64,000 nucleotides of DNA, taken from Clostridia bacterium (GTDB taxonomy: Bacteria > Bacillota > Clostridia > Christensenellales > UBA3700). This document shows, piece by piece, positions 1-64,000 of the stretch. The stretch spans positions 242 through 64,241 of the forward strand of contig JAIDUT010000058.1 of assembly GCA_029060065.1 (NCBI GenBank), written 5' to 3'. Positions within the stretch are counted from its first letter, which is position 1, and every line of letters begins with the position of its first letter. Both the position numbers and the translations under genes were made by a program. Under the pieces are notes generated by a model. The model was not told the origin of the DNA, searched no databases, and saw nothing but the letters and a program-made list of their open reading frames with translations.

Positions 1-1577
1 ACGGTTATGTGATCACCGCCTTCCATATCGATGCAGTTATCAAGATTAAGAAGTTTCATAACCCCGATAATTACTGTCTGAAGGGATGGCGACAAAATCA
101 TATCGCCGTCTCTGTTGATGCTTGTTGAAAGCACTTCCGCAGACGCCGTTTCAGGTTTGAAGTCAGTACCGAAGAAACCGTCGATATAACCGGTAATCAA
201 CTCTACGAGTTGAGCAATATATTCTTTCAAAGGAAGTTTTATAGCGACTTTGATTCCGCCTTCTGCAAAACCGTTTACGCCGTCGGGCAATGCCTGGATA
301 TAGAGATAACCGTCAAGATAATTGGCTCTGACAATCTCGTTTTCTCCTGCATACAACATTACGTTTATATAATTGTTGTCTTCTTTACTTCCATAGAGAT
401 CGGGATCAAGAGAAGCCTTTATGTCAAGACTGTAATCAGCATGAGCGTTAAGAACTAAAATTCCCTCTCCGAACATCTTCTTGCCCAAGAATTCATCGAT
501 CATCGCGCCAACATCGAAGGCTTCGTCGCCCGTATTAAGGTCGAGCGAAAGATCTACGTTGAGATTGCCAAGCGTAAGCGTTTGGATATTCTCATGATCC
601 TTCACTTCTTCGGGAATATCAAGCTCGAGTGGCTCAGAACCAAAAGTAACTGCATTCTCGAAGCCAAGCAACGTCTGCTTATAATTCTCGCTTTCAGGGT
701 CGTTGTCAAGAAGTTCTAAACTAAACTCAGTCAATCTGCCGTTGTCAACAGTAGCAGTAATAGTACCGTTAGTGAGAGGTATCATTCCCAAAAGCGTGGC
801 AACGAAAGACAAGTCTAGTCCCTTCGGCAAAAGTTTACCTAAAAGACCTGTTTCCGAATCGAGCAAATCCATTATAGGTCCCAGAATGCCTTGAATGTCG
901 ATAGGAAGTTCAAACTTCTCCACGCCGTCCACATTTGAATATACTAGATCCTTTGATGGGGATAACTTACCCAACAATACATCCAATACTAGGTCAACTA
1001 TGCTGGTAATATTCATTCCGCCAAGCGATATCCCCTTAAGCAACTCTGATATTGTGTCAGGTAATTTATTTATAATAGATAATAAGTAATTAACATCGAT
1101 TTCGGCTACATTATAGATAACTTTCTTCTCATCGTCGCCGGATTGAACATACAGCCTTGAATTGACAATATAGACTGCCGATGTGATCTCACCTGTATTA
1201 GCATCCTTAAATACAGCAGATAACTGTAAATCATTATCTGACAAGTTGGCCTTTAAGGTCATTAGATATTTCTTGCCGTTTACAGTCGCATAGCCTTCAA
1301 AATCTATAGACATATATTCGCTGGGCATTGAGTCAGCGATATATTCCATTGCCGATCTAAAACTTGTGGCTTGCGGAACTACTGGTTCCGGCTCAGGATC
1401 AGGGTCAGGAAGCGGTCCCGGATTGGGTGGTTTAGGGTTTTCTTCATTTCCTGAGTTAGTTCCACCGCCATTATTCGGCGTCTTTGCTTTTGGCTTACAA
1501 GCTACCAATGCTATAGACAGCATTAATACTACTAATAGTAGTACTGCTATCATCACAAGCCATTTCTTGTTACGCAT
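1..1577 (-). CDS. Putative secreted lipoprotein, 3' end cut by the window edge (>525 aa)
   Basis: The minus-strand frame is open from the ATG at 1577 to position 1 (read by eye, no in-frame stop). A GGAGGGAG Shine-Dalgarno sits just upstream. The N-terminus MRNKKWLVMIAVLLLVVLMLSIALVAC is a signal peptide with a lipobox Cys, followed by a Pro/Asp/Glu-rich linker. It is absent from the ORF track because there is no in-window stop. Confidence 0.7.
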   Translation of the reverse strand, partial: MRNKKWLVMIAVLLLVVLMLSIALVACKPKAKTPNNGGGTNSGNEENPKPPNPGPLPDPDPEPEPVVPQATSFRSAMEYIADSMPSEYMSIDFEGYATVNGKKYLMTLKANLSDNDLQLSAVFKDANTGEITSAVYIVNSRLYVQSGDDEKKVIYNVAEIDVNYLLSIINKLPDTISELLKGISLGGMNITSIVDLVLDVLLGKLSPSKDLVYSNVDGVEKFELPIDIQGILGPIMDLLDSETGLLGKLLPKGLDLSFVATLLGMIPLTNGTITATVDNGRLTEFSLELLDNDPESENYKQTLLGFENAVTFGSEPLELDIPEEVKDHENIQTLTLGNLNVDLSLDLNTGDEAFDVGAMIDEFLGKKMFGEGILVLNAHADYSLDIKASLDPDLYGSKEDNNYINVMLYAGENEIVRANYLDGYLYIQALPDGVNGFAEGGIKVAIKLPLKEYIAQLVELITGYIDGFFGTDFKPETASAEVLSTSINRDGDMILSPSLQTVIIGVMKLLNLDNCIDMEGGDHIT

Positions 1578-1866
1578 AATTCTCTCCCTCCTTCAAATTA
1601 TTGCGTTTGCATCCGTCACTTTATTTTATTCAAATATACGACAAATTTGTCAAAACGCATATTTTAGGACAGTATCATTATTATATATCAACCTTAAAGA
1701 AACATTAAACTTTTGAATTTTTCTGAATTTTTTTGAATTTTTGTTGCTGTAAACTTAAAAATACCTTAATAAATCAGTGAATTTTGTAAGTTTTTTCCAA
1801 ATTATCATAAAATATGGGGAAATTGTCGCCGACATAGAGTAAGTAGATTGTTAAAGAATTAACAAT

Positions 1867-3711
1867 CTACTTATACTTAGTTCTTGCCACAGCGCTCTCC
1901 CAACCAAGAAGTAGTTCATACCGAGAATTCTCGTCCATGGTAGGCTTAAATACCCTGCCCTTACCTATTTGCATTCTAAGCCTATCGACATCTTTCCATA
2001 CTCCGATACAAAGACCTGCCAAATAACATACGCCCAAAGCAGTCGTTTCTACTACAGCCGGTCGCAAAACCTCAGCTTGAAGTAAATCTGCTTGGAATTT
2101 CATTAGTATATCGGATACGCTTGCACCTCCGTCTACTGCCAGCGCCGTTATTTTTCTGCCGATATCGCTTTCCATTGCGTGTACTACGTCAAAAACCTGA
2201 TAGGCAATGGACTCCAACGCGGCGCGTACGAAATGCTCTCTTTTTACGCCTCTGGTAAGCCCCACTACCGTACCCCTGGCGTTTGCGTCCCAGTGCGGAG
2301 CGCCCAAACCCACGAAAGCCGGCACAATATATACGCCGTTGGTATTTTCGACCTTAGCAGATAGTTCATCGGCTTCTTTTGCCGAAGATATAAGCTTCAT
2401 TTCATCTCTTAGCCATTGCAATACCGCTCCGCCGACAAATACGCTACCTTCAAGAACGTATTGCGGTCTGCCGTCTTGCATGCTAGCCGACAATGTAGTG
2501 ATAAGTCCGCGCTTAGATGTCACGAACTCGCTCCCCGTATTCATTAAAGTAAAACAACCTGTGCCATACGTATTCTTTACGCTACCCTTATCTATACACA
2601 GATGCCCGAACAACGCCGATTGCTGGTCGCCCGCAACTCCGCAAATAGGTATTTCCGCCCCGGCGACTTTTTTGTCGCACACCCCGTAGTTATACGACGA
2701 CGGGAATACCTGTGGCAACATATTTTTCGGTATACCGTACAATTCAAGCAATTCGTCGTCCCACTCCAACGTTTTGATATTAAACATCATTGTTCTCGAC
2801 GCATTGGTATAATCGGTGGCGTGAATTTTTCCTCCTGAGAGTTTCCACATAAGATATGTATCGACAGTCCCGAAGAGAAGTTGACCTTTTTGAGCTTTAT
2901 CCCTAGCGCCTTTGACGTTGTCGAGTATCCACTTTAGCTTCGTCGCCGAAAAATATGCGTCGACCGTCAAGCCTGTCTTGGAGTATATCAATTCGTCATA
3001 CCCCTTTGCTTTCAACTCGTCGCAATAATCCGCAGTACGACGGCATTGCCATACGATTGCATTGTAAATCGGCTTACCTGTGTTCTTGTCCCATACGATA
3101 GCCGTTTCGCGTTGGTTGGTAATACCTAAAGCCGATATATCGCTAATAGCAACTCCGCTCTTATTAACAGCAGACTTAAATACTTCTAGCTGACTGTTCC
3201 ATATATCTTCGGGGTCATGTTCTACCCAGCCCGCCTTAGGATAGATTTGTTTGAACTCCTTTTGCGCAGACGCAACTATCTTACCGTAATCGTCAAAGAC
3301 TATAGCTCTCGAAGAAGTTGTGCCTTGATCCAATGATACAAAGTATTTTCTCGGACTTTTTGATACTGATTTGGTAGCGATAAAATCTACTCCCAGTCCC
3401 AATATATTTTCAATTATTACTTGACCTATCTCTACGGGCGCTTGAACTATCACGCCGTCCAAAAGTTGCAATGCGTCGAACATCTTATCTTTAGGTATAG
3501 GCTCGCTCGTCTTGATACTGACCATATTTATCTCACCGCCTGCCACGTCTACAACAGATGTTACGACGCGCTTGGGACAGACTGCTTCGTCCTTAGCGTA
3601 CTTCGCGCCACGAGGACAAGTATTGCCTGTGACAGTTATATTATTTACGTCGCTGTCGTCAACTTGCAAGTGACATCCCATCGGACAGCAAATACATATC
3701 ATTTCTTTCAT
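1867..3711 (-). CDS. glpK: Glycerol kinase with an N-terminal DUF1667-like Cys-rich domain (fusion protein)
   Basis: Residues from about 120 onward carry FGGY/GlpK motifs (SLDQGTTSSRAIVFD, GWVEHDPEDIW, ITNQRETAIVWD). The first ~115 aa (CICCPMGCHLQV..GNTCPRGAKYAKDE..TSVV) match the DUF1667 pattern. Confidence 0.9.
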   Translation of the reverse strand: MKEMICICCPMGCHLQVDDSDVNNITVTGNTCPRGAKYAKDEAVCPKRVVTSVVDVAGGEINMVSIKTSEPIPKDKMFDALQLLDGVIVQAPVEIGQVIIENILGLGVDFIATKSVSKSPRKYFVSLDQGTTSSRAIVFDDYGKIVASAQKEFKQIYPKAGWVEHDPEDIWNSQLEVFKSAVNKSGVAISDISALGITNQRETAIVWDKNTGKPIYNAIVWQCRRTADYCDELKAKGYDELIYSKTGLTVDAYFSATKLKWILDNVKGARDKAQKGQLLFGTVDTYLMWKLSGGKIHATDYTNASRTMMFNIKTLEWDDELLELYGIPKNMLPQVFPSSYNYGVCDKKVAGAEIPICGVAGDQQSALFGHLCIDKGSVKNTYGTGCFTLMNTGSEFVTSKRGLITTLSASMQDGRPQYVLEGSVFVGGAVLQWLRDEMKLISSAKEADELSAKVENTNGVYIVPAFVGLGAPHWDANARGTVVGLTRGVKREHFVRAALESIAYQVFDVVHAMESDIGRKITALAVDGGASVSDILMKFQADLLQAEVLRPAVVETTALGVCYLAGLCIGVWKDVDRLRMQIGKGRVFKPTMDENSRYELLLGWESAVARTKYK

Positions 3712-3733
3712 ATACTTTCCTCCCTATCTTATA

Positions 3734-4990
3734 TCAATCTTTAAGACGCAACGTCAACTTATTGCCCTTTTGTATTCTTCTAATCTGCTCGCTATTCAAA
3801 ACTACGCTTTCCATTTCGCCCGGCGTAACGATTTGTTTTTTCTTGGATAATACTTCTTCGCCGTCTATCTCGGCTACAAGCCTTTTATTCTTGAACACTC
3901 CGCTTACGCGCATTTTGAGTTGTAACTTGTCAATACTTGCGCTCTTAGATAGATACTGCGGTACGACGTAGCGTACTCCGTCTTCCCCGACAATACTAAC
4001 TTTCTCATCGGGCTTAATACCTTCCTTAATATATTTAACAGCGCTAATGCCTGCTTCATCGCTTTCCTTACTTACAAAGTCCACAAGGTCATGTACGTGA
4101 AGCACGTTGCCACATTCAAAAATACCTGCGACTGACGTCATCATACTCTCGTCGACTATTGCTCCACCTGTTACTCCCGAAATCTTTACTCCTGCTTTCT
4201 CGGCAAGTTCTTTTTCGGGAACCAAGCCTATACTCAAAAGCAGAGTATCGCATTTTATTTCCTGCGCCGTATCCATAATCGGATTGAGCTTTTCGTCCAC
4301 CTGCGCAATAACGACGCTACTTACTCTCTTGTCGCCCTTTATCTCCACAACAGTGTGCGAGAACAAAAGCGGTATGTCAAAGTCTTTGACGCATTGTACA
4401 ATATTTCTGTTTAGTCCCGACGAATAGGGCATAAGCTCGACGATTGCCTTGACTTTTGCGCCCTCATAAGTCATACGCCTTGCCATGATAAGACCTATGT
4501 CGCCACTTCCTAGAATAACCACCTCTTTCCCCGGCATATATCCGTCGATATTGATCAACTTTTGGGCCGTGCCTGCCGAGAATATACCTGCGCATCGACT
4601 ACCGGCGACATTGATACCGCCTCTCGGTCGCTCTCTGCAACCGCAAGCTACTATCACGGCTTTTGCTTGATACTTGAGCATTCCGTCGGTTTCATTTACT
4701 GCCGTCACAACTTTATCGTTACTTATTGAAAGCACTGTAGTGTCAAGTTTGTACTCAATACAGCGTTTTTGAATTTCGTCTATATATCTCGATGCATATT
4801 CGGGGCCCGTCAACTCTTCGTTGAACGTATGCAAACCAAAGCCGTTGTGTATACATTGATTGAGTATACCGCCAAGCTCGCTTTGCCTTTCCAATATGAC
4901 CATATCTCGCTCGCCCGCATCGTACGCGCTCTTTGCGGCCGCAAGTCCCGCAGGTCCTCCGCCTATTATCACAAGATTTTTATTTATCAT
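3734..4990 (-). CDS. NAD(P)/FAD-dependent pyridine nucleotide-disulfide oxidoreductase (second subunit of a clostridial-type glycerol-3-phosphate oxidoreductase operon)
   Basis: The N-terminal Rossmann motif is VIIGGGPAGLAAA and a second dinucleotide fold is VVILGSGDIGLIMA. It sits between the GlpA-like gene and the DUF1667-glpK gene. Confidence 0.8.
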   Translation of the reverse strand: MINKNLVIIGGGPAGLAAAKSAYDAGERDMVILERQSELGGILNQCIHNGFGLHTFNEELTGPEYASRYIDEIQKRCIEYKLDTTVLSISNDKVVTAVNETDGMLKYQAKAVIVACGCRERPRGGINVAGSRCAGIFSAGTAQKLINIDGYMPGKEVVILGSGDIGLIMARRMTYEGAKVKAIVELMPYSSGLNRNIVQCVKDFDIPLLFSHTVVEIKGDKRVSSVVIAQVDEKLNPIMDTAQEIKCDTLLLSIGLVPEKELAEKAGVKISGVTGGAIVDESMMTSVAGIFECGNVLHVHDLVDFVSKESDEAGISAVKYIKEGIKPDEKVSIVGEDGVRYVVPQYLSKSASIDKLQLKMRVSGVFKNKRLVAEIDGEEVLSKKKQIVTPGEMESVVLNSEQIRRIQKGNKLTLRLKD

Positions 4991-4998
4991 AATTCCCC

Positions 4999-6432
4999 CT
5001 ATTTTCTACCCTTGGTTTTGCCAAATACTATCTTGCCACCCGGGCTCTTTTCCACTTCCTCAAAAGCTATGCCAAGTTCTCGCTCCAGTATGTCCATTAC
5101 CTTTTCCATACAAAAACCGCTCTGGCATTTACCCATACCAGCGCGGGTACGGAACTTAACTCCGCCTACGTCCTTAGCGCCGACAGGACGGTTTATTGCG
5201 TCGACTATCTCGCCTTCGGTAACGGTTTCGCACTTGCATATAACTTTGCCGTACAGCGGATTGGTCTTGATTAGTTCAGCTCTCTCTTCGTCGCTCAAGG
5301 TGGCAAAACGCGGTATACCTTTGCGCGTCGCAATAAAGTCGTCTTTCTTGGCAAGCGCGAGCTTACCTGCGATGTCTTCCGCAACGTATACTCCGATTGC
5401 TGGAGCAGAGGTCAGCCCGGGCGACTCTATCCCAGCCACGTTGTAAAAGCCCTTTTGCGAACTTTCGCCTATTATGAAATCTCCGTCAACGCTGTGAGCC
5501 CTCAAACCGCTGAACTGCGTAATAACAAATCTCTTATTGAGTGAAGGTACGCTTATAATAGCTTTTTCGTATACCTCTTTGAGTCCCTCGTAAGTGGTAT
5601 ACAGTCCCTCTTTATCCTCGACGTCCTTTGCCGTAGGTCCAGTTATGATATTGCCGTGCGTAGTGGGAGAAACCAAAATTCCTTTGCCCATTTTACTGGG
5701 CATCTGGAATATAGTTCTGCTCGCCAAATATCCGCAAGACTTATCGTATAACATATATTCGCCTTTTCTTGCGACTATCTTTATCTTTTCGTCGCATACC
5801 ATATTATTTATATCGTCTGCATATACGCCCGCGCAATTTATTACGACGTCTGCTAAATACCCCGACCCGTCCTTTGCGCTTACTTTCCACCTATCTTTTT
5901 CTTTGGAGATATCACATACTTCTTTGTTGAACAAAATTTCACAGCCGTTTACCGAAGCGTTTTCCGCATACGCAATACACATCTCGTAAGGGCTGACTAT
6001 ACCTGAAGTCTTGGCGTACAACGCGCCTACTACTTTATCGCTGATATACGGCTCTAACTGTCTAGCCTTTTCGCCGTCAAGAATTTCTAGTCCAGTAACG
6101 CCGTTTGCTACGCCCCTGTCGTAAAGTTCTTTAAGCGCGCCTAGCTCTTCCTTGTCAAAACAAAGCACCAAAGCTCCGTTGCGCTTAAATGGAAAATCAA
6201 GTTGTTGAGAAAGTTCATCGAACATAGCGTTGCCAAGCATATTGAATTTGGCTTTGAATGTATGAGGCGTCGCATCGAATCCTGCGTGGACGATACCCGA
6301 ATTTGCCTTTGTTGTGCCTTGAGTTACGTCACCTCGTCTTTCCAATAACGTTATATTAACTCTATAGCGACTAAGTTCTCTGGCAATCGCGCAACCTATA
6401 ATACCGCCACCGATAATGATAATATCTTTCAT
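4999..6432 (-). CDS. FAD-dependent glycerol-3-phosphate dehydrogenase/oxidase-like oxidoreductase with a C-terminal BFD-like [2Fe-2S] domain
   Basis: It has the FAD motif IIIGGGIIGCAIARELS. The C-terminal CKCETVTEGEIVDAI...C..GFC is a BFD-like Cys pattern. The operon context includes glpK. Confidence 0.8.
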   Translation of the reverse strand: MKDIIIIGGGIIGCAIARELSRYRVNITLLERRGDVTQGTTKANSGIVHAGFDATPHTFKAKFNMLGNAMFDELSQQLDFPFKRNGALVLCFDKEELGALKELYDRGVANGVTGLEILDGEKARQLEPYISDKVVGALYAKTSGIVSPYEMCIAYAENASVNGCEILFNKEVCDISKEKDRWKVSAKDGSGYLADVVINCAGVYADDINNMVCDEKIKIVARKGEYMLYDKSCGYLASRTIFQMPSKMGKGILVSPTTHGNIITGPTAKDVEDKEGLYTTYEGLKEVYEKAIISVPSLNKRFVITQFSGLRAHSVDGDFIIGESSQKGFYNVAGIESPGLTSAPAIGVYVAEDIAGKLALAKKDDFIATRKGIPRFATLSDEERAELIKTNPLYGKVICKCETVTEGEIVDAINRPVGAKDVGGVKFRTRAGMGKCQSGFCMEKVMDILERELGIAFEEVEKSPGGKIVFGKTKGRK

Positions 6433-6497
6433 AATCCCTCTTGCTCTTTTATTTATAATAAATTATATCATATATTTCAGATAAATTCAACATAAAA

Positions 6498-6525
6498 ATA
6501 TACGCTCATTTTATTGAGCGTATAT
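6498..6525 (-). terminator. Rho-independent terminator downstream of the DUF975 gene
   Basis: The minus strand reads ATATACGCTCAATAAAATGAGCGTATAT followed by TTTTAT. Confidence 0.7.
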
Positions 6526-6545
6526 CATACTAAAAATCGTAATAA

Positions 6546-7286
6546 TTATTTGAATTCGTCGTTGTCTTGTGAGAAATCAAAGTCTTCTTTGAAGTCGTCC
6601 ATTTGAATATTACTATCGGCAAAAGCATCGTCATTATTGCTAAAATCCGAATTCAAATCGCCGTCTACTATAACACTGCTGTCGTTTACCGCGCTGTTAG
6701 CTCTCTCTTCTTCAGGGAGCAAGCTCAAATAGAACTTAGCCTTAGCAATTTCCATATAAGGACTAACCCAGAAAGTCAAGATTCCAAAAGTGAGCAAACA
6801 AAGCATGTACCATCCTATAAAGCTGAATTGCAGACAGAACAATCTCCACTTATTACCTTTCATCATCTCGATTGACTTCTTTCTTGCGTCGTTTGCAGAA
6901 ATATTAGGATCGTCAAGCAAAATATAATAACTCATGGAATAAGCAAATGACTTGATAATTCCCGGAACAATAAAAAGTAATGCCCACAACGCTATGAAAA
7001 TTTGATTGGTAATATACAATACCAACGACCTTCCAAAGTCACTAAAGCCGTTGAAAAGCATACCCAAATCAACTTCTTTATCACGAGCAACGTTGAGAGC
7101 AATCTTGGAATAACCTATAGTCAAAGGTCCCATAACGATTAGCATTACGACAGCGCCTACGCCAATATAAGTCAATCCCGATAACGCTCCCCAAATCGCA
7201 TCGAAGATAAGGGATGCGAGTACGCAAACTCCCCATTTGCCTTTTAGGCTTTGCCATGCAGATTTTCTAAAATCTTTTGCCACCAT
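6546..7286 (-). CDS. DUF975-family integral membrane protein with an acidic C-terminal tail
   Basis: The N-terminus FRKSAWQSLKGKWG and the multi-TM layout are typical of DUF975. The tail is Asp-rich. Confidence 0.65.
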   Translation of the reverse strand: MVAKDFRKSAWQSLKGKWGVCVLASLIFDAIWGALSGLTYIGVGAVVMLIVMGPLTIGYSKIALNVARDKEVDLGMLFNGFSDFGRSLVLYITNQIFIALWALLFIVPGIIKSFAYSMSYYILLDDPNISANDARKKSIEMMKGNKWRLFCLQFSFIGWYMLCLLTFGILTFWVSPYMEIAKAKFYLSLLPEEERANSAVNDSSVIVDGDLNSDFSNNDDAFADSNIQMDDFKEDFDFSQDNDEFK

Positions 7287-7436
7287 TTTTACACCTCGTT
7301 TAGTTATATTTTTAACAACTTTATTCTAGCAAACAGTATAACTTATGTCAATATGTTTTTTATGTAATTTTTACAAAAAAATTAGTTTCTTTTTATATTA
7401 TGCACGCGCAATGCAAATCTTGACAACTGTAGAAAT

Positions 7437-7637
7437 TTATTTAACGCTCTTTTTCGCGGTTGCCTTTTTCGTAGCGGACTTTGCGCTCTTACTTGCCTTC
7501 AATGCCTTATCGCATGGGTTTTCCAAACTCTTGTCGCATTTTGAGCAATGATCGTACGTTCCGCAGGTATCGTAACCTGCCTTTTGGCTATCATTCCATT
7601 TCTTAATGTCCATTTCCTGTTGTTTCTTAGTAAGCAT
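7437..7637 (-). CDS. Small hypothetical protein with a Cys cluster and a Lys/Ala-rich tail
   Basis: A GGAGG RBS lies about 8 nt upstream of the ATG. The 66-aa product contains CGTYDHCSKCDKSLENPC and a KSAKSATKKATAKK tail. Confidence 0.45.
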   Translation of the reverse strand: MLTKKQQEMDIKKWNDSQKAGYDTCGTYDHCSKCDKSLENPCDKALKASKSAKSATKKATAKKSVK

Positions 7638-7683
7638 ATCTTAATCCTCCATTGAAATACTGCTTTATATATCGCAAGATATT

Positions 7684-8358
7684 TTATTTTTCTTTCTCTA
7701 AGACTTGTCTAGCGCATTTTTGTTGAGCTCTCTTTTTATTTTCACCCTCTGCGCTAGCCACAAGATTGCCGTCAATATATAATTCTACCGAAAATATAGG
7801 ACGGTGTTCTTCTCCCGTCTTGCCGTTGTCCTTAAACTCAATAGTATGCCCCGAATACTTTTCGTATAAAGTAGACTTAAAGTCTTTTTTCCAGTTGTCG
7901 TTAGCGACAGATATAAGTTCTTGCAAATCTTTTAGAATAAATTTTCTTGCATTTTCGATACCGCCGTCGAGATATATCGCTCCGCAAATAGCCTCGAACA
8001 CGTCGCTTCTAATATTGTCGCTCAAATCCCCAAAGCCCATTTTGAGATACTTATCGTATCCTCTTTCTTTGACTATTCCTGCCAGCGGAGTAGCTGACAC
8101 TATTGCGCATCTCATCTTCGTCAATCTACCCTCGTCGAAACTGGGGTACGCTTTGCCTAGCTCGTCTGCAATAATAAAATCCAGTATACTGTCGCCCAAA
8201 AATTCCAATTTCTGATAGTTCTCTCCGCCGTGTATATGAGAATACGAGGGGTGCGTCAACGCCCTTTGTAACTTATCTTTATCAACAAACGTATAGCCTA
8301 TCAAAGTTTCTATATCTTGCATTATCCCTCTATGAGTACTTATAATTTCATGCGACAA
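7684..8358 (-). CDS. rnc: Ribonuclease III
   Basis: It carries the RNase III signature LEFLGDSILDFIIADEL and a C-terminal dsRBD (KTGEEHRPIFSVELYIDG...G..KKRAQQ.A). It sits downstream of plsX, as in many Firmicutes. Confidence 0.95.
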   Translation of the reverse strand: MSHEIISTHRGIMQDIETLIGYTFVDKDKLQRALTHPSYSHIHGGENYQKLEFLGDSILDFIIADELGKAYPSFDEGRLTKMRCAIVSATPLAGIVKERGYDKYLKMGFGDLSDNIRSDVFEAICGAIYLDGGIENARKFILKDLQELISVANDNWKKDFKSTLYEKYSGHTIEFKDNGKTGEEHRPIFSVELYIDGNLVASAEGENKKRAQQKCARQVLEKEK

Positions 8359-8384
8359 TCTTTTTCTATACTCTTCTTTTTGAT

Positions 8385-9404
8385 CTAGATTTCAGTATCT
8401 TTAATATTCGAGCCGAGCGCGCTTGCTATCTTAGAACATACGTCTGCCTCAGCCATTTCTTTGGCGCGTACTATTGCGTTCTTAAACGCAACTGCGTTGC
8501 TTGCGCCGTGCGCTTTGACAACAACCTTTTTAACGCCTAGGAAAACCCCTCCGCCTACCGTATCGCTCGACATCAGCGATTTAATTTTCTTAAGCGAAGG
8601 CTTGAGCAAAAGATACCCCAGTTTTGCTCTCAAACCGCCTTCCGTTATATATCTCTTAAGCATTGTAAAAATAGTTTTACCCATACCCTCTGCGGACTTC
8701 ATGCTCATATTTCCCGCAAAACCGTCTGCTACTATTACGTCGGCTTCGCCGGCAAACAATTCTCTTGCCTCGACATTGCCGACGAAATTCAAATCTGACT
8801 CTTTCAAAAGCGCGTACGCTTCTTTCGTCAAAGCGTTGCCTTTCCCCTCTTCAACTCCGTTATTGAGAAGAGCGACTTTCGGGCTCTCTATCCCGCTCGT
8901 ACTGCTCATAAATGTGCTACCCATAATAGCAAACTCTTTGAGCATGCTCGCCTTGCAGTCTACGTTGGCTCCTCCGTCCACGAGTATCGTAGACTTACCG
9001 TCGATCATAGTCGGCAAAAGCGGTGATAATGTAGCCCTCTGCACTCCCTCTATGAGTTTGACGAATACAGTTGCGCCGATTAGCAAAGCTCCCGTATTAC
9101 CCGACGAAACCATGCCGTCGTACTCTTCGCTCGCTAAAGTCTGAAGCCCCAGCATCATAGACGATTGCTTTTTTCTTCTCACGGCAAGCGTCGGCAAATC
9201 GTCGTTAGTCACTACTTCGCTTGCGTGTAAAATATTTATTCTTGACTTATCGTACGTCTTGTCCGCAAGATACGCGCCAATCACACTTTCATCTCCGCAA
9301 AGTGTGATAGCCAGTTCTTTATTCTCTTCAAGAGCCAATAACGCTCCGTCGATGGCGCTATTGGGACAGTTATCTCCGCCAAAACAGTCAAGTATTATCT
9401 TCAT
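8385..9404 (-). CDS. plsX: Phosphate acyltransferase PlsX
   Basis: MKIILDCFGGDNCP and VDGGANVDC are PlsX motifs. I prefer the ATG at 9404, which has a GAGGA RBS, over the ORF-track start at 9419. Confidence 0.9.
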   Translation of the reverse strand: MKIILDCFGGDNCPNSAIDGALLALEENKELAITLCGDESVIGAYLADKTYDKSRINILHASEVVTNDDLPTLAVRRKKQSSMMLGLQTLASEEYDGMVSSGNTGALLIGATVFVKLIEGVQRATLSPLLPTMIDGKSTILVDGGANVDCKASMLKEFAIMGSTFMSSTSGIESPKVALLNNGVEEGKGNALTKEAYALLKESDLNFVGNVEARELFAGEADVIVADGFAGNMSMKSAEGMGKTIFTMLKRYITEGGLRAKLGYLLLKPSLKKIKSLMSSDTVGGGVFLGVKKVVVKAHGASNAVAFKNAIVRAKEMAEADVCSKIASALGSNIKDTEI

Positions 9405-9464
9405 AGACTTCATCCTCATATAAGTATTCTACTTTTATTTTAATATATTCTTCTATAAAAATCA

Positions 9465-9492
9465 AGCGATAGCCTTAACTAAGGCTATCGCT
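9465..9492 (-). terminator. Rho-independent terminator
   Basis: The minus strand reads AGCGATAGCCTTAGTTAAGGCTATCGCT followed by TGATTTTTAT. Confidence 0.7.
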
Positions 9493-9589
9493 ATCTTTAT
9501 AATTTTAATACTTATTTATTCTTCCAAGCCGTATCCCGATACATAATGTATCAAATAAGAATACCATTTCCTCTAATTATTTAAGACTA

Positions 9590-10249
9590 TCACTCTACAA
9601 TAAACATTTTATCAAATAAATACCTCGCGTATTCGTTTACTTTTTCTCTTGCGAATTCAAGGTTATCATCTATCTCGGACGTATCTGAATCGTAGCTTGT
9701 TACGCCTGTTCTCGTATTTATATTATAGATTACCCCGTCCAAAACAAAATATATTGACACTTCCGCGCTGACGCTTGTAGCATGCGAGGATTCTACGTTG
9801 CTATGCTGATTATAATAAACGTCTACACCCTCAACCTTTTGAACGTCATAACCGTCTACCAACTGCGTAATATCCTCTCCTTTTGTTGCCGAAATGCTTG
9901 CGCTGACGTCTTGGCGTCCTAAATCCATTATATATCCGGTAGCATACTTATACTTTAAAGTAAGATTTGTGTACTTACCATAACGGTGATTGCTATCCTC
10001 GTCAGGCTTGGGAAAATAAACTCTGCAAGACATCTCGTTATTCGACGTCTTATTGACCTCGCCTTCAAGTCCGCTTGGCACTATAAAGTAATCGCCTAAT
10101 TTGTTTTGAAGAGTATCGTAGTCTACTTTCTTGCAATATACTTCCGTCGTCGCCCATATGCTAAACATCGTGATAGAAAATATCAGGACTACAGCTACTA
10201 TTACGGACACAGCTATTTTTACTTTACTCTTTTTTGTTAATTTAGTCAT
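9590..10249 (-). CDS. Hypothetical N-terminally membrane-anchored protein
   Basis: The 219-aa ORF has a single N-terminal TM segment (IAVSVIVAVVLIFSITMFSIWA). I recognise no motif. Confidence 0.6.
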   Translation of the reverse strand: MTKLTKKSKVKIAVSVIVAVVLIFSITMFSIWATTEVYCKKVDYDTLQNKLGDYFIVPSGLEGEVNKTSNNEMSCRVYFPKPDEDSNHRYGKYTNLTLKYKYATGYIMDLGRQDVSASISATKGEDITQLVDGYDVQKVEGVDVYYNQHSNVESSHATSVSAEVSIYFVLDGVIYNINTRTGVTSYDSDTSEIDDNLEFAREKVNEYARYLFDKMFIVE

Positions 10250-10308
10250 GCCACAATTCCCCCCTTTTTTCTAAAGTATACCATACGTTATAATTTAAGT
10301 CAATATAC

Positions 10309-10333
10309 AAAAAAACGGAGCTTATCGCTCCGC
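10309..10333 (-). terminator. Rho-independent terminator after rpmF
   Basis: The minus strand reads GCGGAGCGATAAGCTCCG followed by T7. Confidence 0.75.
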
Positions 10334-10355
10334 TTTGATTTTACTAATTATAAGA

Positions 10356-10541
10356 TTAGTTCTTGTTGCTCTTCTCAACAACAAGTTCGCCGTCGTAATA
10401 ACCGCAGTTCGGGCATACTCTGTGGTTTGCCTTCAACTCGTGGCATTGTGGACATGCCGAAAGATTTGGAGCGGTCAACTTCCAATTTGCTGAACGCGTA
10501 TGCTTTCTTTGTTTTGATGTTTTCGCCTTTGGTACTGCCAT
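10356..10541 (-). CDS. rpmF: 50S ribosomal protein L32
   Basis: MAVPKAKTSKQRKHTRSANWK plus the CPQC...CPNCG zinc ribbon identify L32. The start is placed at MAVPK rather than at the upstream in-frame Met. Confidence 0.95.
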   Translation of the reverse strand: MAVPKAKTSKQRKHTRSANWKLTAPNLSACPQCHELKANHRVCPNCGYYDGELVVEKSNKN

Positions 10542-10642
10542 TGCCAACACCTCCATTTCATACTGATAAAATTTATTGCTATTGCATTATAGTTGATTTT
10601 TTTACCTTTGTCAAACAAAATGCAAAAGTTTTATATTTTATT

Positions 10643-11845
10643 TTAGAGCGCTTGTACTATTTCCTTTGTTTCTCTAGCAATAACTAGTTCTTCATTGGTA
10701 GGAATGACGAGAATTGCCACTTTGCTATCCTTTGCGCTCACGTCTGCAAAACTTCCTCTTGGAGCGCTTGAATTGACCTTAGCGTCAATCTTCATGCCCA
10801 AGAATTCCATATCTTCAGATACCGATTGACGAATACCGTCGCCGTTCTCGCCTATACCGCCGGTGAATACAACCGCGTCAAGTCCGCCCATAGCAACCGC
10901 ATACGAGCCGATAAGTTTGCGAATCTGATAAGCAAACATATCGTAAGCGAGTTTTGCCCTCTCATTTCCCTCTTTGATAGCTTCGCCGAGTTTTCTGAAG
11001 TCGGAACTTACTCCGCTCACGCCGAGGAATCCGCTCTTCTTATTAAGGTAATTGCTCATATCGTCAAGGGACATTCCCTTTGCTTTTGCAAGCATAATTA
11101 CTGCGGCAGCGTCGATGTTTCCGCATCTTGTGCCCATAATCATACCTTCAAGCGGTGTCATACCCATTGAGGTATCGATACATTTCCCATCCTTTACTGC
11201 AGTAACTGATGAGCCGTTGCCAAGGTGACAGGTGACGATTTTAGCGCAAGGTTTATTTTTAGATTTGAGATAATTGATTGCTTCTTGAGATACGAATTTG
11301 TGCGACGTACCGTGAAAACCGTATTTGCGAATCTTCGTAGCTTGATAGTCCTCATAAGGTATTGCGTACATCTTTGCCTTATCGGGCATCGTGCTGTGGA
11401 AAGCCGTGTCGAATACTACCACGTTAGGACAATCGACTATTGACATACAAGACTTAAGACAGGCAAGACTTGCAGGATTGTGCAGTGGAGCAAGCGTAAC
11501 TATCTCCTCGAGCTTTTTGAGCGCTTCTTTGTCGACGTAAGACGACTTCGTAAAGGCTTCGCCCGAGTGGACTACTCTGTGACCTATCGCGCTTATTTCT
11601 TTCGGCGAAGAAATGCTTCCGTATTCTTTGTTCGTCAAGCACTCCATTACAAGATTAAAAGCGTCGGTATGGTCTGCAAGCGGTCTTTCAACCACGTACG
11701 ACTTTCCGTCGACTTTGTGCGTATTCTTCGAGCCTTCGATTCCTATACACTCGACTGTACCCTTGCAAATTACTTCCTCTTTTGTCATTTCGATAAGCTG
11801 ATACTTAAGAGAAGAACTTCCTGCGTTGACAACCAATATTTTCAT
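10643..11845 (-). CDS. ackA: Acetate kinase
   Basis: MKILVVNAGSSSLKYQL and GFHGTSH are acetate kinase signatures. Confidence 0.97.
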   Translation of the reverse strand: MKILVVNAGSSSLKYQLIEMTKEEVICKGTVECIGIEGSKNTHKVDGKSYVVERPLADHTDAFNLVMECLTNKEYGSISSPKEISAIGHRVVHSGEAFTKSSYVDKEALKKLEEIVTLAPLHNPASLACLKSCMSIVDCPNVVVFDTAFHSTMPDKAKMYAIPYEDYQATKIRKYGFHGTSHKFVSQEAINYLKSKNKPCAKIVTCHLGNGSSVTAVKDGKCIDTSMGMTPLEGMIMGTRCGNIDAAAVIMLAKAKGMSLDDMSNYLNKKSGFLGVSGVSSDFRKLGEAIKEGNERAKLAYDMFAYQIRKLIGSYAVAMGGLDAVVFTGGIGENGDGIRQSVSEDMEFLGMKIDAKVNSSAPRGSFADVSAKDSKVAILVIPTNEELVIARETKEIVQAL

Positions 11846-11876
11846 AAATTACTCCTTATAATACGATACTTAAATT

Positions 11877-12872
11877 TTAATTTTGACTAGCCTGTACCGC
11901 CGTGATTGCCACGACCGCTACTATATCGTCGCTCGTACAACCTCTTGAAAGGTCGTTGATAGGCTTTGCAAAGCCTTGACAAATCGGTCCGATTGCCGTA
12001 GCTCCGCTAAATCTCTGAGTGAGTTTGTAGCCGATATTACCCGATTGTAAATCTGGGAATATAAACACGTTAGCCTTACCGGCTACGTCGCTACCGGGAG
12101 CTTTAAGTCTGCCTACGGAAGGCACGATTGCCGCATCTACCTGCAATTCTCCGTCTACCTCTATCTCAGGAGCTTTCTCCTTTACTAGTTTGGTAGCTTC
12201 TACTACCTTGTCTACGAATTCGTGCTTAGCGCTACCCTTGGTAGAGAATGAAAGCATTGCTACTTTAGGTTCGTTTATACCTGCAAGTTCTCTTGCCGTA
12301 GCCGTAGAAGAAATCGCGATGTCTGCGAGTTGCTCAGCCGTAGGATTAATATTTACAGCGCAGTCGCCGAATACCATTATATCTTGGTCTTTATACGGCG
12401 TGCCCTCGAAAGCCATAAGGAAACAGCTCGAAACCGTCTTTATTCCCGGCTTGGTCTTTACGATTGTAAGTCCCGACCTCAACACATTGCCTGTAGAGTT
12501 GATTGCGCCTGCGACCATACCGTCGGCGTCGCCTTTCTTAATCATCATTGCGCCATAATTGAGGTATTTTCTGATTTCCGTCTTAGCAACGTCCAAAGTC
12601 ATCCCCTTTGCCTTTCTCAATTCGTAAAGCGTGTTGGCGTAATCTTCTATATCTGCAGTCAAAGGATTGACTATCTTTATACCGTCAAAGTTTGCGTGCG
12701 GATACATTACTTTCAATTTATCTTCGTCGCCAAGAAGAATAACGTTGGCAATTTTATTGTGCACGATAGTTTGCGCCGCTTCGACGGTACGAGGTTCTTC
12801 ACCCTCCGCTAAGACTATGGTCTTGCCAAGTTTTTTTGCCTTATCAATAATGCTGTCGATAATTTTGCTCAT
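11877..12872 (-). CDS. pta: Phosphate acetyltransferase
   Basis: The 331-aa PTA_PTB family protein contains [11 protein letters not shown] and DLSRGCS. It lies adjacent to ackA. Confidence 0.95.
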
Positions 12873-13006
12873 CTCACTGCCTCCAAATCACTTTATTTTT
12901 CGTTGTGATTGCTATATAATTAATTTATGTTAAAGTTTTACGCTACTTTGCACGGCTTTAGTATACTCTTTATAGAAAAAATTGTAAAGAGATTAAGGAG
13001 CAAAAA

Positions 13007-14143
13007 ATGAAAATTGCCGTCATAATTTGCGAATACAATCCCCTGCAAAAGGGACACGTCTACCATATCTCTCGCGCTTTGAAAGAGTGCGCAGATAGCG
13101 TAATTTGCATTATGAGCGGTAATTTTACCCAAAGAGGTCAACTGACTATAGCCGATAAATACAAGCGCGCCGAATGGGCAATTAAAAGCGGAGCCGATAT
13201 GGTAGTCGAACTTCCGCCTCAGTACGTCTTGACTACAGCGAAGTATTTTGCCCTCGGAGGAGTAAAAATCGCGGATAAAATTAAAGGCGAAGTAACTCTT
13301 TCGTTCGGAAGCGAGCTGGGCGATATAAAGACTTTGCAAGATATTGCATTGTTACAAGAAGACGAAATTTTTACGGCTAACCTCGACAAAGAGCTCAAAG
13401 CCGGCAACGGCTATGCAAAAAGCTATGCAAACGCGCTTGCCAAAACTCACCCTTTCTACGCTCAAGTTATATCTACTCCCAACAATATTTTGGCAGTAGA
13501 ATATCTCAAAGCGCTTAATGACGTTCAATCTGCTATCACTCCGCATACGATAGCAAGAATAGGCGGAGGTTATCACCAGACTTCCGTAGACGAATACCCG
13601 TCGGCAAGTTGTGTACGTCAGCTGTGGCAAAACTCTGATTTGCAAGCAATATCCCATGGCGTACCGCCATACGTTTTAGATTATCTTAAAGAGCTATCCC
13701 CAACGCATTTGCAAGTCGCAAACGATAAGTTGTTTTCTCTATTAAAATTCAATATCGCCAATATTGATTTAACAGCTATCCACGGCGTGAAAGAAGGTAT
13801 AGAAAACAGGATTATCTCTACGCTAAAAAGTAGCGTATCTTGGCAAGAACTGCTTGAAAAACTTTCCACCAAGAGGTATACCGACGCGTACTTACATCGA
13901 ACTTTAATAAATATGCTTCTCTGCAATACCTATTCGGCATACGACTTGCAAAACGATGACGTAGACTACGTTAACGTACTTGCCGTGGAAAAGGATAAAA
14001 AACATTTGCTCTCTTGCTTTGATTGTCAAGTAATTACAAAGTCAATAGAACTTCACCGCGATAGCTTGATAAAGCGCGCAGACAGCCTTTACTCTAGCGT
14101 TACCGAAAATATTCCCGATAGAACGCAAATTATATCAAGATAA
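13007..14143 (+). CDS. tmcAL: tRNA(Met) cytidine acetate ligase (YlbM/UPF0348 nucleotidyltransferase family)
   Basis: The N-terminus is IICEYNPLQKGHVYHI (HxGH-type nucleotidyltransferase). The ~380-aa length and ylb-cluster synteny fit. Confidence 0.8.
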   Translation: MKIAVIICEYNPLQKGHVYHISRALKECADSVICIMSGNFTQRGQLTIADKYKRAEWAIKSGADMVVELPPQYVLTTAKYFALGGVKIADKIKGEVTLSFGSELGDIKTLQDIALLQEDEIFTANLDKELKAGNGYAKSYANALAKTHPFYAQVISTPNNILAVEYLKALNDVQSAITPHTIARIGGGYHQTSVDEYPSASCVRQLWQNSDLQAISHGVPPYVLDYLKELSPTHLQVANDKLFSLLKFNIANIDLTAIHGVKEGIENRIISTLKSSVSWQELLEKLSTKRYTDAYLHRTLINMLLCNTYSAYDLQNDDVDYVNVLAVEKDKKHLLSCFDCQVITKSIELHRDSLIKRADSLYSSVTENIPDRTQIISR

Positions 14144-14182
14144 ACGCAATACTCAGTAAATAATTCAAAGCCTTACGGGGCA

Positions 14183-15214
14183 ATGAAATATCATATTTCC
14201 TCTTCATTTGCCATATATTTTTATATGTTTACTCTCACTAAAAAGGCAAAAAAAGCTCTACCCTTTTCACTGATAATATGCTTTTTTATATGCTGTCTTG
14301 TAATAAATCCGCAAAGGTATATTCAAAGTATCTTCAGCGGTATGCTACTTTTTACTAAAAACGTAGCACCAGCGCTCTTTCCGTTCTTCTTTTTCACAAA
14401 ACTTCTTACGGGGCTAGGTGGAGCAAGCGCGCTGGGAAAGGCTCTCAAAAAGCCCGTAGCAAGATTATACAATGCTCCACCCGAGAGCGGATATATACTC
14501 GTAATGAGTTTAATTTCGGGATACCCTATAGGCGCAAAACTTATCAGCGACTTTTATGAAAACGGTAACTTCACGATAGACAACTGCAAAAAAGTATCGT
14601 CTTTCACGTCTACTTCAGGTCCGCTATTCGTAGTGGGGACCGTGGGTACGCTAATGCTGTCGTCTCCCAAGGCGGGTTACGTTCTTTTCCTGTGTCATGC
14701 CTTAGGCGCGCTAATCAACGGTTTAATATACCGCGGTCGCAAGAGCGAGAATAAACTTATGTCGATGCCGTCTACTCAAGACGACGATAACCTACTAAAC
14801 AAATCTATAACCTCTTCTATTCTCTCAGTCCTCGTCGTAGGCGGATATATAGCCATTTTCAGTATGATAATAGACATTGCAATAGATTTGAAAATAGTCG
14901 ACGGCTTGGCTTTTTTGCTTGCAAAACCGCTATCGCTCTTTAATATATCTCAAGAAATCGCCCAGGCTACCGTAATATCGTTTATCGAAATTACCAGAGG
15001 ATGTCAGGCTTTTGCGCAAAGCGGAGTAAGTATGAAAATAATCCTGCCGTTTATTGCAGGACTACTCTCGTTCGGCGGTCTTTCAATCACCTTTCAATCT
15101 TTGACTTTTCTCAAAAGTTGTAAGGTCAAGACCTCGTATTATCTACTCGTTAAACTCACCCAAGCTATCGTAACTTTCGTCATTTCGCTTGGAATAGTAC
15201 AAATCTTTTATTGA
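14183..15214 (+). CDS. ylbJ: YlbJ-like nucleoside-recognition-domain integral membrane protein (sporulation membrane protein family)
   Basis: It is a multi-TM protein with LISGYPIGAKL and SGPLFVVGTVG motifs, in synteny with tmcAL and rsmD/coaD. The true start may be the internal Met at 14225. Confidence 0.7.
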   Translation: MKYHISSSFAIYFYMFTLTKKAKKALPFSLIICFFICCLVINPQRYIQSIFSGMLLFTKNVAPALFPFFFFTKLLTGLGGASALGKALKKPVARLYNAPPESGYILVMSLISGYPIGAKLISDFYENGNFTIDNCKKVSSFTSTSGPLFVVGTVGTLMLSSPKAGYVLFLCHALGALINGLIYRGRKSENKLMSMPSTQDDDNLLNKSITSSILSVLVVGGYIAIFSMIIDIAIDLKIVDGLAFLLAKPLSLFNISQEIAQATVISFIEITRGCQAFAQSGVSMKIILPFIAGLLSFGGLSITFQSLTFLKSCKVKTSYYLLVKLTQAIVTFVISLGIVQIFY

Positions 15215-15693
15215 TTACCGCTCTCGCCGTCTGCGTTTTCGTCGGCGACATAAAGACTGTTGCGCTTAGAATATACCTTATTGAGCATATCTCTCATAGA
15301 ATTCTCCACGTCTAAATAAAGCGAATTGACTTGCTCATAGCTCTGTTCGACGAGATTATCGGCGTACGCTCCGGCATTGTTTACCAGTTCGCTTGCCTGC
15401 ATTTGCGCTTCTCTCATTATCTCGCTTTCGGCGACAAGGCGCATTGCCTCTTGCTTTGCTTCCTCGATAATACTCTGCGCTTCTTTTTCCGCTTCGGCTT
15501 TGATATTATCGCAATCGCGCAGTAACACGGTCGCTTCCGCAAGTTCGTTGGGAAGCTGATTTCTTATCTGTTGCAATATACCTAGACACGTATTGGCGTC
15601 GACAAGTCGCATGTTGGAAAACATCTGCTTTTTTCCGTTGTTTACAGTTTCTTCCAACCTATCCAAAAGTCTGCTTATCGTCATTGTATTCAT
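15208..15693 (-). CDS. Hypothetical coiled-coil protein
   Basis: The 161-aa ORF has a Glu/Ala/Lys-rich heptad region (KAEAEKEAQSIIEEAKQEAMRLVAESE). It is translationally coupled to the upstream rsmD-coaD gene by a 4-nt overlap. Confidence 0.6.
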   Translation of the reverse strand: MNTMTISRLLDRLEETVNNGKKQMFSNMRLVDANTCLGILQQIRNQLPNELAEATVLLRDCDNIKAEAEKEAQSIIEEAKQEAMRLVAESEIMREAQMQASELVNNAGAYADNLVEQSYEQVNSLYLDVENSMRDMLNKVYSKRNSLYVADENADGESGNQ

Positions 15694-16688
15694 AGTTTCT
15701 CCTTATAAGCCTTGACCACCGCTCTTGCTACGCCGTCAGGCAAATATTTTTTTATATCCTCGCTCGTTTTGAGTTTTTCTCTTATCAGCGAAGAAGAGAT
15801 TTCTCTTATACCTTCTACAAGTATGGTATGCAAGCCGTGTTCTTCGTTAAACTTAGCCATATCCTGCTCGTATTCAAGGTCGCCGGCGTTACGATACCCT
15901 CTAAATACTGTATTTATATCGTTGTTTTTACAATACTCGTATACGTATCCGTCGCATACGTCAACCGTTACGTTTAGATAGTCCTTAACCGCGAGTTTGG
16001 CAAATTCAACTCTCTCTTCCAAGGAAAACAGATATTGCTTGTCCGGATTGCAGGCAAGCAGTATTACCGCCTCGTCATAAATATCAAGAGCCTTATCCAG
16101 TACGTCCAAGTGCCCCTTTGTAATGGGGTCGTAACTCCCTGCCAAAGCCGTCTTACCTCTCGACTTTGCAATAAAGTCTACGGTAACTATTCCAAATCCT
16201 TTTCGCTTGGCGATACACATGCCTTTTGGCAAAGTATATTCTTTGTCTGAATGTTCGTATATGATATAACCGCCGTCGGCGAGCAAATCTTTTTCCTTGA
16301 CGATTTGGCAGATACTCTCGATATAATCGCTTTTATATGGCGGGTCTACGAAGATAAAATCCCACTTGCCATCTGCCGTAAACAATGTATCCCGCCAATC
16401 GCGATTGACAACTTTATGGTTTTTGGATATTCCCTTAAGGTTGCCTTGCGTGAGAGATACCGACGATTTGCTCACGTCGGAAAAAAGCGTATAACTTGCG
16501 CCTCGGCTAATTGCCTCAATTCCTATAGAACCGCTACCGCAAAACAAGTCGAGAAATCTACTGCCTGCTATATCGAATTGAATGACGTTGAAGATACTCT
16601 CTTTGACTTTGTCGCCTGTGGGGCGCACGTCGTTGCCTATTGGAGGATTGAGCCTTTTACCTCTGTATTTTCCGCTTATTACTCTCAT
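15690..16688 (-). CDS. coaD: Fusion protein: 16S rRNA m2G966 methyltransferase RsmD (N-terminal) plus phosphopantetheine adenylyltransferase CoaD (C-terminal)
   Basis: The N-terminal part (RVISGKYRGKRL, LDLFCGSGSIGIEA, FVDPPY) is RsmD. The C-terminal part (ALAGSYDPITKGHLDVL...ISSSLIRE) is CoaD. It is a single uninterrupted 332-aa ORF. Confidence 0.9.
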   Translation of the reverse strand: MRVISGKYRGKRLNPPIGNDVRPTGDKVKESIFNVIQFDIAGSRFLDLFCGSGSIGIEAISRGASYTLFSDVSKSSVSLTQGNLKGISKNHKVVNRDWRDTLFTADGKWDFIFVDPPYKSDYIESICQIVKEKDLLADGGYIIYEHSDKEYTLPKGMCIAKRKGFGIVTVDFIAKSRGKTALAGSYDPITKGHLDVLDKALDIYDEAVILLACNPDKQYLFSLEERVEFAKLAVKDYLNVTVDVCDGYVYEYCKNNDINTVFRGYRNAGDLEYEQDMAKFNEEHGLHTILVEGIREISSSLIREKLKTSEDIKKYLPDGVARAVVKAYKEKL

Positions 16689-16706
16689 ACTTTATAGGAC
16701 TGCTCC

Positions 16707-17249
16707 TTAAGATTCTTTGCCGATTATGCTGTGGGGTGTGATCACCAAATCAAGAGGCTTGTCCCATTCGTCGCAAATAACTTCGTCCAGTATCTGTTCT
16801 TCAAATGCAAGTCCGACTTTGAATGTATCTACGCTTGCAAAATATCTGTCGTAATACCCTTTGCCTTTGCCAAGTCTGTTGAGCTTTTTATCCACTCCCA
16901 AAAGCGGTGTTACTGTCACGGCAGGTCTGACGTCATTTGGCAACAGTCTTTCGCCTAAAGGCTCTAAAATACCCCAACTGCCCGCTTGATATTCTGTATT
17001 CTTATCCACATTGACTAGCAATATATTATCGCCGTCCACGACAGGCAGATATACCTGCCGACTTTTGCAAAAATACTCAATAATGACCTTGGTATCTACT
17101 TCGCTAGGCAAAGAATTGTATATGCATATACTTCCGCTTGGCAAGGGCGTGTCTTGCAAAATATTTGCAATTCGTTCGCTTTGCTTTGACTTGTCGGGGA
17201 TATTTGCAACAATAGCTCTCAAAGCCTTTCTTTGCGATACCTTATCCAT
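16707..17249 (-). CDS. 5-formyltetrahydrofolate cyclo-ligase
   Basis: It carries the family motif GKGKGYYDRYF and the length (~180 aa) fits. Confidence 0.85.
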   Translation of the reverse strand: MDKVSQRKALRAIVANIPDKSKQSERIANILQDTPLPSGSICIYNSLPSEVDTKVIIEYFCKSRQVYLPVVDGDNILLVNVDKNTEYQAGSWGILEPLGERLLPNDVRPAVTVTPLLGVDKKLNRLGKGKGYYDRYFASVDTFKVGLAFEEQILDEVICDEWDKPLDLVITPHSIIGKES

Positions 17250-19505
17250 TTAATTTTTTGCCTTATAATAGTTAATTAAACAACCTCTTGAGATAATCTC
17301 TCTCTCATCTGCCGTCAATGCGTCTACCGTCAAAACAGTGTCAATTACTTTATCACCGCGTACTATCTTTGCGTTAAACTCGCAACCGCCGTTGTCGATA
17401 GTATTCTTGACGTCGTATACGACTAATATATCGTCGTCTTGATAACTCTCTTGAGAGAGGAATGGTAGCATACCCCAATTTATGAGGTTGGAGCGATATC
17501 TCTTGGTTGCATACTCCTTGGCGATATTACATACTCCGCCAAGCACTCTTTGACAGCTTGCCGCCTGCTCTCTTGCGCTTCCGTCACCCGGTTTTACCGC
17601 ATACACACCGCTTCCGATAGATACGCTACCTTTGAGTTGTACGCCGGCTTTCTTAACTGCATCGAGGTATTCTCCGCCAAGTCCGTTATTTCTTCTATCC
17701 AACTCGCCTTCAAATACTTTCTTAGCTTTGCCAACGTAGTCGGGGCATTTTCTTGAAAGCGCAAACTCTGCAAGTTTCATTGGGTTGGAACGGTAACTCG
17801 ACGTTTCTCCCGACGGAATAAGTTCGTCGGTAGTGGTCACAGGGTCGTTGATGACCGCGCTTAGTTTAACTACGATATTGTCCGTCAACTCAATTACTTC
17901 CGGCCAGTCGCAGATATTCGGACCGTACTCGAGATTTGCGTCTTTATCGGCCTTTCCCCAGCCGTTATAGACCCTCTTTTCATAAATTGATTTATCATAT
18001 TCAAAAGCAGGAATCGTATTGTCGTAGTCCATATCCATTGCGCTGGTAAGTACTCCGCCGTTCGACGCCGTTGCCGCAATAGAACGCGCGTCCATAAGAG
18101 CGACAGACGCAATCTGACCGCCGGCAGGTTTGCTTCCCTCTCTCGACTCAAAGTTGCGAGTAGTATGTCTAATAGACAATGCGTTGTTGGCAGGTACGTC
18201 ACCTGCGCCGAAGCAAGGACCGCAGAAAGCACTCTTTACGTTGGCTCCGCTCTTGACAAGCTGAGCGATTGCGCCCTTCTTGAGCAAGTCGTAATATACA
18301 GGCGTAGATGACGGATATACGCTCAACGTAAACTTACCGTCGCCCACGGCTTTGTCTTTAAGTATCGCGCTGGCTTCGATAATATTGTCGTACGTACCGC
18401 CTGCGCAACCTGCAATGATACCCTGCTCAACTCTTACCTTTCCGTCTACGACTTTGTCAGTCAACTTGAATTTAATTTTATTGTTGTTGAGAAGTTCGTT
18501 GCACTTCTTCTCTACCGCCGAAAGTATGTCCATTGGATTGTCTATAACGTCTTGTAAATTATATACGTTGGACGGGTGGAAAGGAAGAGCGATTTGCGGA
18601 ACTACCTTTGACAAATCCACTTCTACTACGCCGTCGTAATAAGCCAGTTTTTGCGGAGTAATCACAGCGTAATCGTCATGTCTGCCTCTCACGCCGTAGT
18701 AATTCTTTACTTCATTATCGTCAGTTGTCCATATAGACGTCAAACAAGTCGTTTCCGTCGTCATTACGTCAATGCCTATGCGGTACTCTATCGGCAAGTT
18801 CTTAATGCCATCGCCGACGAATTCCATGACCTTGTTCTTTACAAAACCGCCCTTGAATACTGCGCCTATAATTGCAAGCGCAACGTCTTGCGGACCGACG
18901 CCCTTTCTAGGCGCTCCCGTCAAGTGAATTGCAACGACCTCGGGATACTTTATGTCATACGTACGGCAAAGAAGCTGTTTTACAAGTTCAGGTCCGCCCT
19001 CGCCGACCGCCATAGTTCCCAGCGCGCCGTATCTTGTGTGAGAGTCTGAGCCTAAAATCATCTTACCGCAACCAGACATACATTCGCGCATATAGGTATG
19101 TATTACCGCTTGATGCGGAGGTACGAAAATTCCGCCGTATTTCTTAGCGGCAGACAAGCCGAATACATGGTCGTCCTCGTTGATAGTACCGCCGACGGCG
19201 CAAAGCGAATTATGGCAGTTTGTCAATACGTAAGGGATAGGAAATTCCTTAAGACCGCTTGCCTTTGCCGTCTGAATAATTCCGACGTAGGTAATATCGT
19301 GCGACGCCAATGCGTCGAACTTGATTTGAAGCGGTTGTCCCTTCTGCGTAGTAGGCAAAGTGTTGTGCTTTGCCAAGATACCGTAAGCCATGGTGCCTTT
19401 ATAGGCTTCGTCTATAGATTTAGCGTCTACTCCCATTGCCTTTAATTCGTCCAAAGAAACGAATTTTCCGTCAAGATAATACATTCCTTGCTTTAGTTGT
19501 ATCAT
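17250..19505 (-). CDS. Aconitase-family hydratase (aconitate hydratase-like, ~750 aa)
   Basis: [12 protein letters not shown] is the Fe-S ligand region, and aconitase domains 1-3 plus a swivel domain are present. I prefer the start MIQLKQG at 19505, which has a GGAG RBS. Confidence 0.85.
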
Positions 19506-19672
19506 ATCGTATCTCCAAAAATGATTTGTAGTATTGTTTTTTATTGCTATCACCTTGAGCGAAGCAAAGACTTTTATGCTGTTGAGATTTCTCCACTTCG
19601 GTCGAATGACTTAACACACGCTAGACACGACCGCAAAAATACGGCTGATATATGCGGTTGCTTAACAAATTT

Positions 19673-19701
19673 ATTATAGCCTATATTTTCATATATTGCA
19701 A
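19673..19701 (-). promoter_or_regulatory. Sigma-A-type promoter for the aconitase-family gene
   Basis: The minus strand reads TTGCAA, a 17-nt spacer, then TATAAT. This is about 165 nt upstream of the start codon. Confidence 0.55.
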
Positions 19702-19713
19702 GTCAATGTATAA

Positions 19714-20658
19714 TTACTTGCAGGCTTTTTTTACGACGTACTTTTGGCAAAAACCTATCGGGTGGTAGGACTGCTTGGACTTTCTCAAGCCCTCCAATCC
19801 CATATCCTCTTGGCGATTGATTACTCTCACCTGCCCGAAATGCTTTTGCGCAAAGGCTTGACAAAGATAGGAATACACTCCGTCGTAATTTATATCTCCC
19901 TTTTCAATATGCGTAATTCCCACGTTTGACGGAGTAATTTCGCCCAAAGAAAAGCCTATAATCTTACCCTGATATTCTATCACGTCGGCAAAATAATTAT
20001 CGTATTTTTCCACGAGTTGCAACGCCAAAGCAATTACGCTGATTTCGTCGTTTGCCATTTTGTCAAAATCTTTATCGTCAAACTCTTTACTCTCTTCCCA
20101 ACCGTTGATAAAGGCAAAAACTTTGTCCTTGTCTTCTGCCGTATATGAGCGAAAGACCGTTCCGCCCTCCTCGTTGGGTCTGTACTCCCTAATAAAATTA
20201 TTGACGTGATTGCGCTTGGAGTGCAGTTTTTTACCAGCGTACGTCATAAGACTTTGTGGCTCATAGAGATATTCGGCATAATCTTGATTTAAGATGTACT
20301 CGTAATTATCTCCCAAAATTTCAACGTAATCTTGCGGAGTGGACATTACATAGGTATTCTGACCGTCTGCCCTGCAGACTTCGTCGATTTTGCTATAAGC
20401 GTCTTTAATTTTGTCAATGACGCAAAGCGGAGGAAGATAGATATATCCGTCTTTGACGCCGTCTTCATTGAATTTGTCATGAGGCTTGAATCGCAAATAT
20501 ATTACGCCGTCCTCCTCTGCAATCTGCATGCTTTGGTAATTAAAAAAGTCCCAACCTTTGAGATAAAGGAGAGAATATTCACTGCCGTCATAGTTAGTGA
20601 GCTTTTGAATACTCGCTATATTTGAAAAGTCTTCGTCTTTAATTGCTCTAAATAGCAT
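19714..20658 (-). CDS. DUF2156-like protein (fold related to the aminoacyl-tRNA-dependent transferase domain of MprF)
   Basis: At 314 aa, its length and N-terminal pattern (YLKGWDFFNY...IYLRF) recall DUF2156. The family assignment is from memory only. Confidence 0.45.
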   Translation of the reverse strand: MLFRAIKDEDFSNIASIQKLTNYDGSEYSLLYLKGWDFFNYQSMQIAEEDGVIYLRFKPHDKFNEDGVKDGYIYLPPLCVIDKIKDAYSKIDEVCRADGQNTYVMSTPQDYVEILGDNYEYILNQDYAEYLYEPQSLMTYAGKKLHSKRNHVNNFIREYRPNEEGGTVFRSYTAEDKDKVFAFINGWEESKEFDDKDFDKMANDEISVIALALQLVEKYDNYFADVIEYQGKIIGFSLGEITPSNVGITHIEKGDINYDGVYSYLCQAFAQKHFGQVRVINRQEDMGLEGLRKSKQSYHPIGFCQKYVVKKACK

Positions 20659-20710
20659 AATTTCCTTATTTTTAGTTGTACGTATTATGATTTGTGTGTA
20701 TAATTGAAGT

Positions 20711-21220
20711 ATGAAAAAATTTTATCCTTTCAAACAAAAATCTTGGATATATATTCTCTCTATACTTGCAATTATTATATTGATAATTTTTATGATTGTC
20801 AAGATTTTAAGCGTTGCAGGCGTAGGTAATTTGGTATCCTATCATCACACGGAAGACATAGTCGCAATAGTCATAATGGGCGTAGTCGCGATAATTCTGG
20901 CAATATTCGTTTTCTTATGCGGATTAAGTCTTGGCAAAAATCACGTATTCTACGTAATGGGCTTTTTGGTAGAGCGCATCAAATACGAAGATATAATTGT
21001 GGTAAATATGGATACCGCAGGCGAATTTATGTTGATATATTACAAGGTCAAAAGACGCGGTATGGTCAAGGATAAAAAGACGGGACTTAACGCCGACGTT
21101 ATCATGGTCAACTGCAAAAACCAATACTTTGACAATATTATCGACGGATTGAGAAAGAAACATCCTTCTATCGTCGTAGAATTTGTCACCGCGCCACCAA
21201 AAGGAGTACGTAAAAGATGA
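20711..21220 (+). CDS. Hypothetical membrane protein (2 TM segments)
   Basis: The 169-aa ORF has two hydrophobic helices near the N-terminus. It overlaps the rdgB start by 4 nt. Confidence 0.6.
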   Translation: MKKFYPFKQKSWIYILSILAIIILIIFMIVKILSVAGVGNLVSYHHTEDIVAIVIMGVVAIILAIFVFLCGLSLGKNHVFYVMGFLVERIKYEDIIVVNMDTAGEFMLIYYKVKRRGMVKDKKTGLNADVIMVNCKNQYFDNIIDGLRKKHPSIVVEFVTAPPKGVRKR

Positions 21221-21810
21221 AAGCTGTACTGGCAAGTAACAACAAGCACAAACTTATAGAAATCAAAGCTATGCTATCGGGCAAGTTTGAAGATATTCTC
21301 ACTCTCAAAGACCTCGGCATAGAAATAGAGATTGAAGAAAACGGCGCGACCTTTGAAGAAAACGCGTACATAAAGGCAAGTACGATCGCCAAAATGACGG
21401 GTATGCCTGCCATTGGCGACGACAGCGGAATTTGCGTACTCGCTCTAAACGGCGAACCAAATATCTACTCTGCCCGTTACGCAGGCGAACCTTGTAACGA
21501 TAGAAACAATAACCAGAAATTACTCTCTAAGCTCCATGCCTTAGAAAGCGACGGTAAAAGCGTCGATAGAACGGCGTATTTCCAAAGCGTGGTGGTACTG
21601 TGCTACCCCGACGGCAGTTACGTCAGCGGAAGCGGAAGAACGTACGGCAAAATTATCGACGAATACAGAGGCTCCAACGGCTTTGGCTACGACCCGTTGT
21701 TCTTGAGCGATGAACTGGGCAAGACTTTCGGCGAAGCGGTAATGGAAGAAAAGAATACCATTTCTCACCGCTCACGCGCGCTTAAAGATTTGCTTGAAAA
21801 AATCGTTTGA
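21217..21810 (+). CDS. rdgB: dITP/XTP pyrophosphatase (RdgB/HAM1 family)
   Basis: LASNNKHKLIEI, FGYDPLF and ISHRSRA are family motifs. Confidence 0.92.
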   Translation: MKAVLASNNKHKLIEIKAMLSGKFEDILTLKDLGIEIEIEENGATFEENAYIKASTIAKMTGMPAIGDDSGICVLALNGEPNIYSARYAGEPCNDRNNNQKLLSKLHALESDGKSVDRTAYFQSVVVLCYPDGSYVSGSGRTYGKIIDEYRGSNGFGYDPLFLSDELGKTFGEAVMEEKNTISHRSRALKDLLEKIV

Positions 21811-21842
21811 CATTATAAAATAAAAAGAGTAATTTTATAAAT

Positions 21843-22307
21843 ATGAAAAATATTATTGTTATTTCCGATACCCACGGAAGCATCCCCGACAACCAAACAC
21901 TATGGGAAGCCTTTGATAACGCAGACTTTATATTTCATCTCGGCGACGGTAAGAACGAAATTGCCAAGCTAAAAGAAATATACAAGGACAAGCTATACTA
22001 CGTCTACGGTAATTGCGACGCTATGTCGAGCGGACTTGAACAAGTCGTGGAAATCGAAGGCGTAAAATTCTTCCTGACGCACGGACACAACTATAAAGTT
22101 AAGTCGTCGGATATACTTCTGCAATTACGCGGTGAGGAACTTGGAGCAGACTGTTGTCTTTACGGACACGCGCATATCCCCACTATTAACAAAATCGGTA
22201 ATATACAACTTATCAACCCGGGCTCGCTCAAGTACTCAAGGACGTATTGTTATATGAGCGTAATCAACGACAAGGTACTTGCCAAAATCGTAGAGTTAAG
22301 AAGTTGA
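21843..22307 (+). CDS. YfcE/MJ0936-family metallophosphoesterase
   Basis: It carries the calcineurin-like motifs ISDTHG, LGDG, THGH and GHAH. Confidence 0.85.
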   Translation: MKNIIVISDTHGSIPDNQTLWEAFDNADFIFHLGDGKNEIAKLKEIYKDKLYYVYGNCDAMSSGLEQVVEIEGVKFFLTHGHNYKVKSSDILLQLRGEELGADCCLYGHAHIPTINKIGNIQLINPGSLKYSRTYCYMSVINDKVLAKIVELRS

Positions 22308-22345
22308 GGAAAAGAAGAAATAAATTTTAAGGTGAAATATATAAA

Positions 22346-24169
22346 ATGAAAAGACAAGATTTGAGAAACATTGCAATCATTGCGCACGTAGACCACGGCA
22401 AGACGACTATGGTAGACCAACTACTCCGTCAAAACGGAGTTTTCCGCTCCAACGAAGCCGTCGTAGACAGAGTTATGGACAACGGCGATATTGAAAGAGA
22501 ACGCGGAATCACCATACTTGCCAAGAATACCGCCGTACACTACAAGGGCGTAAAGATAAACATTATCGACACCCCCGGACACGCAGACTTCGGCGGTGAA
22601 GTCGAGCGTATACTCTCTATGGTTGACGGCGTACTGCTCCTCGTCGACGCAGTAGAAGGCTGTATGCCACAGACGAGATACGTACTAAAAAAAGCTTTAG
22701 GTCTAAACAAAAAAGCCGTAGTAGTTATCAACAAAGTTGACAGAGGCGGTGACCCGAATCAAGTTATCGACCAGCTTATCGACTTGTTTATCGAACTTGG
22801 CGCCAACGATGACCAACTTGATTTCGTTACCGTTATGGCAAGCGCAAAGCAAGGCTGGGCAAGTCTTAAGGTAGGCGAAGTAGGAAAAGATATGACTCCC
22901 CTTCTTGATACCATTATCGAACAGATACCATGTCCCGAGGGCGATACCGAAGACGGCTTACAAGCAATCATTTGCAATATAGACTATGACGAATACGTGG
23001 GAAGAATCGGCATAGGTAGAATTGTAAGAGGTACGATAAAGAACGGACAGCAGGCAATAATTTGCCACGCCGATGGCACCAACCACCAAGCTAAGATAGC
23101 AAAGCTGTATCAATTCGAGGGTTTGAAGAGAGTTGAGTGCGAAAGCGGTAGCGTGGGCGACATCGTGGCAATAAGCGGTGTGGACAACCTCAATATCGGC
23201 GAAACGATATGCGACCTTAACAAAGTAGAGCCACTCCCCTTCGTCAAAATCGATGAACCTACTCTATCGATGCTCTTTATGGTCAACAACTCGCCTTTCG
23301 CAGGCAAGGAAGGCAAATACGTCACCTCAAGACACTTGAGAGCAAGACTTTTCAAAGAAGTGGAAACCAACGTATCAATGCGCGTTGAGGAAACCGATTC
23401 CGCAGACAGCTTCAAGGTATTCGGCAGAGGCGAGCTTCACCTCTCTATCCTCATAGAAACGATGCGCAGAGAGGGCTATGAATTTGCAGTATCCCGTCCT
23501 AAAGTAATTTATAAGACTATCGACGGAGTACTCTGCGAGCCTATGGAAGAACTCGTCGTTGACGTACCCGAAGAATACGTAGGCGCGGTTATGAATAAAA
23601 TCGGCGCAAGAAAGGGCGACCTGAAGAATATGACACCAGATGAGCGAGGCGGTACTAAACTGGAATTTGAAATACCGTCAAGATGCCTTATCGGCTACAG
23701 AAGCGAAATGCTGACGGACACCAGAGGTTTCGGCGTAATGAACCACGTACTCAAAGGATACGAGCCATATAAGGGCGAAGTTCAAGAACGCAACAGAGGT
23801 TCTCTTGTCGCTTGGGAAGACGGCGTAACCACTTCATACGGACTATTCAACGCGCAAGAACGCGGTAATCTTTTCATTGGCGCAGGCGTAAACGTATATG
23901 AAGGAATGATAGTCGGCGTCAATTCGCGCGAAGAAGATATGGTTGTCAACGTCTGCAAGAAAAAGCAACTCACCAACAACCGCGCAAGCGGAAGCGAAGA
24001 AGCGCTCAAGCTAATTACCCCGACGGTTATGTCGCTAGAACAGTGCCTTGAGTTTATAGCCGACGATGAACTTGTCGAAGTAACGCCCAAAAGCATAAGA
24101 TTGCGTAAGACTATACTCTCTAAAGACTTGAGATTAAAGCATGAAGCAAAACTCAAAAAGAATATGTAA
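22346..24169 (+). CDS. typA: Translational GTPase TypA/BipA
   Basis: [24 protein letters not shown] and NKVD are the GTPase motifs. The length is 607 aa. Confidence 0.97.
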
Positions 24170-24191
24170 TGCATTGCTTATTATAAAACTA

Positions 24192-24220
24192 ACAGCGAAA
24201 AATACTTTCGCTGTTTTTTA
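24192..24220 (+). terminator. Rho-independent terminator after typA
   Basis: The sequence is ACAGCGAAAAATACTTTCGCTGT followed by T6. Confidence 0.8.
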
Positions 24221-24335
24221 TTATATTAATAAATAATTCTGTAAAATCTACATGATACATGTAAAATACGCTCTAATACTATATTGTCTTTTCCCCATCT
24301 CCATCGGTATAATAAATACGTAAGGAGGAATGAGC

Positions 24336-25214
24336 ATGGAAAATGTTAAGAAAGAAGATTTGGTTTTATACGATGAAAAAAGTAACAATGTCGCAACGAT
24401 AAAAGGAGCGTTTGGCAGGTTCTCTATATTAGTTTTTACGTTTGCGCTTTGTGGCTTAATGATTTTAATAATCTCTATTAACGATATCGCCAATCAATAT
24501 ATCAATAAAGGAGTTTGCGACAACTATGGTATATTGATATACGCTATAGTACTTCTTGCTGTGGTAGCGATAGTTGCAATAATGAGAATTATTATGCTCA
24601 AAGACCCCAATTTATACTTTGTGGGCAACGACATGTATATAAAAGAAAGAAAAAATCACTATCTGAAAATTTCACCGCAAGAACTTGACGAATGTGGGTT
24701 GATGCCCTATACTTCTCAAAACTTTGTAGGAGCAAGAAAGACTTCAAAAGGATATTCTTCCTGCTCATATTGGGGATACGTAAATCTTGTCGTCAATGAC
24801 AATACATATAAAGTAAGTTGTTCGTCTTTGAAAAAAGCAAAACATTATATCGATGGCTTTATGAACGGCATATCCGTTAGAGAGAATAACTTTAACGGTG
24901 ACCCACTCAGAACACTGAATATTCGCACACTTGCAATTACTGTAATTATTACCAGTATAATAGCAACTTTTTGCTATTTGATGCTAGACAGCGCAAACAT
25001 GGTCATTAGAATAATATCAACAATTTTATTTGTCGGCTCATTCTTGACAGCAATTATTCTTTTTATTAAATACTTGTCTAAAATCAAGAGTATTAGAGAA
25101 TTAGAATTGCAATACTTCAATGACTTCGTAGCAAATCAGCCTGTCAAATACAATAAGTCTGCCGGGTATGAAGCCGAGCAAGTCGATGTATTCAAAGAAT
25201 CCGACAGCAATTAA
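24336..25214 (+). CDS. Hypothetical multi-TM membrane protein, paralog A
   Basis: An AAGGAGG RBS sits 7 nt before the ATG at 24336. It shares MENVKKEDLVLYDEKSNNVATIKGAFG and YKVSCSSLKKAKHYIDGF with the 26504 paralog. Confidence 0.75.
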   Translation: MENVKKEDLVLYDEKSNNVATIKGAFGRFSILVFTFALCGLMILIISINDIANQYINKGVCDNYGILIYAIVLLAVVAIVAIMRIIMLKDPNLYFVGNDMYIKERKNHYLKISPQELDECGLMPYTSQNFVGARKTSKGYSSCSYWGYVNLVVNDNTYKVSCSSLKKAKHYIDGFMNGISVRENNFNGDPLRTLNIRTLAITVIITSIIATFCYLMLDSANMVIRIISTILFVGSFLTAIILFIKYLSKIKSIRELELQYFNDFVANQPVKYNKSAGYEAEQVDVFKESDSN

Positions 25215-25256
25215 TTAGACTTTTTCTTATACATACATAACCCCCTAATGCAAGAA

Positions 25257-25279
25257 GTCGACCGCAAGGTCGGCTTTTT
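25257..25279 (+). terminator. Rho-independent terminator inside the conserved 3' block
   Basis: The sequence is GTCGACCGCAAGGTCGGC followed by T5. Confidence 0.7.
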
Positions 25280-25284
25280 GCATA

Positions 25285-26334
25285 TTAGTTCCTATTAAAT
25301 CCCTTCTCCTTAAACTTACTCGACATAATAGACACCAAATGCCACTGCCTTTTCATATAGTCCAATAAATCAGTTGTGTTTTGTTTGTACGTCGGCAATA
25401 TCTTTTGGCTGTCATTGAAATTATCTATTATCGCCTTAGCGCAGTGATAACCGCTCTCCATACCGCAAGATATACCCTCGCCCATTGGATTGAGAAAACC
25501 TGCGACTTCGCCTGCAAATATAACTCTGTCTATGCCGTAATTTATATTATAGTCGGGGCTTACGCGCGGCATTATCCACTTTTCTTCCTTTACTTTCTTA
25601 TCAATTACCAAGTCGTGTTTTTCTTGCATATATTTTATAAAGTTTTTGTTGTATTCTTTAATTTTGCTTTTATCCTCTACTGCAACTCCCAAAACAAGCA
25701 TGCCGTCTTTGACGTTAAACCAAGCGTCGTATTGCGAAAATTCAGGTTGAAGATAAGCGAAAAAATAATGCGGGTCTAGATTTATATTACCTTCGTAAAA
25801 CGCCTGATAAGTAATAATATAATCTTTATTGCAATTTAGCAAACTTCGTTTTATAGTTCCGACCGCGCCCTCGCAATCAATGAGATACTTCGCTCTCTTT
25901 TTGCCGACGCTTCTATCTGAAAAAGTAACTTCCACGCAACCTTTTAAGTTTTGGCAACAACTTACGCTTACTCCGTCAATAAACTCTGCTCCTTTCTCCA
26001 CCGCTATTTCCAAAAGAAAGTTATCGAATCCGCTTCGCCATACGTTGTATCCTCGTTGCTCGAATTTATATTCCTTACCCTCATCGTTGACGAACACCAT
26101 TCCGTAATTGTCATACGGCGTACACTTTACTCTATCGGGAATATCTGCATGAAAATACTCTTTGACAAGCCCCGCCGTCTTGGCAATTATCATGCCTGAA
26201 CAAGACTTGTATCTTGGCAACTTGCACTTCTCAACTACCAATACTGAAAAGCCGTTTTCCGCCAAAATTTTTGCGCAAGTTGCGCCGGTCGGTCCTGCGC
26301 CGACAACGATAATATCGTAAGCATCTTTATTCAT
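25285..26334 (-). CDS. FAD-dependent oxidoreductase, geranylgeranyl-reductase family
   Basis: YDIIVVGAGPTGATCAKILAENG..VLVVEK is a GxGxxG FAD fold. The length is 349 aa. Confidence 0.8.
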   Translation of the reverse strand: MNKDAYDIIVVGAGPTGATCAKILAENGFSVLVVEKCKLPRYKSCSGMIIAKTAGLVKEYFHADIPDRVKCTPYDNYGMVFVNDEGKEYKFEQRGYNVWRSGFDNFLLEIAVEKGAEFIDGVSVSCCQNLKGCVEVTFSDRSVGKKRAKYLIDCEGAVGTIKRSLLNCNKDYIITYQAFYEGNINLDPHYFFAYLQPEFSQYDAWFNVKDGMLVLGVAVEDKSKIKEYNKNFIKYMQEKHDLVIDKKVKEEKWIMPRVSPDYNINYGIDRVIFAGEVAGFLNPMGEGISCGMESGYHCAKAIIDNFNDSQKILPTYKQNTTDLLDYMKRQWHLVSIMSSKFKEKGFNRN

Positions 26335-26503
26335 ACTCTTATATTATCAAAAATAATACGCAAATGCAACGCAATAGGCAAATTGCAGATAAATAACTAC
26401 TTATAATCATGTAAAACCTACATAGTTTAAGTAAAACTTTCTTAAAAACAATATTGTCTTTAACCAATCTAAATTGGTATAATAAATATGTAAGGAAATA
26501 AGT

Positions 26504-27346
26504 ATGGAAAGAGTTAAAAAAGAAGATTTGGTTTTATACGATGAAAAAAGTAACAACGTCGCTACGATAAAGGGCGCGTTCGGCATGCTGTCGTACATAC
26601 TTGCAATAATCATAATATTTGCAAATGTTATTATGTTTCTATTTCTAAATGTTTTAATTAACAGTTATATAAGCAATAGCAATAGCAAAAATTGGGGCGC
26701 GCCAATTTCATGTTTCATTATTATTATTGTTACATTAGCAGTGATATTAACGCGACTGCAATTACTTAAAACGCCTAAAATGTACTTCATAGGCAAAGAT
26801 TTATATATTAAAGAAAGTAAAGATTTTTACTCAAAAGTTTTTCCGGAAGAACTCGAAGGATATAGCTGGGAAACATATAGCGATACAATGGGCGCGGCTT
26901 CAATATCGCGCGCCTATTGGGGCAAGATAAGTCTAATGATAAACGGAAAAAAATATACATTAAGTTGCTCGTCTTTGAAAAAAACAAAGCACTATATTGA
27001 CGGCTTCAAAAAAGGCTTATCAGTCGAAGAAAATTTGTTTGACGGCGACCAATACCAGTCCCACACGAGAAAAACAATATTGCCTTTACTTGTTTGGGGA
27101 GTTGTTGCTATAAGTTCGTTTACTACAATGTTCTTAAGTATGAGCAATATCCTTTCAACAATATCTGTAATAGTATTCAGCTTATCGTGTGTTATGCTTT
27201 TGGTTATCATTATTTACGCAATTGTTAAAGGAAAAAATATTGCGAAAATTTTAGATGATAATTATATTACATTCGTCTTAAAAAAAACAGTAAATTTTAG
27301 CAACGAAGACGAAAGTGACGATATATCCAAAAACGATTGTAATTAG
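26504..27346 (+). CDS. Hypothetical multi-TM membrane protein, paralog B
   Basis: MERVKKEDLVLYDEKSNNVATIKGAFG and YTLSCSSLKKTKHYIDGF are shared with paralog A. Confidence 0.75.
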   Translation: MERVKKEDLVLYDEKSNNVATIKGAFGMLSYILAIIIIFANVIMFLFLNVLINSYISNSNSKNWGAPISCFIIIIVTLAVILTRLQLLKTPKMYFIGKDLYIKESKDFYSKVFPEELEGYSWETYSDTMGAASISRAYWGKISLMINGKKYTLSCSSLKKTKHYIDGFKKGLSVEENLFDGDQYQSHTRKTILPLLVWGVVAISSFTTMFLSMSNILSTISVIVFSLSCVMLLVIIIYAIVKGKNIAKILDDNYITFVLKKTVNFSNEDESDDISKNDCN

Positions 27347-27388
27347 TTAGACTTTTTCTTCTACATACATGACCCCCTAATGCAAGAA

Positions 27389-27411
27389 GTCGACCGTAAG
27401 GTCGGCTTTTT
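27389..27411 (+). terminator. Rho-independent terminator (copy of the one at 25257)
   Basis: The sequence is GTCGACCGTAAGGTCGGC followed by T5. Confidence 0.7.
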
Positions 27412-27508
27412 GCATATGAATATTATTGTTTTGAAAAATTTCTAGAGATAATTACAAAAAAAACTAAATCTTAATTGTGCGCTGATTTCTAATACTTGTT
27501 AAATGACT

Positions 27509-28012
27509 TTATCTCTTGTTGATAAACTCAAGTATGACGTCTACTGCGTTTTCTACTCCGATTGAGCCGTCTACAGTCAAGTCATAGTTGCTTGATTCGC
27601 CCCACTTGCTACCTGTGATAAGCTCATAGTATTTTGCTCTGCGTTTATCAGACTTTAATGCAAACTCCTCTGCTTTTTCTTTGCTGTCGCCGTACTTGAG
27701 CATTATACGCTCTACGCGATATTCCAAAGGCGCGTGGATAAATACTCTAAGAGGTTTATACTCCGCAAGCACTTTATCCGACGCTCTGCCGACGATTACG
27801 CAAGAGCCTTTCTCGGCAATACTCTTAAGTACTTTTTCTTGCGCAATTCTAGCTTGGTCGGTCGGGTCAAGACCTATATACAAAGTTTCTATCTTTTGCA
27901 ATTTACCGTCCTCGATGTCTCTAACGTATTCACTTGACAGTCCGCTCTCTTGCGCGGTAAGCAACGTCAAGTCTTTGTTATAATACGGAACACCCAATTT
28001 CTCGGCAAGCAA
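27509..28012 (-). CDS. Cytidylate-kinase-like family protein; coordinates run from the first canonical start, and the conserved N-terminus lies further upstream (to ~28069)
   Basis: LAEKLGVPYYNKDL fits the family. The in-frame upstream sequence encodes GVIVTLARQHGASGREIGK, the family's N-terminal nucleotide-binding-like motif, but there is no ATG, GTG or TTG between the in-frame stop (28130-28132) and the TTG at 28012. Confidence 0.7.
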   Translation of the reverse strand: MLAEKLGVPYYNKDLTLLTAQESGLSSEYVRDIEDGKLQKIETLYIGLDPTDQARIAQEKVLKSIAEKGSCVIVGRASDKVLAEYKPLRVFIHAPLEYRVERIMLKYGDSKEKAEEFALKSDKRRAKYYELITGSKWGESSNYDLTVDGSIGVENAVDVILEFINKR

Positions 28013-28046
28013 TTTGCCTATTTCTCTACCGGAAGCTCCATGCTGT

Positions 28047-29501
28047 CTAGCCAGCGTTACGATAACGCCTTGTTGCGACTCTCGAATTTGCGCCGTGTCT
28101 TCTACTTGAACTTCTTTTGCCTTTTTTGTTCATTACTCTTAGCGCGTGCAACGTCAATACTAATGCAAGTACAACACCGACTGTATCGGATATCGGCGCC
28201 GACCACAAAAGCGCATCAATACCGCCGAATTTAGCCATGATTATCGAAAGAGGAACTAGTATTATTACGTCTCTCATCATAGATATAATCGTAGCCTTGA
28301 TTGGCGAACCGATTGCTTGGAAGAATATTGCCAAGTTCTTGACTATACAAGTAAAGAGTATAAATCCGAGATATATTCTAAAAGTAAGGCAAGTAAATTC
28401 CTTGTATATAACAGGGTCTACTCCCTCGCCACCGTTGCCGAATATAAGCAAGAAAACTTGAGGTACCGCTTCGAATATAATAGTGGCAATTACGCCGACT
28501 ACTACCGTAGCTATCATCATATACAGCAAGGCTTTCTTTACGCGGTCGTACTTCTTTGCGCCGTAGTTGTAACCTATGACGGGTTGAGCGCCCGAGGCTA
28601 TACCTATAGCGACCGATACAACTATACCGAATACTTTGAATGCTAAAGTAATTACGCCTTGCGTGATAGCCGTATCGTATCCGCTACTAGCGCTGTACTT
28701 AAACAAAAGTATATTGTTGACAATGGATATGATTACTATTGCAAGCTGAGTCAATAGTGACGATATACCAAACTTCAGAATGCTTCCTATAGCTTTTGAC
28801 GGAATAAAATCCGCAATTTTCAACTTAAACGTCTTTGATTTGAACAGGTACGCAACGTGCAAAACGAAAGTAATCAACTGTCCGAGGAAAGTCGCCAATG
28901 CAGCTCCGGTCATGCCCATTTTGAAGCCAAAGATGAAGAGCGGGTCAAGGGCAATATTTATTATAGCGCCTATTGCCATAGCAAGCATAGCGAACTTTGG
29001 ACTGCCGTCGGCTCTAACTATAGGATTGAGTACGCAAGCCAATGTAAAGAACAAGAAACCGCCGATAATAAAGTTGGCGTATTCGCTTGACTTGTCCAAG
29101 ATATCGCCTTGCGCGCCGATTGCGACCAAGATTTTATCCTTTAAGCAAAAGCACATTATCATAAAAACTATACTTGCTATAGTTCCGTAAAACAATGCGG
29201 TGCCTACGCTCTTTGCCGTACCTTTGGTGTTGCCCTGTCCTTGATTAAGACTCATACACGCCGCGCAACCGTCGCCTATCCAAAGACCGATACCCAACGC
29301 TATTACAGTAAGCGGATATACGATACCCGTTGCGGCATTACCAGTCGCGCCCAAAGTAGCGCAGTTGCCGATATAAATTTGGTCAACCAAATTGTAAAGA
29401 GATTGGATTATCAAACTCAATACGCAAGGAATGGCAAACATTTTCATCAACTTGCCGACTTTCTCAACGCCTAAAAAATTATTCTTGGCTGTGTCTTCCA
29501 T
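28047..29501 (-). CDS. MATE-family multidrug/toxin efflux transporter
   Basis: It has 12 predicted TM helices and a typical MATE N-terminus (FAIPCVLSLIIQSLYNLVDQIYIG). The last ~25 aa (RSSSRRHGANSRVATRRYRNAG) look like out-of-frame read-through of the next gene. Confidence 0.9.
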   Translation of the reverse strand: MEDTAKNNFLGVEKVGKLMKMFAIPCVLSLIIQSLYNLVDQIYIGNCATLGATGNAATGIVYPLTVIALGIGLWIGDGCAACMSLNQGQGNTKGTAKSVGTALFYGTIASIVFMIMCFCLKDKILVAIGAQGDILDKSSEYANFIIGGFLFFTLACVLNPIVRADGSPKFAMLAMAIGAIINIALDPLFIFGFKMGMTGAALATFLGQLITFVLHVAYLFKSKTFKLKIADFIPSKAIGSILKFGISSLLTQLAIVIISIVNNILLFKYSASSGYDTAITQGVITLAFKVFGIVVSVAIGIASGAQPVIGYNYGAKKYDRVKKALLYMMIATVVVGVIATIIFEAVPQVFLLIFGNGGEGVDPVIYKEFTCLTFRIYLGFILFTCIVKNLAIFFQAIGSPIKATIISMMRDVIILVPLSIIMAKFGGIDALLWSAPISDTVGVVLALVLTLHALRVMNKKGKRSSSRRHGANSRVATRRYRNAG

Positions 29502-29505
29502 AAAT

Positions 29506-29542
29506 AAAAAAACCTCCGATAAGAACTTCGTCTTTGTCGGAG
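29506..29542 (-). promoter_or_regulatory. Terminator-like hairpin that sequesters the MATE Shine-Dalgarno sequence
   Basis: The minus strand reads CTCCGACAAAGACGAAGTTCTTATCGGAG, then G and T7, ending 4 nt before the ATG. The GGAGG RBS forms the 3' arm. Confidence 0.5.
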
Positions 29543-29576
29543 TAAAGAACGCCTGAAACCTTCGAAGAACATAAAA

Positions 29577-29608
29577 AGAGCGTAGAATTGTCGAAAATTC
29601 TACGCTCT
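29577..29608 (-). terminator. Strong Rho-independent terminator (13-bp perfect stem)
   Basis: The minus strand reads AGAGCGTAGAATT-TTCGAC-AATTCTACGCTCT followed by TTTTTAT. Confidence 0.8.
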
Positions 29609-29631
29609 ATAATTGCTGTTCGACGTTGATT

Positions 29632-29660
29632 ATTTTAACAAAATTAAATTTTTTTGTCAA
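29632..29660 (-). promoter_or_regulatory. Candidate sigma-A promoter upstream of the tandem hairpins and the MATE gene
   Basis: The minus strand reads TTGACA, a 17-nt spacer, then TAAAAT. It begins 28 nt after the stop of the upstream lipoprotein gene. Confidence 0.45.
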
Positions 29661-29687
29661 ACAAATTTCAACACGCTATTTCAAATT

Positions 29688-30197
29688 TTACTCAGCGTCG
29701 GTTTCTTCTCCGCTAACGGTTCCGCTACCGACTTCGCCGGAAGATACACCGATTCCCAAAGCGCTGTTGACTTTTTCTTTGTCAAATACCTCAGTATAAC
29801 CGTCAATCCAAACTTCGATTGAATAAAGAAATTTTTCTAGCCTTGACTCCGACGTCCATTGCTCGTAATTTTCTTCATCAAAATCACTTTTGTATCCAAT
29901 AAGAGAGTCGCCTACGTAAAATGCAACGTCATATACGTCATCGCCTGATTCGTCTGTTACTTTGAACGGAATTGCAACAAAGATATAAAGGTGCGTGGTA
30001 CCTTCGTCGTCTGTATAATACTTTTCATATCCGCATCTGCCGGCGATCTCAAAAGACTCGTCATTTATCTCGGCTCTCAATGCTTTTGCGCAATCAACTA
30101 CTTGGTCAAACGGGTCTTTGTTGGTGCAAGCCACACAACCGCAAATAACTGCAAGTAACATAACTACAACAATTAAACTTGTTAAAACCTTTTTCAT
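29688..30197 (-). CDS. Putative lipoprotein
   Basis: An AAGGAGAA RBS precedes the ATG at 30197. MKKVLTSLIVVVMLLAVICGCVAC is a signal peptide with a lipobox. The C-terminal tail is acidic. Confidence 0.7.
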   Translation of the reverse strand: MKKVLTSLIVVVMLLAVICGCVACTNKDPFDQVVDCAKALRAEINDESFEIAGRCGYEKYYTDDEGTTHLYIFVAIPFKVTDESGDDVYDVAFYVGDSLIGYKSDFDEENYEQWTSESRLEKFLYSIEVWIDGYTEVFDKEKVNSALGIGVSSGEVGSGTVSGEETDAE

Positions 30198-30261
30198 CTT
30201 GTTCTCCTTAGTTTTTAATTTTTTTATTATATTACCATATATATAATATATTGTCAACTAT

Positions 30262-30335
30262 TGGAGCAGGTGACGGGAATCGGACCCGCGCTGACGGCTT
30301 GGGAAGCCGTAGTTCTACCATTGAACTACACCTGC
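30262..30335 (-). tRNA. tRNA-Gly (anticodon CCC), CCA-encoded
   Basis: The reverse complement GCAGGTGTAGTTCAATGGTAGAACTACGGCTTCCCAAGCCGTCAGCGCGGGTCCGATTCCCGTCACCTGCTCCA folds as a cloverleaf with anticodon loop TTCCCAA. The T-loop reads TCCGATT, with C at position 55. Confidence 0.9.
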
Positions 30336-30427
30336 AATATAATTAATTACCTCTATAATAGTTCAATAACATTATCTTGTCAAGTCAAAACAAAATTTAT
30401 TACGCGAATATTGCCTCAGAATCTTTT

Positions 30428-31138
30428 CTAATTATTGTTTAATTTATCAAATACGCTTTGCGCCAAAAGTTTGCTTCCTTTGACGTTTGGGTGAACTCCG
30501 TCTGAGAATAACTCTTTTTTTCCATCAAATATTGTATTGACGTCAATACAGTCTACGCCTTTTTCTTGCGCAAGATTTTTTATAGCAGGAACTATTTCGC
30601 TTTCGACGACAGACTTCCTCAAATTATATAATACCTTTCCTCCCACTTCAAATAAAGGCGGTGGCGTAAGAATATATACTTTAGGCGCGCTTTCAAGCGA
30701 TAAATAACTATCTATAATCTCTCCGTAATCATTGACAAATTTATCTCTGTCCCAGTTATTTTCCTTAGTATCGTTCGTCCCAAGAAGGATAACAACAATA
30801 TTCGGCTTAAAATCTAAACTCTGTTTATAGACCTTTTCGTTTACAATGGGAAAATCTCCGCTTTTAATGGCAGTCCTGTTGGTGTAACCGAAATTATTAA
30901 CACAATAATTTTCTCCTAAAAGTCTATTCAGAATTGCCGGATAGTTATTTTTGCGCCGATTTCTGACAAAAAATCCATATGTAATGCTGTCCCCAACGCA
31001 GGCAATGCGAATTTGATTGTCTTTAGCTCTCTTCATAGGATGATAAAAAGATATCATGCCAAAATGATATATTATCAAAATGATTATGCCCGCCAAAACC
31101 AATAAGGCTATTGAAATTATTATTCCTATCATAAACAC
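30428..31138 (-). CDS. SGNH/GDSL-family hydrolase with an N-terminal TM anchor
   Basis: Block I is CVGDSITYG, a GTND block is present, and the DGVHPN catalytic block is near the C-terminus. Confidence 0.85.
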   Translation of the reverse strand: MFMIGIIISIALLVLAGIIILIIYHFGMISFYHPMKRAKDNQIRIACVGDSITYGFFVRNRRKNNYPAILNRLLGENYCVNNFGYTNRTAIKSGDFPIVNEKVYKQSLDFKPNIVVILLGTNDTKENNWDRDKFVNDYGEIIDSYLSLESAPKVYILTPPPLFEVGGKVLYNLRKSVVESEIVPAIKNLAQEKGVDCIDVNTIFDGKKELFSDGVHPNVKGSKLLAQSVFDKLNNN

Positions 31139-31286
31139 CTCTTTTTATTTATTTTAGCACATACATAAAAATATTTACAATAAAAAATACGAACCAATTA
31201 AAAGCGTTGGCGCAACTTGCAAAAAGCTCAAACACTATTACGTATTTGAGCTTTAATGATTGTGGTAACAAAACTACATTTTTGTT

Positions 31287-31556
31287 CTAACCTTCGTAAC
31301 GGTCAAGATTGGCGCGAATTGCTTCAATGAGGCGTTTCTCTGCCGAAGTCTTTTTGTCTTTTGCAACTTTCGTGCAAACAGACGTGCCATAGAGTTTTGC
31401 AAGGTCGTCTACGAGATTCTTAAGATGTACAGTGTCAAGGATGTTTTCCGAACCGCAAAGTTCTTCTCCCATAGATGTTGTTACGGGCGCTTGCGTAGGC
31501 TCTGTTGTTACCGGTACCTCTGTAGGCGTTGCTGTGTTCGTGATGTTCTTTTCCAT
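31287..31556 (-). CDS. Hypothetical small protein
   Basis: An AGGAG RBS is present. The 89-aa product has a Thr/Pro-rich N-terminus. I recognise no motif. Confidence 0.5.
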   Translation of the reverse strand: MEKNITNTATPTEVPVTTEPTQAPVTTSMGEELCGSENILDTVHLKNLVDDLAKLYGTSVCTKVAKDKKTSAEKRLIEAIRANLDRYEG

Positions 31557-31751
31557 AGAAATAATCTCCTATTTTATATATTCTTTGTCCCAACCAACGG
31601 TTGAGTTATTATATAATACGTCTAAATCATCTTAAAAATGCATAATTTTTGCGTAAAATTTTATATTACATGTGCGTTTAATATACGATGTCAATACCTG
31701 TCGTCTATGTCTGCAAACATTATACGCTTACTAAAAATTCATAAATAAGAA

Positions 31752-31830
31752 AAAAGTGAGATGTAATCACCTCACTTTCTATTAATCGCCAAGAGCGACT
31801 TCTTGGCTGTGGCGGAAGCGGAGGGATTCG
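31752..31830. repeat. Duplicate of the tRNA-Ser 3' end (22 nt including CCA) plus its downstream terminator hairpin (att-like scar)
   Basis: The ~79 bp at 31752-31830 match 33187-33266 with a few mismatches. The match stops inside the T-arm at GGGATTCG. Confidence 0.85.
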
Positions 31831-31897
31831 TAAGAAGCGTAGCGACAGAATAACGAGCCCGCGAGCGTAACTATTTCGGCGTCCCGACTCTGAAGCC
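31823..31897. repeat. Imperfect ~75-bp repeat, copy 1 (starts GGGATTCGTAAGAAGCGTAGCGAC)
   Basis: It aligns with 33078-33152 at roughly three quarters identity by eye. It is fused directly to the tRNA-Ser 3' fragment through the shared GGGATTCG. Confidence 0.7.
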
Positions 31898-31966
31898 GTG
31901 TAAAAGACTTGCCTTAGTCAAGAGTCGAGAAAACGTCAGACTTCATTATTCATACTATAGATAAAA

Positions 31967-32683
31967 TCAGCAACTACTTTTATAATCAATATTTGCTAAT
32001 TTTGCTTGCTTACACAAGTCTTTTGTTTGTATTTTATATTGTTTTCCATCTTTTAACGTATAAGTTCCACATTGTCTAAACTCAAAATCAACCTTTTTTC
32101 TCACACATTGTTCTCTAACATCTAATGCCCAGTCGTAATTAAATACTCTTGCATTTATATCAGATTCTCCGCCTACTACGACTAATTCAATATCGTCAAG
32201 ATATTTTTCAATATCTATTTTCTCTAACAATGGTTGCGCTGTAATACATTTATGTTTTATAGGCAAATCCTTAAATATTGATAATTTATAATCTGCATTT
32301 TTTTGATTTTCAACAGTACAACATACAACCACGTTATCATATCCATCATTCCAATCATTTGGAATACAGTTTATAAATCTTTCTATTCTTTTGGTCAGAA
32401 ACAAAAAAGTACAGTCTTGCCGTTCTCTAATCATTTGCCAACATTCATTTCTCCACTCATCTGCTTCTTCAATAAGAAAATCTGTAGAAAAACATAAATA
32501 GACAATTCCCGATTTCATTTTATAATTGCCATTTTTTAATTTTTCTATCGGTTTTTCAAAGTCTTTTGTCTTTATAATGATATTGGTGTTTATATTCCTT
32601 TTTTTATCTCCTTTATGGATATAGCAATGCAAACAACCTTCGCTACATTTTCTACATCCTCGCCACGGATTCCACATTGCCAT
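31967..32683 (-). CDS. DUF5131 (phage Gp37/Gp68) family protein
   Basis: The N-terminus is MAMWNPWRGCRKCSEGCLHCY (the WNPxxGC..S.GC..CY signature). A GGAG RBS precedes the ATG at 32683. Confidence 0.8.
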   Translation of the reverse strand: MAMWNPWRGCRKCSEGCLHCYIHKGDKKRNINTNIIIKTKDFEKPIEKLKNGNYKMKSGIVYLCFSTDFLIEEADEWRNECWQMIRERQDCTFLFLTKRIERFINCIPNDWNDGYDNVVVCCTVENQKNADYKLSIFKDLPIKHKCITAQPLLEKIDIEKYLDDIELVVVGGESDINARVFNYDWALDVREQCVRKKVDFEFRQCGTYTLKDGKQYKIQTKDLCKQAKLANIDYKSSC

Positions 32684-32769
32684 ATCATTTGCTCCCAAAA
32701 TCTTAATTCTTACTAGTTATCTTGAAATTTGTTGATTCATTATACTCACGGATTTATCTAATTTCTAAA

Positions 32770-32976
32770 TCAGTTCTTTACACTTTCATTTTCACCCAGA
32801 ATATTATATTTTTCTGTTGTATCAAGAACCACGTCGCAAAAACCGAGTGCTTCATAAGATTAATATGCCGGAAGATTATTCTCAAAAACACCCAATGATA
32901 CTTTATTTGCTCCATATAGTTAAGATGCAAATTTTAAGACTAAACTGAGCATAGCTTTTCCATATATTCTAATCAT
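32770..32976 (-). pseudogene. GNAT acetyltransferase remnant (N-terminally truncated, two in-frame TAA stops)
   Basis: The minus frame reads GKAMLSLVLKFAS*LYGANKVSLGVFENNLPAY*SYEALGFCDV, which is GNAT motif A/B interrupted by stops. Confidence 0.7.
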
Positions 32977-33077
32977 ATGTTTGTCTCAAAAATTACTTTT
33001 TATCGCACAAATAATTATAGCGTATTTAATAAACAAATGCAAGTGTAAATCCATACGACGCCATATACAAAAGTTAA

Positions 33078-33152
33078 GGGATTCGCAAGGAGCGTAGCGA
33101 CGGAATAGCGAGCTTGCGAGCGTCAATATTTCGATAACCCGATACTGTAACT
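33078..33152. repeat. Imperfect ~75-bp repeat, copy 2 (starts GGGATTCGCAAGGAGCGTAGCGAC)
   Basis: See 31823-31897. Confidence 0.7.
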
Positions 33153-33186
33153 ACAAAAAGAAGTCGCAAAAAAGCTGAGTGATAGA

Positions 33187-33266
33187 AAAAGTGAGGTGCA
33201 AAACACCTCACTTTCTATTACTCGCCAAGAGCGACTTCTTGGCTGTGGCGGAAGCGGAGGGATTCG
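33187..33266. repeat. Terminator hairpin plus tRNA-Ser 3' end (the copy that is part of the intact gene)
   Basis: It matches 31752-31830. Confidence 0.85.
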
Positions 33267-33336
33267 AACCCTCGAGCCGATTACTCGGCTACTTGATTTC
33301 GAGTCAAGCCCGTTATGACCACTTCGATACGCTTCC
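33246..33336 (-). tRNA. tRNA-Ser (anticodon CGA), CCA-encoded, long variable arm
   Basis: The reverse complement is GGAAGCGTATCGAAGTGGTCATAACGGGCTTGACTCGAAATCAAGTAGCCGAGTAATCGGCTCGAGGGTTCGAATCCCTCCGCTTCCGCCA. The anticodon loop is CTCGAAA and the T-loop TTCGAAT. Confidence 0.93.
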
Positions 33337-33623
33337 GTATGGCATTAAGTTTAACGCATAAACTTCTTTTTGGCAAGCGAAATCAACTCATTTTCCAAAA
33401 ATGGCGTAAATTACAAGCTTACAGCTGACAAAATCAAAAATGAAATAATAATTTTACCACCCACTAATTACTTTATTGTACATAAAAACTCATATCATCT
33501 TGTTTTAAACAATATATGTCCTATTTTTTGGACAATTACCGATAATGCAGATTATTTTGACAAATTTTGTATTGATTTAGACATAAATGTATGCTAGACT
33601 TTGATTGTAAGTAAAATTTGGCA

Positions 33624-33697
33624 GAAAAAAAGCCACATCTACCTGTGGCACTTTTTAGTTTAGAATTTATTTTAACTATACCTAGCAATTCGTACTT
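33624..33697 (-). ncRNA. tracrRNA: Predicted tracrRNA (trans-activating CRISPR RNA)
   Basis: The minus strand reads AAGUACGAAUUGCUAGGUAUAGUUAAAAUAAAUUCUAAACUAAAAAGUGCCACAGGUAGAUGUGGCUUUUUUU. AGUACGAAUUGCUAG is a perfect 15-nt complement of repeat positions 12-26, and GUUAAAAU pairs with repeat GUUUUAGU across a bulge. The 3' end is a hairpin followed by U7. A near-consensus promoter lies just upstream. Confidence 0.8.
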
Positions 33698-33699
33698 AC

Positions 33700-33728
33700 A
33701 ATATATCACACATAGGAGTTGTTGTCAA
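33700..33728 (-). promoter_or_regulatory. Candidate tracrRNA promoter (TTGACA, 17 nt, TGnTATATT)
   Basis: On the minus strand the -35 TTGACA is at 33728-33723 and the extended -10 TGaTATATT ends at 33700. The -35 box overlaps the first base of the cas9 ATG. Confidence 0.6.
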
Positions 33729-36700
33729 TGGAAAATGTAAAAAAAATCGGAAATTATTCAATAGGAATAGATATCGGTACTAATAGCGCTGGTTGGGCGG
33801 TGATGAACGATGATTATACTCTCCTTAGAGTAAACCATAAAAATCTATGGGGCGTAAACCTTTTCGACGAAGGTATGCCCGCACAGGATAGACGAGCAAA
33901 GCGTACCGCTCGCAGGCGTCTTGTACGACGCAAACAACGTATCGCTACCCTACGAAAACTAATGGAAAGCGATGTATTAAAAGCCGACGAGTCATTCTTC
34001 ATCAGAATGGACCAAAGTTATTTGCATAAAAACGACGACTTCGGTAGAGAATGTAAATATAATCTTTTCGCGGACAAGCTCTACACTGACAAAGAGTTTT
34101 ACACGCAGTATCCGACGATTTATCATCTAAAAAAGGCATTGTTAGAGAGCTATGAAAAGTTTGATATCCGCCTAGTATATTTGGCAATTCACCACATAAT
34201 AAAATACAGAGGCAACTTCTTGTATGAAGGCGACGCCGAAGGATTCAAGGGTTATGACGTCGAGTATATCAAAAACTGTTTCGACGAATTAGATGACAGC
34301 GCAATATATATTGACAAAATAAACGACGTTGAAAAAATACTTCTTGACGACTCCAAAAAACGTAAAGAAAAAGTAGAAAGCATCAAAAGTTTGTTTAGCT
34401 CTAAAGAAGAACAAGCCTACGCCGAACAATTTGCCAATGCCGTCCTTGGACTAAAGTTTAATCTCGGCGTTGTATTAGGTAACCGTGATGATATAAAGAA
34501 TGAGAACGGCAAACCTTTGACGATTAGTTTTTCTGACGCGAGTTATGAAGAAAAAGCCGATGATTATATCAACCTAGCATCTGACGATGCTCCCCTACTC
34601 GGTGCGCTGTACACACTTTACTATTCTCTAACGTTCAAGGAGATACTCGGCAATAACGACTATATCTCCTATGCTATGTGCGATAAATATGATATACACC
34701 ATAGAGATCTCTATGACATAAAGGGCTTGATGAAGGAATACTGCGACGAGAAATCGTACGCGCAATTCTTCACTTCAAAGGAAAGCAAGGCTAAAGATTA
34801 TATATGCTATTACAATTATATTCATAGAATAAACAAGCTAAAAGCAAATAATAAGACTCCCAACGAAGTCTTTGTCGACGAAATCTTTAAGTTACTTGAA
34901 AAGACGTCGCGAATACAAGAACTTCAAGACGATGAGAGGTATATGCGACTAAAGGCAATTCATCAAAACAATTTGAGGGAGATTTTACCTAAGCTAAACT
35001 CTAAGGTCAATGCGACTATTCCCTATCAAATGAATTATAAAGAGCTAAAAATCATTCTTGAAAAACAAAGTAAGTACTACCCTTCGCTTAAAGAAAACAA
35101 AGATAAGATTATCTCACTGCTGACATTTAGACGTCCATACTACGTAGGCGTACTAAATAAAAATAGTAAATTCAGCTGGTACGACAAGGACATTGACGGC
35201 AAAGTCGAGCCGTGGAATTTTAACGATAAGATTGACCTTGGTTACGCGCAAGAAAGATTTATAGAGAACTTGACTAACAACTGTTCCGTATTCCTTGAAG
35301 AGCCCGTCTTACCGCTCAATTCTTTCCTCTATAGCGAGTATATGGCGCTTGACGAACTCAACAAAATTAAAGTAAATGGCAAACTTCTCTCGCCTTCCGT
35401 CAAAAAACAACTCTTTACGGATTTGTTCTGTTCGGCAAACGCAAAGGCGAAAGTCACCAATAGCGATATCGCAGAATGGTTGAATAAGAATGAAAATCTC
35501 AAGTTGAGCAAGTCGGATATAACAGGTCTCCACGAGGACGACCACTTAGCAAATATCTACAAGCCGTACAGGGATTTTAAGAGAATCTTAGGCGACAATT
35601 TTAGCGAAAAGAATATCCAAGATATTTACGAAGAAATCGTAAAAATACTTACAATATTCGACGTCAATGATAAGCAGACGAGAATGGAAAGAATTGAAAA
35701 GGCGCTCGATAAAGATAAAACTAACGCCGTAAGCCAAAATCAGATTATGGCTCTTGCTAAACTCAACTACAACGGTTGGGGACGGTTCTCCAAAAAGGTA
35801 CTCAACGGAATCTACAGCAAAGAAGATAATCGTCGCACTGTTATCCAAGTAATGAGAGATACCGTTAAAAACTTTATGGAAATTACTGCAACTAAGAACA
35901 GCCCATACGGTTTCTACGAGCAAATGCAACCGCAAAAGCAAGACATCGAGAACTTCTACGCCGATTGCATTGAAAACAGTTACTGCTCGCCTGCCGTAAA
36001 GAAATCCACCAATCAAGCTATAAAACTCATAAAAGAGATTATCAAAATAGTCGGTCATGCTCCATCGGCTGTTTATCTCGAAAGCGCAAGCGGTGAGGAA
36101 TTAAATAAGAAAGGCAAGAGAACAAAATCCAAAGCCGATACCCTCAAAGAACTTTACGACAAAGTAACAAAGTCTGCGCGCGACGAAGATTATGAAAGGA
36201 CTAAGATAGAACTTAAAACTCGCATAGATGACGAAAAGGCAAGAAACGTCAAGTCCAACGAATCTGCCTTCAATAAAGAAAAACTATATCTATACTTCAC
36301 ACAACTTGGCAAATGTATGTACAGTGGCGATTCGCTCGACGTAAGCCAGCTGGATAAGTACGAAGTCGACCATATTATTCCGCAATCTCTCATAAAGGAC
36401 GACAGCAGAGATAATAAGGTACTCGTCAAAAAGATTGAAAACCAAAACAAAACCGATAATCTAACTCTGAGCAAGGACGTCATTGCTAGAATGACCGCCA
36501 CTTGGAAAAAACTGCTCAGGATGAATTTCATCAGCAAGAAAAAGTTTTACGCTCTCACGAGAGAGAATTTTGACGAGAGAGATATAGAGCAATTCATAGA
36601 GCGCCAACTCGTGGAAACTCGACAGACTGTTAAAGTCGTGGGAGATATCGTCAAGTTGCTTCCTGAACTCGATGGTTGCGATGTCGTAAAAGTACCGGCT

Positions 36701-37987
36701 AAATCTTGCAATAACTTAAAATCTGCACTAGGCTACTTCAAGGTAAGAGAGCTCAACGACTATCATCATGCTAAAGACGCGTATATCGCCTGCGTATTCG
36801 GTAGATTTGCGCAAAATACAGTAAGTAAAAACAACGGTGGCTTTAGACAGCTCTATCGCAAAGGCATACAGATGAGCCTTAATGACGGAGGTAGAGGCAA
36901 GTCGCAAAAACTACGCCACGGCTTGGTCGTAAATATGATGAATCTGAGATTCGGCTCTATTCTCAGAACCGCCAACGAAGAGTATGACGAGAAAGGCAAT
37001 CTCTTACGCCAAGAATTGCAAATGCTCTCCCCCGATGGTGAGATAATATGGTCGTCCACGTACCGCGAAAACGTTTTAAGAACACTCAACTACAACGACT
37101 GTCTATTGACAAAAAAGATTGAAGAAGAGGCAAATTCGGATTTCTATGACCAAACAATTTACGGAAAGAATAGCTCTAAGTCTAATTTGATTCCACGCAA
37201 AATGGCAGTAAATAAGTTCGGCAAAAAAGTCGACTTACCACCTCAGCAATACGGCGGATATAGTTCTATTAGTTCCGCGTACGCTATAGCAATAGAATAC
37301 AAAAAAGGTAAAAAATACGAGAGAAAAATTGTCAATATTCCTCTCCTCAACGTATATAAAAATAACGTCGACGAGTACCTAAAGCACAACTACGGCGAGT
37401 ACACCGTTCTAAAAGACAAGATATGCAAAAATCAAATGCTTATCTATAAAGGACAACTATGTTACTATATATCGGAGTCGGAACTCAATAACGCTACGCA
37501 AATCAAAGGCAAACAATATTGGCAAGAAGCATTAAGTAAGATTGCAAAAGCTAATGAGAGAAAGACGTGGCTGTGTAAAGATAATATGACGGACGAAGAA
37601 TACACTAAAATAAACAGGCAAATGCGAGCATTCGTAAACGACTTCCTAGACCAACTCGGAAAAAAATATTTTGCGCTCTACAACGATATAGCAAAAAATA
37701 TAAAGGAAGGCTTCGTCGATAAAGGAGGCTTTGATGCATTGTCTTTTGAGCTTAAGCAATCGTTTATATTTGAATTACTGAAGATTACATCTACAGCGGG
37801 CAGGACAGATAAACTCAAAGATTATATAGTTACCGTTGACGGCGAGACTCTTACGATTAAAGGGGCGAGTTTAGGCAGGCTTACCCAAAAACTCAACCTT
37901 GACGATATAACTTTCGTCAACCGTTCTATTACCGGGTTCTGGGAAAAGAAAATTCCCGCTAGCCAGCTCCGAAAGGATAAGAAATAA
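33728..37987 (+). CDS. cas9: CRISPR-associated endonuclease Cas9 (type II-A), 1419 aa from the ATG at 33728
   Basis: RuvC-I is IGIDIGTNSAGWAV (Asp codon at 33770-33772). The Arg-rich bridge helix is RRAKRTARRRLVRRKQRI. RuvC-II is VYLESA (Glu at 36080-36082). HNH is YEVDHIIPQS...DNKVLV (His at 36371-36373). RuvC-III is NDYHHAKDAYI (36764-36778). An AGGAG RBS lies 9 nt upstream. Confidence 0.97.
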   Translation: MENVKKIGNYSIGIDIGTNSAGWAVMNDDYTLLRVNHKNLWGVNLFDEGMPAQDRRAKRTARRRLVRRKQRIATLRKLMESDVLKADESFFIRMDQSYLHKNDDFGRECKYNLFADKLYTDKEFYTQYPTIYHLKKALLESYEKFDIRLVYLAIHHIIKYRGNFLYEGDAEGFKGYDVEYIKNCFDELDDSAIYIDKINDVEKILLDDSKKRKEKVESIKSLFSSKEEQAYAEQFANAVLGLKFNLGVVLGNRDDIKNENGKPLTISFSDASYEEKADDYINLASDDAPLLGALYTLYYSLTFKEILGNNDYISYAMCDKYDIHHRDLYDIKGLMKEYCDEKSYAQFFTSKESKAKDYICYYNYIHRINKLKANNKTPNEVFVDEIFKLLEKTSRIQELQDDERYMRLKAIHQNNLREILPKLNSKVNATIPYQMNYKELKIILEKQSKYYPSLKENKDKIISLLTFRRPYYVGVLNKNSKFSWYDKDIDGKVEPWNFNDKIDLGYAQERFIENLTNNCSVFLEEPVLPLNSFLYSEYMALDELNKIKVNGKLLSPSVKKQLFTDLFCSANAKAKVTNSDIAEWLNKNENLKLSKSDITGLHEDDHLANIYKPYRDFKRILGDNFSEKNIQDIYEEIVKILTIFDVNDKQTRMERIEKALDKDKTNAVSQNQIMALAKLNYNGWGRFSKKVLNGIYSKEDNRRTVIQVMRDTVKNFMEITATKNSPYGFYEQMQPQKQDIENFYADCIENSYCSPAVKKSTNQAIKLIKEIIKIVGHAPSAVYLESASGEELNKKGKRTKSKADTLKELYDKVTKSARDEDYERTKIELKTRIDDEKARNVKSNESAFNKEKLYLYFTQLGKCMYSGDSLDVSQLDKYEVDHIIPQSLIKDDSRDNKVLVKKIENQNKTDNLTLSKDVIARMTATWKKLLRMNFISKKKFYALTRENFDERDIEQFIERQLVETRQTVKVVGDIVKLLPELDGCDVVKVPAKSCNNLKSALGYFKVRELNDYHHAKDAYIACVFGRFAQNTVSKNNGGFRQLYRKGIQMSLNDGGRGKSQKLRHGLVVNMMNLRFGSILRTANEEYDEKGNLLRQELQMLSPDGEIIWSSTYRENVLRTLNYNDCLLTKKIEEEANSDFYDQTIYGKNSSKSNLIPRKMAVNKFGKKVDLPPQQYGGYSSISSAYAIAIEYKKGKKYERKIVNIPLLNVYKNNVDEYLKHNYGEYTVLKDKICKNQMLIYKGQLCYYISESELNNATQIKGKQYWQEALSKIAKANERKTWLCKDNMTDEEYTKINRQMRAFVNDFLDQLGKKYFALYNDIAKNIKEGFVDKGGFDALSFELKQSFIFELLKITSTAGRTDKLKDYIVTVDGETLTIKGASLGRLTQKLNLDDITFVNRSITGFWEKKIPASQLRKDKK

Positions 37988-38856
37988 TGGGTTGGCGTAG
38001 TATAGTAGTCGACTCGCCCAGTAAGATAAGTTTTAAGAATAACTATCTTGTAGTCACCGGTAACGATAACAATATGATTCATATTTCCGAAATAGATATG
38101 CTAATGGTCTCGACTACCCAAGCCACTATGACTGCGCACGCTCTATGTGAACTTAATAAAGCAAAGATACGAATAGTGTTCTGCGATGAAAAGCGTAATC
38201 CGTACGGCGAAATTGTAGGATACTATGGCTGTCATAATACAAGCAAAAAGATAGCTATGCAACTAAAATGGGAGGAGCAAGGAAAAGAAAAGATATTTAC
38301 TCAAATTATACGGCAAAAGATTGTCAATCAAGCCACATTGCTTGCAAAAGTAGGTAAACACACCGAAAGTTTATTACTCAAAAATTACGCCAACGAACTG
38401 CTACAAGGTGACGTAACCAATCGCGAGGGCTTTGCCGCTAAGGTATACTTCAACGCTTTGTTTGGCAAAGACTTCTCTCGCCAAATATTTAGCGATACCA
38501 ACTCAGCGCTTGACTATGGATATACTATTCTACTATCAGCGATAAACCGCGCCGTAATCAACTGCGGTTGCATCACGCAACTTGGTCTCAAGCATAGCAA
38601 TGAGTATAACTTCTTCAACCTCTCTTGCGATATAATAGAACCGTTTAGAGTGGCGGTCGACGAATACGTGTATGAAAATGTCGGACGTGTACTCGACAAA
38701 GATTACAAATTCGAGCTTGTCGATTTGCTCAATAAACAAGTCGTATTAAACGGCGAAAATATTTCTCTAGTAATGGCAATAAAGCAAGTGACTAAGGAAG
38801 TGATAGACCATCTGAATTGCCAAGTGTACGAAGGAATCAAACTCTATGAGATATAG
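37987..38856 (+). CDS. cas1: CRISPR-associated endonuclease Cas1 (type II)
   Basis: At 289 aa it has MGWRSIVV...SKISFKNNYLVV, typical of II-A Cas1, plus NSALDYGYTIL and EPFR motifs. The TAATG overlap couples it to the cas9 stop. Confidence 0.95.
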   Translation: MGWRSIVVDSPSKISFKNNYLVVTGNDNNMIHISEIDMLMVSTTQATMTAHALCELNKAKIRIVFCDEKRNPYGEIVGYYGCHNTSKKIAMQLKWEEQGKEKIFTQIIRQKIVNQATLLAKVGKHTESLLLKNYANELLQGDVTNREGFAAKVYFNALFGKDFSRQIFSDTNSALDYGYTILLSAINRAVINCGCITQLGLKHSNEYNFFNLSCDIIEPFRVAVDEYVYENVGRVLDKDYKFELVDLLNKQVVLNGENISLVMAIKQVTKEVIDHLNCQVYEGIKLYEI

Positions 38857-39166
38857 ATATATGAGAATGTTGTTGTTTTTTGACTTACCTACCGATACTT
38901 TTAAGCAAAAACGGGATTATCGATTATTCCGTAAGGCGCTTATAAATGACGGCTTCTATATGCTACAAGAATCCGTCTACTGCAAAATGGTAATAAACAG
39001 GTCAAACGCCGATTTAACAAAAGCTCGAGTCAAAAAGATATGCCCCATCGAAGGCAACGTAATGTGGCTTTGCATAACTGAAAAACAGTTTGCATCAATA
39101 GAACTACTGTGCGGTAGTTTTGATTCAAAGGTTATATCTAGCGAGGATAGACTAATTATACTATGA
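38846..39166 (+). CDS. cas2: CRISPR-associated endoribonuclease Cas2
   Basis: MRYRYMRMLLFFDLPTDT closely parallels the S. pyogenes Cas2 N-terminus as I recall it. The length is 106 aa. It overlaps the cas1 end by 11 nt. Confidence 0.93.
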   Translation: MRYRYMRMLLFFDLPTDTFKQKRDYRLFRKALINDGFYMLQESVYCKMVINRSNADLTKARVKKICPIEGNVMWLCITEKQFASIELLCGSFDSKVISSEDRLIIL

Positions 39167-39840
39167 CGATACGACTGTTTTGCTCAGATTATCAATTAGA
39201 CATACTAGACGACGAAGTGGCTACTTTGGAAGTACTCAACCGAGACTGCTTTCGTAGAATAATCAATGAACTCAAGGGAACCGGTACGCAAGAAATAAGA
39301 GAAATCAATTTGTTCAATGATAATTCTTTTATAGATACAAAAGATATGACAATTATCTTTGACCCGTACGAAGTGGACGTCAATGATAAAACTTATCTTT
39401 CTAGACTCTACAAAGAAATTGAAAAACATTTCAAGCAATCTGATGACAATATATTTTCACTCAATGAACTGAGCGCATATATAAATTTGCACTTTCACAA
39501 CTTAATATTTGGATACCCATTAGAATTGACGATGAAAGATGAACTTGCATTAAAAGATTATTTGAAGTTTTTGGACGTTAAAGTAGCTGAGGAAGATCAA
39601 TCTTTACTAGATAGAATTATTCAGTTCATTAACGTAAACGGCGTAATTAAATTTACCAAAGTCATTGTATTCGTCAACTTAAAGTCTATGCTTACTCAAG
39701 TAGATATAGACAGCGTAATTCAATCTGCAATACGCACTCGCTGTCCTTTGCTCTTGCTTGAAAACGTATCAGACAATCGAGTTTTCCCAAGTGAGCGTAA
39801 ACTTATAGTTGACGAAGAGTTATTCACTGTAGTAAAATAA
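39163..39840 (+). CDS. csn2: Csn2 (type II-A signature adaptation protein, short ~220-aa form)
   Basis: At 225 aa it sits between cas2 and the array. The C-terminal half (VIVFVNLKSMLTQVDIDSV...PLLLLEN...LIVDEELF) parallels S. pyogenes Csn2. An ATGA overlap couples it to cas2. Confidence 0.85.
   Translation: MTIRLFCSDYQLDILDDEVATLEVLNRDCFRRIINELKGTGTQEIREINLFNDNSFIDTKDMTIIFDPYEVDVNDKTYLSRLYKEIEKHFKQSDDNIFSLNELSAYINLHFHNLIFGYPLELTMKDELALKDYLKFLDVKVAEEDQSLLDRIIQFINVNGVIKFTKVIVFVNLKSMLTQVDIDSVIQSAIRTRCPLLLLENVSDNRVFPSERKLIVDEELFTVVK
39809..39838 (+). promoter_or_regulatory. Candidate pre-crRNA promoter in the csn2 3' end
   Basis: TTGACG at 39809-39814, an 18-nt spacer, then TAAAAT at 39833-39838. 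The predicted transcription start is ~40 nt upstream of repeat 1. Confidence 0.45.
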
Positions 39841-39886
39841 AATTACGGATTAATAGACCTATTCCTTTTATTTTTATCAATTTGAG
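39841..39886 (+). promoter_or_regulatory. CRISPR leader (46 nt, AT-rich, ends ATTTGAG next to repeat 1)
   Basis: The sequence is AATTACGGATTAATAGACCTATTCCTTTTATTTTTATCAATTTGAG, immediately followed by GTTTTAG. Confidence 0.7.
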
Positions 39887-40447
39887 GTTTTAGTACTCTA
39901 GCAATTCGTACTATTAAACAACTTATGTTTGGTATAATTTCTCCACTAATTTGTTTTAGTACTCTAGCAATTCGTACTATTAAACAACGGGACAAAGGCA
40001 ACCACACCGCGGGCGACTGTTTTAGTACTCTAGCAATTCGTACTATTAAACAACTAAAAAAAAAGTATCGGAACAAGAGAAAAGGTTTTAGTACTCTAGC
40101 AATTCGTACTATTAAACAACTTAACATTTTGCGCATACGTGTGACGGTTGGTTTTAGTACTCTAGCAATTCGTACTATTAAACAACATCCGCATTTATAC
40201 TTGGACATTATAAAGTGTTTTAGTACTCTAGCAATTCGTACTATTAAACAACTCTTTATTATTTCTATATACTGCATCAATCGTTTTAGTACTCTAGCAA
40301 TTCGTACTATTAAACAACGCGTAACGTACAGAACAAACAACCGACTGTGTTTTAGTACTCTAGCAATTCGTACTATTAAACAACTGCCGTTATACGATTT
40401 TCTGAGTTTACTGTGTTTTAGTACTCTAGCAATTCGCTTTTCACAAC
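39887..40447 (+). CRISPR. CRISPR array: 8 identical 36-nt repeats plus 1 degenerate terminal repeat, and 8 unique 30-nt spacers
   Basis: The repeat GTTTTAGTACTCTAGCAATTCGTACTATTAAACAAC starts at 39887, 39953, 40019, 40085, 40151, 40217, 40283 and 40349 (period 66). In the terminal repeat (40415-40447) the first 22 nt are identical and the rest has diverged. Confidence 0.98.
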
Positions 40448-40879
40448 GCACTAAACCGTTTGGCGCTCAAACGCTCAAAATAAAATATGAGCCATTCGGT
40501 TAAAACTCTTAGCAGGGCAATACCGAAAGTAAGTAATCAGTCGTAATACTTTATTACATACAGTTTAACGCATTTTTTGAACAGTTTGCGAAGTTGGTTA
40601 AAAAAAGGCACTCAAGGAAATGACGGCAACGGAAGCGATATTGCGAACGATGCAGGAATTAGCGGATAACTGCGAAACGCTTGAAGAATTCCGCAAAGCC
40701 CTTGCAAAGATAATCAAACAAGGCATAAAAGAAACCGCCCACGCGTTGAGAGTCTAGACGGTTTGGGGGGTCGAGGGGCAACGCTTGTCGTCCCTCTGAC
40801 TTTTCTTTATTATACGGCAAGCAAATATAAAGTCAATAATTGGATGATATAAGATGAAAAGAAATGAACTAATGACCTC

Positions 40880-40908
40880 TTGAACTTTCAAGCAAGATTT
40901 GATAAAAT
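40880..40908 (+). promoter_or_regulatory. Candidate promoter for the small Cys-rich ORF
   Basis: TTGAAC, a 17-nt spacer, then TAAAAT. Confidence 0.4.
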
Positions 40909-40952
40909 GAGTAAAAGAAACATTGGAAACCAAACAAAGGAGATATAAAATT

Positions 40953-41078
40953 ATGAACTATTTTAATTGTAGTAGGTGTCCCTACTGTCAACCTACTAAA
41001 GACTATATGATGTGTTACTGCACTTATTGGAGCAAAATTGTTTATAGAACAGACGGTTGCGCAAGAGATGAAGATTAA
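40953..41078 (+). CDS. Candidate 41-aa Cys-rich small protein (MNYFNCSRCPYCQPTKDYMMCYCTYWSKIVYRTDGCARDED)
   Basis: An AAAGGAG RBS lies 8 nt upstream of the ATG, a promoter-like element is 45 nt upstream, and a bidirectional terminator is downstream. It is below the ORF-track length cutoff. 7 of the 41 residues are Cys. Confidence 0.4.
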   Translation: MNYFNCSRCPYCQPTKDYMMCYCTYWSKIVYRTDGCARDED

Positions 41079-41144
41079 AAAGTATTCTTTTATGTTTATA
41101 AAGTTACGCTTTAATTTATGTAACAAGAAAATAAATACCGAAAA

Positions 41145-41178
41145 AAGTGAAAGCCCCGAAAAATTTCGGGGCTTTTTG
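41145..41178. terminator. Bidirectional Rho-independent terminator (ends the rpsI operon and the plus-strand small ORF)
   Basis: The hairpin GCCCCGAAAAATTTCGGGGC is flanked by an A-run on the left and T5 on the right. Confidence 0.8.
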
Positions 41179-41192
41179 ATTGTTGATTTTGA

Positions 41193-41606
41193 TTATCTCT
41201 TTGAGAATTGCGGAGCTCTTCTTGCTTTCTTGAGACCGTATTTCTTTCTTTCTTTTGCTCTTGGATCTCTTGTCAAGAAACCTGCTTTTTTCAAAGCTGA
41301 CTTTGTTTCTTCATCTGCGAGAACCAATGCTCTTGAGATACCGTGTCTGATTGCGCCTGCTTGACCTGTGAAGCCACCGCCGTGTACGTTGACGATAACG
41401 TCATACTTTGCAGTGCTACCTGTCAATTCAAGCGGTTGACGAACGATAAGTTTAAGAGTGTCTAGACCGAAGTATTCGTCAATACTTCTCTTGTTGATGG
41501 TGATTGCGCCGTTGCCGTCAGGAATAAGTCTAACTCTAGCGATAGCTTTCTTTCTTCTTCCGGTTCCCCAGAACTGAACTTTTTTCTTAGTCTTCTTCGT
41601 AGCCAT
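41193..41606 (-). CDS. rpsI: 30S ribosomal protein S9
   Basis: [14 protein letters not shown] is present and the C-terminus is the canonical PQFSKR. Confidence 0.98.
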
Positions 41607-41622
41607 TTGTCATTACTCCTTC

Positions 41623-42054
41623 TTAAAATTTCAAATCTTCGGGCTTTTGAGCCTGTTGGTTGTGCTCAGCGCCTGCGTAGCAACGCAATTTGGTGAGTTG
41701 CTTTCTTCCGAGCGAATTTTTGGGGAGCATTCCCTTTACGGCGAGCATAACTGCTCTTTCCGGCTTTTCTGCCATTAACTTCTTATATTGAATCTCTTTA
41801 AGACCGCCGATATATCCAGAGTGGTGGATATGCACCTTCTTCTCCAATTTCTTACCGGTCAATCTCACGTTGGCGCAGTTGACGATGATAACATGGTCAC
41901 CGCAATCTACGTTGGGCGTATAAATAGGCTTATTCTTACCTCTGAGAACGTTGGCAACGTTGCTTGCAAGTCTACCGAGTACCATATCGGTTGCGTCAAC
42001 GACGTACCATTTTTCCTTAACGTCTTCAGGTTTTGCCATATATGTCTTATTCAC
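41623..42054 (-). CDS. rplM: 50S ribosomal protein L13
   Basis: [17 protein letters not shown] and HHSGYIGG are L13 motifs. The GTG start has a GGAGGG RBS. Confidence 0.98.
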
Positions 42055-42223
42055 GGATAAAACCCTCCATTGTATTTGTAATAATATTGTTAGGTTGTCA
42101 CGTATCAGAGGGGCTAGTTCTTCAACATAACTTCTTTACCAAGTAATTTTAATAAAAAACTAAATAAATGTCAAATAATTTTCAAAGATTTTTTATATTT
42201 TCTTAAAAAATTACGTTATAAGC

Positions 42224-43243
42224 CTACCAAATAAAATCTTTAGCCACTATCCAAGCAAAATACCCCGCGTACATAACAAGCATAGTGATACCTCCGGCGC
42301 GCTTGAGCTTTTTGTCCTTGGTGAGCAAGATACAAAGGAAAAGCACTATACCAACGACTATAGACATGATATTGTCTATCATAAAGCCCGTTATCCAATT
42401 CGTGTCATAGGCTATTGTCGAAATAAGCGACGACGTCCCGAGAACAAACAGAATATTGAATATATTACTTCCTACAATATTGCCGATTGCCAAGTCTGCT
42501 TCGCCTTTTTTTGCCGCAGTCATAGACGTGACAAGTTCCGGCAACGACGTACCGAACGCAACAATCGTCAAACCTATTAGGCTCTCAGACATACCAAATC
42601 CTGAGGCTATTGTCTGAGCTCCTTTGACTATGGCTTGCGAACCAAGAATTACGAGCGCGATACCCACGGCAAGTTTGCCTAGCATCTTTGCAATCTCAAT
42701 ACTTTTCTTTTGAGGTTTTTCTTCCTCTTGATCTACCTCTTTCTCACTCTCTTGCAAATCTGCAATAGCCGACTTATCTTTCTTGGAAAGAATAATGAGA
42801 TATACGAAAAACGCTATAAAGAACAACCACAAAATCAAGCCGTCTATCCAGCTCAACTGCTTGCCTACTACGCCCAATATCATAAGAACAGAAGAAATAA
42901 CTATTACGAAAGGGATCTCTATATAAAGCGTACTTTTCTTCACTGCAAGCGGTGTAAACAGCGCGCATAGACCTAAAATCAGAAATATATTCATTACGTT
43001 GGAGCCAAGCACGTTGCCAATGGCAAGTCCCGCGCTACCCTTGATCGCCGACGTAATACTTATCGCCGCTTCGGGGGCGCTCGTACCGAACGCAACTATT
43101 GTCAAACCTATTACAATTTGAGGTATGCCGAATTTTTTGGCAATCATTGACGCGCCGTCAACAAACCAATCGGCGCCCTTGATGAGCATGAAAAATCCCA
43201 CTATCAACAATGACGTTTGCGCCGCAATACTCCAAAAATCCAT
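42224..43243 (-). CDS. Calcium/sodium antiporter (CaCA/YrbG family)
   Basis: It has two alpha-repeat motifs, GLTIVAFGTSAPE and GLTIVAFGTSLPE. Confidence 0.9.
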   Translation of the reverse strand: MDFWSIAAQTSLLIVGFFMLIKGADWFVDGASMIAKKFGIPQIVIGLTIVAFGTSAPEAAISITSAIKGSAGLAIGNVLGSNVMNIFLILGLCALFTPLAVKKSTLYIEIPFVIVISSVLMILGVVGKQLSWIDGLILWLFFIAFFVYLIILSKKDKSAIADLQESEKEVDQEEEKPQKKSIEIAKMLGKLAVGIALVILGSQAIVKGAQTIASGFGMSESLIGLTIVAFGTSLPELVTSMTAAKKGEADLAIGNIVGSNIFNILFVLGTSSLISTIAYDTNWITGFMIDNIMSIVVGIVLFLCILLTKDKKLKRAGGITMLVMYAGYFAWIVAKDFIW

Positions 43244-43533
43244 ATATACCTCCCATACGTCTTTTACCCTATCATATTTATTATATTATAAAAAACAAAA
43301 TTTTAAGATGTATTTTTTTGTAATTTCTACCTGTATTTTGTAGATTCTACACGATATAATCATGGCTTTTAAGCCTTATTGTTCTCTGCAAAAAGTTAAA
43401 AATAATACCCGATTTATCTATATTTTTCTCTTTATAATATATTAATTAGACTATACAAAATCATTAATAACTTGTTTTTTGCATCCAACTATGATATGAT
43501 GACTCTGCGATAAACAGTAATTTAGAGGACTAA

Positions 43534-43989
43534 ATGATTATCAGAGAATATGAGCCAGCAGACTGTGAACACTTAACTAAACTGTTCTATGGAACAGTTC
43601 ATACTATAAATGCCAAAGATTATTCGCACGAGCAGTTAAATGTTTGGGCTACTAACAAAATAGATTTAGAAGTGTGGAACAAATCACTTTCCGAGCATTA
43701 TACTGTTGTTGCCGTTGAAAATAATATAATAGTTGGTTTTGGCGATATTGATAAATCGGGTTATCTTGATAGGTTATATGTACACAAAGACTATCAGCGT
43801 CAAGGCATTGCAACGGCAATCTGCGATAAATTAGAACAAGCAGTTAAAGTAAATAAAATAATTACTCACGCTTCTATAACAGCTAAACCTTTTTTTGAAC
43901 AACGAAGTTTTAAGGTTGTCAAAGAGCAACAAGTTGAAAGAAATGGAATTGCCTTGACTAATTATGTAATGGAAAAACAAATACGATAA
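43534..43989 (+). CDS. GNAT-family N-acetyltransferase
   Basis: The acetyl-CoA motif is LYVHKDYQRQGIATAI. The length is 151 aa. Confidence 0.85.
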   Translation: MIIREYEPADCEHLTKLFYGTVHTINAKDYSHEQLNVWATNKIDLEVWNKSLSEHYTVVAVENNIIVGFGDIDKSGYLDRLYVHKDYQRQGIATAICDKLEQAVKVNKIITHASITAKPFFEQRSFKVVKEQQVERNGIALTNYVMEKQIR

Positions 43990-44106
43990 ATTTCAATTTA
44001 TTTTACTTCGTTAAGTTAGTTAAAAGCTCTCGGACAAACTATCCGAGAGCTTTTCGATATTTTTAATTAAGTTTAGACCTCTTCTCTACGCTTGAGGTGA
44101 CAAATA

Positions 44107-44643
44107 TTACTTGAAATACTTCTCGTAAAGTCCCTTAAAACCGCAACCGTGTCTAGCCTCGTCCTTAGCCATTTCGTGAACGGTGTCGTGTACGTCGTCG
44201 TAGCCGAGCTTCTTTGCAAGTTTAGCAAGCTCCAGCTTACCTGCGCAAGCGCCGTTCTCTGCTTCCATACGCATCTTAACGTTTTTAGCCGTGCTGTTCG
44301 TCAATACGTCGCCGAGAAGTTCGGCAAACTTAGAAGCGTGTTCAGCTTCTTCAAAAGCATATCTCTTGAAAGCCTCGGCAACGTCCGGATATCCCTCTCT
44401 GTCAGCTTGTCTGGACATTGCAAGGTACATACCGACTTCTGCGCACTCGCCGTTAAAGTTATCGACAAGTCCTTTGATTACCTCTTTGTCATAGCCCTTT
44501 GCGCTACCGACTATGTGCTCGCAAGCCCAAGCCAATTCGCCTTCTACCTCTTTGAAAGTCTTTGCTCCGCAGACGGGGCATTTTTCAGGAGCGTTATCTC
44601 CCTCGTGAACGTGACCGCACACTGTGCATACGTATTTTGCCAT
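44107..44643 (-). CDS. rbr: Reverse rubrerythrin (N-terminal rubredoxin-like domain plus ferritin-like diiron domain)
   Basis: The N-terminus has CTVCGHV...CPVCG. The diiron ligands are in E..EV..Y...ADREG and EEAEHASKF / EARH. Confidence 0.88.
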
Positions 44644-44703
44644 AATAAATTACCTCCGTATAATATATGTTTACTTATTTTTACGGCATAAGCCGTGAAT
44701 AGC

Positions 44704-45081
44704 TCATTTATCTTTACAGTCTTCGCAAGTATTATAAAAACTCAAAGCATATCTTGACAACTCCAAACCGTCGCAACACTCGTCAAGTATGCCTTTCAAT
44801 TTTTGCGGATACGGCATATCGATAATCTTTCCGCACTTGTCGCATATAACGTGACAATGCGTGTCAAGTTCTACGTCATATCTCTCCTTTTCGCCAGCGC
44901 CTATTACTCTGCCAAGCGCACCTTGTTTCTCAAGATAAGCCAAATTGCGATATACTGTCGCAAGAGATATGTTGGGGATAGTCTTGCGACATTCCTCATA
45001 TATCATATCCGCAGAAGGATGACACCTCATGTTTTGTATTACCTCAAGCACTGCTTGTCGGCGCGAAGAAAAGTTTGCCAT
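44704..45081 (-). CDS. Fur-family transcriptional regulator (PerR-like by context)
   Basis: It has a winged helix (SLATVYRNLAYL), HCHVICDKCGK and a C-terminal CEDC, and it lies upstream of rubrerythrin. Confidence 0.85.
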   Translation of the reverse strand: MANFSSRRQAVLEVIQNMRCHPSADMIYEECRKTIPNISLATVYRNLAYLEKQGALGRVIGAGEKERYDVELDTHCHVICDKCGKIIDMPYPQKLKGILDECCDGLELSRYALSFYNTCEDCKDK

Positions 45082-45131
45082 TTGCAGTTTTTATATTATC
45101 ACTAAAATATAATTCTGTCAATAAAAATAAT

Positions 45132-45144
45132 AATGATTATCATT
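45132..45144. promoter_or_regulatory. Fur/PerR-box-like palindrome upstream of the Fur-family gene
   Basis: AATGATTATCATT is a 6-1-6 perfect palindrome containing GATTATC-type hexamers, about 50 nt upstream of the start. Confidence 0.5.
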
Positions 45145-45247
45145 TTTATTTTTAATAATTTATTAAATCAATATGATAATAGCAAATACCCGCAGTGATA
45201 TCACCACGGGTATTTGCTAAAAGTAAACATATATGGAGGTAATTCTT

Positions 45248-45457
45248 TTACTTTAATTTGCTATCTTGTTTTTTATAAGCCGATGGACATACTCCGCAAC
45301 CTGAACACTTTCCGCAATCGCAACCGCAACCGCATTTTCCGTGCTTTTTTGCCCATATCTTATAAGCTATATATCCGCCGAAACCGCCCACCAATATCAC
45401 TGCCACAACTATACCTACGACAATTTCCGCAACACCTGCGCACAGTAAGCTAAGCAT
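45248..45457 (-). CDS. FeoB-associated Cys-rich membrane protein
   Basis: MLSLLCAGVAEIVVGIVVAVILV is a TM helix, followed by KCGCGCDCGKCSGCGVC. It lies immediately after feoB with an 8-nt overlap. The start is placed at the internal ATG at 45457. Confidence 0.8.
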   Translation of the reverse strand: MLSLLCAGVAEIVVGIVVAVILVGGFGGYIAYKIWAKKHGKCGCGCDCGKCSGCGVCPSAYKKQDSKLK

Positions 45458-47765
45458 TTTCTTTCTCCTTTTTACCAATACGTTTTTTGTTGATAAAATG
45501 AGCGGATACAATTATCAAAGCTATGACTACCGCAAAGATAAACACCGTCCACCAATACGTGCCGACAAGATATATCATCATAGACACTATATACGATGTG
45601 AGTATCCAGAACAGTATCGCTAACGCAGTGCGTTTTGCCGAGCCAAGTTCGCCGGACGCCGCGCCGACTGCCGCCATACAAGGCACTGTAAGCAAGTTGA
45701 AAGCCATGAAAGCTACGATGCCCGCCGTCGTAACTCCGCTCTCAGACACGAATGCTTCGACACTTCCTGCAAGAACTTCGATTGACGATACGACTTCTTC
45801 TTTTGCTACAAGTCCAGTAACCGTAGCAACTATATATTTCCAATTCCCAAAACCAAGCGGTTTGAACAGCCATTCAAGCCAACTGCCGACGACTTTAAGG
45901 ATACACTCCTCTTCACCAACCATTTGGAACTTGAAATTAAAGTTCAGTAGATACCAAATAATTATAGTTGACGCGGCTATGACCGTACCGGCTCGGAATA
46001 CAAAGTGTTTGAGCTTTTGCCAAATATGTATCGTCACGCTCTTAAATTGCGGAGTATGGTAGGTAGGCAATTCCATAATAAACGGTGTTACGCCCTTTTG
46101 TCCGCTAATCTTCTTAAGTATCAACGACGCAATCATCGCAACGACTATACCTATAATATACATACCGAATACAGTCAGCTCGCTATTCCAACCTACTGTC
46201 GTAGCTAAAACTCCCGCAAAAGCGTACCATATCGGGCTCTTTGCTCCGCATGAGAAGAACGGCGCGAGAAGTATCGTAGCGCGTCTTTCCTTAGCATTTT
46301 CTATAGTACGCGTTGCCATAATACCCGGCACAGCGCAACCGAAACACATAAGTAGTGGCATAAAAGATTTTCCAGAAAGACCAATGCGCCTAAACGCCCT
46401 ATCCATTATGAACGCTACTCTTGCCATATATCCCGTATCTTCAAGTATTGTTAAAAACAAGAACAGCAACATTATCTGCGGTATAAAAGACAGCACTCCG
46501 AACACGCCTGCCAAAACGCCGTCGCAAATTACGCCGTACGCCCAATCAGGAGCATTTTTTAGCAACTGCGGTATCCAACCGCCCTCTTCTTCCACCACTT
46601 GAATCGCATCTCCGTTTTCGTCAAAACCGTCCTCGACCACTCTTTCTCCGTTGACAAGTCCTGCCAGTTCTTCTACTAAGCCCTGTAAAAATACGCCCGG
46701 GGACTTAATGGAGTTGGCTCCCGATTGCTCTTCCTCGTCATACTCCGTGTCAACGAATAGCGAAGCTACCAGACCTGCGTCCTTAAACGCCCCGTCTGGA
46801 ATAACCGCCGACAAATAGAATAAATTCTCGCTAAAAGTGAGGTGGAATATAGCAAATATAATCAATAGGAATATCGGTATACCCCAAAATTTGTGCGTTA
46901 ATACCTTATCCGCCTTATCGCTTTTGGATATTGCGGGTTTCTCTTTGTCCACAGTGATTACGTCGCTGAAATTATCATTAATATACTGATATCTTTGGTC
47001 TGCGACGCAAGTTTCGAAATTACCCTTATACCTATTTTTAACTTCTTGATTTCTTGCCTTTATTTCCGTAATTTGACTTGCGAGCGATGTATACTTATCT
47101 AGAGTAAGTATATCTCCTTCGACAAGTTTTACGCTGTCAAATAGTTTGTGCTTAGAATCGCTATCGCCCAAAAGTAGCATTACATTGTCAACGCTTTCTT
47201 TGAGAATACCCGAAGATACAAAAGACACCGCCTCTCTTTTAACGCCCTTCTGTTCCTTAACGGCTTGCATAAGTTCTTTAAGTCCCTTTTGCTTGAGGGC
47301 GGAAATTGCTACTACCGGTACGCCCAACTTTTGCGACAAAGCCTTAACGTCAATTCTCTCTCCGTTAGCTCTCAAGCAGTCTGCCATATTGAGCGCCACT
47401 ACTACAGGCACGCCTATTTCCAATATCTGAGTAGTCAAATATAAATTACGCTGTAGATTGGTAGCATCGATAATATTGAGTATCACGTCCGCGTCTTGTG
47501 AAAGTATGTAATCGCGCGAAACTACTTCTTCCGGAGAATACGGCGAAAGCGAATAGATACCCGGCAAATCCACTATATCAACCGTTAAGTCGCTCTTTTT
47601 GTCCTTATAAGTGCCCTCGAGTTTTTCTACCGTAACGCCGGTCCAGTTGCCAACGTGAGCCGTTGCGCCTGTCAAAGCATTAAAAAGCGTAGTCTTACCG
47701 CAGTTAGGATTACCTACCAAAGCAACTTTTATGTCACTGCGCTTGGTCTGTCGTGACTTCTTCAT
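45450..47765 (-). CDS. feoB: Ferrous iron transporter FeoB
   Basis: The N-terminal G domain has VALVGNPNCGKTTLFNALTG and DLPGIYSL, followed by a large polytopic membrane domain. Confidence 0.97.
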   Translation of the reverse strand: MKKSRQTKRSDIKVALVGNPNCGKTTLFNALTGATAHVGNWTGVTVEKLEGTYKDKKSDLTVDIVDLPGIYSLSPYSPEEVVSRDYILSQDADVILNIIDATNLQRNLYLTTQILEIGVPVVVALNMADCLRANGERIDVKALSQKLGVPVVAISALKQKGLKELMQAVKEQKGVKREAVSFVSSGILKESVDNVMLLLGDSDSKHKLFDSVKLVEGDILTLDKYTSLASQITEIKARNQEVKNRYKGNFETCVADQRYQYINDNFSDVITVDKEKPAISKSDKADKVLTHKFWGIPIFLLIIFAIFHLTFSENLFYLSAVIPDGAFKDAGLVASLFVDTEYDEEEQSGANSIKSPGVFLQGLVEELAGLVNGERVVEDGFDENGDAIQVVEEEGGWIPQLLKNAPDWAYGVICDGVLAGVFGVLSFIPQIMLLFLFLTILEDTGYMARVAFIMDRAFRRIGLSGKSFMPLLMCFGCAVPGIMATRTIENAKERRATILLAPFFSCGAKSPIWYAFAGVLATTVGWNSELTVFGMYIIGIVVAMIASLILKKISGQKGVTPFIMELPTYHTPQFKSVTIHIWQKLKHFVFRAGTVIAASTIIIWYLLNFNFKFQMVGEEECILKVVGSWLEWLFKPLGFGNWKYIVATVTGLVAKEEVVSSIEVLAGSVEAFVSESGVTTAGIVAFMAFNLLTVPCMAAVGAASGELGSAKRTALAILFWILTSYIVSMMIYLVGTYWWTVFIFAVVIALIIVSAHFINKKRIGKKEKENA

Positions 47766-47982
47766 TGCAAACCTCCACTAAAACATGCTTTGCGACGTCT
47801 TTGTTCATCGCAACTCTGCAATCGCGAACCCTTACGATGGTATCCCCGAAATTGGACTGCAAAACTGTGATGTTACCGCCTACTATGACGCCAATATTTT
47901 GCAAACGGTTTTTCGTCTTTTCATCCGTAGTAACGTCTACTATCTTCAATTTCTTACCTATAGGCGAAGAAAATAATTGCAT
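47734..47982 (-). CDS. feoA: Ferrous iron transport protein FeoA
   Basis: It is a small SH3-like protein (KLKIVDV...RLQNIGVIVGGNITV) that overlaps the feoB start. Confidence 0.88.
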   Translation of the reverse strand: MQLFSSPIGKKLKIVDVTTDEKTKNRLQNIGVIVGGNITVLQSNFGDTIVRVRDCRVAMNKDVAKHVLVEVCNEEVTTDQAQ

Positions 47983-48028
47983 GTAACCTCCAAAAGTTAT
48001 CTCCGACTAACTTTTTAACAATAAATTT

Positions 48029-48048
48029 GTAGGATAAAGTTATCCTAC
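48029..48048. promoter_or_regulatory. Palindromic operator candidate at the feoAB transcription start (Fur-box-like)
   Basis: GTAGGATAA-AG-TTATCCTAC has 9-nt perfect inverted arms and lies just downstream of the -10 box. Confidence 0.5.
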
Positions 48049-48054
48049 GCTAAC

Positions 48055-48083
48055 ATTATATTTACTACGCTATAACTTGTCAA
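48055..48083 (-). promoter_or_regulatory. Consensus sigma-A promoter of feoAB
   Basis: The minus strand reads TTGACA, a 17-nt spacer, then TATAAT, an exact consensus. Confidence 0.7.
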
Positions 48084-48208
48084 GTGTTTTGCTTCAGAAA
48101 ATAAAAATTATATTTATCTCCTCACTTAAATATATTAGTTAGCGTGTGAGTATATGCTGAATATATAAGGATATAATAGAAATATAGAAAAAAATAAGGA
48201 ATACAATT

Positions 48209-48358
48209 ATGAAAAGAAAGCTTAAAAAACTTAACCTAAAATCCACAGAAAACAATCAAAAATCTCTCTCAAGCGCCTACGACGTCAACGGAGCTTACAC
48301 GGGTACGCCCGCGTACGACGACCATAGCACTCCTACTCAAGACGCAGACGATTTGTAA
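48209..48358 (+). CDS. Candidate 49-aa hypothetical protein
   Basis: An AAGGA RBS lies 8 nt upstream. The sequence is MKRKLKKLNLKSTENNQKSLSSAYDVNGAYTGTPAYDDHSTPTQDADDL. It is below the ORF-track cutoff and I recognise no motif. Confidence 0.3.
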   Translation: MKRKLKKLNLKSTENNQKSLSSAYDVNGAYTGTPAYDDHSTPTQDADDL

Positions 48359-48364
48359 TAAGTA

Positions 48365-49225
48365 TTATTCTTCAATGTCGTTTTTTGAATCAGATTCATT
48401 GACTTGGCTTTGTAATTGCAAAGCCTTTTTGTCGTTGTTTTTCTTGATAATATACTTGACGAGAGCAATCGCGCTATACTCTTCTGCATTGCCTGCAAAA
48501 TCGGGATATTTCTTGAGTTTCTTGTCGTAGAACTTGTTGTTGACAAAGTAGAACGCCCAAAGTATTACTCCAAGCAAAATCATTTCAATTATTACAGTCA
48601 TTACCCTCAACCAAACTGGGACTATAGACCCTGCAGGCAAAACGTATTTCAAAATAGTACCGGAAAGTACGCATATGATTACCATTCCGTCATGATTTTT
48701 TTCTGCTAAATCCGGATATAGCACTCTCTTGTATACCAACACGGAGAATATAAACATAATAAATATACCTACGATAGGTATCCAAATGTCCTTAATGCTG
48801 TATCTATCGGTGCTAAAAATAATCACTAGTCCCGCAAAGAACAAAACTTCATGTTGGATAATACCGGTGACCCAATTAAATGTACTTTCAGCGTCCCTAA
48901 CTATTGGCGCCGGTGAGAAAATACCCGCAAGAACGAACGCCAAGCCCGAAATAAACGCGCAAATTCCTGCAAACGGACGCAATTTTTTTACGCCAACCGT
49001 TACCGTAGCGCCCAAAATAAAATACGATAAATGAGAAAACTCTATTGGATAATGATGAATTGACCGCTCTATTCCAAATTGAATAGACTTAAAAATAAGT
49101 AATACCAACGATACGACAAAAAGTGTAATCATATTTGCCCTGCGATTCTTTCGCAATAACCATGCGCACGCAATCATAAGCAATGCCATCAATATGATTA
49201 TTACAGATACCCACCAATACTTCAT
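48365..49225 (-). CDS. Hypothetical polytopic integral membrane protein
   Basis: The 286-aa product has about 7 hydrophobic helices. The family is not recognised with confidence. Confidence 0.6.
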   Translation of the reverse strand: MKYWWVSVIIILMALLMIACAWLLRKNRRANMITLFVVSLVLLIFKSIQFGIERSIHHYPIEFSHLSYFILGATVTVGVKKLRPFAGICAFISGLAFVLAGIFSPAPIVRDAESTFNWVTGIIQHEVLFFAGLVIIFSTDRYSIKDIWIPIVGIFIMFIFSVLVYKRVLYPDLAEKNHDGMVIICVLSGTILKYVLPAGSIVPVWLRVMTVIIEMILLGVILWAFYFVNNKFYDKKLKKYPDFAGNAEEYSAIALVKYIIKKNNDKKALQLQSQVNESDSKNDIEE

Positions 49226-49378
49226 CTAAGTTCTCCGTTGTTCATGATATTAGCGTAAAAATAACCTTTGAAATTGTAGCATATTATTATGCCCTTTGTC
49301 AATACTTTATCGACAAAAACAGCGCCCGTCATAAGACGGCGCATATTAATGCCTCTAGCTTAATAAACCTTAAAATTT

Positions 49379-49852
49379 TTATTTTCTGTATTTATTCAAT
49401 ATATCCTCGTGAATATGACAATAATCATTCGGATACCTTGCTAGTCTATCCTGATGCTCATCAGCGCTCCTTACGTAATTTGTTAAAGGAAGCACCTCTA
49501 CTTTTATTAGCGATCTGTCATCTCTTTCGTCAATAAAGTTTTTCGCTATCTCCAAATGTCTTTCGTTGGTACTGTAAATGCCTGTGCGATATTTTCTACC
49601 CACGTCAATACCCTGCTTATCCACGCTGTAAGGGTCGATTATCTCAAAAAAATAATTTAGCAACTGTTTTACCGATAATTGTTGCGAATCAAACACAGTC
49701 TTTACGCATTCCGCATAACCGTCGTAATCTCCCTCAAGAGTGTTCGTGGTTCCGTTAGCTCTTCCTGCCTCTGTCGCAACAACGCCGGGCAGACTTTTGA
49801 TAAAATGCTGAACTCCCCACAAGCACCCTCCTGCTAAATAAATTGTTTCCAT
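49379..49852 (-). CDS. msrA: Peptide-methionine (S)-S-oxide reductase MsrA
   Basis: AGGCLWGVQ is a variant of the GCFWG active site. YRTGIY and HQDRL motifs are also present. Confidence 0.88.
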   Translation of the reverse strand: METIYLAGGCLWGVQHFIKSLPGVVATEAGRANGTTNTLEGDYDGYAECVKTVFDSQQLSVKQLLNYFFEIIDPYSVDKQGIDVGRKYRTGIYSTNERHLEIAKNFIDERDDRSLIKVEVLPLTNYVRSADEHQDRLARYPNDYCHIHEDILNKYRK

Positions 49853-49899
49853 TATATTCTCCTATCATTGAGAGCGCCTTATTTATTTGTGATTTTATT

Positions 49900-50313
49900 T
49901 TATAATTCTATTTTTTCAATTTTGAAATCGCAATAATATTCAGCTTCTTGCGCTGTAAATTTTAGTACGCAATAATCTGGATCGGTTATGCCTTGTTTAT
50001 AAAACAACTTGTCGCCGAATCTCCAAATTCTTTCTTTTGTTTCTAGTTCCGTGCAGACTTGCATTGTCCCCTTGATTGTTACTCCTTGATACTTGAATCT
50101 TCCACGTTCATAGAAATAAACACAAGCCTTGTTGTTGTCTTGATATTGCTTCACTTTCTTGCTTGAAGTGTTGGTGCTGAAATAAATATGATTGCCATCA
50201 ATTTCCCTTGGAGAAAGCATTGCCCTTGTTACCGGAAAGCCTTGTTCATCAACTGATGAAATGAATGCAGTCTTTTGTTTTTTAATAAATTCAAACAATT
50301 TTTCGTTAGTCAT
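49900..50313 (-). CDS. Pyridoxamine 5'-phosphate oxidase-family (FMN-binding split barrel) protein
   Basis: MTNEKLFEFIKKQKTAFISSVDEQGFPVTRAM fits the family. An AAGGAGAA RBS supports the ATG at 50313 rather than the longer ORF-track start. Confidence 0.7.
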   Translation of the reverse strand: MTNEKLFEFIKKQKTAFISSVDEQGFPVTRAMLSPREIDGNHIYFSTNTSSKKVKQYQDNNKACVYFYERGRFKYQGVTIKGTMQVCTELETKERIWRFGDKLFYKQGITDPDYCVLKFTAQEAEYYCDFKIEKIEL

Positions 50314-50506
50314 TTGTTTTCTCCTTGTTTTGTTCCGCAAATTCTCTTGTATAACCATTCGGCAAATCGCTTTCCTCATTATCGCCCACAACCTGCCAAC
50401 CGCTTTTAGTTTATTCTTATAGCTATTGAGCTAATTATAGCACAAATCTTTGCATTCTTTATCGGCTTTGAATACGGAGCCCTCAATACCTTGAGGACTC
50501 CGTAAC

Positions 50507-50582
<76 letters not shown>

Positions 50583-50649
50583 AAACTTAACTTGCTTAAC
50601 TATTATAATTGATAAGCGCAAAAGTGTCAATCACTTTTTACAACTTATT

Positions 50650-51573
50650 TTAGTGAGATTTTTTAGGCTTTCCATTCTTACGGTGAATACGGATATTGAG
50701 CGCCAAATAAATTGCAAGCAATACGGCGATAGTGACGATGACTACAGTAAAATGAACCCAAGTCGCCACCTTGTGGTCAAAAAAGAAGTACTCGCAGTCA
50801 AAGTTTACGCGTATTGCGTCCACGGCTTGCGACGGCGCGCTCTTGCTCATCTCTTCCAATATGCCATTCATGTACGCTCGACGGAAAATTACGGTAGAAT
50901 ACATACCCGGAATAAAACCCACGAAGTTTTGAATACCCTTACCCATTGTAGATATGGGCATATAAGCTCCGCAAATAAAACCGTACATTGACGACACCAG
51001 TGTGCAAAATCCGCCCAACGCCCCTTGCGAATTGATAAACAATCCGACTATAGATATAATCAAAGACCCCATCGCAGAAGTCAATAGCATATCGACAATA
51101 ATAAGCATAACGTCGCCAAAGGTCATATACCACCCCACAATAGCAAGATAAATAAAGCTGATTATCATTACTATTGTACATATTAACACTGTTGAGATAA
51201 AATTCGACACAGTATAACTTAGGCTTAAGTCAAATTTTCCAATAGGCGCAATCTCAAAGCCACGCAACGTTTTTTTAAGTTTGTCATCAATACGCATATT
51301 CGAGCAAAAAGATATCGTAATACACGAAGTCGCCATTATCGACGAAAAAAGCCAACTTCCAGTGAAAGCGTTGACGATTTTATTGCTGAGTTCATAGCCT
51401 TCGGGCATGGCGTTAACGAGAGAGTCCTCATATATCCCTCGCAAAAACAACAAAAACAGTACTACCAATATTATAGGCGTCATAAGAGATAAAACGAAAG
51501 TCATTCTATCCTTAAAATAGACCTTGATATTACGTCCCAACATAGAGCCGAAAGCATTCAACTTATCTTTCAT
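50650..51573 (-). CDS. ABC-2-type transporter permease
   Basis: It has 6 TM helices and a 4-nt overlap with the upstream ATPase gene. Confidence 0.8.
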   Translation of the reverse strand: MKDKLNAFGSMLGRNIKVYFKDRMTFVLSLMTPIILVVLFLLFLRGIYEDSLVNAMPEGYELSNKIVNAFTGSWLFSSIMATSCITISFCSNMRIDDKLKKTLRGFEIAPIGKFDLSLSYTVSNFISTVLICTIVMIISFIYLAIVGWYMTFGDVMLIIVDMLLTSAMGSLIISIVGLFINSQGALGGFCTLVSSMYGFICGAYMPISTMGKGIQNFVGFIPGMYSTVIFRRAYMNGILEEMSKSAPSQAVDAIRVNFDCEYFFFDHKVATWVHFTVVIVTIAVLLAIYLALNIRIHRKNGKPKKSH

Positions 51574-52490
51574 TTAGTTTCCTCCTTCAACTGCTTACCC
51601 GTAACATTGAGGAATACGTTGTCCATTTTACCTTTTATCACTTCAAAGTCGTCAAAGTATTTACCGTAAGATGTCAAAATCTCTTTTGCCTCAGTAATCT
51701 CTTTGACCTCGATAAGTAAATACCCGCCATCTTCTTTATAAACTACGCCGTCAGAGTCTAATCTAACTTTCAATTCGTCTGCGCCGTCATATATTTTAAT
51801 AAAGTCGTAGGCGTATTGATTCTTGAGATTGTTGGGAGTATCGCTTGCCACTATCTTTCCTCTGTCGATAATAACGACGTAATCGGATTCGCTCGCTTCT
51901 TCCATATAATGCGTAGTAAGAAGTATGGTAAGATTGGTAGTACGACGCAATTCATTTAGGAATTCCCAAACGGTAATTCTCGTATTAGGGTCAAGTCCGG
52001 TGGTAGGCTCGTCTAAAATCAAAATTTTGGGAGAATGTATCAAAGCTCTTGCAACATCGATACGTCTTTGCTGTCCGCCTGACAACTTGCCGAACGGTCT
52101 TTTGAGTATATCTTTGAATTGCAATCTTTCGGCAAGATAGTTAAGCTTGTCTTGGAATCGTTGTCCCCTCAAACCGTAAAGTCCCGCTCTGAACTTTAGA
52201 TTATCGTATACGGATAATTTGGCGTCCAAGGTATTTTCCTGAAAGACCACGCCTAATATAGGTTTGATACTATGCATATTGCCGTCTACGGACATTCCGT
52301 CGATATATACTTCTCCTCCGTCCTTCTCTAGCAAATTGCATATAATGTTTATCGTAGTACTCTTTCCTGCGCCGTTGAGTCCCAAGAAAGCAAACAGCTG
52401 ACCTTCCTTTACGCAAAAGGATATGCCGTCAACCGCCTTGACTTCCTTAAAATACTTTTTCAAATCTTTAATTTCTATTATATTTTTCAT
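51570..52490 (-). CDS. ABC transporter ATP-binding protein (DrrA-like)
   Basis: Walker A is GLNGAGKST, the signature is LSGGQQRR, and Walker B is ILILDEP. Confidence 0.93.
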   Translation of the reverse strand: MKNIIEIKDLKKYFKEVKAVDGISFCVKEGQLFAFLGLNGAGKSTTINIICNLLEKDGGEVYIDGMSVDGNMHSIKPILGVVFQENTLDAKLSVYDNLKFRAGLYGLRGQRFQDKLNYLAERLQFKDILKRPFGKLSGGQQRRIDVARALIHSPKILILDEPTTGLDPNTRITVWEFLNELRRTTNLTILLTTHYMEEASESDYVVIIDRGKIVASDTPNNLKNQYAYDFIKIYDGADELKVRLDSDGVVYKEDGGYLLIEVKEITEAKEILTSYGKYFDDFEVIKGKMDNVFLNVTGKQLKEETK

Positions 52491-52496
52491 ATTAAT

Positions 52497-53396
52497 TTAC
52501 GCCAAATTCAAAAGGTCGTCGCTTGTAATTACGGCGTTCCCGTAAGTATAGTAGCTTAGACATTCCTGTCTGCAAGATACTCTTAGACCTGTTGAAGCGT
52601 GTTTGCCGGAATAAATTTCCGTACGCTTCCAAATAAGAATCTTATACTCTCCGTCGATTTGCGATATAGCAAAATCTATTGTAGTATCTTCCATAGTAAA
52701 ACCTTCGGATTTCGCGCTGAGCATATCCAAAAATTCTTCGAACGCTTCCAACTGCACGCTATTCAACTTCTCCGTCGAGCAGTTTATTTTGATTTGGCAG
52801 TAATACACTCCGTCCTTTTCATATACCTTATCATTGTGCTTAGGAGAAAGAATATCTCTGCTGTAAATGTCGTAAGTAGTGATTTTGTATCTAAGCATTT
52901 TAAGGTCTTTCTCTAAATCTCCGTTGAACGGAACAAAGCTACCCCAATCTTTTACGTTAAATTTTTTCGTAGACTTGTTGTATGTAATATTATTCCTTTT
53001 CGTATTGGTATTGTTTATAAAGTTGGCAGTCTTGCCGTCATAATAAAAGCGATTTGCGCTAGTGCCTTTATCGAAGCCCGTGCCGACTATAATTTCTTGG
53101 TTGTATACCTTGTCGTCTACGATTTTGCGTATCAAATGCGAGTTGCGCGTGGCAACAGACGAATTAAAGCAAAAGTACTCTTCTCTAGTATAATTCTGCT
53201 CTGCGTGAGAATTTTCGTACGCTTCCATAATAAGGTCGTAAGCGCTCATACCTTCAACGGTCTTACCTTTATAATTACCGAAATTTTCATCGTTGCATTG
53301 CAATAGCATTTCGTCATTATTCGAGCATCCTGCCATAAGCGAAATGGGAAACGTCAATAGCAAAACGGCTATAATTATCCAAACAATCTTTTTCAC
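52497..53396 (-). CDS. Putative lipoprotein of the ABC transporter operon
   Basis: A GTG start at 53396 with a GAGGTG RBS gives MKKIVWIIIAVLLLTFPISLMAGC, a lipobox. The ORF track begins 12 nt further upstream at a TTG. Confidence 0.7.
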   Translation of the reverse strand: MKKIVWIIIAVLLLTFPISLMAGCSNNDEMLLQCNDENFGNYKGKTVEGMSAYDLIMEAYENSHAEQNYTREEYFCFNSSVATRNSHLIRKIVDDKVYNQEIIVGTGFDKGTSANRFYYDGKTANFINNTNTKRNNITYNKSTKKFNVKDWGSFVPFNGDLEKDLKMLRYKITTYDIYSRDILSPKHNDKVYEKDGVYYCQIKINCSTEKLNSVQLEAFEEFLDMLSAKSEGFTMEDTTIDFAISQIDGEYKILIWKRTEIYSGKHASTGLRVSCRQECLSYYTYGNAVITSDDLLNLA

Positions 53397-53522
53397 AATA
53401 CACCTCAAATTATCTTATTATAATAATTATCCTTTAGAACTATAAACTTGTCAATAATTTTGTATTGTGTTTTATAAAAATATAATGTATAATTAATAAT
53501 GTAATATGTTAGGAGATAAAAA

Positions 53523-54797
53523 ATGAAAAACGCAATGTTCGACAAGGAATGGTTCAAGCTCGACAATGCGGCGAAGATTTATCCCGCCGCCAGAAGTTCG
53601 AGATGGAACGCCGTATTCCGTATGTCATGCGTAATGAAGGAAGAAGTAAAACCTGAAATTCTTCAGCAGGCATTGGATGACGTAATTGACCGTTTCCCTA
53701 CCTTTAGAATGGCTTTGAAAAAAGGCTTCTTCTGGTATTACTTCCAATTCGTAGACCATAAACCGCAAATACAAAAAGAAACTGATTTCCCTTGCGCGAT
53801 GATGAGATTGACGGGCAACGATTACGTATTTAGAGTACTCTATCACTCCCATAGAATTTCCGTCGAGGTCTTTCACTCTATTACCGACGGTACGGGCAAT
53901 ATAACCTTTCTCAAGACTTTGATAATGAGATATTGCGAATTATGCGGAGCGCAAATAGAAAATTTCGGCGATATCCTGCATTACGACGATGACCCTACTC
54001 CCGAAGAAGTCGAAGACTCTTTCTCTCGCTTTATAGACAAGAGCAAAGGCAAACTACCGAGAAAAGAACCTTCGGCATATCAAATCAAAGGGCAGAAAGA
54101 AATCAGAGGCGTTCTCAACGTTACTCAAGGTCGTATGCCTTTTGAGCAACTACACGGCGTAGCCAAATCTTTCGGTTGCACAGTAAATACGTATTTGACC
54201 GCAGTACTCGCATATGCGCTTTTGAAAAGACAGCTTTATGAAAAAAAGTCTAAGAAAAAGCCTGTCAGAGTACAAGTGCCCATCAACCTAAGAAAGATTT
54301 TCGGTTCGGAAACTTTACGTAACTTTGCAGGATATTACAATACCAACCTTGCTCCCGAAGAAAAAACCTTCGAGGAAGTAATCAAAGAATTGGATATCCA
54401 ACTCAAAGAAAATATTACGCAAGAGTACTGCCAAAAGTTTATCAACTCCAATGTATCTTTGGAAAAAAACCCAATAGTCAAGATTGCTCCGAGGTTTTTG
54501 AAAACCTTAATTATGAATATATCTTTTTATTTAGTGGGTGAAAAACTTATGTCTTGCACGTTTAGCAACATAGGCAACGTAGTCACGCCAAAGGAATTGT
54601 ACGATTATATCGATAGATTTGAATTTGTACTCGGTCCGCAAAAATATATGAGCAACTCTATGACTTGCGCGTCGTATAACGGCGTCAGCGTCGTGACTTT
54701 TTCACGTACGTCAAAAGACCCGATTTTGGAGAGAGATTTCTTCAAGATACTCACCGAACACGGCATTGAAGTGAGTGTCAACAGCAATAGGAGGTGA
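53523..54797 (+). CDS. Acyltransferase with an HxxxDG active-site motif (condensation / alcohol acetyltransferase-like)
   Basis: FHSITDGTG matches the HHxxxDG motif of the CAT/condensation superfamily. The length is 424 aa. Confidence 0.55.
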   Translation: MKNAMFDKEWFKLDNAAKIYPAARSSRWNAVFRMSCVMKEEVKPEILQQALDDVIDRFPTFRMALKKGFFWYYFQFVDHKPQIQKETDFPCAMMRLTGNDYVFRVLYHSHRISVEVFHSITDGTGNITFLKTLIMRYCELCGAQIENFGDILHYDDDPTPEEVEDSFSRFIDKSKGKLPRKEPSAYQIKGQKEIRGVLNVTQGRMPFEQLHGVAKSFGCTVNTYLTAVLAYALLKRQLYEKKSKKKPVRVQVPINLRKIFGSETLRNFAGYYNTNLAPEEKTFEEVIKELDIQLKENITQEYCQKFINSNVSLEKNPIVKIAPRFLKTLIMNISFYLVGEKLMSCTFSNIGNVVTPKELYDYIDRFEFVLGPQKYMSNSMTCASYNGVSVVTFSRTSKDPILERDFFKILTEHGIEVSVNSNRR

Positions 54798-54801
54798 CAT
54801 A

Positions 54802-55470
54802 ATGAAACAGTGTCGCAAATGCGGAGTATACGTAGACGACGACTCGGCTAACTGCCCTCTTTGCGGAGCTTTTGTCCACGAAGAGACTACTTCGACTATA
54901 TACGATTACCCTGCGGTAGATATAATGAAAAAAAGAAAACTGCTTTTGAAAATAAGCGGTTTTGCAACAGTATTCACTATAGCGCTTGTATTGATAATCA
55001 ATCTTGCCGTAAGCCATAAAGTGTCTTGGGCATTCCACGTAATATTCGGTTTTGCTTTAGCTTGGACATGCGTATGCAGACCTACTTTGAAAAAATTTTG
55101 CGTACGCAAGCATCTCACTTGGGATTTTATAGGCGTGATAGCCTTGCTCTTCTATATCAATATATGGACGTCTAGGCTTGCCAATCCTTGGGCGTTTTCG
55201 CTGGGTATGCCGATAGCAATTCTCACTTGGCAAACAGTACTTGAAATTCTCGCTCTCTCCCACAAAAACGGATGCGGGGATTATCAAATATCTTTGACGA
55301 AAATTTTCGTACTCTCGGCAATCTGTATTGGCATCTCCTTTATATGGAAAGGCGCATATCATTGGGCATGGTACATTTGTACAGCAAGAGGTTTTCTCGA
55401 CATACTCGTGCTATCGTTCTTTGCAAAAGATAAGTATTTCGGCGAACTCAAAAAACGGTTGCATATCTAA
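54802..55470 (+). CDS. Zinc-ribbon-containing polytopic membrane protein
   Basis: A GGAGG RBS precedes MKQCRKCGVYVDDDSANCPLCGA, followed by ~5 TM helices. It overlaps the end of the preceding gene. Confidence 0.65.
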   Translation: MKQCRKCGVYVDDDSANCPLCGAFVHEETTSTIYDYPAVDIMKKRKLLLKISGFATVFTIALVLIINLAVSHKVSWAFHVIFGFALAWTCVCRPTLKKFCVRKHLTWDFIGVIALLFYINIWTSRLANPWAFSLGMPIAILTWQTVLEILALSHKNGCGDYQISLTKIFVLSAICIGISFIWKGAYHWAWYICTARGFLDILVLSFFAKDKYFGELKKRLHI

Positions 55471-55561
55471 GAATATCAATTAAATAAATAACGCTGTCAG
55501 TTTAGAATTGACAGCGTTATTTTATTAAAACCTTCAAGAGTTATTACTAATTAATTTATCA

Positions 55562-57859
55562 TTATTTTCTCTTCAATCCCGCTTTTTTATATATCAACTT
55601 TTTGTTGATAATTGCGATTACTATAAATACAACCGTAAGAAGTAAAGCGATTCCGATAATACCCACTACAAAACCGATTTCAGGGGTCATAACGAAAGTA
55701 TTAAACTGAGTAATCTCATTTTGCATGTTTTCCGGAAGAGCGGGTAGATTATACGCTTCAGAACCGTCGTTGTCGCCATAGTATACTCGAATGATATTGA
55801 TACTCTGTCCGTCTATCCTTGTCGTAACGTTGCTACCGTCAATATTGCAGTTCACCTGCTTCGGTACGATTGTAGTCATGTTAGGTCCGTTGTACGACGC
55901 TCTCTCACCGCTCATATATTGCATTGAGCTTGCGTTAAGTTTCCCAAAGCCGTCGAATGACAGACTTACGTCCATCGCGCTTGCGTTGACGTTGACAAGT
56001 TTTACGTAGAGAGTTTGTGTTTCTTCATCAACGGAAGCCGAGGAATAAATTCCCTTGGCGGTTATTCCGGTGTCTATATATCTGCTACCGGTATTGTTGG
56101 CAAAAAGCATCTGATTGAAGTAATTGGGCGTCAAAACTATATTTTGAGAATCAAACCATATCATGTTTATATCCCAGCATTGCGCGTTTATCTTGGCGAA
56201 CGTAGGCGCATAAGAAGCCATTTTTACCACGTCGCCGTTGCGTTCCAAAGCCGTGAGATAGCTGGCTTCTTCAACTGCCGACCAAAGATTATTCTCCGAC
56301 CAATACTTTCCTATACCCCAAGGGCTTGCGGCGTATTCGCCTACAAATACTTTCGCGCTATTCCTGTCATAACTATCGTATCTATCGTTGTTCTTAAAGA
56401 GTTTATTTTGCGACGTATAATAATGCTCATCTACCAAAGTGTCGGAATAGTTAGCGCGGATATGTTCCCAACAGTCGTCAAAATACTCTCCGCCAAACTG
56501 AAACGAAGCCGATGAAATTATCGTCAATTCCGGATGAGCTTCTTTAACCGCTTTGTACAGTGCGTCGAAATTACGCCAATAGACTTCTCCCCAGTTCTCA
56601 TTTCCAAGTCCTATGTATTCGATATTGAAAGGCTCGGGGTGTCCGTTTTGGATACGCTTTTGCACCCATTCGTTGCTTATGTCAGTGCCGTTGGCATAAT
56701 CTATTAAATCCATTATATCTTGTATATATGCGTCAAATTCAGCAGTACCCGGTCGTATTGCAAACGTGTCGAGATACTTCTCCCACTCGTCCTTACTCAT
56801 CTTGCCTTGCGCGTAAGCTTTGGCGTTTTGTCTGTAGTCTGCTTCAAATTGACAAATCATACCCACGTTGAGTATAGGCAAGGCTTTTGCGCCCAAGTCT
56901 TCGCAAAGCTGGAAATATTCGTGATAGCCAAGCGCAAAGGTGTTGTTGTAATACTTACCGTTCTCTTCGTCGCGCCATATGTTGTGATACTGCTCTCTTT
57001 CTTCGAGCGGTCCGATTGTCTTTTTCCAGTCAAAAAGATGTTCAAAGGTATCGCCCTCGGCAAGACAACCGCCCGGGAATCTTATAAATGCCGGCGATAG
57101 CGCGTCAAGAGCGTCATATAGGTCTTGTCGCAATGTGACGTATTTCCACTCGTCGCTTCCATATCCGAAAGTGTCGTGCGGAACTAAAGATACGAAGTCT
57201 ACATCGAGTTCTCCTTTGCCTTGAGCAATGAATACCAAAGAGCCGTCTTCGGTGGCTTTGCTAGTCAATACGCAACTTACCTTTACCCATTCATCCTTTT
57301 GCTGCGGAAGTGTCAACGCAATTTTCTCGCTATTGCTTGGCGAAGAAAGTCCCGCGGATATCGTACCCTCAAAGTCTGCGATACGGACGTAGAACGACAA
57401 GTCATACTCTACGTCTTTATGAAATCCCATGTCGGCGGTATTCATTTTATCTTTGTTGTAGTTTTCCGTCAAATTGTCGTAATATTCTATATATCCCAAA
57501 TTCTCAAGTTGAGCAGTGCCGTCAACTACTAAATGTAAATAAGACGGATTTGCTTCGTTTAGTCCGTATATATTCTTGACCTCAGCGCTACCGTCGATAT
57601 TCCAATACGCCGTCGGATTTGCTTCGTATTCAAAACTTCCGTTATTGACAAGCTCGGAAATAAGTCCGCCGTCGCCTGCGTAAGAAATATCTTCCAAGAA
57701 CAAGCCATACATAGTGTCGGCAATTTCCACTCCCATATTGTCTTTAGAAATCGTTGCGTTTACGCTCTTAGGCGAGCCGTTGCACGCGTATAACATACCC
57801 AAGCCTAACGCCAAAATAAGCACTAATGAGATTGACAACAAAAAGTTTTTTCTTTTCAT
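55562..57859 (-). CDS. Alpha-L-arabinofuranosidase-like glycoside hydrolase (GH51-like) with a lipoprotein signal and a C-terminal TM anchor
   Basis: IGLGNENWG is a catalytic acid/base region typical of GH51-type (beta/alpha)8 enzymes. The N-terminus ends in LGMLYAC. The C-terminus is GFVVGIIGIALLLTVVFIVIAIINKK. Confidence 0.7.
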   Translation of the reverse strand: MKRKNFLLSISLVLILALGLGMLYACNGSPKSVNATISKDNMGVEIADTMYGLFLEDISYAGDGGLISELVNNGSFEYEANPTAYWNIDGSAEVKNIYGLNEANPSYLHLVVDGTAQLENLGYIEYYDNLTENYNKDKMNTADMGFHKDVEYDLSFYVRIADFEGTISAGLSSPSNSEKIALTLPQQKDEWVKVSCVLTSKATEDGSLVFIAQGKGELDVDFVSLVPHDTFGYGSDEWKYVTLRQDLYDALDALSPAFIRFPGGCLAEGDTFEHLFDWKKTIGPLEEREQYHNIWRDEENGKYYNNTFALGYHEYFQLCEDLGAKALPILNVGMICQFEADYRQNAKAYAQGKMSKDEWEKYLDTFAIRPGTAEFDAYIQDIMDLIDYANGTDISNEWVQKRIQNGHPEPFNIEYIGLGNENWGEVYWRNFDALYKAVKEAHPELTIISSASFQFGGEYFDDCWEHIRANYSDTLVDEHYYTSQNKLFKNNDRYDSYDRNSAKVFVGEYAASPWGIGKYWSENNLWSAVEEASYLTALERNGDVVKMASYAPTFAKINAQCWDINMIWFDSQNIVLTPNYFNQMLFANNTGSRYIDTGITAKGIYSSASVDEETQTLYVKLVNVNASAMDVSLSFDGFGKLNASSMQYMSGERASYNGPNMTTIVPKQVNCNIDGSNVTTRIDGQSINIIRVYYGDNDGSEAYNLPALPENMQNEITQFNTFVMTPEIGFVVGIIGIALLLTVVFIVIAIINKKLIYKKAGLKRK

Positions 57860-58021
57860 ACAGCCCTCAGATTTATTAAAAAATCAAGATATTTAATAGT
57901 AAAATTATAACATACTATTACTAAACTGTCAATTAACTAAATTTTAAGTTTTCGTATATTATAAAACCAAAAGTCATTCTGACCGGTAAAACTTATGCGG
58001 AAGATAATAAATATAACGGTA

Positions 58022-59152
58022 CTATTTATTTATATAAACTCTATTTACTCTCGGCGCAATACCGCAAACTATCTCGTAATTTATCGTACCTACAAGTTTG
58101 GCAATATCGTTTGCGGTAATTTTTTCTTTTCCTTGACAGCCCAGCAAAGTGACCGTGTCGCCGACTTTTACGTCTTGGATATGCGTGACGTCAATCATAG
58201 TCTGGTCCATACAAATACGACCTATGATAGGCGCTCTTTTACCGCCAACAAGAACGCTTCCTTTGCCGGAAAGCGCTCTGGGATAACCGTCGCCGTATCC
58301 CACTGCGATAGTCGCGACTAAGGTATTTTTCTGAGTTACGAAATCTCCGCCGTAGCTTATGCTTCTTCCCTTGGGAAGCCTCTTGATATGTACTATATGA
58401 GTATGCATGCTCATAACGGGACGTAAATCGTCGGTAGTGTCGACGTCATTAGACGGGAAAAGTCCGTACGTCATTATGCCCATACGTACCATATCGTAAT
58501 TATTAGACGGCATATCCAAAATGCTGGCGCTATTGGCAACGTGGCGCAGACCCACCTCTGCGCCTGCGCTTTTCATACTTTCGACAAATACGTCGAAAAG
58601 ATTTTTTTGCATTTCGGTATAAGACTTATCTCTTTCGTCTGCTTTAGCAAAATGCGTAAAAATCCCTTTGACGTTGATATTGCTAAGACGGCATGCCTCG
58701 ACGGCTTGGCTTACTTCGTCAGGCAAAAAGCCTATTCGTCCCATACCCGTATCCACAGCAATATGAACTTTGGCAATCTTACCGCTTGACACGCAATATT
58801 CGTTGAGCGACTTTGCAACCTCAAAAGAATGCAGGGTAAGCTCGATGTCAAAATCAACGGCGTCTGCATATCTGCTCTTAGCGACGTCTCCTACGGCGAG
58901 TATTGGCAAACTTGCTCCGCTTTTGCGCAATTCTATCCCCTCGTCAACGGTCGCGACGCCAAAATAGTCAAGCAAATCCGCGCAATTTTTAGCAACCTCT
59001 ACCGCCCCGTGTCCGTATGCGTCGGCTTTGACAAGACAAAGTATTTTAACATCGCGACCGACCTTAGCTCTAACAACTTCTATATTGTGTCGCAACGCAT
59101 TGACGTCAATTTCAATATACGTCCTATCCGTCAGTTTATTACGATCTTGCAA
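58022..59152 (-). CDS. alr: Alanine racemase
   Basis: VKADAYGHG is the PLP-Lys motif. The length is 376 aa. Confidence 0.95.
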   Translation of the reverse strand: MQDRNKLTDRTYIEIDVNALRHNIEVVRAKVGRDVKILCLVKADAYGHGAVEVAKNCADLLDYFGVATVDEGIELRKSGASLPILAVGDVAKSRYADAVDFDIELTLHSFEVAKSLNEYCVSSGKIAKVHIAVDTGMGRIGFLPDEVSQAVEACRLSNINVKGIFTHFAKADERDKSYTEMQKNLFDVFVESMKSAGAEVGLRHVANSASILDMPSNNYDMVRMGIMTYGLFPSNDVDTTDDLRPVMSMHTHIVHIKRLPKGRSISYGGDFVTQKNTLVATIAVGYGDGYPRALSGKGSVLVGGKRAPIIGRICMDQTMIDVTHIQDVKVGDTVTLLGCQGKEKITANDIAKLVGTINYEIVCGIAPRVNRVYINK

Positions 59153-59155
59153 ATT

Positions 59156-59995
59156 TTACTCCGTGGCCTTAATGAACTCGTCTAAAAGATACGATTGCAA
59201 CTTTTTGATCATTTCTTCTGCTTTACCGCCCACTTCTTTGCCGTCTACTTTGCCGACTTGCAGACAGAGCGATCCCGAACTTGTGATTATCACTTCGTCG
59301 GCGTTGAAGACTTCTTGCACGGTAAAAGGTTGAATCTTCACGGGGATATTCAAATTCTGACAAGCCTTTATCAAATTATCTCTTGCCACGCCTTTGAGAA
59401 TATAACAATCGGCTGGCGGAGTTATCAAAGCGCCGTCTTTTATTATATGAACATTACTGTGCGCACACTCTGTGACTCTCTCGCCTCTGTGAAAGAGCGC
59501 TTCGTGAACACCCTCTCTCAAAGCTTTTTGCGACGCCATAACGTTAGGAATAAGATTGAGCGTCTTTATATTGCAATGCAAATATCTGGTATCCTCGACA
59601 GTGATAAGGTCAACCTTTTCCGTCATATCAACTATATCGCAAGGACGAATTGTTATCCATATATTTGCAATCATATCGTAGGGATAAGCGTGCGAGCGAA
59701 CTTGCGTTCCGCGCGTTGCTTGCCAACATATCACTAAATTGCCGTCATCGCACAAATTTACCATCTCTTGCAATAGATATTTCAAACCTGCCTTGTCGTG
59801 CGGTAGGCGTATGTCGAGTTGCTCCGCGCTTGAAAAAAATCTGTCGATATGTTCGTCTAGCGTAAAAATCTTGTGATTACGCGCGTAAGTCACGTCATAC
59901 ACTCCGTCGCCAAAACTGCATACTCTGTCAAGCATAGGAATTTGCATTTTCCCTATTTCGTCATATTTTCCGTTGTAATACCCCAATGTTTTCAT
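59156..59995 (-). CDS. dat: D-amino-acid aminotransferase (class IV)
   Basis: FGDGVYDV and the class IV fold pattern are present, and the gene is adjacent to alr. The start is placed at MKTLGYYNG. Confidence 0.85.
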   Translation of the reverse strand: MKTLGYYNGKYDEIGKMQIPMLDRVCSFGDGVYDVTYARNHKIFTLDEHIDRFFSSAEQLDIRLPHDKAGLKYLLQEMVNLCDDGNLVICWQATRGTQVRSHAYPYDMIANIWITIRPCDIVDMTEKVDLITVEDTRYLHCNIKTLNLIPNVMASQKALREGVHEALFHRGERVTECAHSNVHIIKDGALITPPADCYILKGVARDNLIKACQNLNIPVKIQPFTVQEVFNADEVIITSSGSLCLQVGKVDGKEVGGKAEEMIKKLQSYLLDEFIKATE

Positions 59996-60128
59996 AAATC
60001 TCCTCACTAAAACAGCCTACTTTATTATATAAATTCACCAACGCTTTATGACACTGCATATATTTTTATTGACAAAAATATTATTTATTGTTATTATTTA
60101 TACGTTATTATCTAACAAGGATTATATT

Positions 60129-60953
60129 ATGGGAAAAAACTCATTTACTTCATTTGACAAAGATATTTCTATGGAATTAACGCAAGACGAAGAGATGCTT
60201 GTAAGATGCGCGCCTCAAAAGGCGTCGTTTGTGCTATCAAAAAGCGTAGCAATTATGCCATTCGCTTTAATTTGGCTATGCTTTGACGGCTTTGCCATAT
60301 CAATGATTGCTAAGGCAGGAATGCCTACTAGCATGAGAATAGTCATGGTAATATTTTTCGCCTTTCACCTTTTGCCGGTATGGCTATGGATATTTAGCAT
60401 AATAAAGGCGCTAAGAGTACACAAAAATTTAGAGTATGCACTGACCAACGAGCGTATTATCGTACGCGATAAAGATAAACTATTGAGTTATTATTACAAA
60501 GATTTGTGCAAAGTGCAAGTTCGCGTTGGTTTTATTGACAAAATGTTCAAAGTCGGAGATATAGTTATTACTAGAAAAACTCCAACATATGAAAACGGTT
60601 ATAGTTATAATAATATCAATAGGTTTGTCGTAACGCTTCTAGACCTTGCAAATCCGCGCGCAGTAGGAGATAAACTACAAGAATTTATCGACAGCGAAAC
60701 TTCTAAGTTCGACCAAAGCAATAGACAAGACGGCGCCGAGTACGAAAGTTATTACGAAACGGATAATAATAGCAAATTCACTAAAAAATACGACTGCAAC
60801 AACACTAGTAAATACTATAATGATAAAAACGACTATGAAAAAGATTCTATAAGATATACCTCAAAGAAAAAGTCTGAGCCCACTCAAAAAACAGAGGAAG
60901 ACGATTATCTTGATAATATTATGGATTCTATAAATAAAAAAGACGAATTTTAA
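60129..60953 (+). CDS. Membrane protein with a bacterial PH (YdbS/YdbT-like) domain and a low-complexity C-terminal tail
   Basis: Two TM helices are followed by YALTNERIIVRD...GDIVI. An AAGGA RBS precedes the ATG at 60129. Confidence 0.6.
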   Translation: MGKNSFTSFDKDISMELTQDEEMLVRCAPQKASFVLSKSVAIMPFALIWLCFDGFAISMIAKAGMPTSMRIVMVIFFAFHLLPVWLWIFSIIKALRVHKNLEYALTNERIIVRDKDKLLSYYYKDLCKVQVRVGFIDKMFKVGDIVITRKTPTYENGYSYNNINRFVVTLLDLANPRAVGDKLQEFIDSETSKFDQSNRQDGAEYESYYETDNNSKFTKKYDCNNTSKYYNDKNDYEKDSIRYTSKKKSEPTQKTEEDDYLDNIMDSINKKDEF

Positions 60954-61160
60954 TTATATATCGCTTAGTCCTATTAAATAATCGGTTGATACGTTAAATA
61001 GAATAGCTATCTCTCGCAAAGTAACTAGACTTGGCTCGCCTATCGCCAACTCATAACGTGAATATGACTGTTGCTTGATATGCAACTTTTCCGCCATATA
61101 TTGTTGAGAAAAATTATGTTGAATCCTCAACTCTTTCAGTCTTTGCGCAAATATTTTCAT
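60954..61160 (-). CDS. XRE-family helix-turn-helix transcriptional regulator
   Basis: The 68-aa product has LKELRIQHNFSQQYMAEKL...S.YE (HTH_3) and ends DYLIGLSD. Confidence 0.85.
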   Translation of the reverse strand: MKIFAQRLKELRIQHNFSQQYMAEKLHIKQQSYSRYELAIGEPSLVTLREIAILFNVSTDYLIGLSDI

Positions 61161-61183
61161 AAATATTATCCAACTACTTGAAT

Positions 61184-61204
61184 TTTACAGCAAACTGTTG
61201 TAAA
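61184..61204. promoter_or_regulatory. Inverted repeat (operator candidate) between divergent XRE genes
   Basis: TTTACAGCA-AAC-TGTTGTAAA has 9-nt arms with one mismatch. Confidence 0.35.
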
Positions 61205-61262
61205 ATATTCACGTAACAACAAAACGCTGTGAAAATGCGCTATATTGAAACTAAGGATAATT

Positions 61263-61475
61263 ATGAGCGACAAAATATCGGTGGCAGAATTGAGAACAAG
61301 AATAGCTCAAAATATAAAAAAGTGCGACATCAACGTTTCGCAACTTGCGCAGATTACTCATATATCTAACGCTGAAATGCTTGATATCGTGCACGGCAAC
61401 ACTCTACCCAGTATCGACGTGCTGAGAAAATTAAGCGAAACACTCAATATTCCACTAAGTTATTTCTTTGAATAA
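61263..61475 (+). CDS. XRE-family helix-turn-helix transcriptional regulator
   Basis: IAQNIKKCDINVSQLAQITHIS is the HTH. An AAGGA RBS precedes the ATG at 61263. Confidence 0.8.
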   Translation: MSDKISVAELRTRIAQNIKKCDINVSQLAQITHISNAEMLDIVHGNTLPSIDVLRKLSETLNIPLSYFFE

Positions 61476-61530
61476 TTTAATATAATTTTACTCTATATCT
61501 CAAGATGCAATCCTGAAATACAAATCGACA

Positions 61531-61743
61531 TTAATAATTCTCTTTAAGACCCAAGAGATAATCTGCAGAAATGTTGAAAGCCAACGAGATACGTCGCAAC
61601 GTGTCGTATCCCGGGTTAGCTTTACCGTTTAACCATTCGCTGACCTGACTTTGCTTAACGCCTATTGCATTTGCAAAAGCAGTCTGAGTCAAATTATTAA
61701 GAATCATAAACTCTTTTAAGATTTCGTCAAAACTAGGTTCCAT
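61531..61743 (-). CDS. XRE-family helix-turn-helix transcriptional regulator
   Basis: NNLTQTAFANAIGVKQSQVSEWLNG is the HTH_3 motif, and the protein ends DYLLGL. Confidence 0.85.
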   Translation of the reverse strand: MEPSFDEILKEFMILNNLTQTAFANAIGVKQSQVSEWLNGKANPGYDTLRRISLAFNISADYLLGLKENY

Positions 61744-61754
61744 ACTTTTATTAT

Positions 61755-61797
61755 TATAGAAAATTCTATAAATTACTTGACATATAGAAATTTCTAT
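61755..61797. promoter_or_regulatory. Two related palindromes (operator candidates) upstream of the 61531 XRE gene
   Basis: TATAGAA-AA-TTCTATA (61755-61770) and ATAGAAATTTCTAT (61784-61797) flank a TTGACA hexamer. Confidence 0.45.
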
Positions 61798-61984
61798 GTC
61801 AAAATATAAATTTTAATATATCTACCTAATTATTTAACAATTTAATTTTTTCTATTCAGTAACACTAAAAATACTTGGACTTGAACCAATATTTTTGATA
61901 TTCTTAACATATCTGCTATAATAAATACAATTTATTTTCAAAATGGCAATAATACAAACGAAGAATTAAAAGGAGTAACAAAAA

Positions 61985-62587
61985 TTGCAATACGGTTATG
62001 CACGCGTGTCCGCCACGGATCAAAACCTTGGTAGACAAATTGAAGAATTTCTAAAATTCGGTATTAAGAATAACAATATTTTTTGCGACAAAAAAAGCGG
62101 TAAAAATTTTGATCGTAAAGAATACACCCGCCTTATTAAGAGATTGAGAGCGGGAGACCTAGTCGTAATAAAATCTATAGATAGATTGGGGCGCAATTAT
62201 GACATGATAATTGAAGAGTGGAAAAAAATTACCAAGCAGATTGGCGCCGACATACTAGTCTTGGATATGCCTCTGCTCGACACAAGAGATAAAGCCGACA
62301 ACTTGGTGGGTAGATTCATATCCGACGTAGTTCTGCAACTACTCTCTTTTGTCGCTGAAAACGAAAGACAAAACATTCGCGCACGTCAAGCCGAAGGTAT
62401 AGCTCTTGCCAAACAGCGCGGTATCAGCTTTGGCAGACCAAAGAAAAAGTATACCGAGATGTTTGTCGAAGTCACTGAACTTTATATAGAAAAGAAAATC
62501 GCTCTTTCCGACGCGCTTGATTTGCTCGACGTCAGACCCTCGACGTTTTATTACCATCTGCATAAATTAAGTCAAGATTTCCAATAA
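61985..62587 (+). CDS. Serine recombinase (resolvase/invertase family)
   Basis: GYARVSATDQNLGRQ contains the catalytic Ser. IKSIDRLGRN and a C-terminal HTH are present. The TTG start has an AAGGAG RBS. Confidence 0.92.
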   Translation: MQYGYARVSATDQNLGRQIEEFLKFGIKNNNIFCDKKSGKNFDRKEYTRLIKRLRAGDLVVIKSIDRLGRNYDMIIEEWKKITKQIGADILVLDMPLLDTRDKADNLVGRFISDVVLQLLSFVAENERQNIRARQAEGIALAKQRGISFGRPKKKYTEMFVEVTELYIEKKIALSDALDLLDVRPSTFYYHLHKLSQDFQ

Positions 62588-62620
62588 AAAATGCGTCACT
62601 TTTGAAGTGACGCATTTTTT
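62586..62620. terminator. Bidirectional Rho-independent terminator
   Basis: A6, then ATGCGTCAC-TTTTGAA-GTGACGCAT, then T6. Confidence 0.85.
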
Positions 62621-62633
62621 AATACTCACAAGA

Positions 62634-64000
62634 TTATTTCTTGGTTGTCGTTGTTTTCTTAGCAGTCGTAGACTTGCTTGCGGTCGTCGTCTTCTTTGCC
62701 GTAGTAGCCGTCTTTGTAGTAGCAGGCTTCTTTGCGGTAGACGTAGCCTTTGCTGTCGTAGCAGGCTTCTTAGCTGTCGTAGATTTGCTTGCCGTCGTCG
62801 TCTTCTTTGCAGTTGACGTAGCAGGCTTCTTCGTAGCGGTTGAAGTCGTCTTCTTTGCCGTAGTTGCCGTCTTAGCGGTAGCAGGTTTCTTTGCGGTAGA
62901 CGTAGCCTTTGCTGTCGTAGCAGGCTTCTTAGCTGTCGTAGATTTGCTTGCCGTCGTCGTCTTCTTTGCAGTTGACGTAGCAGGCTTCTTCGTAGCAGTT
63001 GCGGTCGTCTTCTTTGCAGTCGTGGTCGTGCTCTTCTTAGTAGCCGGCTTCTTTACAGGAGCTTTTTCGACTACAGGAGCTTCTTCAGCTACTACTTCTG
63101 CGACAACTTCATCGCTAGCCACAGTTTCTTCTGCTGGCGCTTCAACTTCTTGTACTTCTTCGACTACAGTTTCTTCAACTACAGGAGTTTCCTCTACTGC
63201 GGGAGCTTCTTCGACTACAGGGACTTCCTCTGCTACAGCCTCTTCGACTGCAGGAGCTTCTTCTACAGGAGCTTGCTCTTTTACTTCCTCAACTACTTGC
63301 TCTTCAGCCTTTACTTCTTCTTGAGCTACAGGAGCAACTTCTTCGCTAACTGCGCTATCAGCGGCAACTGCTTGCTCTTCTACAGGAGCTACGGTTTCTG
63401 CAACAGGAGCAACTATTGCTTCTTTATTCTTCTTTTGGAAGAGCTTGTCGTTCATAATTAAGAACTTCTCAGCAAGGAACATTATAATCATATCAGCGCA
63501 GGAATAGATAAGCATTGCAAGATAGTTGGCAATTGTCTTTCCTGTACTAAGATTGCTAGCAAAAAGTTTCTGCCATGCGCCTGAATTATTTATTGCGTTA
63601 GCCAACGGTTGGTCAACAATAGTAGTAGTAGCCCACAATGCTACGCTAAAAATTATGTACATAACAATACCGAATGCGAGGTTGCGTCTAGGCTTGAACA
63701 ATACTTTTCTATGCAAAATAAAGTTGATAAGTTTGCAAAGGAAAATACCAATCATCATAACTATGAATGAGCCAAGCGCCGTATTTAACCACGATAAACC
63801 AAACAAATAAAAAGTATGTTGCGCGTCAATCTTTTGAACAAAAGAAAGATCCTTACATAGGTTAAATATTGATTGAACGATAAATCCCACCATACTCAAC
63901 AATACGAAAAGGATTGCTTGCAAAATACCTTTTCCGCCTTTCTTCTTGGGAGCTTCGGGAGTATTGTTATTATTTCCCGTTTCGACCTCTTTGTTTTCAA
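62634..64000 (-). CDS. GtrA-like membrane protein with a long charge-segregated low-complexity tail; 5' end beyond the window
   Basis: The frame stays open upstream of the ORF-track TTG (63923) to the window edge. The TM region includes NFILHRKVLF (GtrA-like). It is followed by a Glu/Val/Ala/Pro-rich block and then a Lys/Thr/Ala-rich tandem-repeat block. Confidence 0.7.
   Translation of the reverse strand, partial: ENKEVETGNNNNTPEAPKKKGGKGILQAILFVLLSMVGFIVQSIFNLCKDLSFVQKIDAQHTFYLFGLSWLNTALGSFIVMMIGIFLCKLINFILHRKVLFKPRRNLAFGIVMYIIFSVALWATTTIVDQPLANAINNSGAWQKLFASNLSTGKTIANYLAMLIYSCADMIIMFLAEKFLIMNDKLFQKKNKEAIVAPVAETVAPVEEQAVAADSAVSEEVAPVAQEEVKAEEQVVEEVKEQAPVEEAPAVEEAVAEEVPVVEEAPAVEETPVVEETVVEEVQEVEAPAEETVASDEVVAEVVAEEAPVVEKAPVKKPATKKSTTTTAKKTTATATKKPATSTAKKTTTASKSTTAKKPATTAKATSTAKKPATAKTATTAKKTTSTATKKPATSTAKKTTTASKSTTAKKPATTAKATSTAKKPATTKTATTAKKTTTASKSTTAKKTTTTKK
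62640..63050. repeat. Tandem direct repeats (159-bp / 53-codon unit, about 2.5 copies) within the coding sequence
   Basis: CTTAGCTGTCGTAGATTTGCTTGCCGTCGTCGTCTTCTTTGCAGTTGACGTAGCAGGCTTCTTCGTAGC recurs at 62769 and 62928 (offset 159). A shorter, diverged copy is near 62656. Confidence 0.85.

Follow-up and report, generated by a model that had tools for sequence, protein, structure and literature searches.

Organization of the type II-A Locus

The window, the whole 64,000-nucleotide stretch of DNA analysed here, contains a type II-A CRISPR–Cas locus on its plus strand. The cas9 gene (33728–37987, with the ATG at 33728–33730) encodes a protein of 1419 residues that matches TIGR01865 with 737 bits, and is followed by the type II-A adaptation module, comprising cas1 (37987–38856), cas2 (38846–39166), and csn2 (39163–39840). 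The matches to TIGR01865, TIGR03639, TIGR01573, and TIGR01866 at the locus all exceed the cut-off. A CRISPR array of nine repeats (GTTTTAGTACTCTAGCAATTCGTACTATTAAACAAC) is located on the same strand (39887–40447), with a leader that terminates in ATTTGAG and a degenerate final repeat. The encoded Cas9 is SpCas9-like, and FrCas9 (9jwk) ranks second among its solved relatives. A Shine-Dalgarno sequence, AGGAG (33714–33718, plus strand), is positioned 9 nt 5' of the cas9 ATG, with purine-rich equivalents at the same position in relatives. The genome also contains a gene for RNase III.

No plus-strand gene was found upstream of the tracrRNA–cas9 head. Two intergenic open reading frames, at 33370–33597 (plus strand) and 33536–33709 (minus strand), were rejected as genes on the grounds that they have no Pfam or family match and are not conserved. 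The locus was compared across nine lineages with Cas9 identities of 39–100%, and 42 more distant II-A loci were surveyed in addition; the compared loci share phylogeny, such that the counts and p-values given below overstate their independence. A scan of JGI metagenomes with the Cas9 N-terminus yielded no relatives.

The tracrRNA Gene Is Nested in the Upstream Region of cas9

The minus strand upstream of cas9 carries a predicted tracrRNA gene of approximately 69–72 nt (33625–33696), composed of an anti-repeat (33696–33669), a nexus-like AAAAUAAAUUCUAAACU, a terminator hairpin (33649–33632), and a U7 tract (33631–33625). The anti-repeat provides a 6-bp lower stem, a bulge, and 15/15 identity to repeat positions 12–26, and the repeat:tracrRNA cofold reaches −40.1 kcal/mol (z = −8.3 relative to shuffled repeats). 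In each relative, the anti-repeat covaries with the CRISPR repeat of its own locus, giving rise to locus-specific versions (CTAGCAATTCGTACT in the window, CTCTAACAATTCGTA in L088 and L089, CTCTATCATTTCT in L091, and GATGCCAAATCAAATGGT in L097). The stability of the repeat:anti-repeat duplex and this covariation argue that the tracrRNA is real. The terminator stem covaries as well, reading GCCACA, GCCGC, or GCCCC. A search of positions 30000–43000 against Rfam returned no tracrRNA or other relevant family at E ≤ 1, which is not disqualifying, as tracrRNAs in general lack conserved sequence or structure (PMC3737331).

The predicted tracrRNA promoter, TTGACA-17-TGaTATATT (33700–33728, minus strand), matches the consensus at 11 of 12 positions, includes a TG extension, and is the top promoter-like match within 33100–34100. 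Its −35 element, TTGACA, occupies 33728–33723, followed by a 17-nt spacer (33722–33706) and the −10 element TATATT (33705–33700) with the TG upstream. The initial annotation had described this promoter as overlapping the translation start signals of cas9, and both parts of that description hold: the A at 33728, the first base of the cas9 ATG, lies inside TTGACA, and the spacer spans the Shine-Dalgarno sequence. Within the promoter, TGTCAATG is unchanged across five lineages. TTGACA is found at ATG+0 or ATG−2 in the nine lineages, in which the promoter and the Rho-independent terminator (hairpin plus T7) are both conserved.

This arrangement extends to the more distant loci, where the tracrRNA −35 element lies at most 31 nt from the cas9 ATG in 30 of 42 cases and at most 47 nt away in 34. 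Judged by these predicted elements, the nested layout is genuine, it is conserved, and related gut Firmicute loci commonly share it; the compact design is found in most of the loci surveyed. It is not special to the window, but represents a common design of this Cas9 clade.

A Conserved Predicted Plus-Strand Promoter beyond the tracrRNA Terminator

The gap between the tracrRNA start and the cas9 ATG measures only 32–35 nt, in agreement with the earlier proposal that any cas9 promoter must lie inside or beyond the antisense tracrRNA gene. Because this gap is filled by the tracrRNA core promoter and there is no plus-strand gene upstream, such a location follows from the layout itself.

The probable promoter of the cas9 operon, TTGATT-17-TGcTAGACT (33572–33600, plus strand), consists of a −35 element, TTGATT (33572–33577), a 17-nt spacer, and an extended −10 element, TGcTAGACT (33592–33600), with a predicted start at approximately 33607–33610. 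It had been noted before as a weak candidate; its presence is confirmed and it is conserved in the nine lineages, but its true coordinates, with the TG at 33592–33593, are 2 nt further left than originally given. With only eight of 12 consensus matches plus the TG, the promoter falls under the scanner threshold, and it is the weakest among the nine lineages (−10 element TAGACT, 8/12). When the 110 nt preceding the hairpin were shuffled 200 times, its weighted score was nevertheless reached only three times (p = 0.015). All eight key positions (TTG, TG, and TA...T) are invariant in five lineages, compared to 18% of the other columns in the 90-nt stretch, in a test carried out after the promoter had already been seen. 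The pattern TTGnnn-17/18-TGnTAnnnT occurs beyond the tracrRNA terminator in all nine lineages, across the full 39–100% range of Cas9 identity. Likewise, in the 110 nt beyond the terminator of 39 more distant II-A loci, the better promoter is directed toward cas9 in 28 and away from it in 10 (Wilcoxon p = 0.0008 for the scores), with shuffle p ≤ 0.05 at 14 versus three loci. Further plus-strand promoter-like sites are present upstream, at 33425–33452 (10/12) and 33529–33558 (9/12), and these count against 33572–33600. A 10-nt identity downstream of both −10 boxes (ATTGTAAGTA, at 33604–33613 on the plus strand and 33702–33693 on the minus strand) is not conserved in L001 and was taken as chance.

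The plus-strand promoter is accompanied by a palindrome, TGTCC-N8-GGACA (33517–33534), with a conserved phase. With at most one mismatch, the palindrome is found in seven of nine lineages, always starting 77–78 nt before the plus-strand −10 element, and it is enriched in cas9-upstream regions, with seven matches in 32 kb compared to two in 676 kb elsewhere. Binding by a global regulator was rejected, since the perfect palindrome is present in a single copy in the 1.57-Mb genome and one-mismatch copies occur at the control count (28 versus 28), which points to a locus-specific element. Situated approximately 80 nt ahead of the predicted start of cas9 transcription, this candidate operator is probably a regulator-binding site.

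No gene outside the cas9 operon was found for the plus-strand promoter to serve. Since the plus-strand promoter is conserved and phase-locked to the palindrome, cas9 is most likely transcribed antisense through the whole tracrRNA gene. The corresponding 5' leader, inferred from the promoter position, would span approximately 120 nt (33607–33727) and would lie antisense to the whole of the tracrRNA gene as well as its promoter. In silico, the two units form a convergent pair with predicted starts at approximately 33607–33610 (plus strand) and 33693–33696 (minus strand) and overlapping transcribed regions; like all transcription starts in the window and the nine lineages, these are predictions from sequence. 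A conserved leader fold that would hide the Shine-Dalgarno sequence was considered and discarded: folded as a single sequence, the leader pairs UAGCAAUUC with GAGUUGUUG at a z-score of only −0.95, and RNAalifold on five lineages found nothing there.

Alternative Models for cas9 Transcription

A different origin of cas9 transcription would follow if the tracrRNA promoter were bidirectional. The plus strand contains an alternative −10 element, TACAAT (33697–33702), which mirrors the tracrRNA −10 element TATATT (33705–33700) and from which cas9 could be transcribed with a start at approximately 33709 and a leader of only about 19 nt, avoiding antisense overlap with the tracrRNA; the upstream promoter would then be minor or serve another purpose. 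The hexamer matches TATAAT at five of six positions, all five close lineages retain an A at position 2 and a T at position 6, and the predicted starts (approximately 33709 and 33693) would be 16–18 bp apart. Such start spacing, about 18 bp, was reportedly found by Warman and colleagues in 2021 to be typical of symmetric divergent promoters. However, a mirror-image hexamer is expected by chance, because A/T-rich −10 boxes are nearly palindromic. The element has neither a TG extension nor an acceptable −35 element (AACTAT or TAACTA), and in two relatives little of the hexamer is left, with CAATAT or TTCAAT in its place in L089 and CATCTT in L090. Since it would also leave the conserved, palindrome-phased upstream promoter unexplained, we regard cas9 transcription from this site as unlikely.

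Transcripts from the upstream promoter would encounter the tracrRNA terminator hairpin in the opposite orientation, followed by ACTTTTT (33632–33656, plus strand), which raises the question of a two-way attenuator that would stop most of them at approximately 33655 and thereby set cas9 expression. The flanks of the hairpin (33632–33649) are as first reported, with A7 at 33625–33631 and ACTTTTT at 33650–33656. It is terminator-like on both strands (five sites in the scan compared to 0.8 ± 0.9 in shuffles), its plus-strand fold reaches −10.4 kcal/mol (z = −2.9) ahead of ACUUUUU, and a T-run of at least four on the cas9-ward side is found at nine of 39 terminators in the wider clade. The hairpin and T5 would work against read-through into cas9 in this genome. 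The comparison does not bear out the bidirectional terminator as a designed feature, however. The plus-strand T-run is missing from all four closest relatives (L001, L088, L089, and L090), in which GTCTTACGAC or GTCGAAAGAC follows the hairpin and forms a second small tracrRNA hairpin, and the remaining 30 of 39 clade terminators are one-way. In addition, the stem is followed by two non-U bases before a run of only five U residues, and the tail would be reduced to AGUUUAG if an A:U extension forms. The plus-strand T5 of the window is explained by the loss of the small tracrRNA hairpin kept by the relatives; it would be a lineage-specific by-product of this deletion and at most a weak attenuator. 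A working two-way attenuator that controls cas9 thus appears distinctly improbable.

Relation to Known Systems

The likeness to S. pyogenes tracrRNA autoregulation drawn in the initial annotation proved to be loose. The S. pyogenes type II-A tracrRNA–cas9 head was reportedly described by Deltcheva in 2011. Both loci place a tracrRNA gene, equipped with a promoter and a terminator of its own, upstream of cas9 and on the other strand; both anti-repeats divide into lower stem, bulge, and upper stem, and the Cas9 encoded in the window is SpCas9-like. S. pyogenes has its cas9 promoter in the interval between the two genes, where it is the target of Cas9 guided by a long form of the tracrRNA (10.1101/2020.05.21.102756). 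The determinants of this long form, tracr-L, used as criteria by Workman and colleagues, comprise the long transcript itself, a GTTTTA mimic, and a match of at least 11 nt to the cas9 promoter, with a PAM as a further criterion (10.1101/2020.05.21.102756). The long form, the mimic, and the match are all absent here. The window offers no room between the tracrRNA and cas9, no long form, and no targeting determinants, and its predicted cas9 promoter lies beyond the tracrRNA gene. Repression of the cas9 promoter by Cas9 with a long tracrRNA as natural single-guide RNA would accord with the general resemblance only, namely a type II-A locus whose tracrRNA adjoins the cas9 promoter. Arguing against it, a second minus-strand promoter is absent from 33729–34100, the first 370 nt of cas9; the 300 nt upstream of the tracrRNA start contain no GTTTTA or GTCTTA lower-stem mimic; and neither this 300-nt stretch nor the tracrRNA itself matches the promoter region over 10 nt or more. 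Autoregulation of the S. pyogenes type is therefore extremely unlikely at this locus.

A further parallel is provided by the type II-A locus of Faecalibaculum rodentium FrCas9, in which a 71-nt tracrRNA is likewise located upstream of cas9 (PMC8931148). Small RNA-seq of a simplified locus in E. coli shows that transcription of this tracrRNA runs in the opposite direction to that of the cas genes; the origin of cas9 transcription and promoter overlap lie outside the treatment in that paper (PMC8931148). In a preprint on human gut metatranscriptomes, Fremin and Bhatt report tracrRNAs 'directly upstream of Cas9', where stranded RNA-seq in Lachnospiraceae and Subdoligranulum gives signal for tracrRNAs that run antisense to the predicted mRNA of cas9 (10.1101/2020.03.31.018887). 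These loci present the same nested situation as the locus in the window; the preprint touches on them only briefly and offers neither promoter mapping nor an analysis of conservation nor a proposal on regulation (10.1101/2020.03.31.018887). An explicit description of a cas9 leader antisense to the tracrRNA was not found in the literature searched, which offered just one passing remark.

More generally, the geometry corresponds to a known arrangement of promoters. Face-to-face convergent promoters are known to cause transcriptional interference, for example pR and pL of coliphage 186. As in the phage, a strong promoter and a weak one are arranged face to face at a distance of less than 100 bp, with overlapping transcripts. 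Unlike in the phage, the terminator of the strong unit lies between the promoters, and the short transcript serves as a functional guide-RNA scaffold. Convergent-promoter interference is treated in general terms in PMC5001618.

Discussion

The two predicted promoters, the anti-repeat, and the terminator are established, together with their conservation, as features of the DNA. Based on these features, we favor, with some reservation, a model in which the regulatory head of the type II-A locus consists of nested convergent units, with the promoter of the cas9 operon beyond the tracrRNA terminator. One unit would comprise the near-consensus sigma-70 promoter placed over the cas9 ribosome-binding site and start codon, driving transcription for approximately 70 nt leftwards to the terminator. 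The cas9–cas1–cas2–csn2 operon would most likely be transcribed from the weaker extended −10 promoter at 33572–33600, just past that terminator, and each cas9 mRNA would carry a leader of approximately 120 nt that is the exact antisense of the tracrRNA.

Transcriptional interference and tracrRNA:leader pairing would follow from this geometry. As the promoters face each other with starts approximately 85–90 bp apart, the strong tracrRNA promoter should damp cas9 transcription; this may occur through collision and dislodging of RNA polymerase. Abundant tracrRNA may also anneal to the cas9 leader and make the leader a target for RNase III.

A more speculative proposal, which we put forward as a possible but doubtful one, is that antisense nesting itself serves as an autoregulatory device in compact II-A loci that lack tracr-L, which make up the majority of this Firmicute clade, with a palindrome-binding regulator as a second input. 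Pairing of the tracrRNA with the leader and promoter collision would keep Cas9 synthesis low when tracrRNA is in excess, and uptake of the tracrRNA by pre-crRNA or Cas9 would allow it to rise. A dedicated regulator bound at TGTCC-N8-GGACA, centred approximately 80 nt upstream of the cas9 start, would supply the second input, and the conserved palindrome offers a concrete handle for a regulator search.

The nested layout also has practical consequences. Mutations in the tracrRNA promoter unavoidably change the cas9 ribosome-binding site or start region, and vice versa. When native cas9 cassettes are cloned from such organisms, approximately 250 bp of upstream sequence, including the promoter and the palindrome, would be needed for native expression.

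The control of Cas9 levels is known in detail only for loci of the S. pyogenes type, with room for a promoter between the tracrRNA and cas9 and a long tracr-L. As the window and its relatives show, this space is missing from many natural type II-A loci, where transcription of cas9 has to pass through the tracrRNA gene or begin inside it. If convergent transcription and pairing of the leader with the tracrRNA matter in these loci, they would constitute a second, widespread route linking Cas9 dosage to the supply of guide RNA.

The tracrRNA Gene and the cas9 Start

The region 33246–40447 of the window opens with a minus-strand tRNA-Ser(CGA) gene (33246–33336), which an intergenic region of 391 nt separates from cas9 on the plus strand (33728–37987; 1419 aa). 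The nearest solved Cas9 proteins are 9vj8, FrCas9 (9jwk), and SpCas9. The cas1, cas2, and csn2 genes, all over the NCBIfam cut-offs, lie 3′ of cas9, and a CRISPR array of nine repeats starts at 39887. The array leader ends in ATTTGAG and the last repeat is degenerate, which points to the plus strand as the source of crRNA.

The top promoter-like site in 33100–34100 is on the minus strand (TTGACA, 33728–33723; 17-nt spacer; TATATT, 33705–33700), with 11 of 12 consensus matches and a TG ahead of the −10. The sequence features listed in the initial annotation were all present on direct reading and scanning; as described there, the −35 hexamer includes the first base of the cas9 ATG, and the spacer spans the cas9 Shine-Dalgarno sequence (AGGAG, 33714–33718). 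The anti-repeat starts 7 nt downstream of the −10. Its duplex with the CRISPR repeat has lower and upper stems of 6 and 15 bp, with a bulge between them, and cofolds at −40.1 kcal/mol (z = −8.3 versus shuffled repeats). With a terminator hairpin (33649–33632, minus strand) and U7 tract, the predicted tracrRNA measures 69–72 nt. It has no tracrRNA match in Rfam, as is usual outside streptococci (PMC3737331).

Genome-contig and protein searches yielded eight further lineages with cas9-upstream DNA, represented by the related loci L001 (Cas9 identity 74%), L088 (61%), L089 (57%), L090–92 (57%), L094 (41%), L095 (41%), L096 (39%), and L097 (40%). The tracrRNA promoter, TTGACA-17-TGnTAnnnT, is kept in all nine lineages, the window counted, and the first base of its −35 falls at the cas9 ATG in five and 2 nt before it in four. 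The octamer TGTCAATG is invariant across the five close lineages (the window, L001, L088, L089, and L090). The anti-repeat covaries with its own CRISPR repeat, locus by locus, where repeats are readable at contig ends, and the terminator stem likewise covaries among relatives. Promoter retention and covariation together argue that both the tracrRNA gene and the way it overlaps the start of cas9 are real and under selection.

The called cas9 starts of L096 (401) and L090 (2179) are probably too far upstream; the lineage-aligned start with a proper Shine-Dalgarno sequence lies 30 and 6 nt downstream, respectively. In L095, all that follows cas9 (41%) is a 125-aa Csn2 fragment (6941–7318), with no cas1 or cas2 called; the tracrRNA, both promoters, and the upstream palindrome described below are retained, making this a decaying or adaptation-less locus.

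Origin of the cas9 Transcript

No plus-strand gene was found upstream of cas9, the closest genuine genes, like the tRNA, being on the minus strand, and the promoter of cas9 must therefore sit in 33337–33727; intergenic ORFs in this region have no family match. Only 32–35 nt separate the tracrRNA start from the cas9 ATG, and these are filled by the tracrRNA core promoter, which bears out the earlier proposal that cas9 is transcribed from upstream of, or within, the tracrRNA gene. The plus-strand candidate put forward for this role, TTGATT-17-TGcTAGACT, is present, 2 nt to the left of its original placement (33572–33600). It is the weakest among the nine lineages, all of which carry TTGnnn-17/18-TGnTAnnnT just past the tracrRNA terminator. 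In alignment A1 of the cas9-upstream DNA from the five close lineages, its eight diagnostic positions (TTG, TG, TA...T) are invariant, compared to just 18% of the remaining 82 columns from palindrome to terminator (a post hoc test, run once the promoter had been identified).

Independent support for use of this promoter comes from a palindrome phased to it, TGTCC-N8-GGACA (33517–33534), with copies at L001 2783, L088 424, and L089 227 and about −250 from the ATG in L095, L096, and L097. In seven of nine lineages, the palindrome (at most one mismatch) starts exactly 77–78 nt before the first base of the plus-strand −10, which puts its centre ~80 nt ahead of the predicted cas9 start. The perfect form has one copy in the organism's own 1.57-Mb genome, in which one-mismatch copies are no commoner than a control pattern; across the fetched loci, the palindrome is ~70-fold enriched within 400 nt upstream of cas9 (7 in 32 kb versus 2 in 676 kb). 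It looks like a candidate operator, and no regulator gene adjoins it. Two more distant II-A clades have it at other distances (L007 2748; L069 2735).

An alternative start at about 33709 would use a mirror plus-strand −10 (TACAAT, 33697–33702) opposite the tracrRNA −10. This origin is less likely; the hexamer has neither a TG nor a −35 and decays in L089 and L090. Most likely, cas9 mRNA begins near 33607–33610; its leader, ~120 nt long, would then be exactly antisense to tracrRNA. The 10-mer ATTGTAAGTA found after both −10 boxes (33604–33613, plus; 33702–33693, minus) is probably a chance repeat; it is not conserved in L001.

The window, L001, and L089 have tRNA-Ser(CGA) next to the module, and other genes take that place in L088, L090 (GAPDH), and L095 (PEPCK). 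The conserved block starts at the palindrome, a pattern suggesting that the module moves as one unit.

Distribution of the tracrRNA/cas9 Layout

An opposite-strand tracrRNA upstream of cas9 is standard for type II-A (PMC3737331); it was found by small RNA-seq at the FrCas9 locus (PMC8931148), and one preprint mentions stranded RNA-seq signal from tracrRNAs antisense to predicted cas9 mRNA (10.1101/2020.03.31.018887). A literature search found no analysis of the tracrRNA/cas9 promoter overlap or its consequences. A wider survey covered 42 further II-A loci in which an anti-repeat precedes cas9 on the opposite strand (Cas9 about 30–35% identical, mostly Clostridia). These loci have a near-consensus tracrRNA promoter after the anti-repeat. 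The −35 is at most 31 nt from the ATG in 30 of them and at most 47 nt in 34, which leaves too little room for a separate cas9 promoter and leader. L022 and L023 share the AGTCAATG overlap of the window. In the 110 nt past the tracrRNA terminator, promoter scores are higher toward cas9 in 28 loci versus 10 away (39 loci; Wilcoxon p = 0.0008), and 14 versus 3 of these loci reach shuffle p ≤ 0.05, although relatedness among the 39 means that counts and p-values overstate independence. By these sequence comparisons, the layout is a variant of the known tracrRNA/cas9 head that is conserved and widespread but little discussed.

Three contigs labelled gut archaea encode full-length Cas9 homologues (about 30% identity) and carry GTTTGAGA-type arrays: the complete chromosome of Methanimicrococcus hongohii Hf6 (L040), a Methanomethylophilaceae MAG (L071), and a Thermoplasmata MAG (L076). 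Archaea rarely carry type II systems, so transfer from Firmicutes may explain these homologues.

The tracrRNA Terminator on the cas9 Strand

The suggestion that the tracrRNA hairpin terminates transcription in both directions holds as a pattern in the window, where it is flagged terminator-like on both strands (plus strand, −10.4 kcal/mol, then ACUUUUU), but does not extend to relatives. No T-run abuts the plus-strand stem in L001, L088, L089, or L090, where GTCTTACGAC or GTCGAAAGAC follows, corresponding to a second small tracrRNA hairpin. This hairpin (GUCGUAAGAC / GUCUUUCGAC) lies between nexus and terminator in all four of these closest relatives and is missing from the window tracrRNA (an 8-column gap in A1; window 33650–33656 compared with L001 2912–2921 and with L088, L089, and L090), a loss that created the plus-strand T5. 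Across the 39 loci, the 9 nt after the stem contain on average 7.8 Ts on the tracrRNA side versus 3.7 on the cas9 side, where only nine loci have a T-run of at least four. Because the T-run is missing in relatives and uncommon on the cas9 side, the two-way appearance is best read as a lineage-specific accident, at most a weak attenuator, rather than something built into the module by design.

Regulatory Implications

Workman et al. defined tracr-L loci, named for the long tracrRNA of S. pyogenes that guides Cas9 to the cas9 promoter, by the long form, a lower-stem mimic (GTTTTA), and a cas9-promoter match of at least 11 nt beside a PAM; they noted that tracrRNA and cas9 lie about 200 bp closer together in tracr-L-negative loci (10.1101/2020.05.21.102756). 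The likeness to S. pyogenes autoregulation drawn in the initial annotation breaks down on all three features: a promoter scan of 33100–34100 found no second minus-strand promoter inside cas9, no GTTTTA mimic lies in the 300 nt upstream of the window tracrRNA, and neither that stretch nor the tracrRNA itself matches the cas9 promoter region over at least 10 nt. The window fits the compact, tracr-L-negative kind, and any autoregulation would thus need a different mechanism.

No conserved leader structure hiding the cas9 Shine-Dalgarno sequence was found by folding the window leader or in the five-lineage alignment. The two conserved promoters face each other, with predicted starts about 85–90 bp apart, and the tracrRNA terminator lies 15–25 nt past the point where cas9 transcription is predicted to start. 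The genome has an RNase III gene, which is located in the window at about 7693–8310 (minus strand; TIGR02191, 179 bits). From general knowledge of convergent promoters, the strong tracrRNA promoter would lower cas9 transcription, both through collisions and by displacing RNA polymerase from the weaker promoter. As with antisense RNAs generally, abundant tracrRNA would pair perfectly with the cas9 leader over ~70 bp, giving a duplex that RNase III can cut. A regulatory meaning of this layout is plausible.

Follow-up and report, generated by a model that had tools for sequence, protein, structure and literature searches.

Among the closest described type II-A CRISPR-Cas9 systems, that of Streptococcus pyogenes SF370 (SpCas9) is arranged as a divergent tracrRNA followed by cas9, cas1, cas2, csn2, a leader, and an array of 36-nt repeats and 30-nt spacers. 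The tracrRNA-guided processing of the pre-crRNA requires RNase III as a host factor. In S. pyogenes, Pcas is furthermore subject to autoregulation by tracr-L, which acts as a natural single guide (PMC11417352). A second point of reference is Group 1 of the type II-A systems (S. thermophilus CRISPR1-like), which is marked by the leader-repeat junction ATTTGAG/GTTT, a motif on which the adaptation of S. thermophilus CRISPR1 depends (Van Orden et al. 2017, PMC5382924).

Here, a stretch of 64,000 nucleotides (the window) from an uncultured Clostridia bacterium was analysed. Judged from its sequence, the window carries a type II-A CRISPR-Cas9 locus for adaptive immunity on the chromosome, which most likely functions canonically (probability of about 0.88) and in which all type II-A components are present and apparently intact. 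The locus is of the familiar type II-A kind and not a new kind of system, and its gene order, divergent tracrRNA, and repeat and spacer lengths are those of S. pyogenes SF370. The complete locus announced by the original prediction was borne out in its four Cas profiles, array, leader, tracrRNA, and catalytic residues. The protein-coding genes are the following:

33728 to 37987, plus strand: cas9, with an ATG start, 1419 aa and 0 internal stops (TIGR01865, 737 bits)
37987 to 38856, plus strand: cas1 (type II), 289 aa (TIGR03639, 287 bits)
38846 to 39166, plus strand: cas2, 106 aa (TIGR01573, 69.5 bits)
39163 to 39840, plus strand: csn2, the subtype II-A signature gene, 225 aa (TIGR01866, 122 bits; PF09711, 76 bits)
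7684 to 8358, minus strand: rnc, RNase III (Pfam Ribonucleas_3_3, Ribonuclease_3, and dsrm)

The host RNase III for crRNA maturation is thus encoded outside the CRISPR locus but inside the same window. Following established type II-A knowledge, the array would be transcribed from a promoter inside the 3' end of csn2, and the divergently encoded tracrRNA of ~70 nt would pair with each repeat. The duplex would be processed by host RNase III and Cas9, after which the Cas9:crRNA:tracrRNA complex would cut matching DNA beside a 3' PAM via the HNH and RuvC sites. New spacers would be inserted at the ATTTGAG/GTTT leader-repeat junction by Cas1-Cas2-Csn2 together with Cas9.

The locus is flanked by tRNA-Ser and rpsI/rplM and is syntenic with a Clostridia metagenome-assembled genome (L001), where it occupies the same chromosomal site. 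An origin from a mobile element was considered and ruled out by the housekeeping neighbours, the uniform GC content, and the synteny with L001. Profile typing, which had been proposed together with the original prediction, matched each of Cas9, Cas1, Cas2, and Csn2 with scores well over the curated cut-offs (e.g., 100 bits for TIGR01865 and 35 bits for TIGR01866). The ORF coordinates agree with the predicted overlaps of stop and start codons, which span 1 nt between cas9 and cas1 (TAATG), 11 nt between cas1 and cas2, and 4 nt between cas2 and csn2 (ATGA). Csn2 is of the short form, as expected, is matched by both profiles, and falls in the range of ~220-230 aa that is also found in Group 1. 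Cas1 and Cas2 have the same lengths as in L001, and Csn2 is shorter by a single residue (225 versus 226 aa).

In Cas9, the REC, PI, HNH (HNH_4), and RuvC (Cas9_RuvC) domains exceed their Pfam cut-offs, and the bridge helix stays below (21.5 versus 26.3 bits). Like in SpCas9, the bridge-helix arginines and the RuvC and HNH catalytic residues are all kept. Alignment to the SpCas9 reference, whose sequence was verified against PDB 5f9r, mapped seven of seven catalytic residues, with D15, E785, D881, H882, N905, H1014, and D1017 corresponding to D10, E762, D839, H840, N863, H983, and D986, so the by-eye reading of intact catalytic motifs holds for the 1419-aa protein. Unlike these motifs, the remainder has diverged, as the protein is 33% identical to SpCas9 overall and ~20% in the PI region. 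There, of the R1333/R1335 arginine pair that marks NGG readers of the SpCas9 type, the R1335 position falls on R1384, that of R1333 is not conserved (a glycine), and a 10-aa insertion lies between them.

The best PDB matches, over residues ~2-1046, are 9vj8 (a 1337-aa Cas9, 490 bits) and 9jwk (Faecalibaculum rodentium FrCas9, 453 bits), with which the window Cas9 shares the domain order. Both alignments, however, end before the PI domain, and both solved proteins are shorter than the window Cas9, by 47-82 aa. The PI domain could hardly be aligned to that of any solved Cas9, and the FrCas9 PAM is not transferable. Solved Cas9s of about the S. aureus length (~1053-1056 aa) align over ~437-1022 only (E ~1e-11). 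The proposed likeness to the S. aureus Cas9 repeat holds for its first 13 nt (GTTTTAGTACTCT), and the 14-mer GTTTTAGTACTCTG occurs in papers on the SaCas9 sgRNA, but beyond these nucleotides the repeat is different, as is the tracrRNA.

The suspicion that this Cas9 is an uncharacterised ortholog thus agrees with its distance from SpCas9 and from the solved structures, with the caveat that the exact protein is already public in two assemblies. Its nearest distinct public relative is 74% identical, followed by relatives at 73, 61, 57, and 57%, and then at 41% or less. By sequence comparison, Cas9 and its tracrRNA scaffold belong to a separate, sparsely sampled Clostridia clade, in which they differ from Group 1 systems.

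Upstream of cas9, the following elements were placed:

33625 to 33696, minus strand: tracrRNA of ~70 nt, with the anti-repeat at ~33696-33669, a terminator hairpin at 33649-33632, and a U7 tract at 33631-33625
33700 to 33728, minus strand: predicted tracrRNA promoter TTGACA, 17 nt (TG), TATATT, whose -35 box adjoins the cas9 start codon (CATTGACA)
33572 to 33600, plus strand: predicted cas operon promoter TTGATT, 17 nt (TGc), TAGACT, with a pattern kept in the clade
33517 to 33534, no strand assigned: 18-bp palindrome TGTCCTATTTTTTGGACA (TGTCC-N8-GGACA), which precedes the cas operon promoter and is a candidate site for protein binding

A divergent small-RNA gene with an anti-repeat is indeed predicted in silico on the minus strand upstream of cas9, but it is best placed at ~33696-33625 and not at 33624-33697 as originally drawn. 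No other site in the window outside the array pairs with the repeat as well as its anti-repeat does, at -28.7 kcal/mol against a duplex background with a mean of -8.9 (sd 3.1) kcal/mol over 25,320 windows. The predicted duplex has a lower stem of 6 bp, a bulge of 3 nt, and a ~19-bp upper stem. As a MAFFT alignment of fused repeat and tracrRNA was not registered well enough to count pairs, co-variation was scored by a matrix of cognate versus non-cognate duplex energies. In nine loci, cognate duplexes reached -22 to -36 kcal/mol compared with -2 to -15 kcal/mol across subclades, with compensatory changes.

Could this element instead be a chance repeat-like fragment, such as a degenerate solo repeat? 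Only three tRNAs exceeded the Rfam gathering thresholds anywhere in the window, a scan of the locus relaxed to E values up to 10 returned weak matches to unrelated families and no tracrRNA, and the z-score of the element's own fold is unremarkable (-0.75), all of which such a fragment would explain. Against it, the element lies on the strand complementary to the repeat, possesses its own promoter (the top sigma-70-like site of the region, 11/12) and ends in an intrinsic terminator, and an element at the same position co-varies with its cognate repeat in the nine loci down to ~40% Cas9 identity. We therefore regard a chance fragment as extremely improbable and treat the element as the tracrRNA.

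The core of this tracrRNA resembles the S. pyogenes scaffold in GUUAAAAUAA and in AAAAAGUG followed by a hairpin and a U tract, as the original prediction had noticed. Unlike the S. pyogenes tracrRNA, it lacks a nexus hairpin of the GGCUAGUCC type and carries one 3' hairpin instead of two. A small second hairpin is present in seven of nine relatives, and its absence here could reduce function. RNAalifold on the tracrRNA tails gave no consensus structure and no canonical nexus hairpin was identified among them.

The arrangement of the tracrRNA promoter recurs in relatives (L001, L084, L085/86, L087, L088, L089, and L091). Because this promoter abuts the cas9 ATG, an S. pyogenes-like Pcas has no space between the two, which is a difference from S. 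pyogenes. The cas operon promoter is instead predicted on the far side of the tracrRNA gene. Its pattern TTGnnn-17-(TG)n-TAnnnT, with a background frequency of 0.0006 per position, occurs at an equal offset from the palindrome in eight of eight clade loci, where the gap between palindrome and promoter is constant (36-37 nt). In the window itself the match is weak (8/12), and a general promoter scan did not pick it up. Of 85 related loci, 11 have a copy of the palindrome, exact or with one mismatch, at a distance of 211-285 nt upstream of cas9, whereas the background predicts 0.64. Changes in its half-sites are non-compensatory, and a literature search on the palindrome returned nothing relevant.

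Since palindrome and promoter are conserved across the clade, the pattern suggests that the cas9 mRNA would start at the predicted cas promoter and cross the tracrRNA gene in antisense before reaching cas9. The conservation of palindrome, cas promoter, and tracrRNA promoter in fixed register likewise suggests that the expression of cas9 and tracrRNA is coupled in this clade by convergent, antisense transcription. As in the tracr-L circuit, the region upstream of cas9 contains overlapping or opposed promoters for tracrRNA and cas genes, and expression of the two is likely coupled. On the other hand, the arrangement differs from that circuit in its inferred convergent transcription, a cas9 5'UTR that would be wholly antisense to the tracrRNA, and the palindrome at about -81, and neither a long, tracr-L-type form of the tracrRNA nor a self-target was identified at the locus.

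It is possible, though we hold it to be rather doubtful, that the clade has a built-in regulatory design undescribed for type II-A, made up of three elements: a cas promoter on the far side of the tracrRNA gene; a convergent tracrRNA promoter close to consensus, with its -35 box next to the cas9 ATG, which would make the cas9 5'UTR a perfect antisense of the tracrRNA; and the module-borne palindrome as a putative factor-binding site. Under this reading, the clade would also have a scaffold that lacks a canonical nexus hairpin, as well as a PI domain reading a PAM that is not predictable from known enzymes.

Downstream of csn2, three further features follow:

39809 to 39838, plus strand: candidate pre-crRNA promoter TTGACG-18-TAAAAT (10/12 match), whose -10 box lies across the stop codon of csn2
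39841 to 39886, plus strand: leader of 46 nt, ending in ATTTGAG (39880-39886) before the GTTT of repeat 1
39887 to 40450, plus strand: CRISPR array in which 8 identical copies of the repeat (GTTTTAGTACTCTAGCAATTCGTACTATTAAACAAC) alternate with 8 spacers, with a decayed copy at the terminal end

The TAnAAT box over the csn2 stop is, by eye, retained in nine of nine relatives despite a variable last codon. The leader has precisely the predicted 46 nt, and its junction with the repeat is the Group 1 motif ATTTGAG/GTTT, in contrast to the ACGAG-type leader end of S. pyogenes; the 36-nt repeat length is also common to Group 1. Repeats of 36 nt begin at 39887 with a period of 66, and the 30-nt spacers all differ (8/8). 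The anatomy of eight perfect repeats, eight unique spacers, and one decayed distal repeat was described correctly, except that the ninth repeat (40415-40450, 26 of 36 positions identical) moves the array's end from 40447 to 40450.

The spacer search yielded a protospacer for one spacer in eight. When the 3' 20 nt of each of the eight spacers were used as queries against IMG/VR, spacer 2 was found with 29/30 identity on a viral contig (L082), inside a PF01555 DNA methylase gene, and the 3' flank of this single protospacer is TGGAGG. For the other seven, none of GenBank phages, PLSDB plasmids, and IMG/VR contained a match. A match of spacer 1 (L081) and a second match of spacer 2 (L083) concerned the 20-nt query only, with 21/30 and 23/30 positions over the full spacers, and were dismissed as chance or conserved codons (NHTAGD). 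Only chance-level matches (E >= 0.1) were obtained for the array against GenBank phages and PLSDB plasmids and for the L001 array against phages. Neither a 26-nt core of the repeat nor spacer 1 was found in metagenome scans, and the window contains no self-targets at five or fewer mismatches.

These data also bear on whether the locus, structurally intact, is silent or inactive in adaptation, that is, a vertically inherited fossil with a static array and a poorly expressed cas9. In the only other long assembly (L094), which matches the window at 100% identity and perhaps stems from the same sample, the eight-spacer array is unchanged. A fossil would further fit the single matched spacer, the weak predicted cas promoter that faces a near-consensus convergent tracrRNA promoter, the tracrRNA that is one hairpin short, and its terminator hairpin, which is terminator-like on the cas9 strand too owing to a T-run on the plus strand. 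Yet the repeats are all identical, the ORFs are full length with every catalytic residue retained, and spacer 2 nearly matches an extant viral contig. Moreover, the L001 array at the same site holds 23 spacers, none in common with the window, which shows spacer turnover in the lineage. We thus consider a fossil unlikely and favour a canonically working locus. The narrower claim of an active, recently acquiring array is only weakly supported: one spacer in eight has a protospacer in IMG/VR, L001 has no spacer in common with the window, and a second assembly shows the oldest spacer only, which may be an assembly artefact.

Thousands of comparable Cas9 orthologs are already in databases, to which the window locus adds a divergent one with a PI domain unlike that of any solved structure. 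Its predicted guide scaffold and its one protospacer are of use as starting material in the search for PAMs and tools. The comparative by-product, namely the palindrome, cas promoter, and tracrRNA promoter in fixed register, is more original. If confirmed, the convergent antisense coupling would represent a second solution for the control of Cas9 dosage, beside the tracr-L circuit of S. pyogenes.

The original prediction of a type II-A CRISPR-Cas9 locus was borne out exactly as described with regard to its four cas ORFs, repeats, and spacers. In the profile typing that it had proposed, Cas9, Cas1, Cas2, and Csn2 each scored far over the curated cut-off. All four genes are co-directional, with ORF overlaps of 1 nt (cas9/cas1), 11 nt (cas1/cas2), and 4 nt (cas2/csn2). 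The features of the locus, together with the rnc gene found elsewhere in the window, are as follows.

7684-8358, rnc (RNase III)
33517-33534, 18-bp palindrome TGTCC-N8-GGACA
33572-33600, + strand, predicted cas operon promoter (Pcas) TTGATT...TGcTAGACT, in fixed register with the palindrome in the clade
33649-33625, - strand, sequence called as the tracrRNA terminator, GCCACAGGTAGATGTGGC then U7
33728-33700, - strand, tracrRNA promoter TTGACA-17(TG)-TATATT, matching 11 of 12 consensus positions
33728-37987, + strand, cas9 (1419 aa; TIGR01865, 737 bits)
37987-38856, + strand, type II cas1 (TIGR03639, 287 bits)
38846-39166, + strand, cas2 (TIGR01573, 69.5 bits)
39163-39840, + strand, csn2 (TIGR01866, 122 bits)
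39809-39838, + strand, candidate pre-crRNA promoter TTGACG-18-TAAAAT, a promoter-like site within the csn2 3' end

Within Cas9, the REC lobe, PAM-interacting (PI) domain, HNH, and RuvC are over their Pfam cut-offs, and the bridge helix is slightly under its own (21.5 bits, cut-off 26.3). When aligned to Streptococcus pyogenes Cas9 (SpCas9; PDB 5f9r_B across residues 1-1368, 3047 bits), the protein retains the bridge-helix arginines and the catalytic residues D15, E785, D881, H882, N905, H1014, and D1017, whose SpCas9 counterparts are D10, E762, D839, H840, N863, H983, and D986, respectively. The two proteins are 33% identical overall and ~20% identical over the C-terminal 220 residues. In this region of ~20% identity, the position of SpCas9 R1333 is aligned with a glycine and R1335 with R1384, the window Cas9 having a 10-residue insertion between the two. 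The PI region (1139-1419) queried alone against solved Cas9s gave marginal matches (E 0.009-0.1 across ~55 residues). The search for the nearest ortholog, also proposed originally, delivered 9vj8 (a 1337-aa Cas9) and 9jwk (Faecalibaculum rodentium Cas9 according to the literature) as the best solved relatives, and both matches to the whole protein stop near residue 1046.

The tracrRNA promoter is the top promoter-like site within the 7.5 kb scanned, and a tracrRNA of ~70 nt is predicted between it and the terminator. Its 5' part forms a duplex with the repeat (-28.7 kcal/mol), in which a 3-nt bulge separates the 6-bp lower stem (GUUUUA:UAAAAU) from a ~19-bp upper stem. Outside the array, no other segment of the window pairs with the repeat as strongly as the anti-repeat does (mean -8.9 kcal/mol, sd 3.1, over 25,320 scored segments). 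A tracrRNA element was found at the same position in the fetched relatives, namely L001 (a syntenic Clostridia MAG contig; Cas9 74% identical to that of the window), L084 (61%), L085/L086 and L087 (57%), and L088-L091 (about 40%). When all nine repeats and anti-repeats were paired with one another (9 x 9 matrix), the cognate duplexes reached -22 to -36 kcal/mol, and pairs across different subclades -2 to -15 kcal/mol. Compensatory changes relative to the window include CA/UG to UG/CG in L001 and G:C to A:U in L084. A small hairpin (GUCGNAAGAC-like) precedes the terminator hairpin in 7/9 relatives; the window and L088 tracrRNAs have the terminator hairpin alone. A canonical GC-containing nexus hairpin was looked for in the tracrRNA and not identified, and no significant Rfam family was detected at the tracrRNA locus, permissive scan included.

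Past the lower-stem sequence, the tracrRNA tails of L088-L091 (AAUGCC, UGUCAA, AAUGCU) match parts of their own anti-repeats by complementarity (GGCAUU, UUGACA, GGCAUU). By eye, these tails co-vary with the anti-repeat and would thus mimic the crRNA repeat; in free tracrRNA, such pairing may give an alternative fold. In L089, the anti-repeat pairs better with its own tail than with the repeat. Within the window's own subclade this complementarity is inconsistent.

The array contains eight identical 36-nt repeats (GTTTTAGTACTCTAGCAATTCGTACTATTAAACAAC) starting at 39887 with a period of 66, a decayed ninth repeat (40415-40450, 26/36 identical), and eight different spacers of 30 nt each. Spacers 7 and 8 share a terminal ACTGT directly before the next repeat (40344-40348 and 40410-40414), probably by chance. 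The 46-nt leader ends with ATTTGAG, immediately followed by the GTTT of the first repeat. ATTTGAG/GTTT defines the leader-repeat junction of "Group 1" type II-A loci, on which adaptation of S. thermophilus CRISPR1 was shown to depend (PMC5382924). Over the csn2 stop codon, a TAnAAT box is retained in 9/9 relatives (by eye) despite a variable last codon, which supports the TTGACG-18-TAAAAT site as a putative pre-crRNA promoter.

No significant match of the array was found among GenBank phages and PLSDB plasmids, and metagenome scans with the repeat core and with spacer 1 gave no match. The originally suggested search for protospacers was extended to IMG/VR, spacer by spacer (8/8), with the 3' 20 nt of each as query; it gave a true protospacer for spacer 2 alone. 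The spacer 2 protospacer is located on the viral contig IMGVR_UViG_3300035423_000083 (2533-2562, minus strand), within a gene for a 205-aa PF01555 DNA methylase, and matches at 29/30 positions, the single mismatch being at PAM-distal position 8. Its 3' flank is TGGAGGCGCA, of which TGGAGG is compatible with NGG or NGGNG, one site being insufficient to define a PAM. Elsewhere in the window, no self-target was found for any spacer at <=5 mismatches.

Upstream of cas9, the palindrome occurs, exactly or with one mismatch, 211-285 nt from the gene in 11/85 related loci, where 0.64 would be expected from background; equivalent positions carry it in L001, L084, L087-L091, L007, L015, L061, and L069. 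In 8/8 loci of the window clade it is followed, across an unconserved stretch whose length is fixed at 36-37 nt, by TTGnnn-17-TAnnnT with TG at -15/-14, a pattern with a background frequency of 0.0006 per position. This predicted Pcas is located past the 3' end of the tracrRNA gene, and the -35 box of the tracrRNA promoter abuts the cas9 ATG (CATTGACA) in the window and at least seven relatives. With promoters so arranged, the cas9 mRNA would start near 33607 and run antisense across the whole tracrRNA gene, its transcription would converge with the far stronger tracrRNA promoter, and the centre of the palindrome would lie near -81. Deviations in the palindrome half-sites are non-compensatory, which favours a protein-binding site over an RNA hairpin and thus points to the palindrome as a candidate binding site; a literature search on it returned nothing. 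In the window, a T-run follows the terminator hairpin on the + strand too, and the hairpin might therefore attenuate cas9 transcripts. We infer this whole regulatory layout from consensus matches and conservation only.

The locus is flanked by tRNA-Ser(cga) (33246-33336, -) and rpsI/rplM (41193-42054, -), and the remainder of the window has housekeeping genes (glycerol kinase, plsX, ack, pta, aconitase, typA, feoB, fur, and alr). GC content is uniform across the window; the lowest-GC segment is 60001-62000 (0.324, compared with ~0.40 elsewhere). L001 (JAIDUV010000069.1) also carries the locus at this site, with DNA identities to the window of 72% in the cas region and 91% in rpsI/rplM, and its array (24 repeats, 23 spacers) has 0 spacers in common with that of the window. 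Every other species representative has a Cas9 of <=36% identity. Among the matches listed in the homology search with the window Cas9, the highest identity was 74%. The exact 1419-aa protein is nevertheless on record in ENA/NCBI assembly ERZ14208517, of which one contig equals window 33285-45987 at 100% identity with the same 8 spacers, and the protein is also in a Logan assembly of SRR14411251, in a 99.76% identical copy of the locus; the missing self-hit therefore does not mean absence from public data. The Logan array contains only spacer 8, the window's oldest, and the decayed terminal repeat; it is short either because it is ancestral or because the assembler collapsed its repeats. In L088 (ENA ERZ26781176 NODE_9, 244 kb), cas9 and an array are accompanied by a truncated csn2 (125 aa); cas1 and cas2 are missing, and this relative has apparently lost its adaptation module.

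Type II systems are rare among archaea. The complete genome of the methanogenic archaeon Methanimicrococcus hongohii Hf6 (NZ_CP131059.1, 541366-557409) has a full type II-A-like locus, with a 1363-aa cas9 product ~30% identical to the window Cas9, downstream ORFs that match cas1, cas2, and csn2 by size alone, a leader ending in ATTTGAG, and an array of >60 repeats of 36 nt. Full-length Cas9 matches were also found in two archaeal MAGs (L071 and L076; Methanomethylophilaceae and Thermoplasmata). Given this rarity, the archaeal loci look like transfers from gut Firmicutes.

All the sequence-level defining features of type II-A that were checked are present, and by analogy with the systems of S. 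pyogenes and S. thermophilus, the locus most likely functions as they do. It differs from them in its divergent Cas9, above all in the PI domain, its clade-specific tracrRNA tail, its short leader with a putative promoter inside csn2, and its upstream regulatory layout. In S. pyogenes, a long tracrRNA form acts as a natural guide on Pcas and controls cas expression (PMC11417352), whereas in the window the tracrRNA promoter and cas9 lie too close together to accommodate such a form. The locus is of the known type II-A kind, already in public assemblies and uncharacterised; its value lies in offering PAM and tool screens an ortholog and in giving a lead on the control of Cas9 expression.

Follow-up and report, generated by a model that had tools for sequence, protein, structure and literature searches.

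A probable tracrRNA gene with a single 3' hairpin beside cas9 in a rare type II-A CRISPR-Cas lineage

Every type II CRISPR-Cas system needs a tracrRNA, and the type II-A pathway in which it acts was reportedly established by the work of Deltcheva in 2011 and Jinek in 2012. The standard SpCas9 sgRNA scaffold is based on the short-form tracrRNA of Streptococcus pyogenes SF370, an 89-nt RNA that is processed to about 75 nt. Past the repeat:anti-repeat duplex, most guide RNAs carry at least two hairpins (published surveys, bioRxiv 10.1101/2020.09.02.279885). Nearly all type II guides have a nexus, in most cases an AA junction that leads into a GG-based stem (Faure et al., PMC6546382). The nexus stem-loop typically begins 1–3 nt after the duplex, or about 9 nt after it in some clusters. 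The RNA described here is of this already known kind, such as any type II locus should have; it comes from a rare Cas9 lineage and is unusual only in its reduced 3' end.

The window, by which we mean the whole 64,000-nucleotide stretch of DNA that was analysed (64 kb), contains a complete type II-A locus, with cas9-cas1-cas2-csn2 on the plus strand (33728–39840) and a nine-repeat array (Table 1). All four cas genes are full length, and the degenerate repeat at the far end of the array fixes the transcription of the array on the plus strand. The window's Cas9 is of the SpCas9 type, matching SpCas9 structures with an E value of about 1e-129, and belongs to a lineage that is rare in public data and thinly sampled. 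Its best match among GTDB species representatives, from a Clostridia MAG (L001), is 74% identical and the rest reach at most 36%, while a collection of 5.8 billion proteins holds five Cas9 clusters at 57–74% and a second group at 39–41%; the window's own Cas9 sequence was found neither in that collection nor among the GTDB representatives. Identity is just 30–36% to out-of-clade relatives whose repeats are of the SpCas9 type or the GTTTGAGAG type. The tracrRNA must be defined before the window's Cas9 can be tested.

One spacer connects the array to a virus. Spacer 2 (39989–40018) matches the viral contig IMGVR_UViG_3300035423_000083 from IMG/VR (L092 2533–2562, minus strand) at 29 of 30 positions, with the single mismatch at the PAM-distal end and a 3' flank of TGGAGG, which fits an active system and crRNAs of plus-strand orientation. 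The TGG flank of this one protospacer possibly hints at an NGG-like PAM; as only one protospacer was matched, a PAM consensus is not derivable. Four of the five spacers tested in a seed search of IMG/VR had no exact match there, and the array had no match among GenBank phages. The last two spacers both end in ACTGT right before the repeat (40344–40348 and 40410–40414), which may reflect chance or a partial duplication at the array's old end.

The surroundings of the locus hold two tRNA genes. A tRNA-Ser(CGA) gene (33246–33336, minus strand) lies ~290 nt past the tracrRNA terminator on the same strand, and a tRNA-Gly(CCC) gene (30262–30335, minus strand) lies farther off. The CRISPR module thus adjoins a tRNA gene here and other genes in relatives, a pattern that fits a mobile module. 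Elsewhere in the window, Tandem Repeats Finder reports dense tandem repeats at 62647–63266, with GTCGTCTTCTTTGCA-like units of 15–159 nt, the 159-nt unit being present in 2.1 copies that are 95% identical; these are probably a repetitive coding region on the minus strand, unrelated to the CRISPR locus.

Directly upstream of cas9 and on the opposite strand, positions 33625–33697 are very probably the functional tracrRNA gene that serves the neighbouring CRISPR-Cas9 system of type II-A. A sequence-only reading of this DNA had proposed a tracrRNA with an anti-repeat, a promoter and a terminator of its own. Our analysis supports that proposal and adds to it homologous genes in eight other lineages, compensatory changes and the core GUUAAAAUAAAU. 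By the type II-A pathway, the ~70-nt RNA would pair with each repeat of a pre-crRNA transcribed from 39887 onward, host RNase III would cut the Cas9-bound duplex, and the trimmed crRNA:tracrRNA would stay on Cas9 and guide DNA cleavage beside a 3' PAM. The start site and the processing of the tracrRNA are inferred.

Table 1. Coordinates of the CRISPR-Cas locus, the predicted tracrRNA gene and the elements upstream of cas9 (positions in the window).
Feature	Position	Strand	Details
Palindrome TGTCC-N8-GGACA	33517–33534		Conserved in nine lineages; upstream of the candidate cas9 promoter
Candidate cas9 promoter	33572–33600	+	TTGATT 33572–33577, 17 nt, TGcTAGACT 33592–33600
Predicted tracrRNA primary transcript	33625–33697	-	5' end uncertain within 33693–33697; 3' end in the U-tract
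Predicted intrinsic terminator	33625–33649	-	GCCACAGGTAGATGTGGC 33649–33632: 6-bp stem GCCACA/UGUGGC, 6-nt loop; T7/U7 33631–33625
A/U-rich linker AAAUUCUAAACUAAAAAGU (DNA AAATTCTAAACTAAAAAGT)	33650–33668	-	At the nexus position; no stable stem predicted
Core GUUAAAAUAAAU	33665–33676	-	Bulge end, lower stem and junction; 12 nt, invariant in nine lineages
Anti-repeat	33669–33696	-	28 nt; 33682–33696 AGTACGAATTGCTAG, then GTAT AGT TAAAAT 33681–33669
Extended -10 box TGaTATATT	33700–33708	-	TG 33708–33707, one base, TATATT 33705–33700; 17-nt spacer from the -35 box
-35 box TTGACA	33723–33728	-	First base is the T of the cas9 ATG, opposite strand
cas9	33728–37987	+	1419 aa; TIGR01865, 737 bits
cas1	37987–38856	+	
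cas2	38846–39166	+	
csn2	39163–39840	+	
CRISPR array	39887–40450	+	Nine repeats: eight identical 36-nt GTTTTAGTACTCTAGCAATTCGTACTATTAAACAAC and a degenerate ninth; eight 30-nt spacers

Both a promoter and a Rho-independent terminator belonging to the tracrRNA are predicted from sequence. The promoter TTGACA-17-TGaTATATT, strong and of the sigma-70 type, was found where the earlier reading had placed it on the minus strand, and with 11/12 plus TG it is the top promoter-like site in 32600–34200 by a consensus scan. The 64-kb window has 20 promoters of at least 11/12, against 2.6 in shuffles, and six of at least 11/12 with TG, against 0.1; the tracrRNA promoter is one of these six. This excess over shuffles suggests that near-consensus promoters are in use in the source organism, with that of the tracrRNA among the best. 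The promoter spacer also holds the complement of the cas9 Shine-Dalgarno sequence AGGAG (33714–33718, plus strand). Only GTA lies between the -10 box and AGTACGAATTGCTAG, which thus begins 3 nt past the box. The usual spacing of 7±1 nt past a -10 box suggests a start at A33693; such a start would leave repeat positions 24–26 unpaired, and those positions are mismatched in most relatives. The hairpin and U7 that had been read as the terminator are likewise present, at 33649–33625. They do delimit a unit of ~70 nt, while the ~74 nt given for the transcript by the sequence-only reading comes down to about 69–73 nt, as the start could fall anywhere in 33693–33697. Folded on its own, the tracrRNA shows no significant structure (z = -1.7).

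As had been stated, AGTACGAATTGCTAG is the exact reverse complement of repeat positions 12–26, and it is unique outside the array: exact occurrences of this 15-mer in the window are the anti-repeat and the eight perfect repeats only. We used RNAduplex to pair the repeat with all 42,183 non-array 45-nt segments on both strands. The anti-repeat ranks first at -28.7 kcal/mol, about 6 sd off the background mean of -8.9 (sd 3.1), and the best unrelated site, at -23.8 kcal/mol, forms a broken helix. This search covered 64 kb of the genome. A better anti-repeat elsewhere had been raised as a possibility, and the duplex scan found none in the window; together, the exact-match and duplex scans rule out a second anti-repeat within these 64 kb.

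Cofolding of the repeat with the tracrRNA, suggested by the sequence-only reading, gives -40.7 kcal/mol and a 25-bp duplex over repeat positions 1–26, divided into a lower stem, a bulge and an upper stem. Repeat positions 12–26 pair with 33696–33682, repeat U11 is bulged, and repeat G7–C10 (GUAC) pairs with tracr GUAU (33681–33678). The bulge on the tracr side is AGU (33677–33675), and the 6-bp lower stem joins repeat positions 1–6 to UAAAAU (33674–33669), with a terminal G1-U pair. A lower stem, bulge and upper stem with a spacer-proximal G-U pair is the SpCas9 layout. The pairing proposed before, with a GGUAUA loop opposite repeat ACU and an 8-bp lower stem containing two wobbles, did not hold up: both the MFE duplex and the relatives favour the other register, since the AGAGUAU of the relatives is fully complementary to repeat GUACUCU.

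We compared the contigs of the closest Cas9 proteins (L001, L081, L082, L083-85, L087, L088/89, L090 and L091). A homologous RNA gene is present at the same position in eight other lineages, whose Cas9 proteins are 39–74% identical to the window's, and all of these genes have a -10 box, an anti-repeat to their own repeat, the motif GTTAAAATAAAT, and a GC hairpin that leads into a run of U. TTGACA adjoins or overlaps the start codon of cas9 in L001, L081, L082, L086 (where the sequence was cut just inside the promoter), L087, L088 and L091. L083 has a partial TGACA at the edge of the sequence read, and in L090 the annotated cas9 start leaves no space for TTGACA.

RNAalifold recovered no structure from a MAFFT alignment of the nine tracrRNAs, in which the hairpins were misaligned. 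For this reason we folded the RNAs one by one and scored covariation on pseudo-sgRNAs (repeat 1–26, GAAA and the tracrRNA) from five members of the window's clade, aligned with an explicit structure. In this 26-pair structure 91.5% of cells are paired, compared with 33–40% when the partner is slid by 1–3 columns, and five pairs carry compensatory double changes (repeat positions 15, 17, 18, 22 and 26). The observed covariation scores 0.173 and that of shuffles 0.064, with 0/500 shuffles as high as the observed value. A profile HMM trained on the 3' portions of the eight relatives alone, leaving out the window and all anti-repeats, has one significant site in the 64 kb, 33679–33625 on the minus strand (E=1.2e-7). 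The anti-repeat itself is more complementary in the window than in the relatives, with positions 25–26 paired only in the window.

Rfam yielded no tracrRNA match in the whole window at the gathering threshold, and none in 33400–33900 at E<=10, where there were only weak, terminator-driven chance matches. The RNA is thus outside the curated Rfam tracrRNA family, which is of the Streptococcus/Listeria type, and within the functional class. Two scans of metagenome contigs, one using the N-terminal part of Cas9 and the other a pattern of 26 bases from the tracrRNA, returned no matches. One of the related loci is itself incomplete: in L088/L089 (8001–13000; Cas9 41% identical), a 125-aa Csn2 fragment and the array come immediately after cas9, and both cas1 and cas2 are missing. 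This relative retains the tracrRNA and the conserved upstream elements, and from its gene content the locus appears capable of interference but not of spacer acquisition.

It is at the 3' end that the window's RNA is reduced. The single strong 3' hairpin noted by the sequence-only reading is borne out: the terminator is the only 3' hairpin of the window tracrRNA, whereas the four closest lineages have two past the A-rich segment, a 3-bp GUC/GAC stem and the terminator. The loops of this small GUC-NNNN-GAC hairpin are GUAA, GAAA or UUUC in the four closest lineages, and in two of four more distant lineages the small stem is GCC/GGC or AGCC/GGCU, itself a compensatory pattern. Folding shows the small hairpin to be missing from the window, and the profile alignment has a 7-nt gap exactly there (a deletion of 7–10 nt). 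L088, of the more distant clade, is likewise without a clear middle hairpin. Judged from these alignments, the single-hairpin state is a derived loss in the window's lineage. The segment that the window tracrRNA has kept is GUUAAAAUAAAU...AAAC and the terminator hairpin. Without the second hairpin of its closest relatives, the function of the tracrRNA could be reduced.

The nexus region was also read correctly as A/U-rich with no obvious GC stem, as folding confirms. Folded singly, none of the nine RNAs, that of the window included, is predicted to form a stable nexus stem, and what is conserved in all nine at the nexus position is a sequence, AAAU-NNN-A(A/C)AC. AU-rich type II-B nexuses, which probably owe their shape to Cas9, likewise go unseen in MFE prediction (PMC6546382); because MFE folding misses such chaperoned nexuses, the missing predicted stem here is not proof of absence. 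We rejected three candidate stems that are not kept across the nine sequences: a 2-bp UG/CA with a 5-nt loop, UU/AA with a CUA loop, and the 4-bp UGUU/AACA of L081/L082. In a single guide composed of a 20-nt spacer, repeat 1–26, GAAA and the tracrRNA, the MFE structure pairs the repeat 5' end with the linker CUAAAAA and not with UAAAAU. Given the low ensemble frequency of that structure, linker mispairing can be regarded as a risk in the modelled fusion, not a prediction.

An alignment of ~330 nt upstream of cas9 from nine lineages brings out two further elements, a candidate cas9 promoter and a palindrome. The T-TTG and TG-TA of the candidate promoter are invariant in the nine lineages despite differing flanking genes. 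The palindrome has its sole perfect copy in the window here and does not belong to a wider group of such sites there. The stretch 33517–33600 is probably a cas9 promoter with an operator for a regulator. As the tracrRNA gene and its promoter fill the interval to the ATG, 33572–33600 is the likeliest cas9 promoter; it lies beyond, that is upstream of, the tracrRNA terminator, and if it drives cas9, a cas9 leader of ~120 nt would be antisense to the entire tracrRNA gene. The tracrRNA terminator also reads as a terminator on the plus strand (33632–33663), with GCCACAUCUACCUGUGGC and then ACUUUUUAGU. In the relatives a small extra hairpin sits between the strong stem and the U-rich run on the cas9 strand, and in the window, where the middle hairpin is gone, the strong stem comes to lie beside the U-run. 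By its sequence, this plus-strand hairpin could attenuate cas9 transcription in the window's lineage.

This arrangement suggests that the element might, besides being a tracrRNA, have its main selected role as a cis-antisense/attenuator module of the cas9 leader, in which cas9 transcription from 33572–33600 would have to get past the terminator hairpin as read on the plus strand. The amounts of Cas9 and tracrRNA would then be linked through convergent transcription, termination and the cutting of the leader:tracrRNA duplex by RNase III. The conservation of the plus-strand promoter elements and the palindrome in nine lineages whose flanking genes differ argues for such a role, as do the occupation of all space from terminator to cas9 ATG by the tracrRNA gene and its promoter, the hairpin followed by ACUUUUUAGU on the plus strand, and the many other type II-A loci in which the tracrRNA lies on the opposite strand, 40–140 nt away from where cas9 starts. 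We nevertheless consider it rather unlikely to be the main role. The candidate promoter in the window reaches 8/12 plus TG and goes unlisted by the consensus scan, a weak TACAAT -10-like box (33697–33702, plus strand) could provide cas9 with its own short leader, and attenuation is not clearly conserved, with the small hairpin separating the U-rich tract in the relatives. Moreover, such a module is compatible with the tracrRNA explanation and no replacement for it. Related type II-A loci commonly have an antisense tracrRNA close to the start of cas9, and the layout itself is not special.

More doubtful still is a specific circuit for the whole Cas9 clade, in which the tracrRNA lies inside the cas9 leader, with a conserved promoter and a TGTCC-N8-GGACA operator ~130–210 nt upstream, and serves an autoregulatory balance of Cas9 and tracrRNA. 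The proposed circuit would work through face-to-face promoters ~100 bp apart, a two-strand terminator hairpin and full complementarity of leader and tracrRNA. If true, its mechanism differs from tracr-L repression, and the strong hairpin directly before the U5 tract could strongly attenuate cas9 in the window's lineage. Our literature search on a cas9 leader antisense to the tracrRNA turned up nothing specific, and we make no claim on prior description. In either form, the nesting of the tracrRNA gene with the cas9 leader raises the question of how cas9 is regulated.

For the tracrRNA reading itself, the reduced 3' end bears on whether the system is losing function. In a decaying tracrRNA, the loss of the hairpin and the lack of a nexus stem would make Cas9 loading impossible. 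The 7–10 nt deletion relative to the four closest relatives, which removes the GUC-NNNN-GAC hairpin, is what decay would look like, and PMC6546382 cites nearly abolished S. aureus activity without the 3' hairpins. Decay is nonetheless very unlikely: the four cas genes are full length, eight repeats are identical, the anti-repeat is more complementary than in the relatives, the promoter and terminator are intact, L088 of the more distant clade also has no clear middle hairpin, and cleavage in S. pyogenes can largely do without the terminal hairpins (PMC6546382). The idea of a coincidental match, or of a degenerate repeat left behind without any function as RNA, prompted by the presumed repeat origin of anti-repeats and by the many promoter- and terminator-like matches that shuffles give in AT-rich intergenic DNA, is untenable and effectively refuted by the conservation of position, orientation and core in nine lineages, the compensatory changes, the profile match and a duplex energy ~6 sd off the background mean.

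A functional tracrRNA is thus the reading that we carry forward, and the value of the find is practical and modest. It supplies rules for guide design, namely the pairing register, the invariant GUUAAAAUAAAU core, a middle hairpin that is dispensable or lost, and a linker, CUAAAAA, that is prone to mispairing. A natural tracrRNA of ~70 nt with one hairpin and no predicted nexus stem is also useful for gauging how much scaffold an SpCas9-type enzyme needs.

The RNA is closest to those of L001, L081, L082 and L083-85 (Cas9 57–74%), with which it shares position, promoter layout, anti-repeat register, core and terminator type. These relatives differ from the window in having the extra 3-bp GUC/GAC hairpin before the terminator, in a continuous upper stem, AGAGUAU opposite repeat GUACUCU, where the window has the U11 bulge, and in a duplex that ends at repeat position 24. 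The GTTTGAGAG-repeat type II-A loci of Clostridia and Erysipelotrichia (Cas9 30–36%) resemble the window in placing the tracrRNA 40–140 nt upstream of cas9 on the opposite strand and in having an A/U-rich segment after the duplex. They differ in their repeat family and lower stem, GUUCAAAU, and have retained an AU-rich nexus hairpin, in most cases along with two or three others.

With the natural single guide tracr-L of S. pyogenes (Workman et al., bioRxiv 10.1101/2020.05.21.102756) the locus shares the position of the tracrRNA beside the cas9 promoter region and a regulatory potential. Unlike in tracr-L, the candidate cas9 promoter lies past the tracrRNA terminator and not between tracrRNA and cas9. 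A long form of the tracr-L type, which has a 5' repeat-mimic and a short match to the cas9 promoter beside a PAM, is ruled out, as no segment mimicking the repeat precedes the anti-repeat on the minus strand and there is no repeat-like element outside the array; a 5' extension of that type is ruled out too, the promoter being 3 nt from the anti-repeat with no space outside the cas9 coding sequence.

The short-form tracrRNA of S. pyogenes SF370 remains the natural point of reference. That system too is of type II-A with csn2, with the tracrRNA gene upstream of cas9 on the opposite strand and a Cas9 that the window's resembles. In both, the repeat starts with GUUUUAG, GUUUUA pairs with UAAAAU in a lower stem that has a G-U pair at its end, and the last bases of the tracr bulge are AGU, immediately before UAAAAU. 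The window differs from SF370 in lacking the GG...CC nexus stem and stem-loop 2 and in having one 3' hairpin; its promoter abuts the cas9 ATG, with no room for a divergent cas9 promoter or a long form, and the Rfam tracrRNA model does not match its RNA. In a MAFFT alignment with the S. pyogenes scaffold, GUUAAAAUAA is identical in the two and is the one identity confirmed. By eye, AAAAAGUG stands right before the terminal GC hairpin and U-tract in both, and we take the window's ...AACUAAAAAGUG with its hairpin to resemble ...AACUUGAAAAAGUG with its hairpin in SpCas9, that is, stem-loop 2 plus stem-loop 3. By this likeness to the SpCas9 scaffold, ACU-AAAA-AGU in the window may be a vestigial 3-bp stem-loop.
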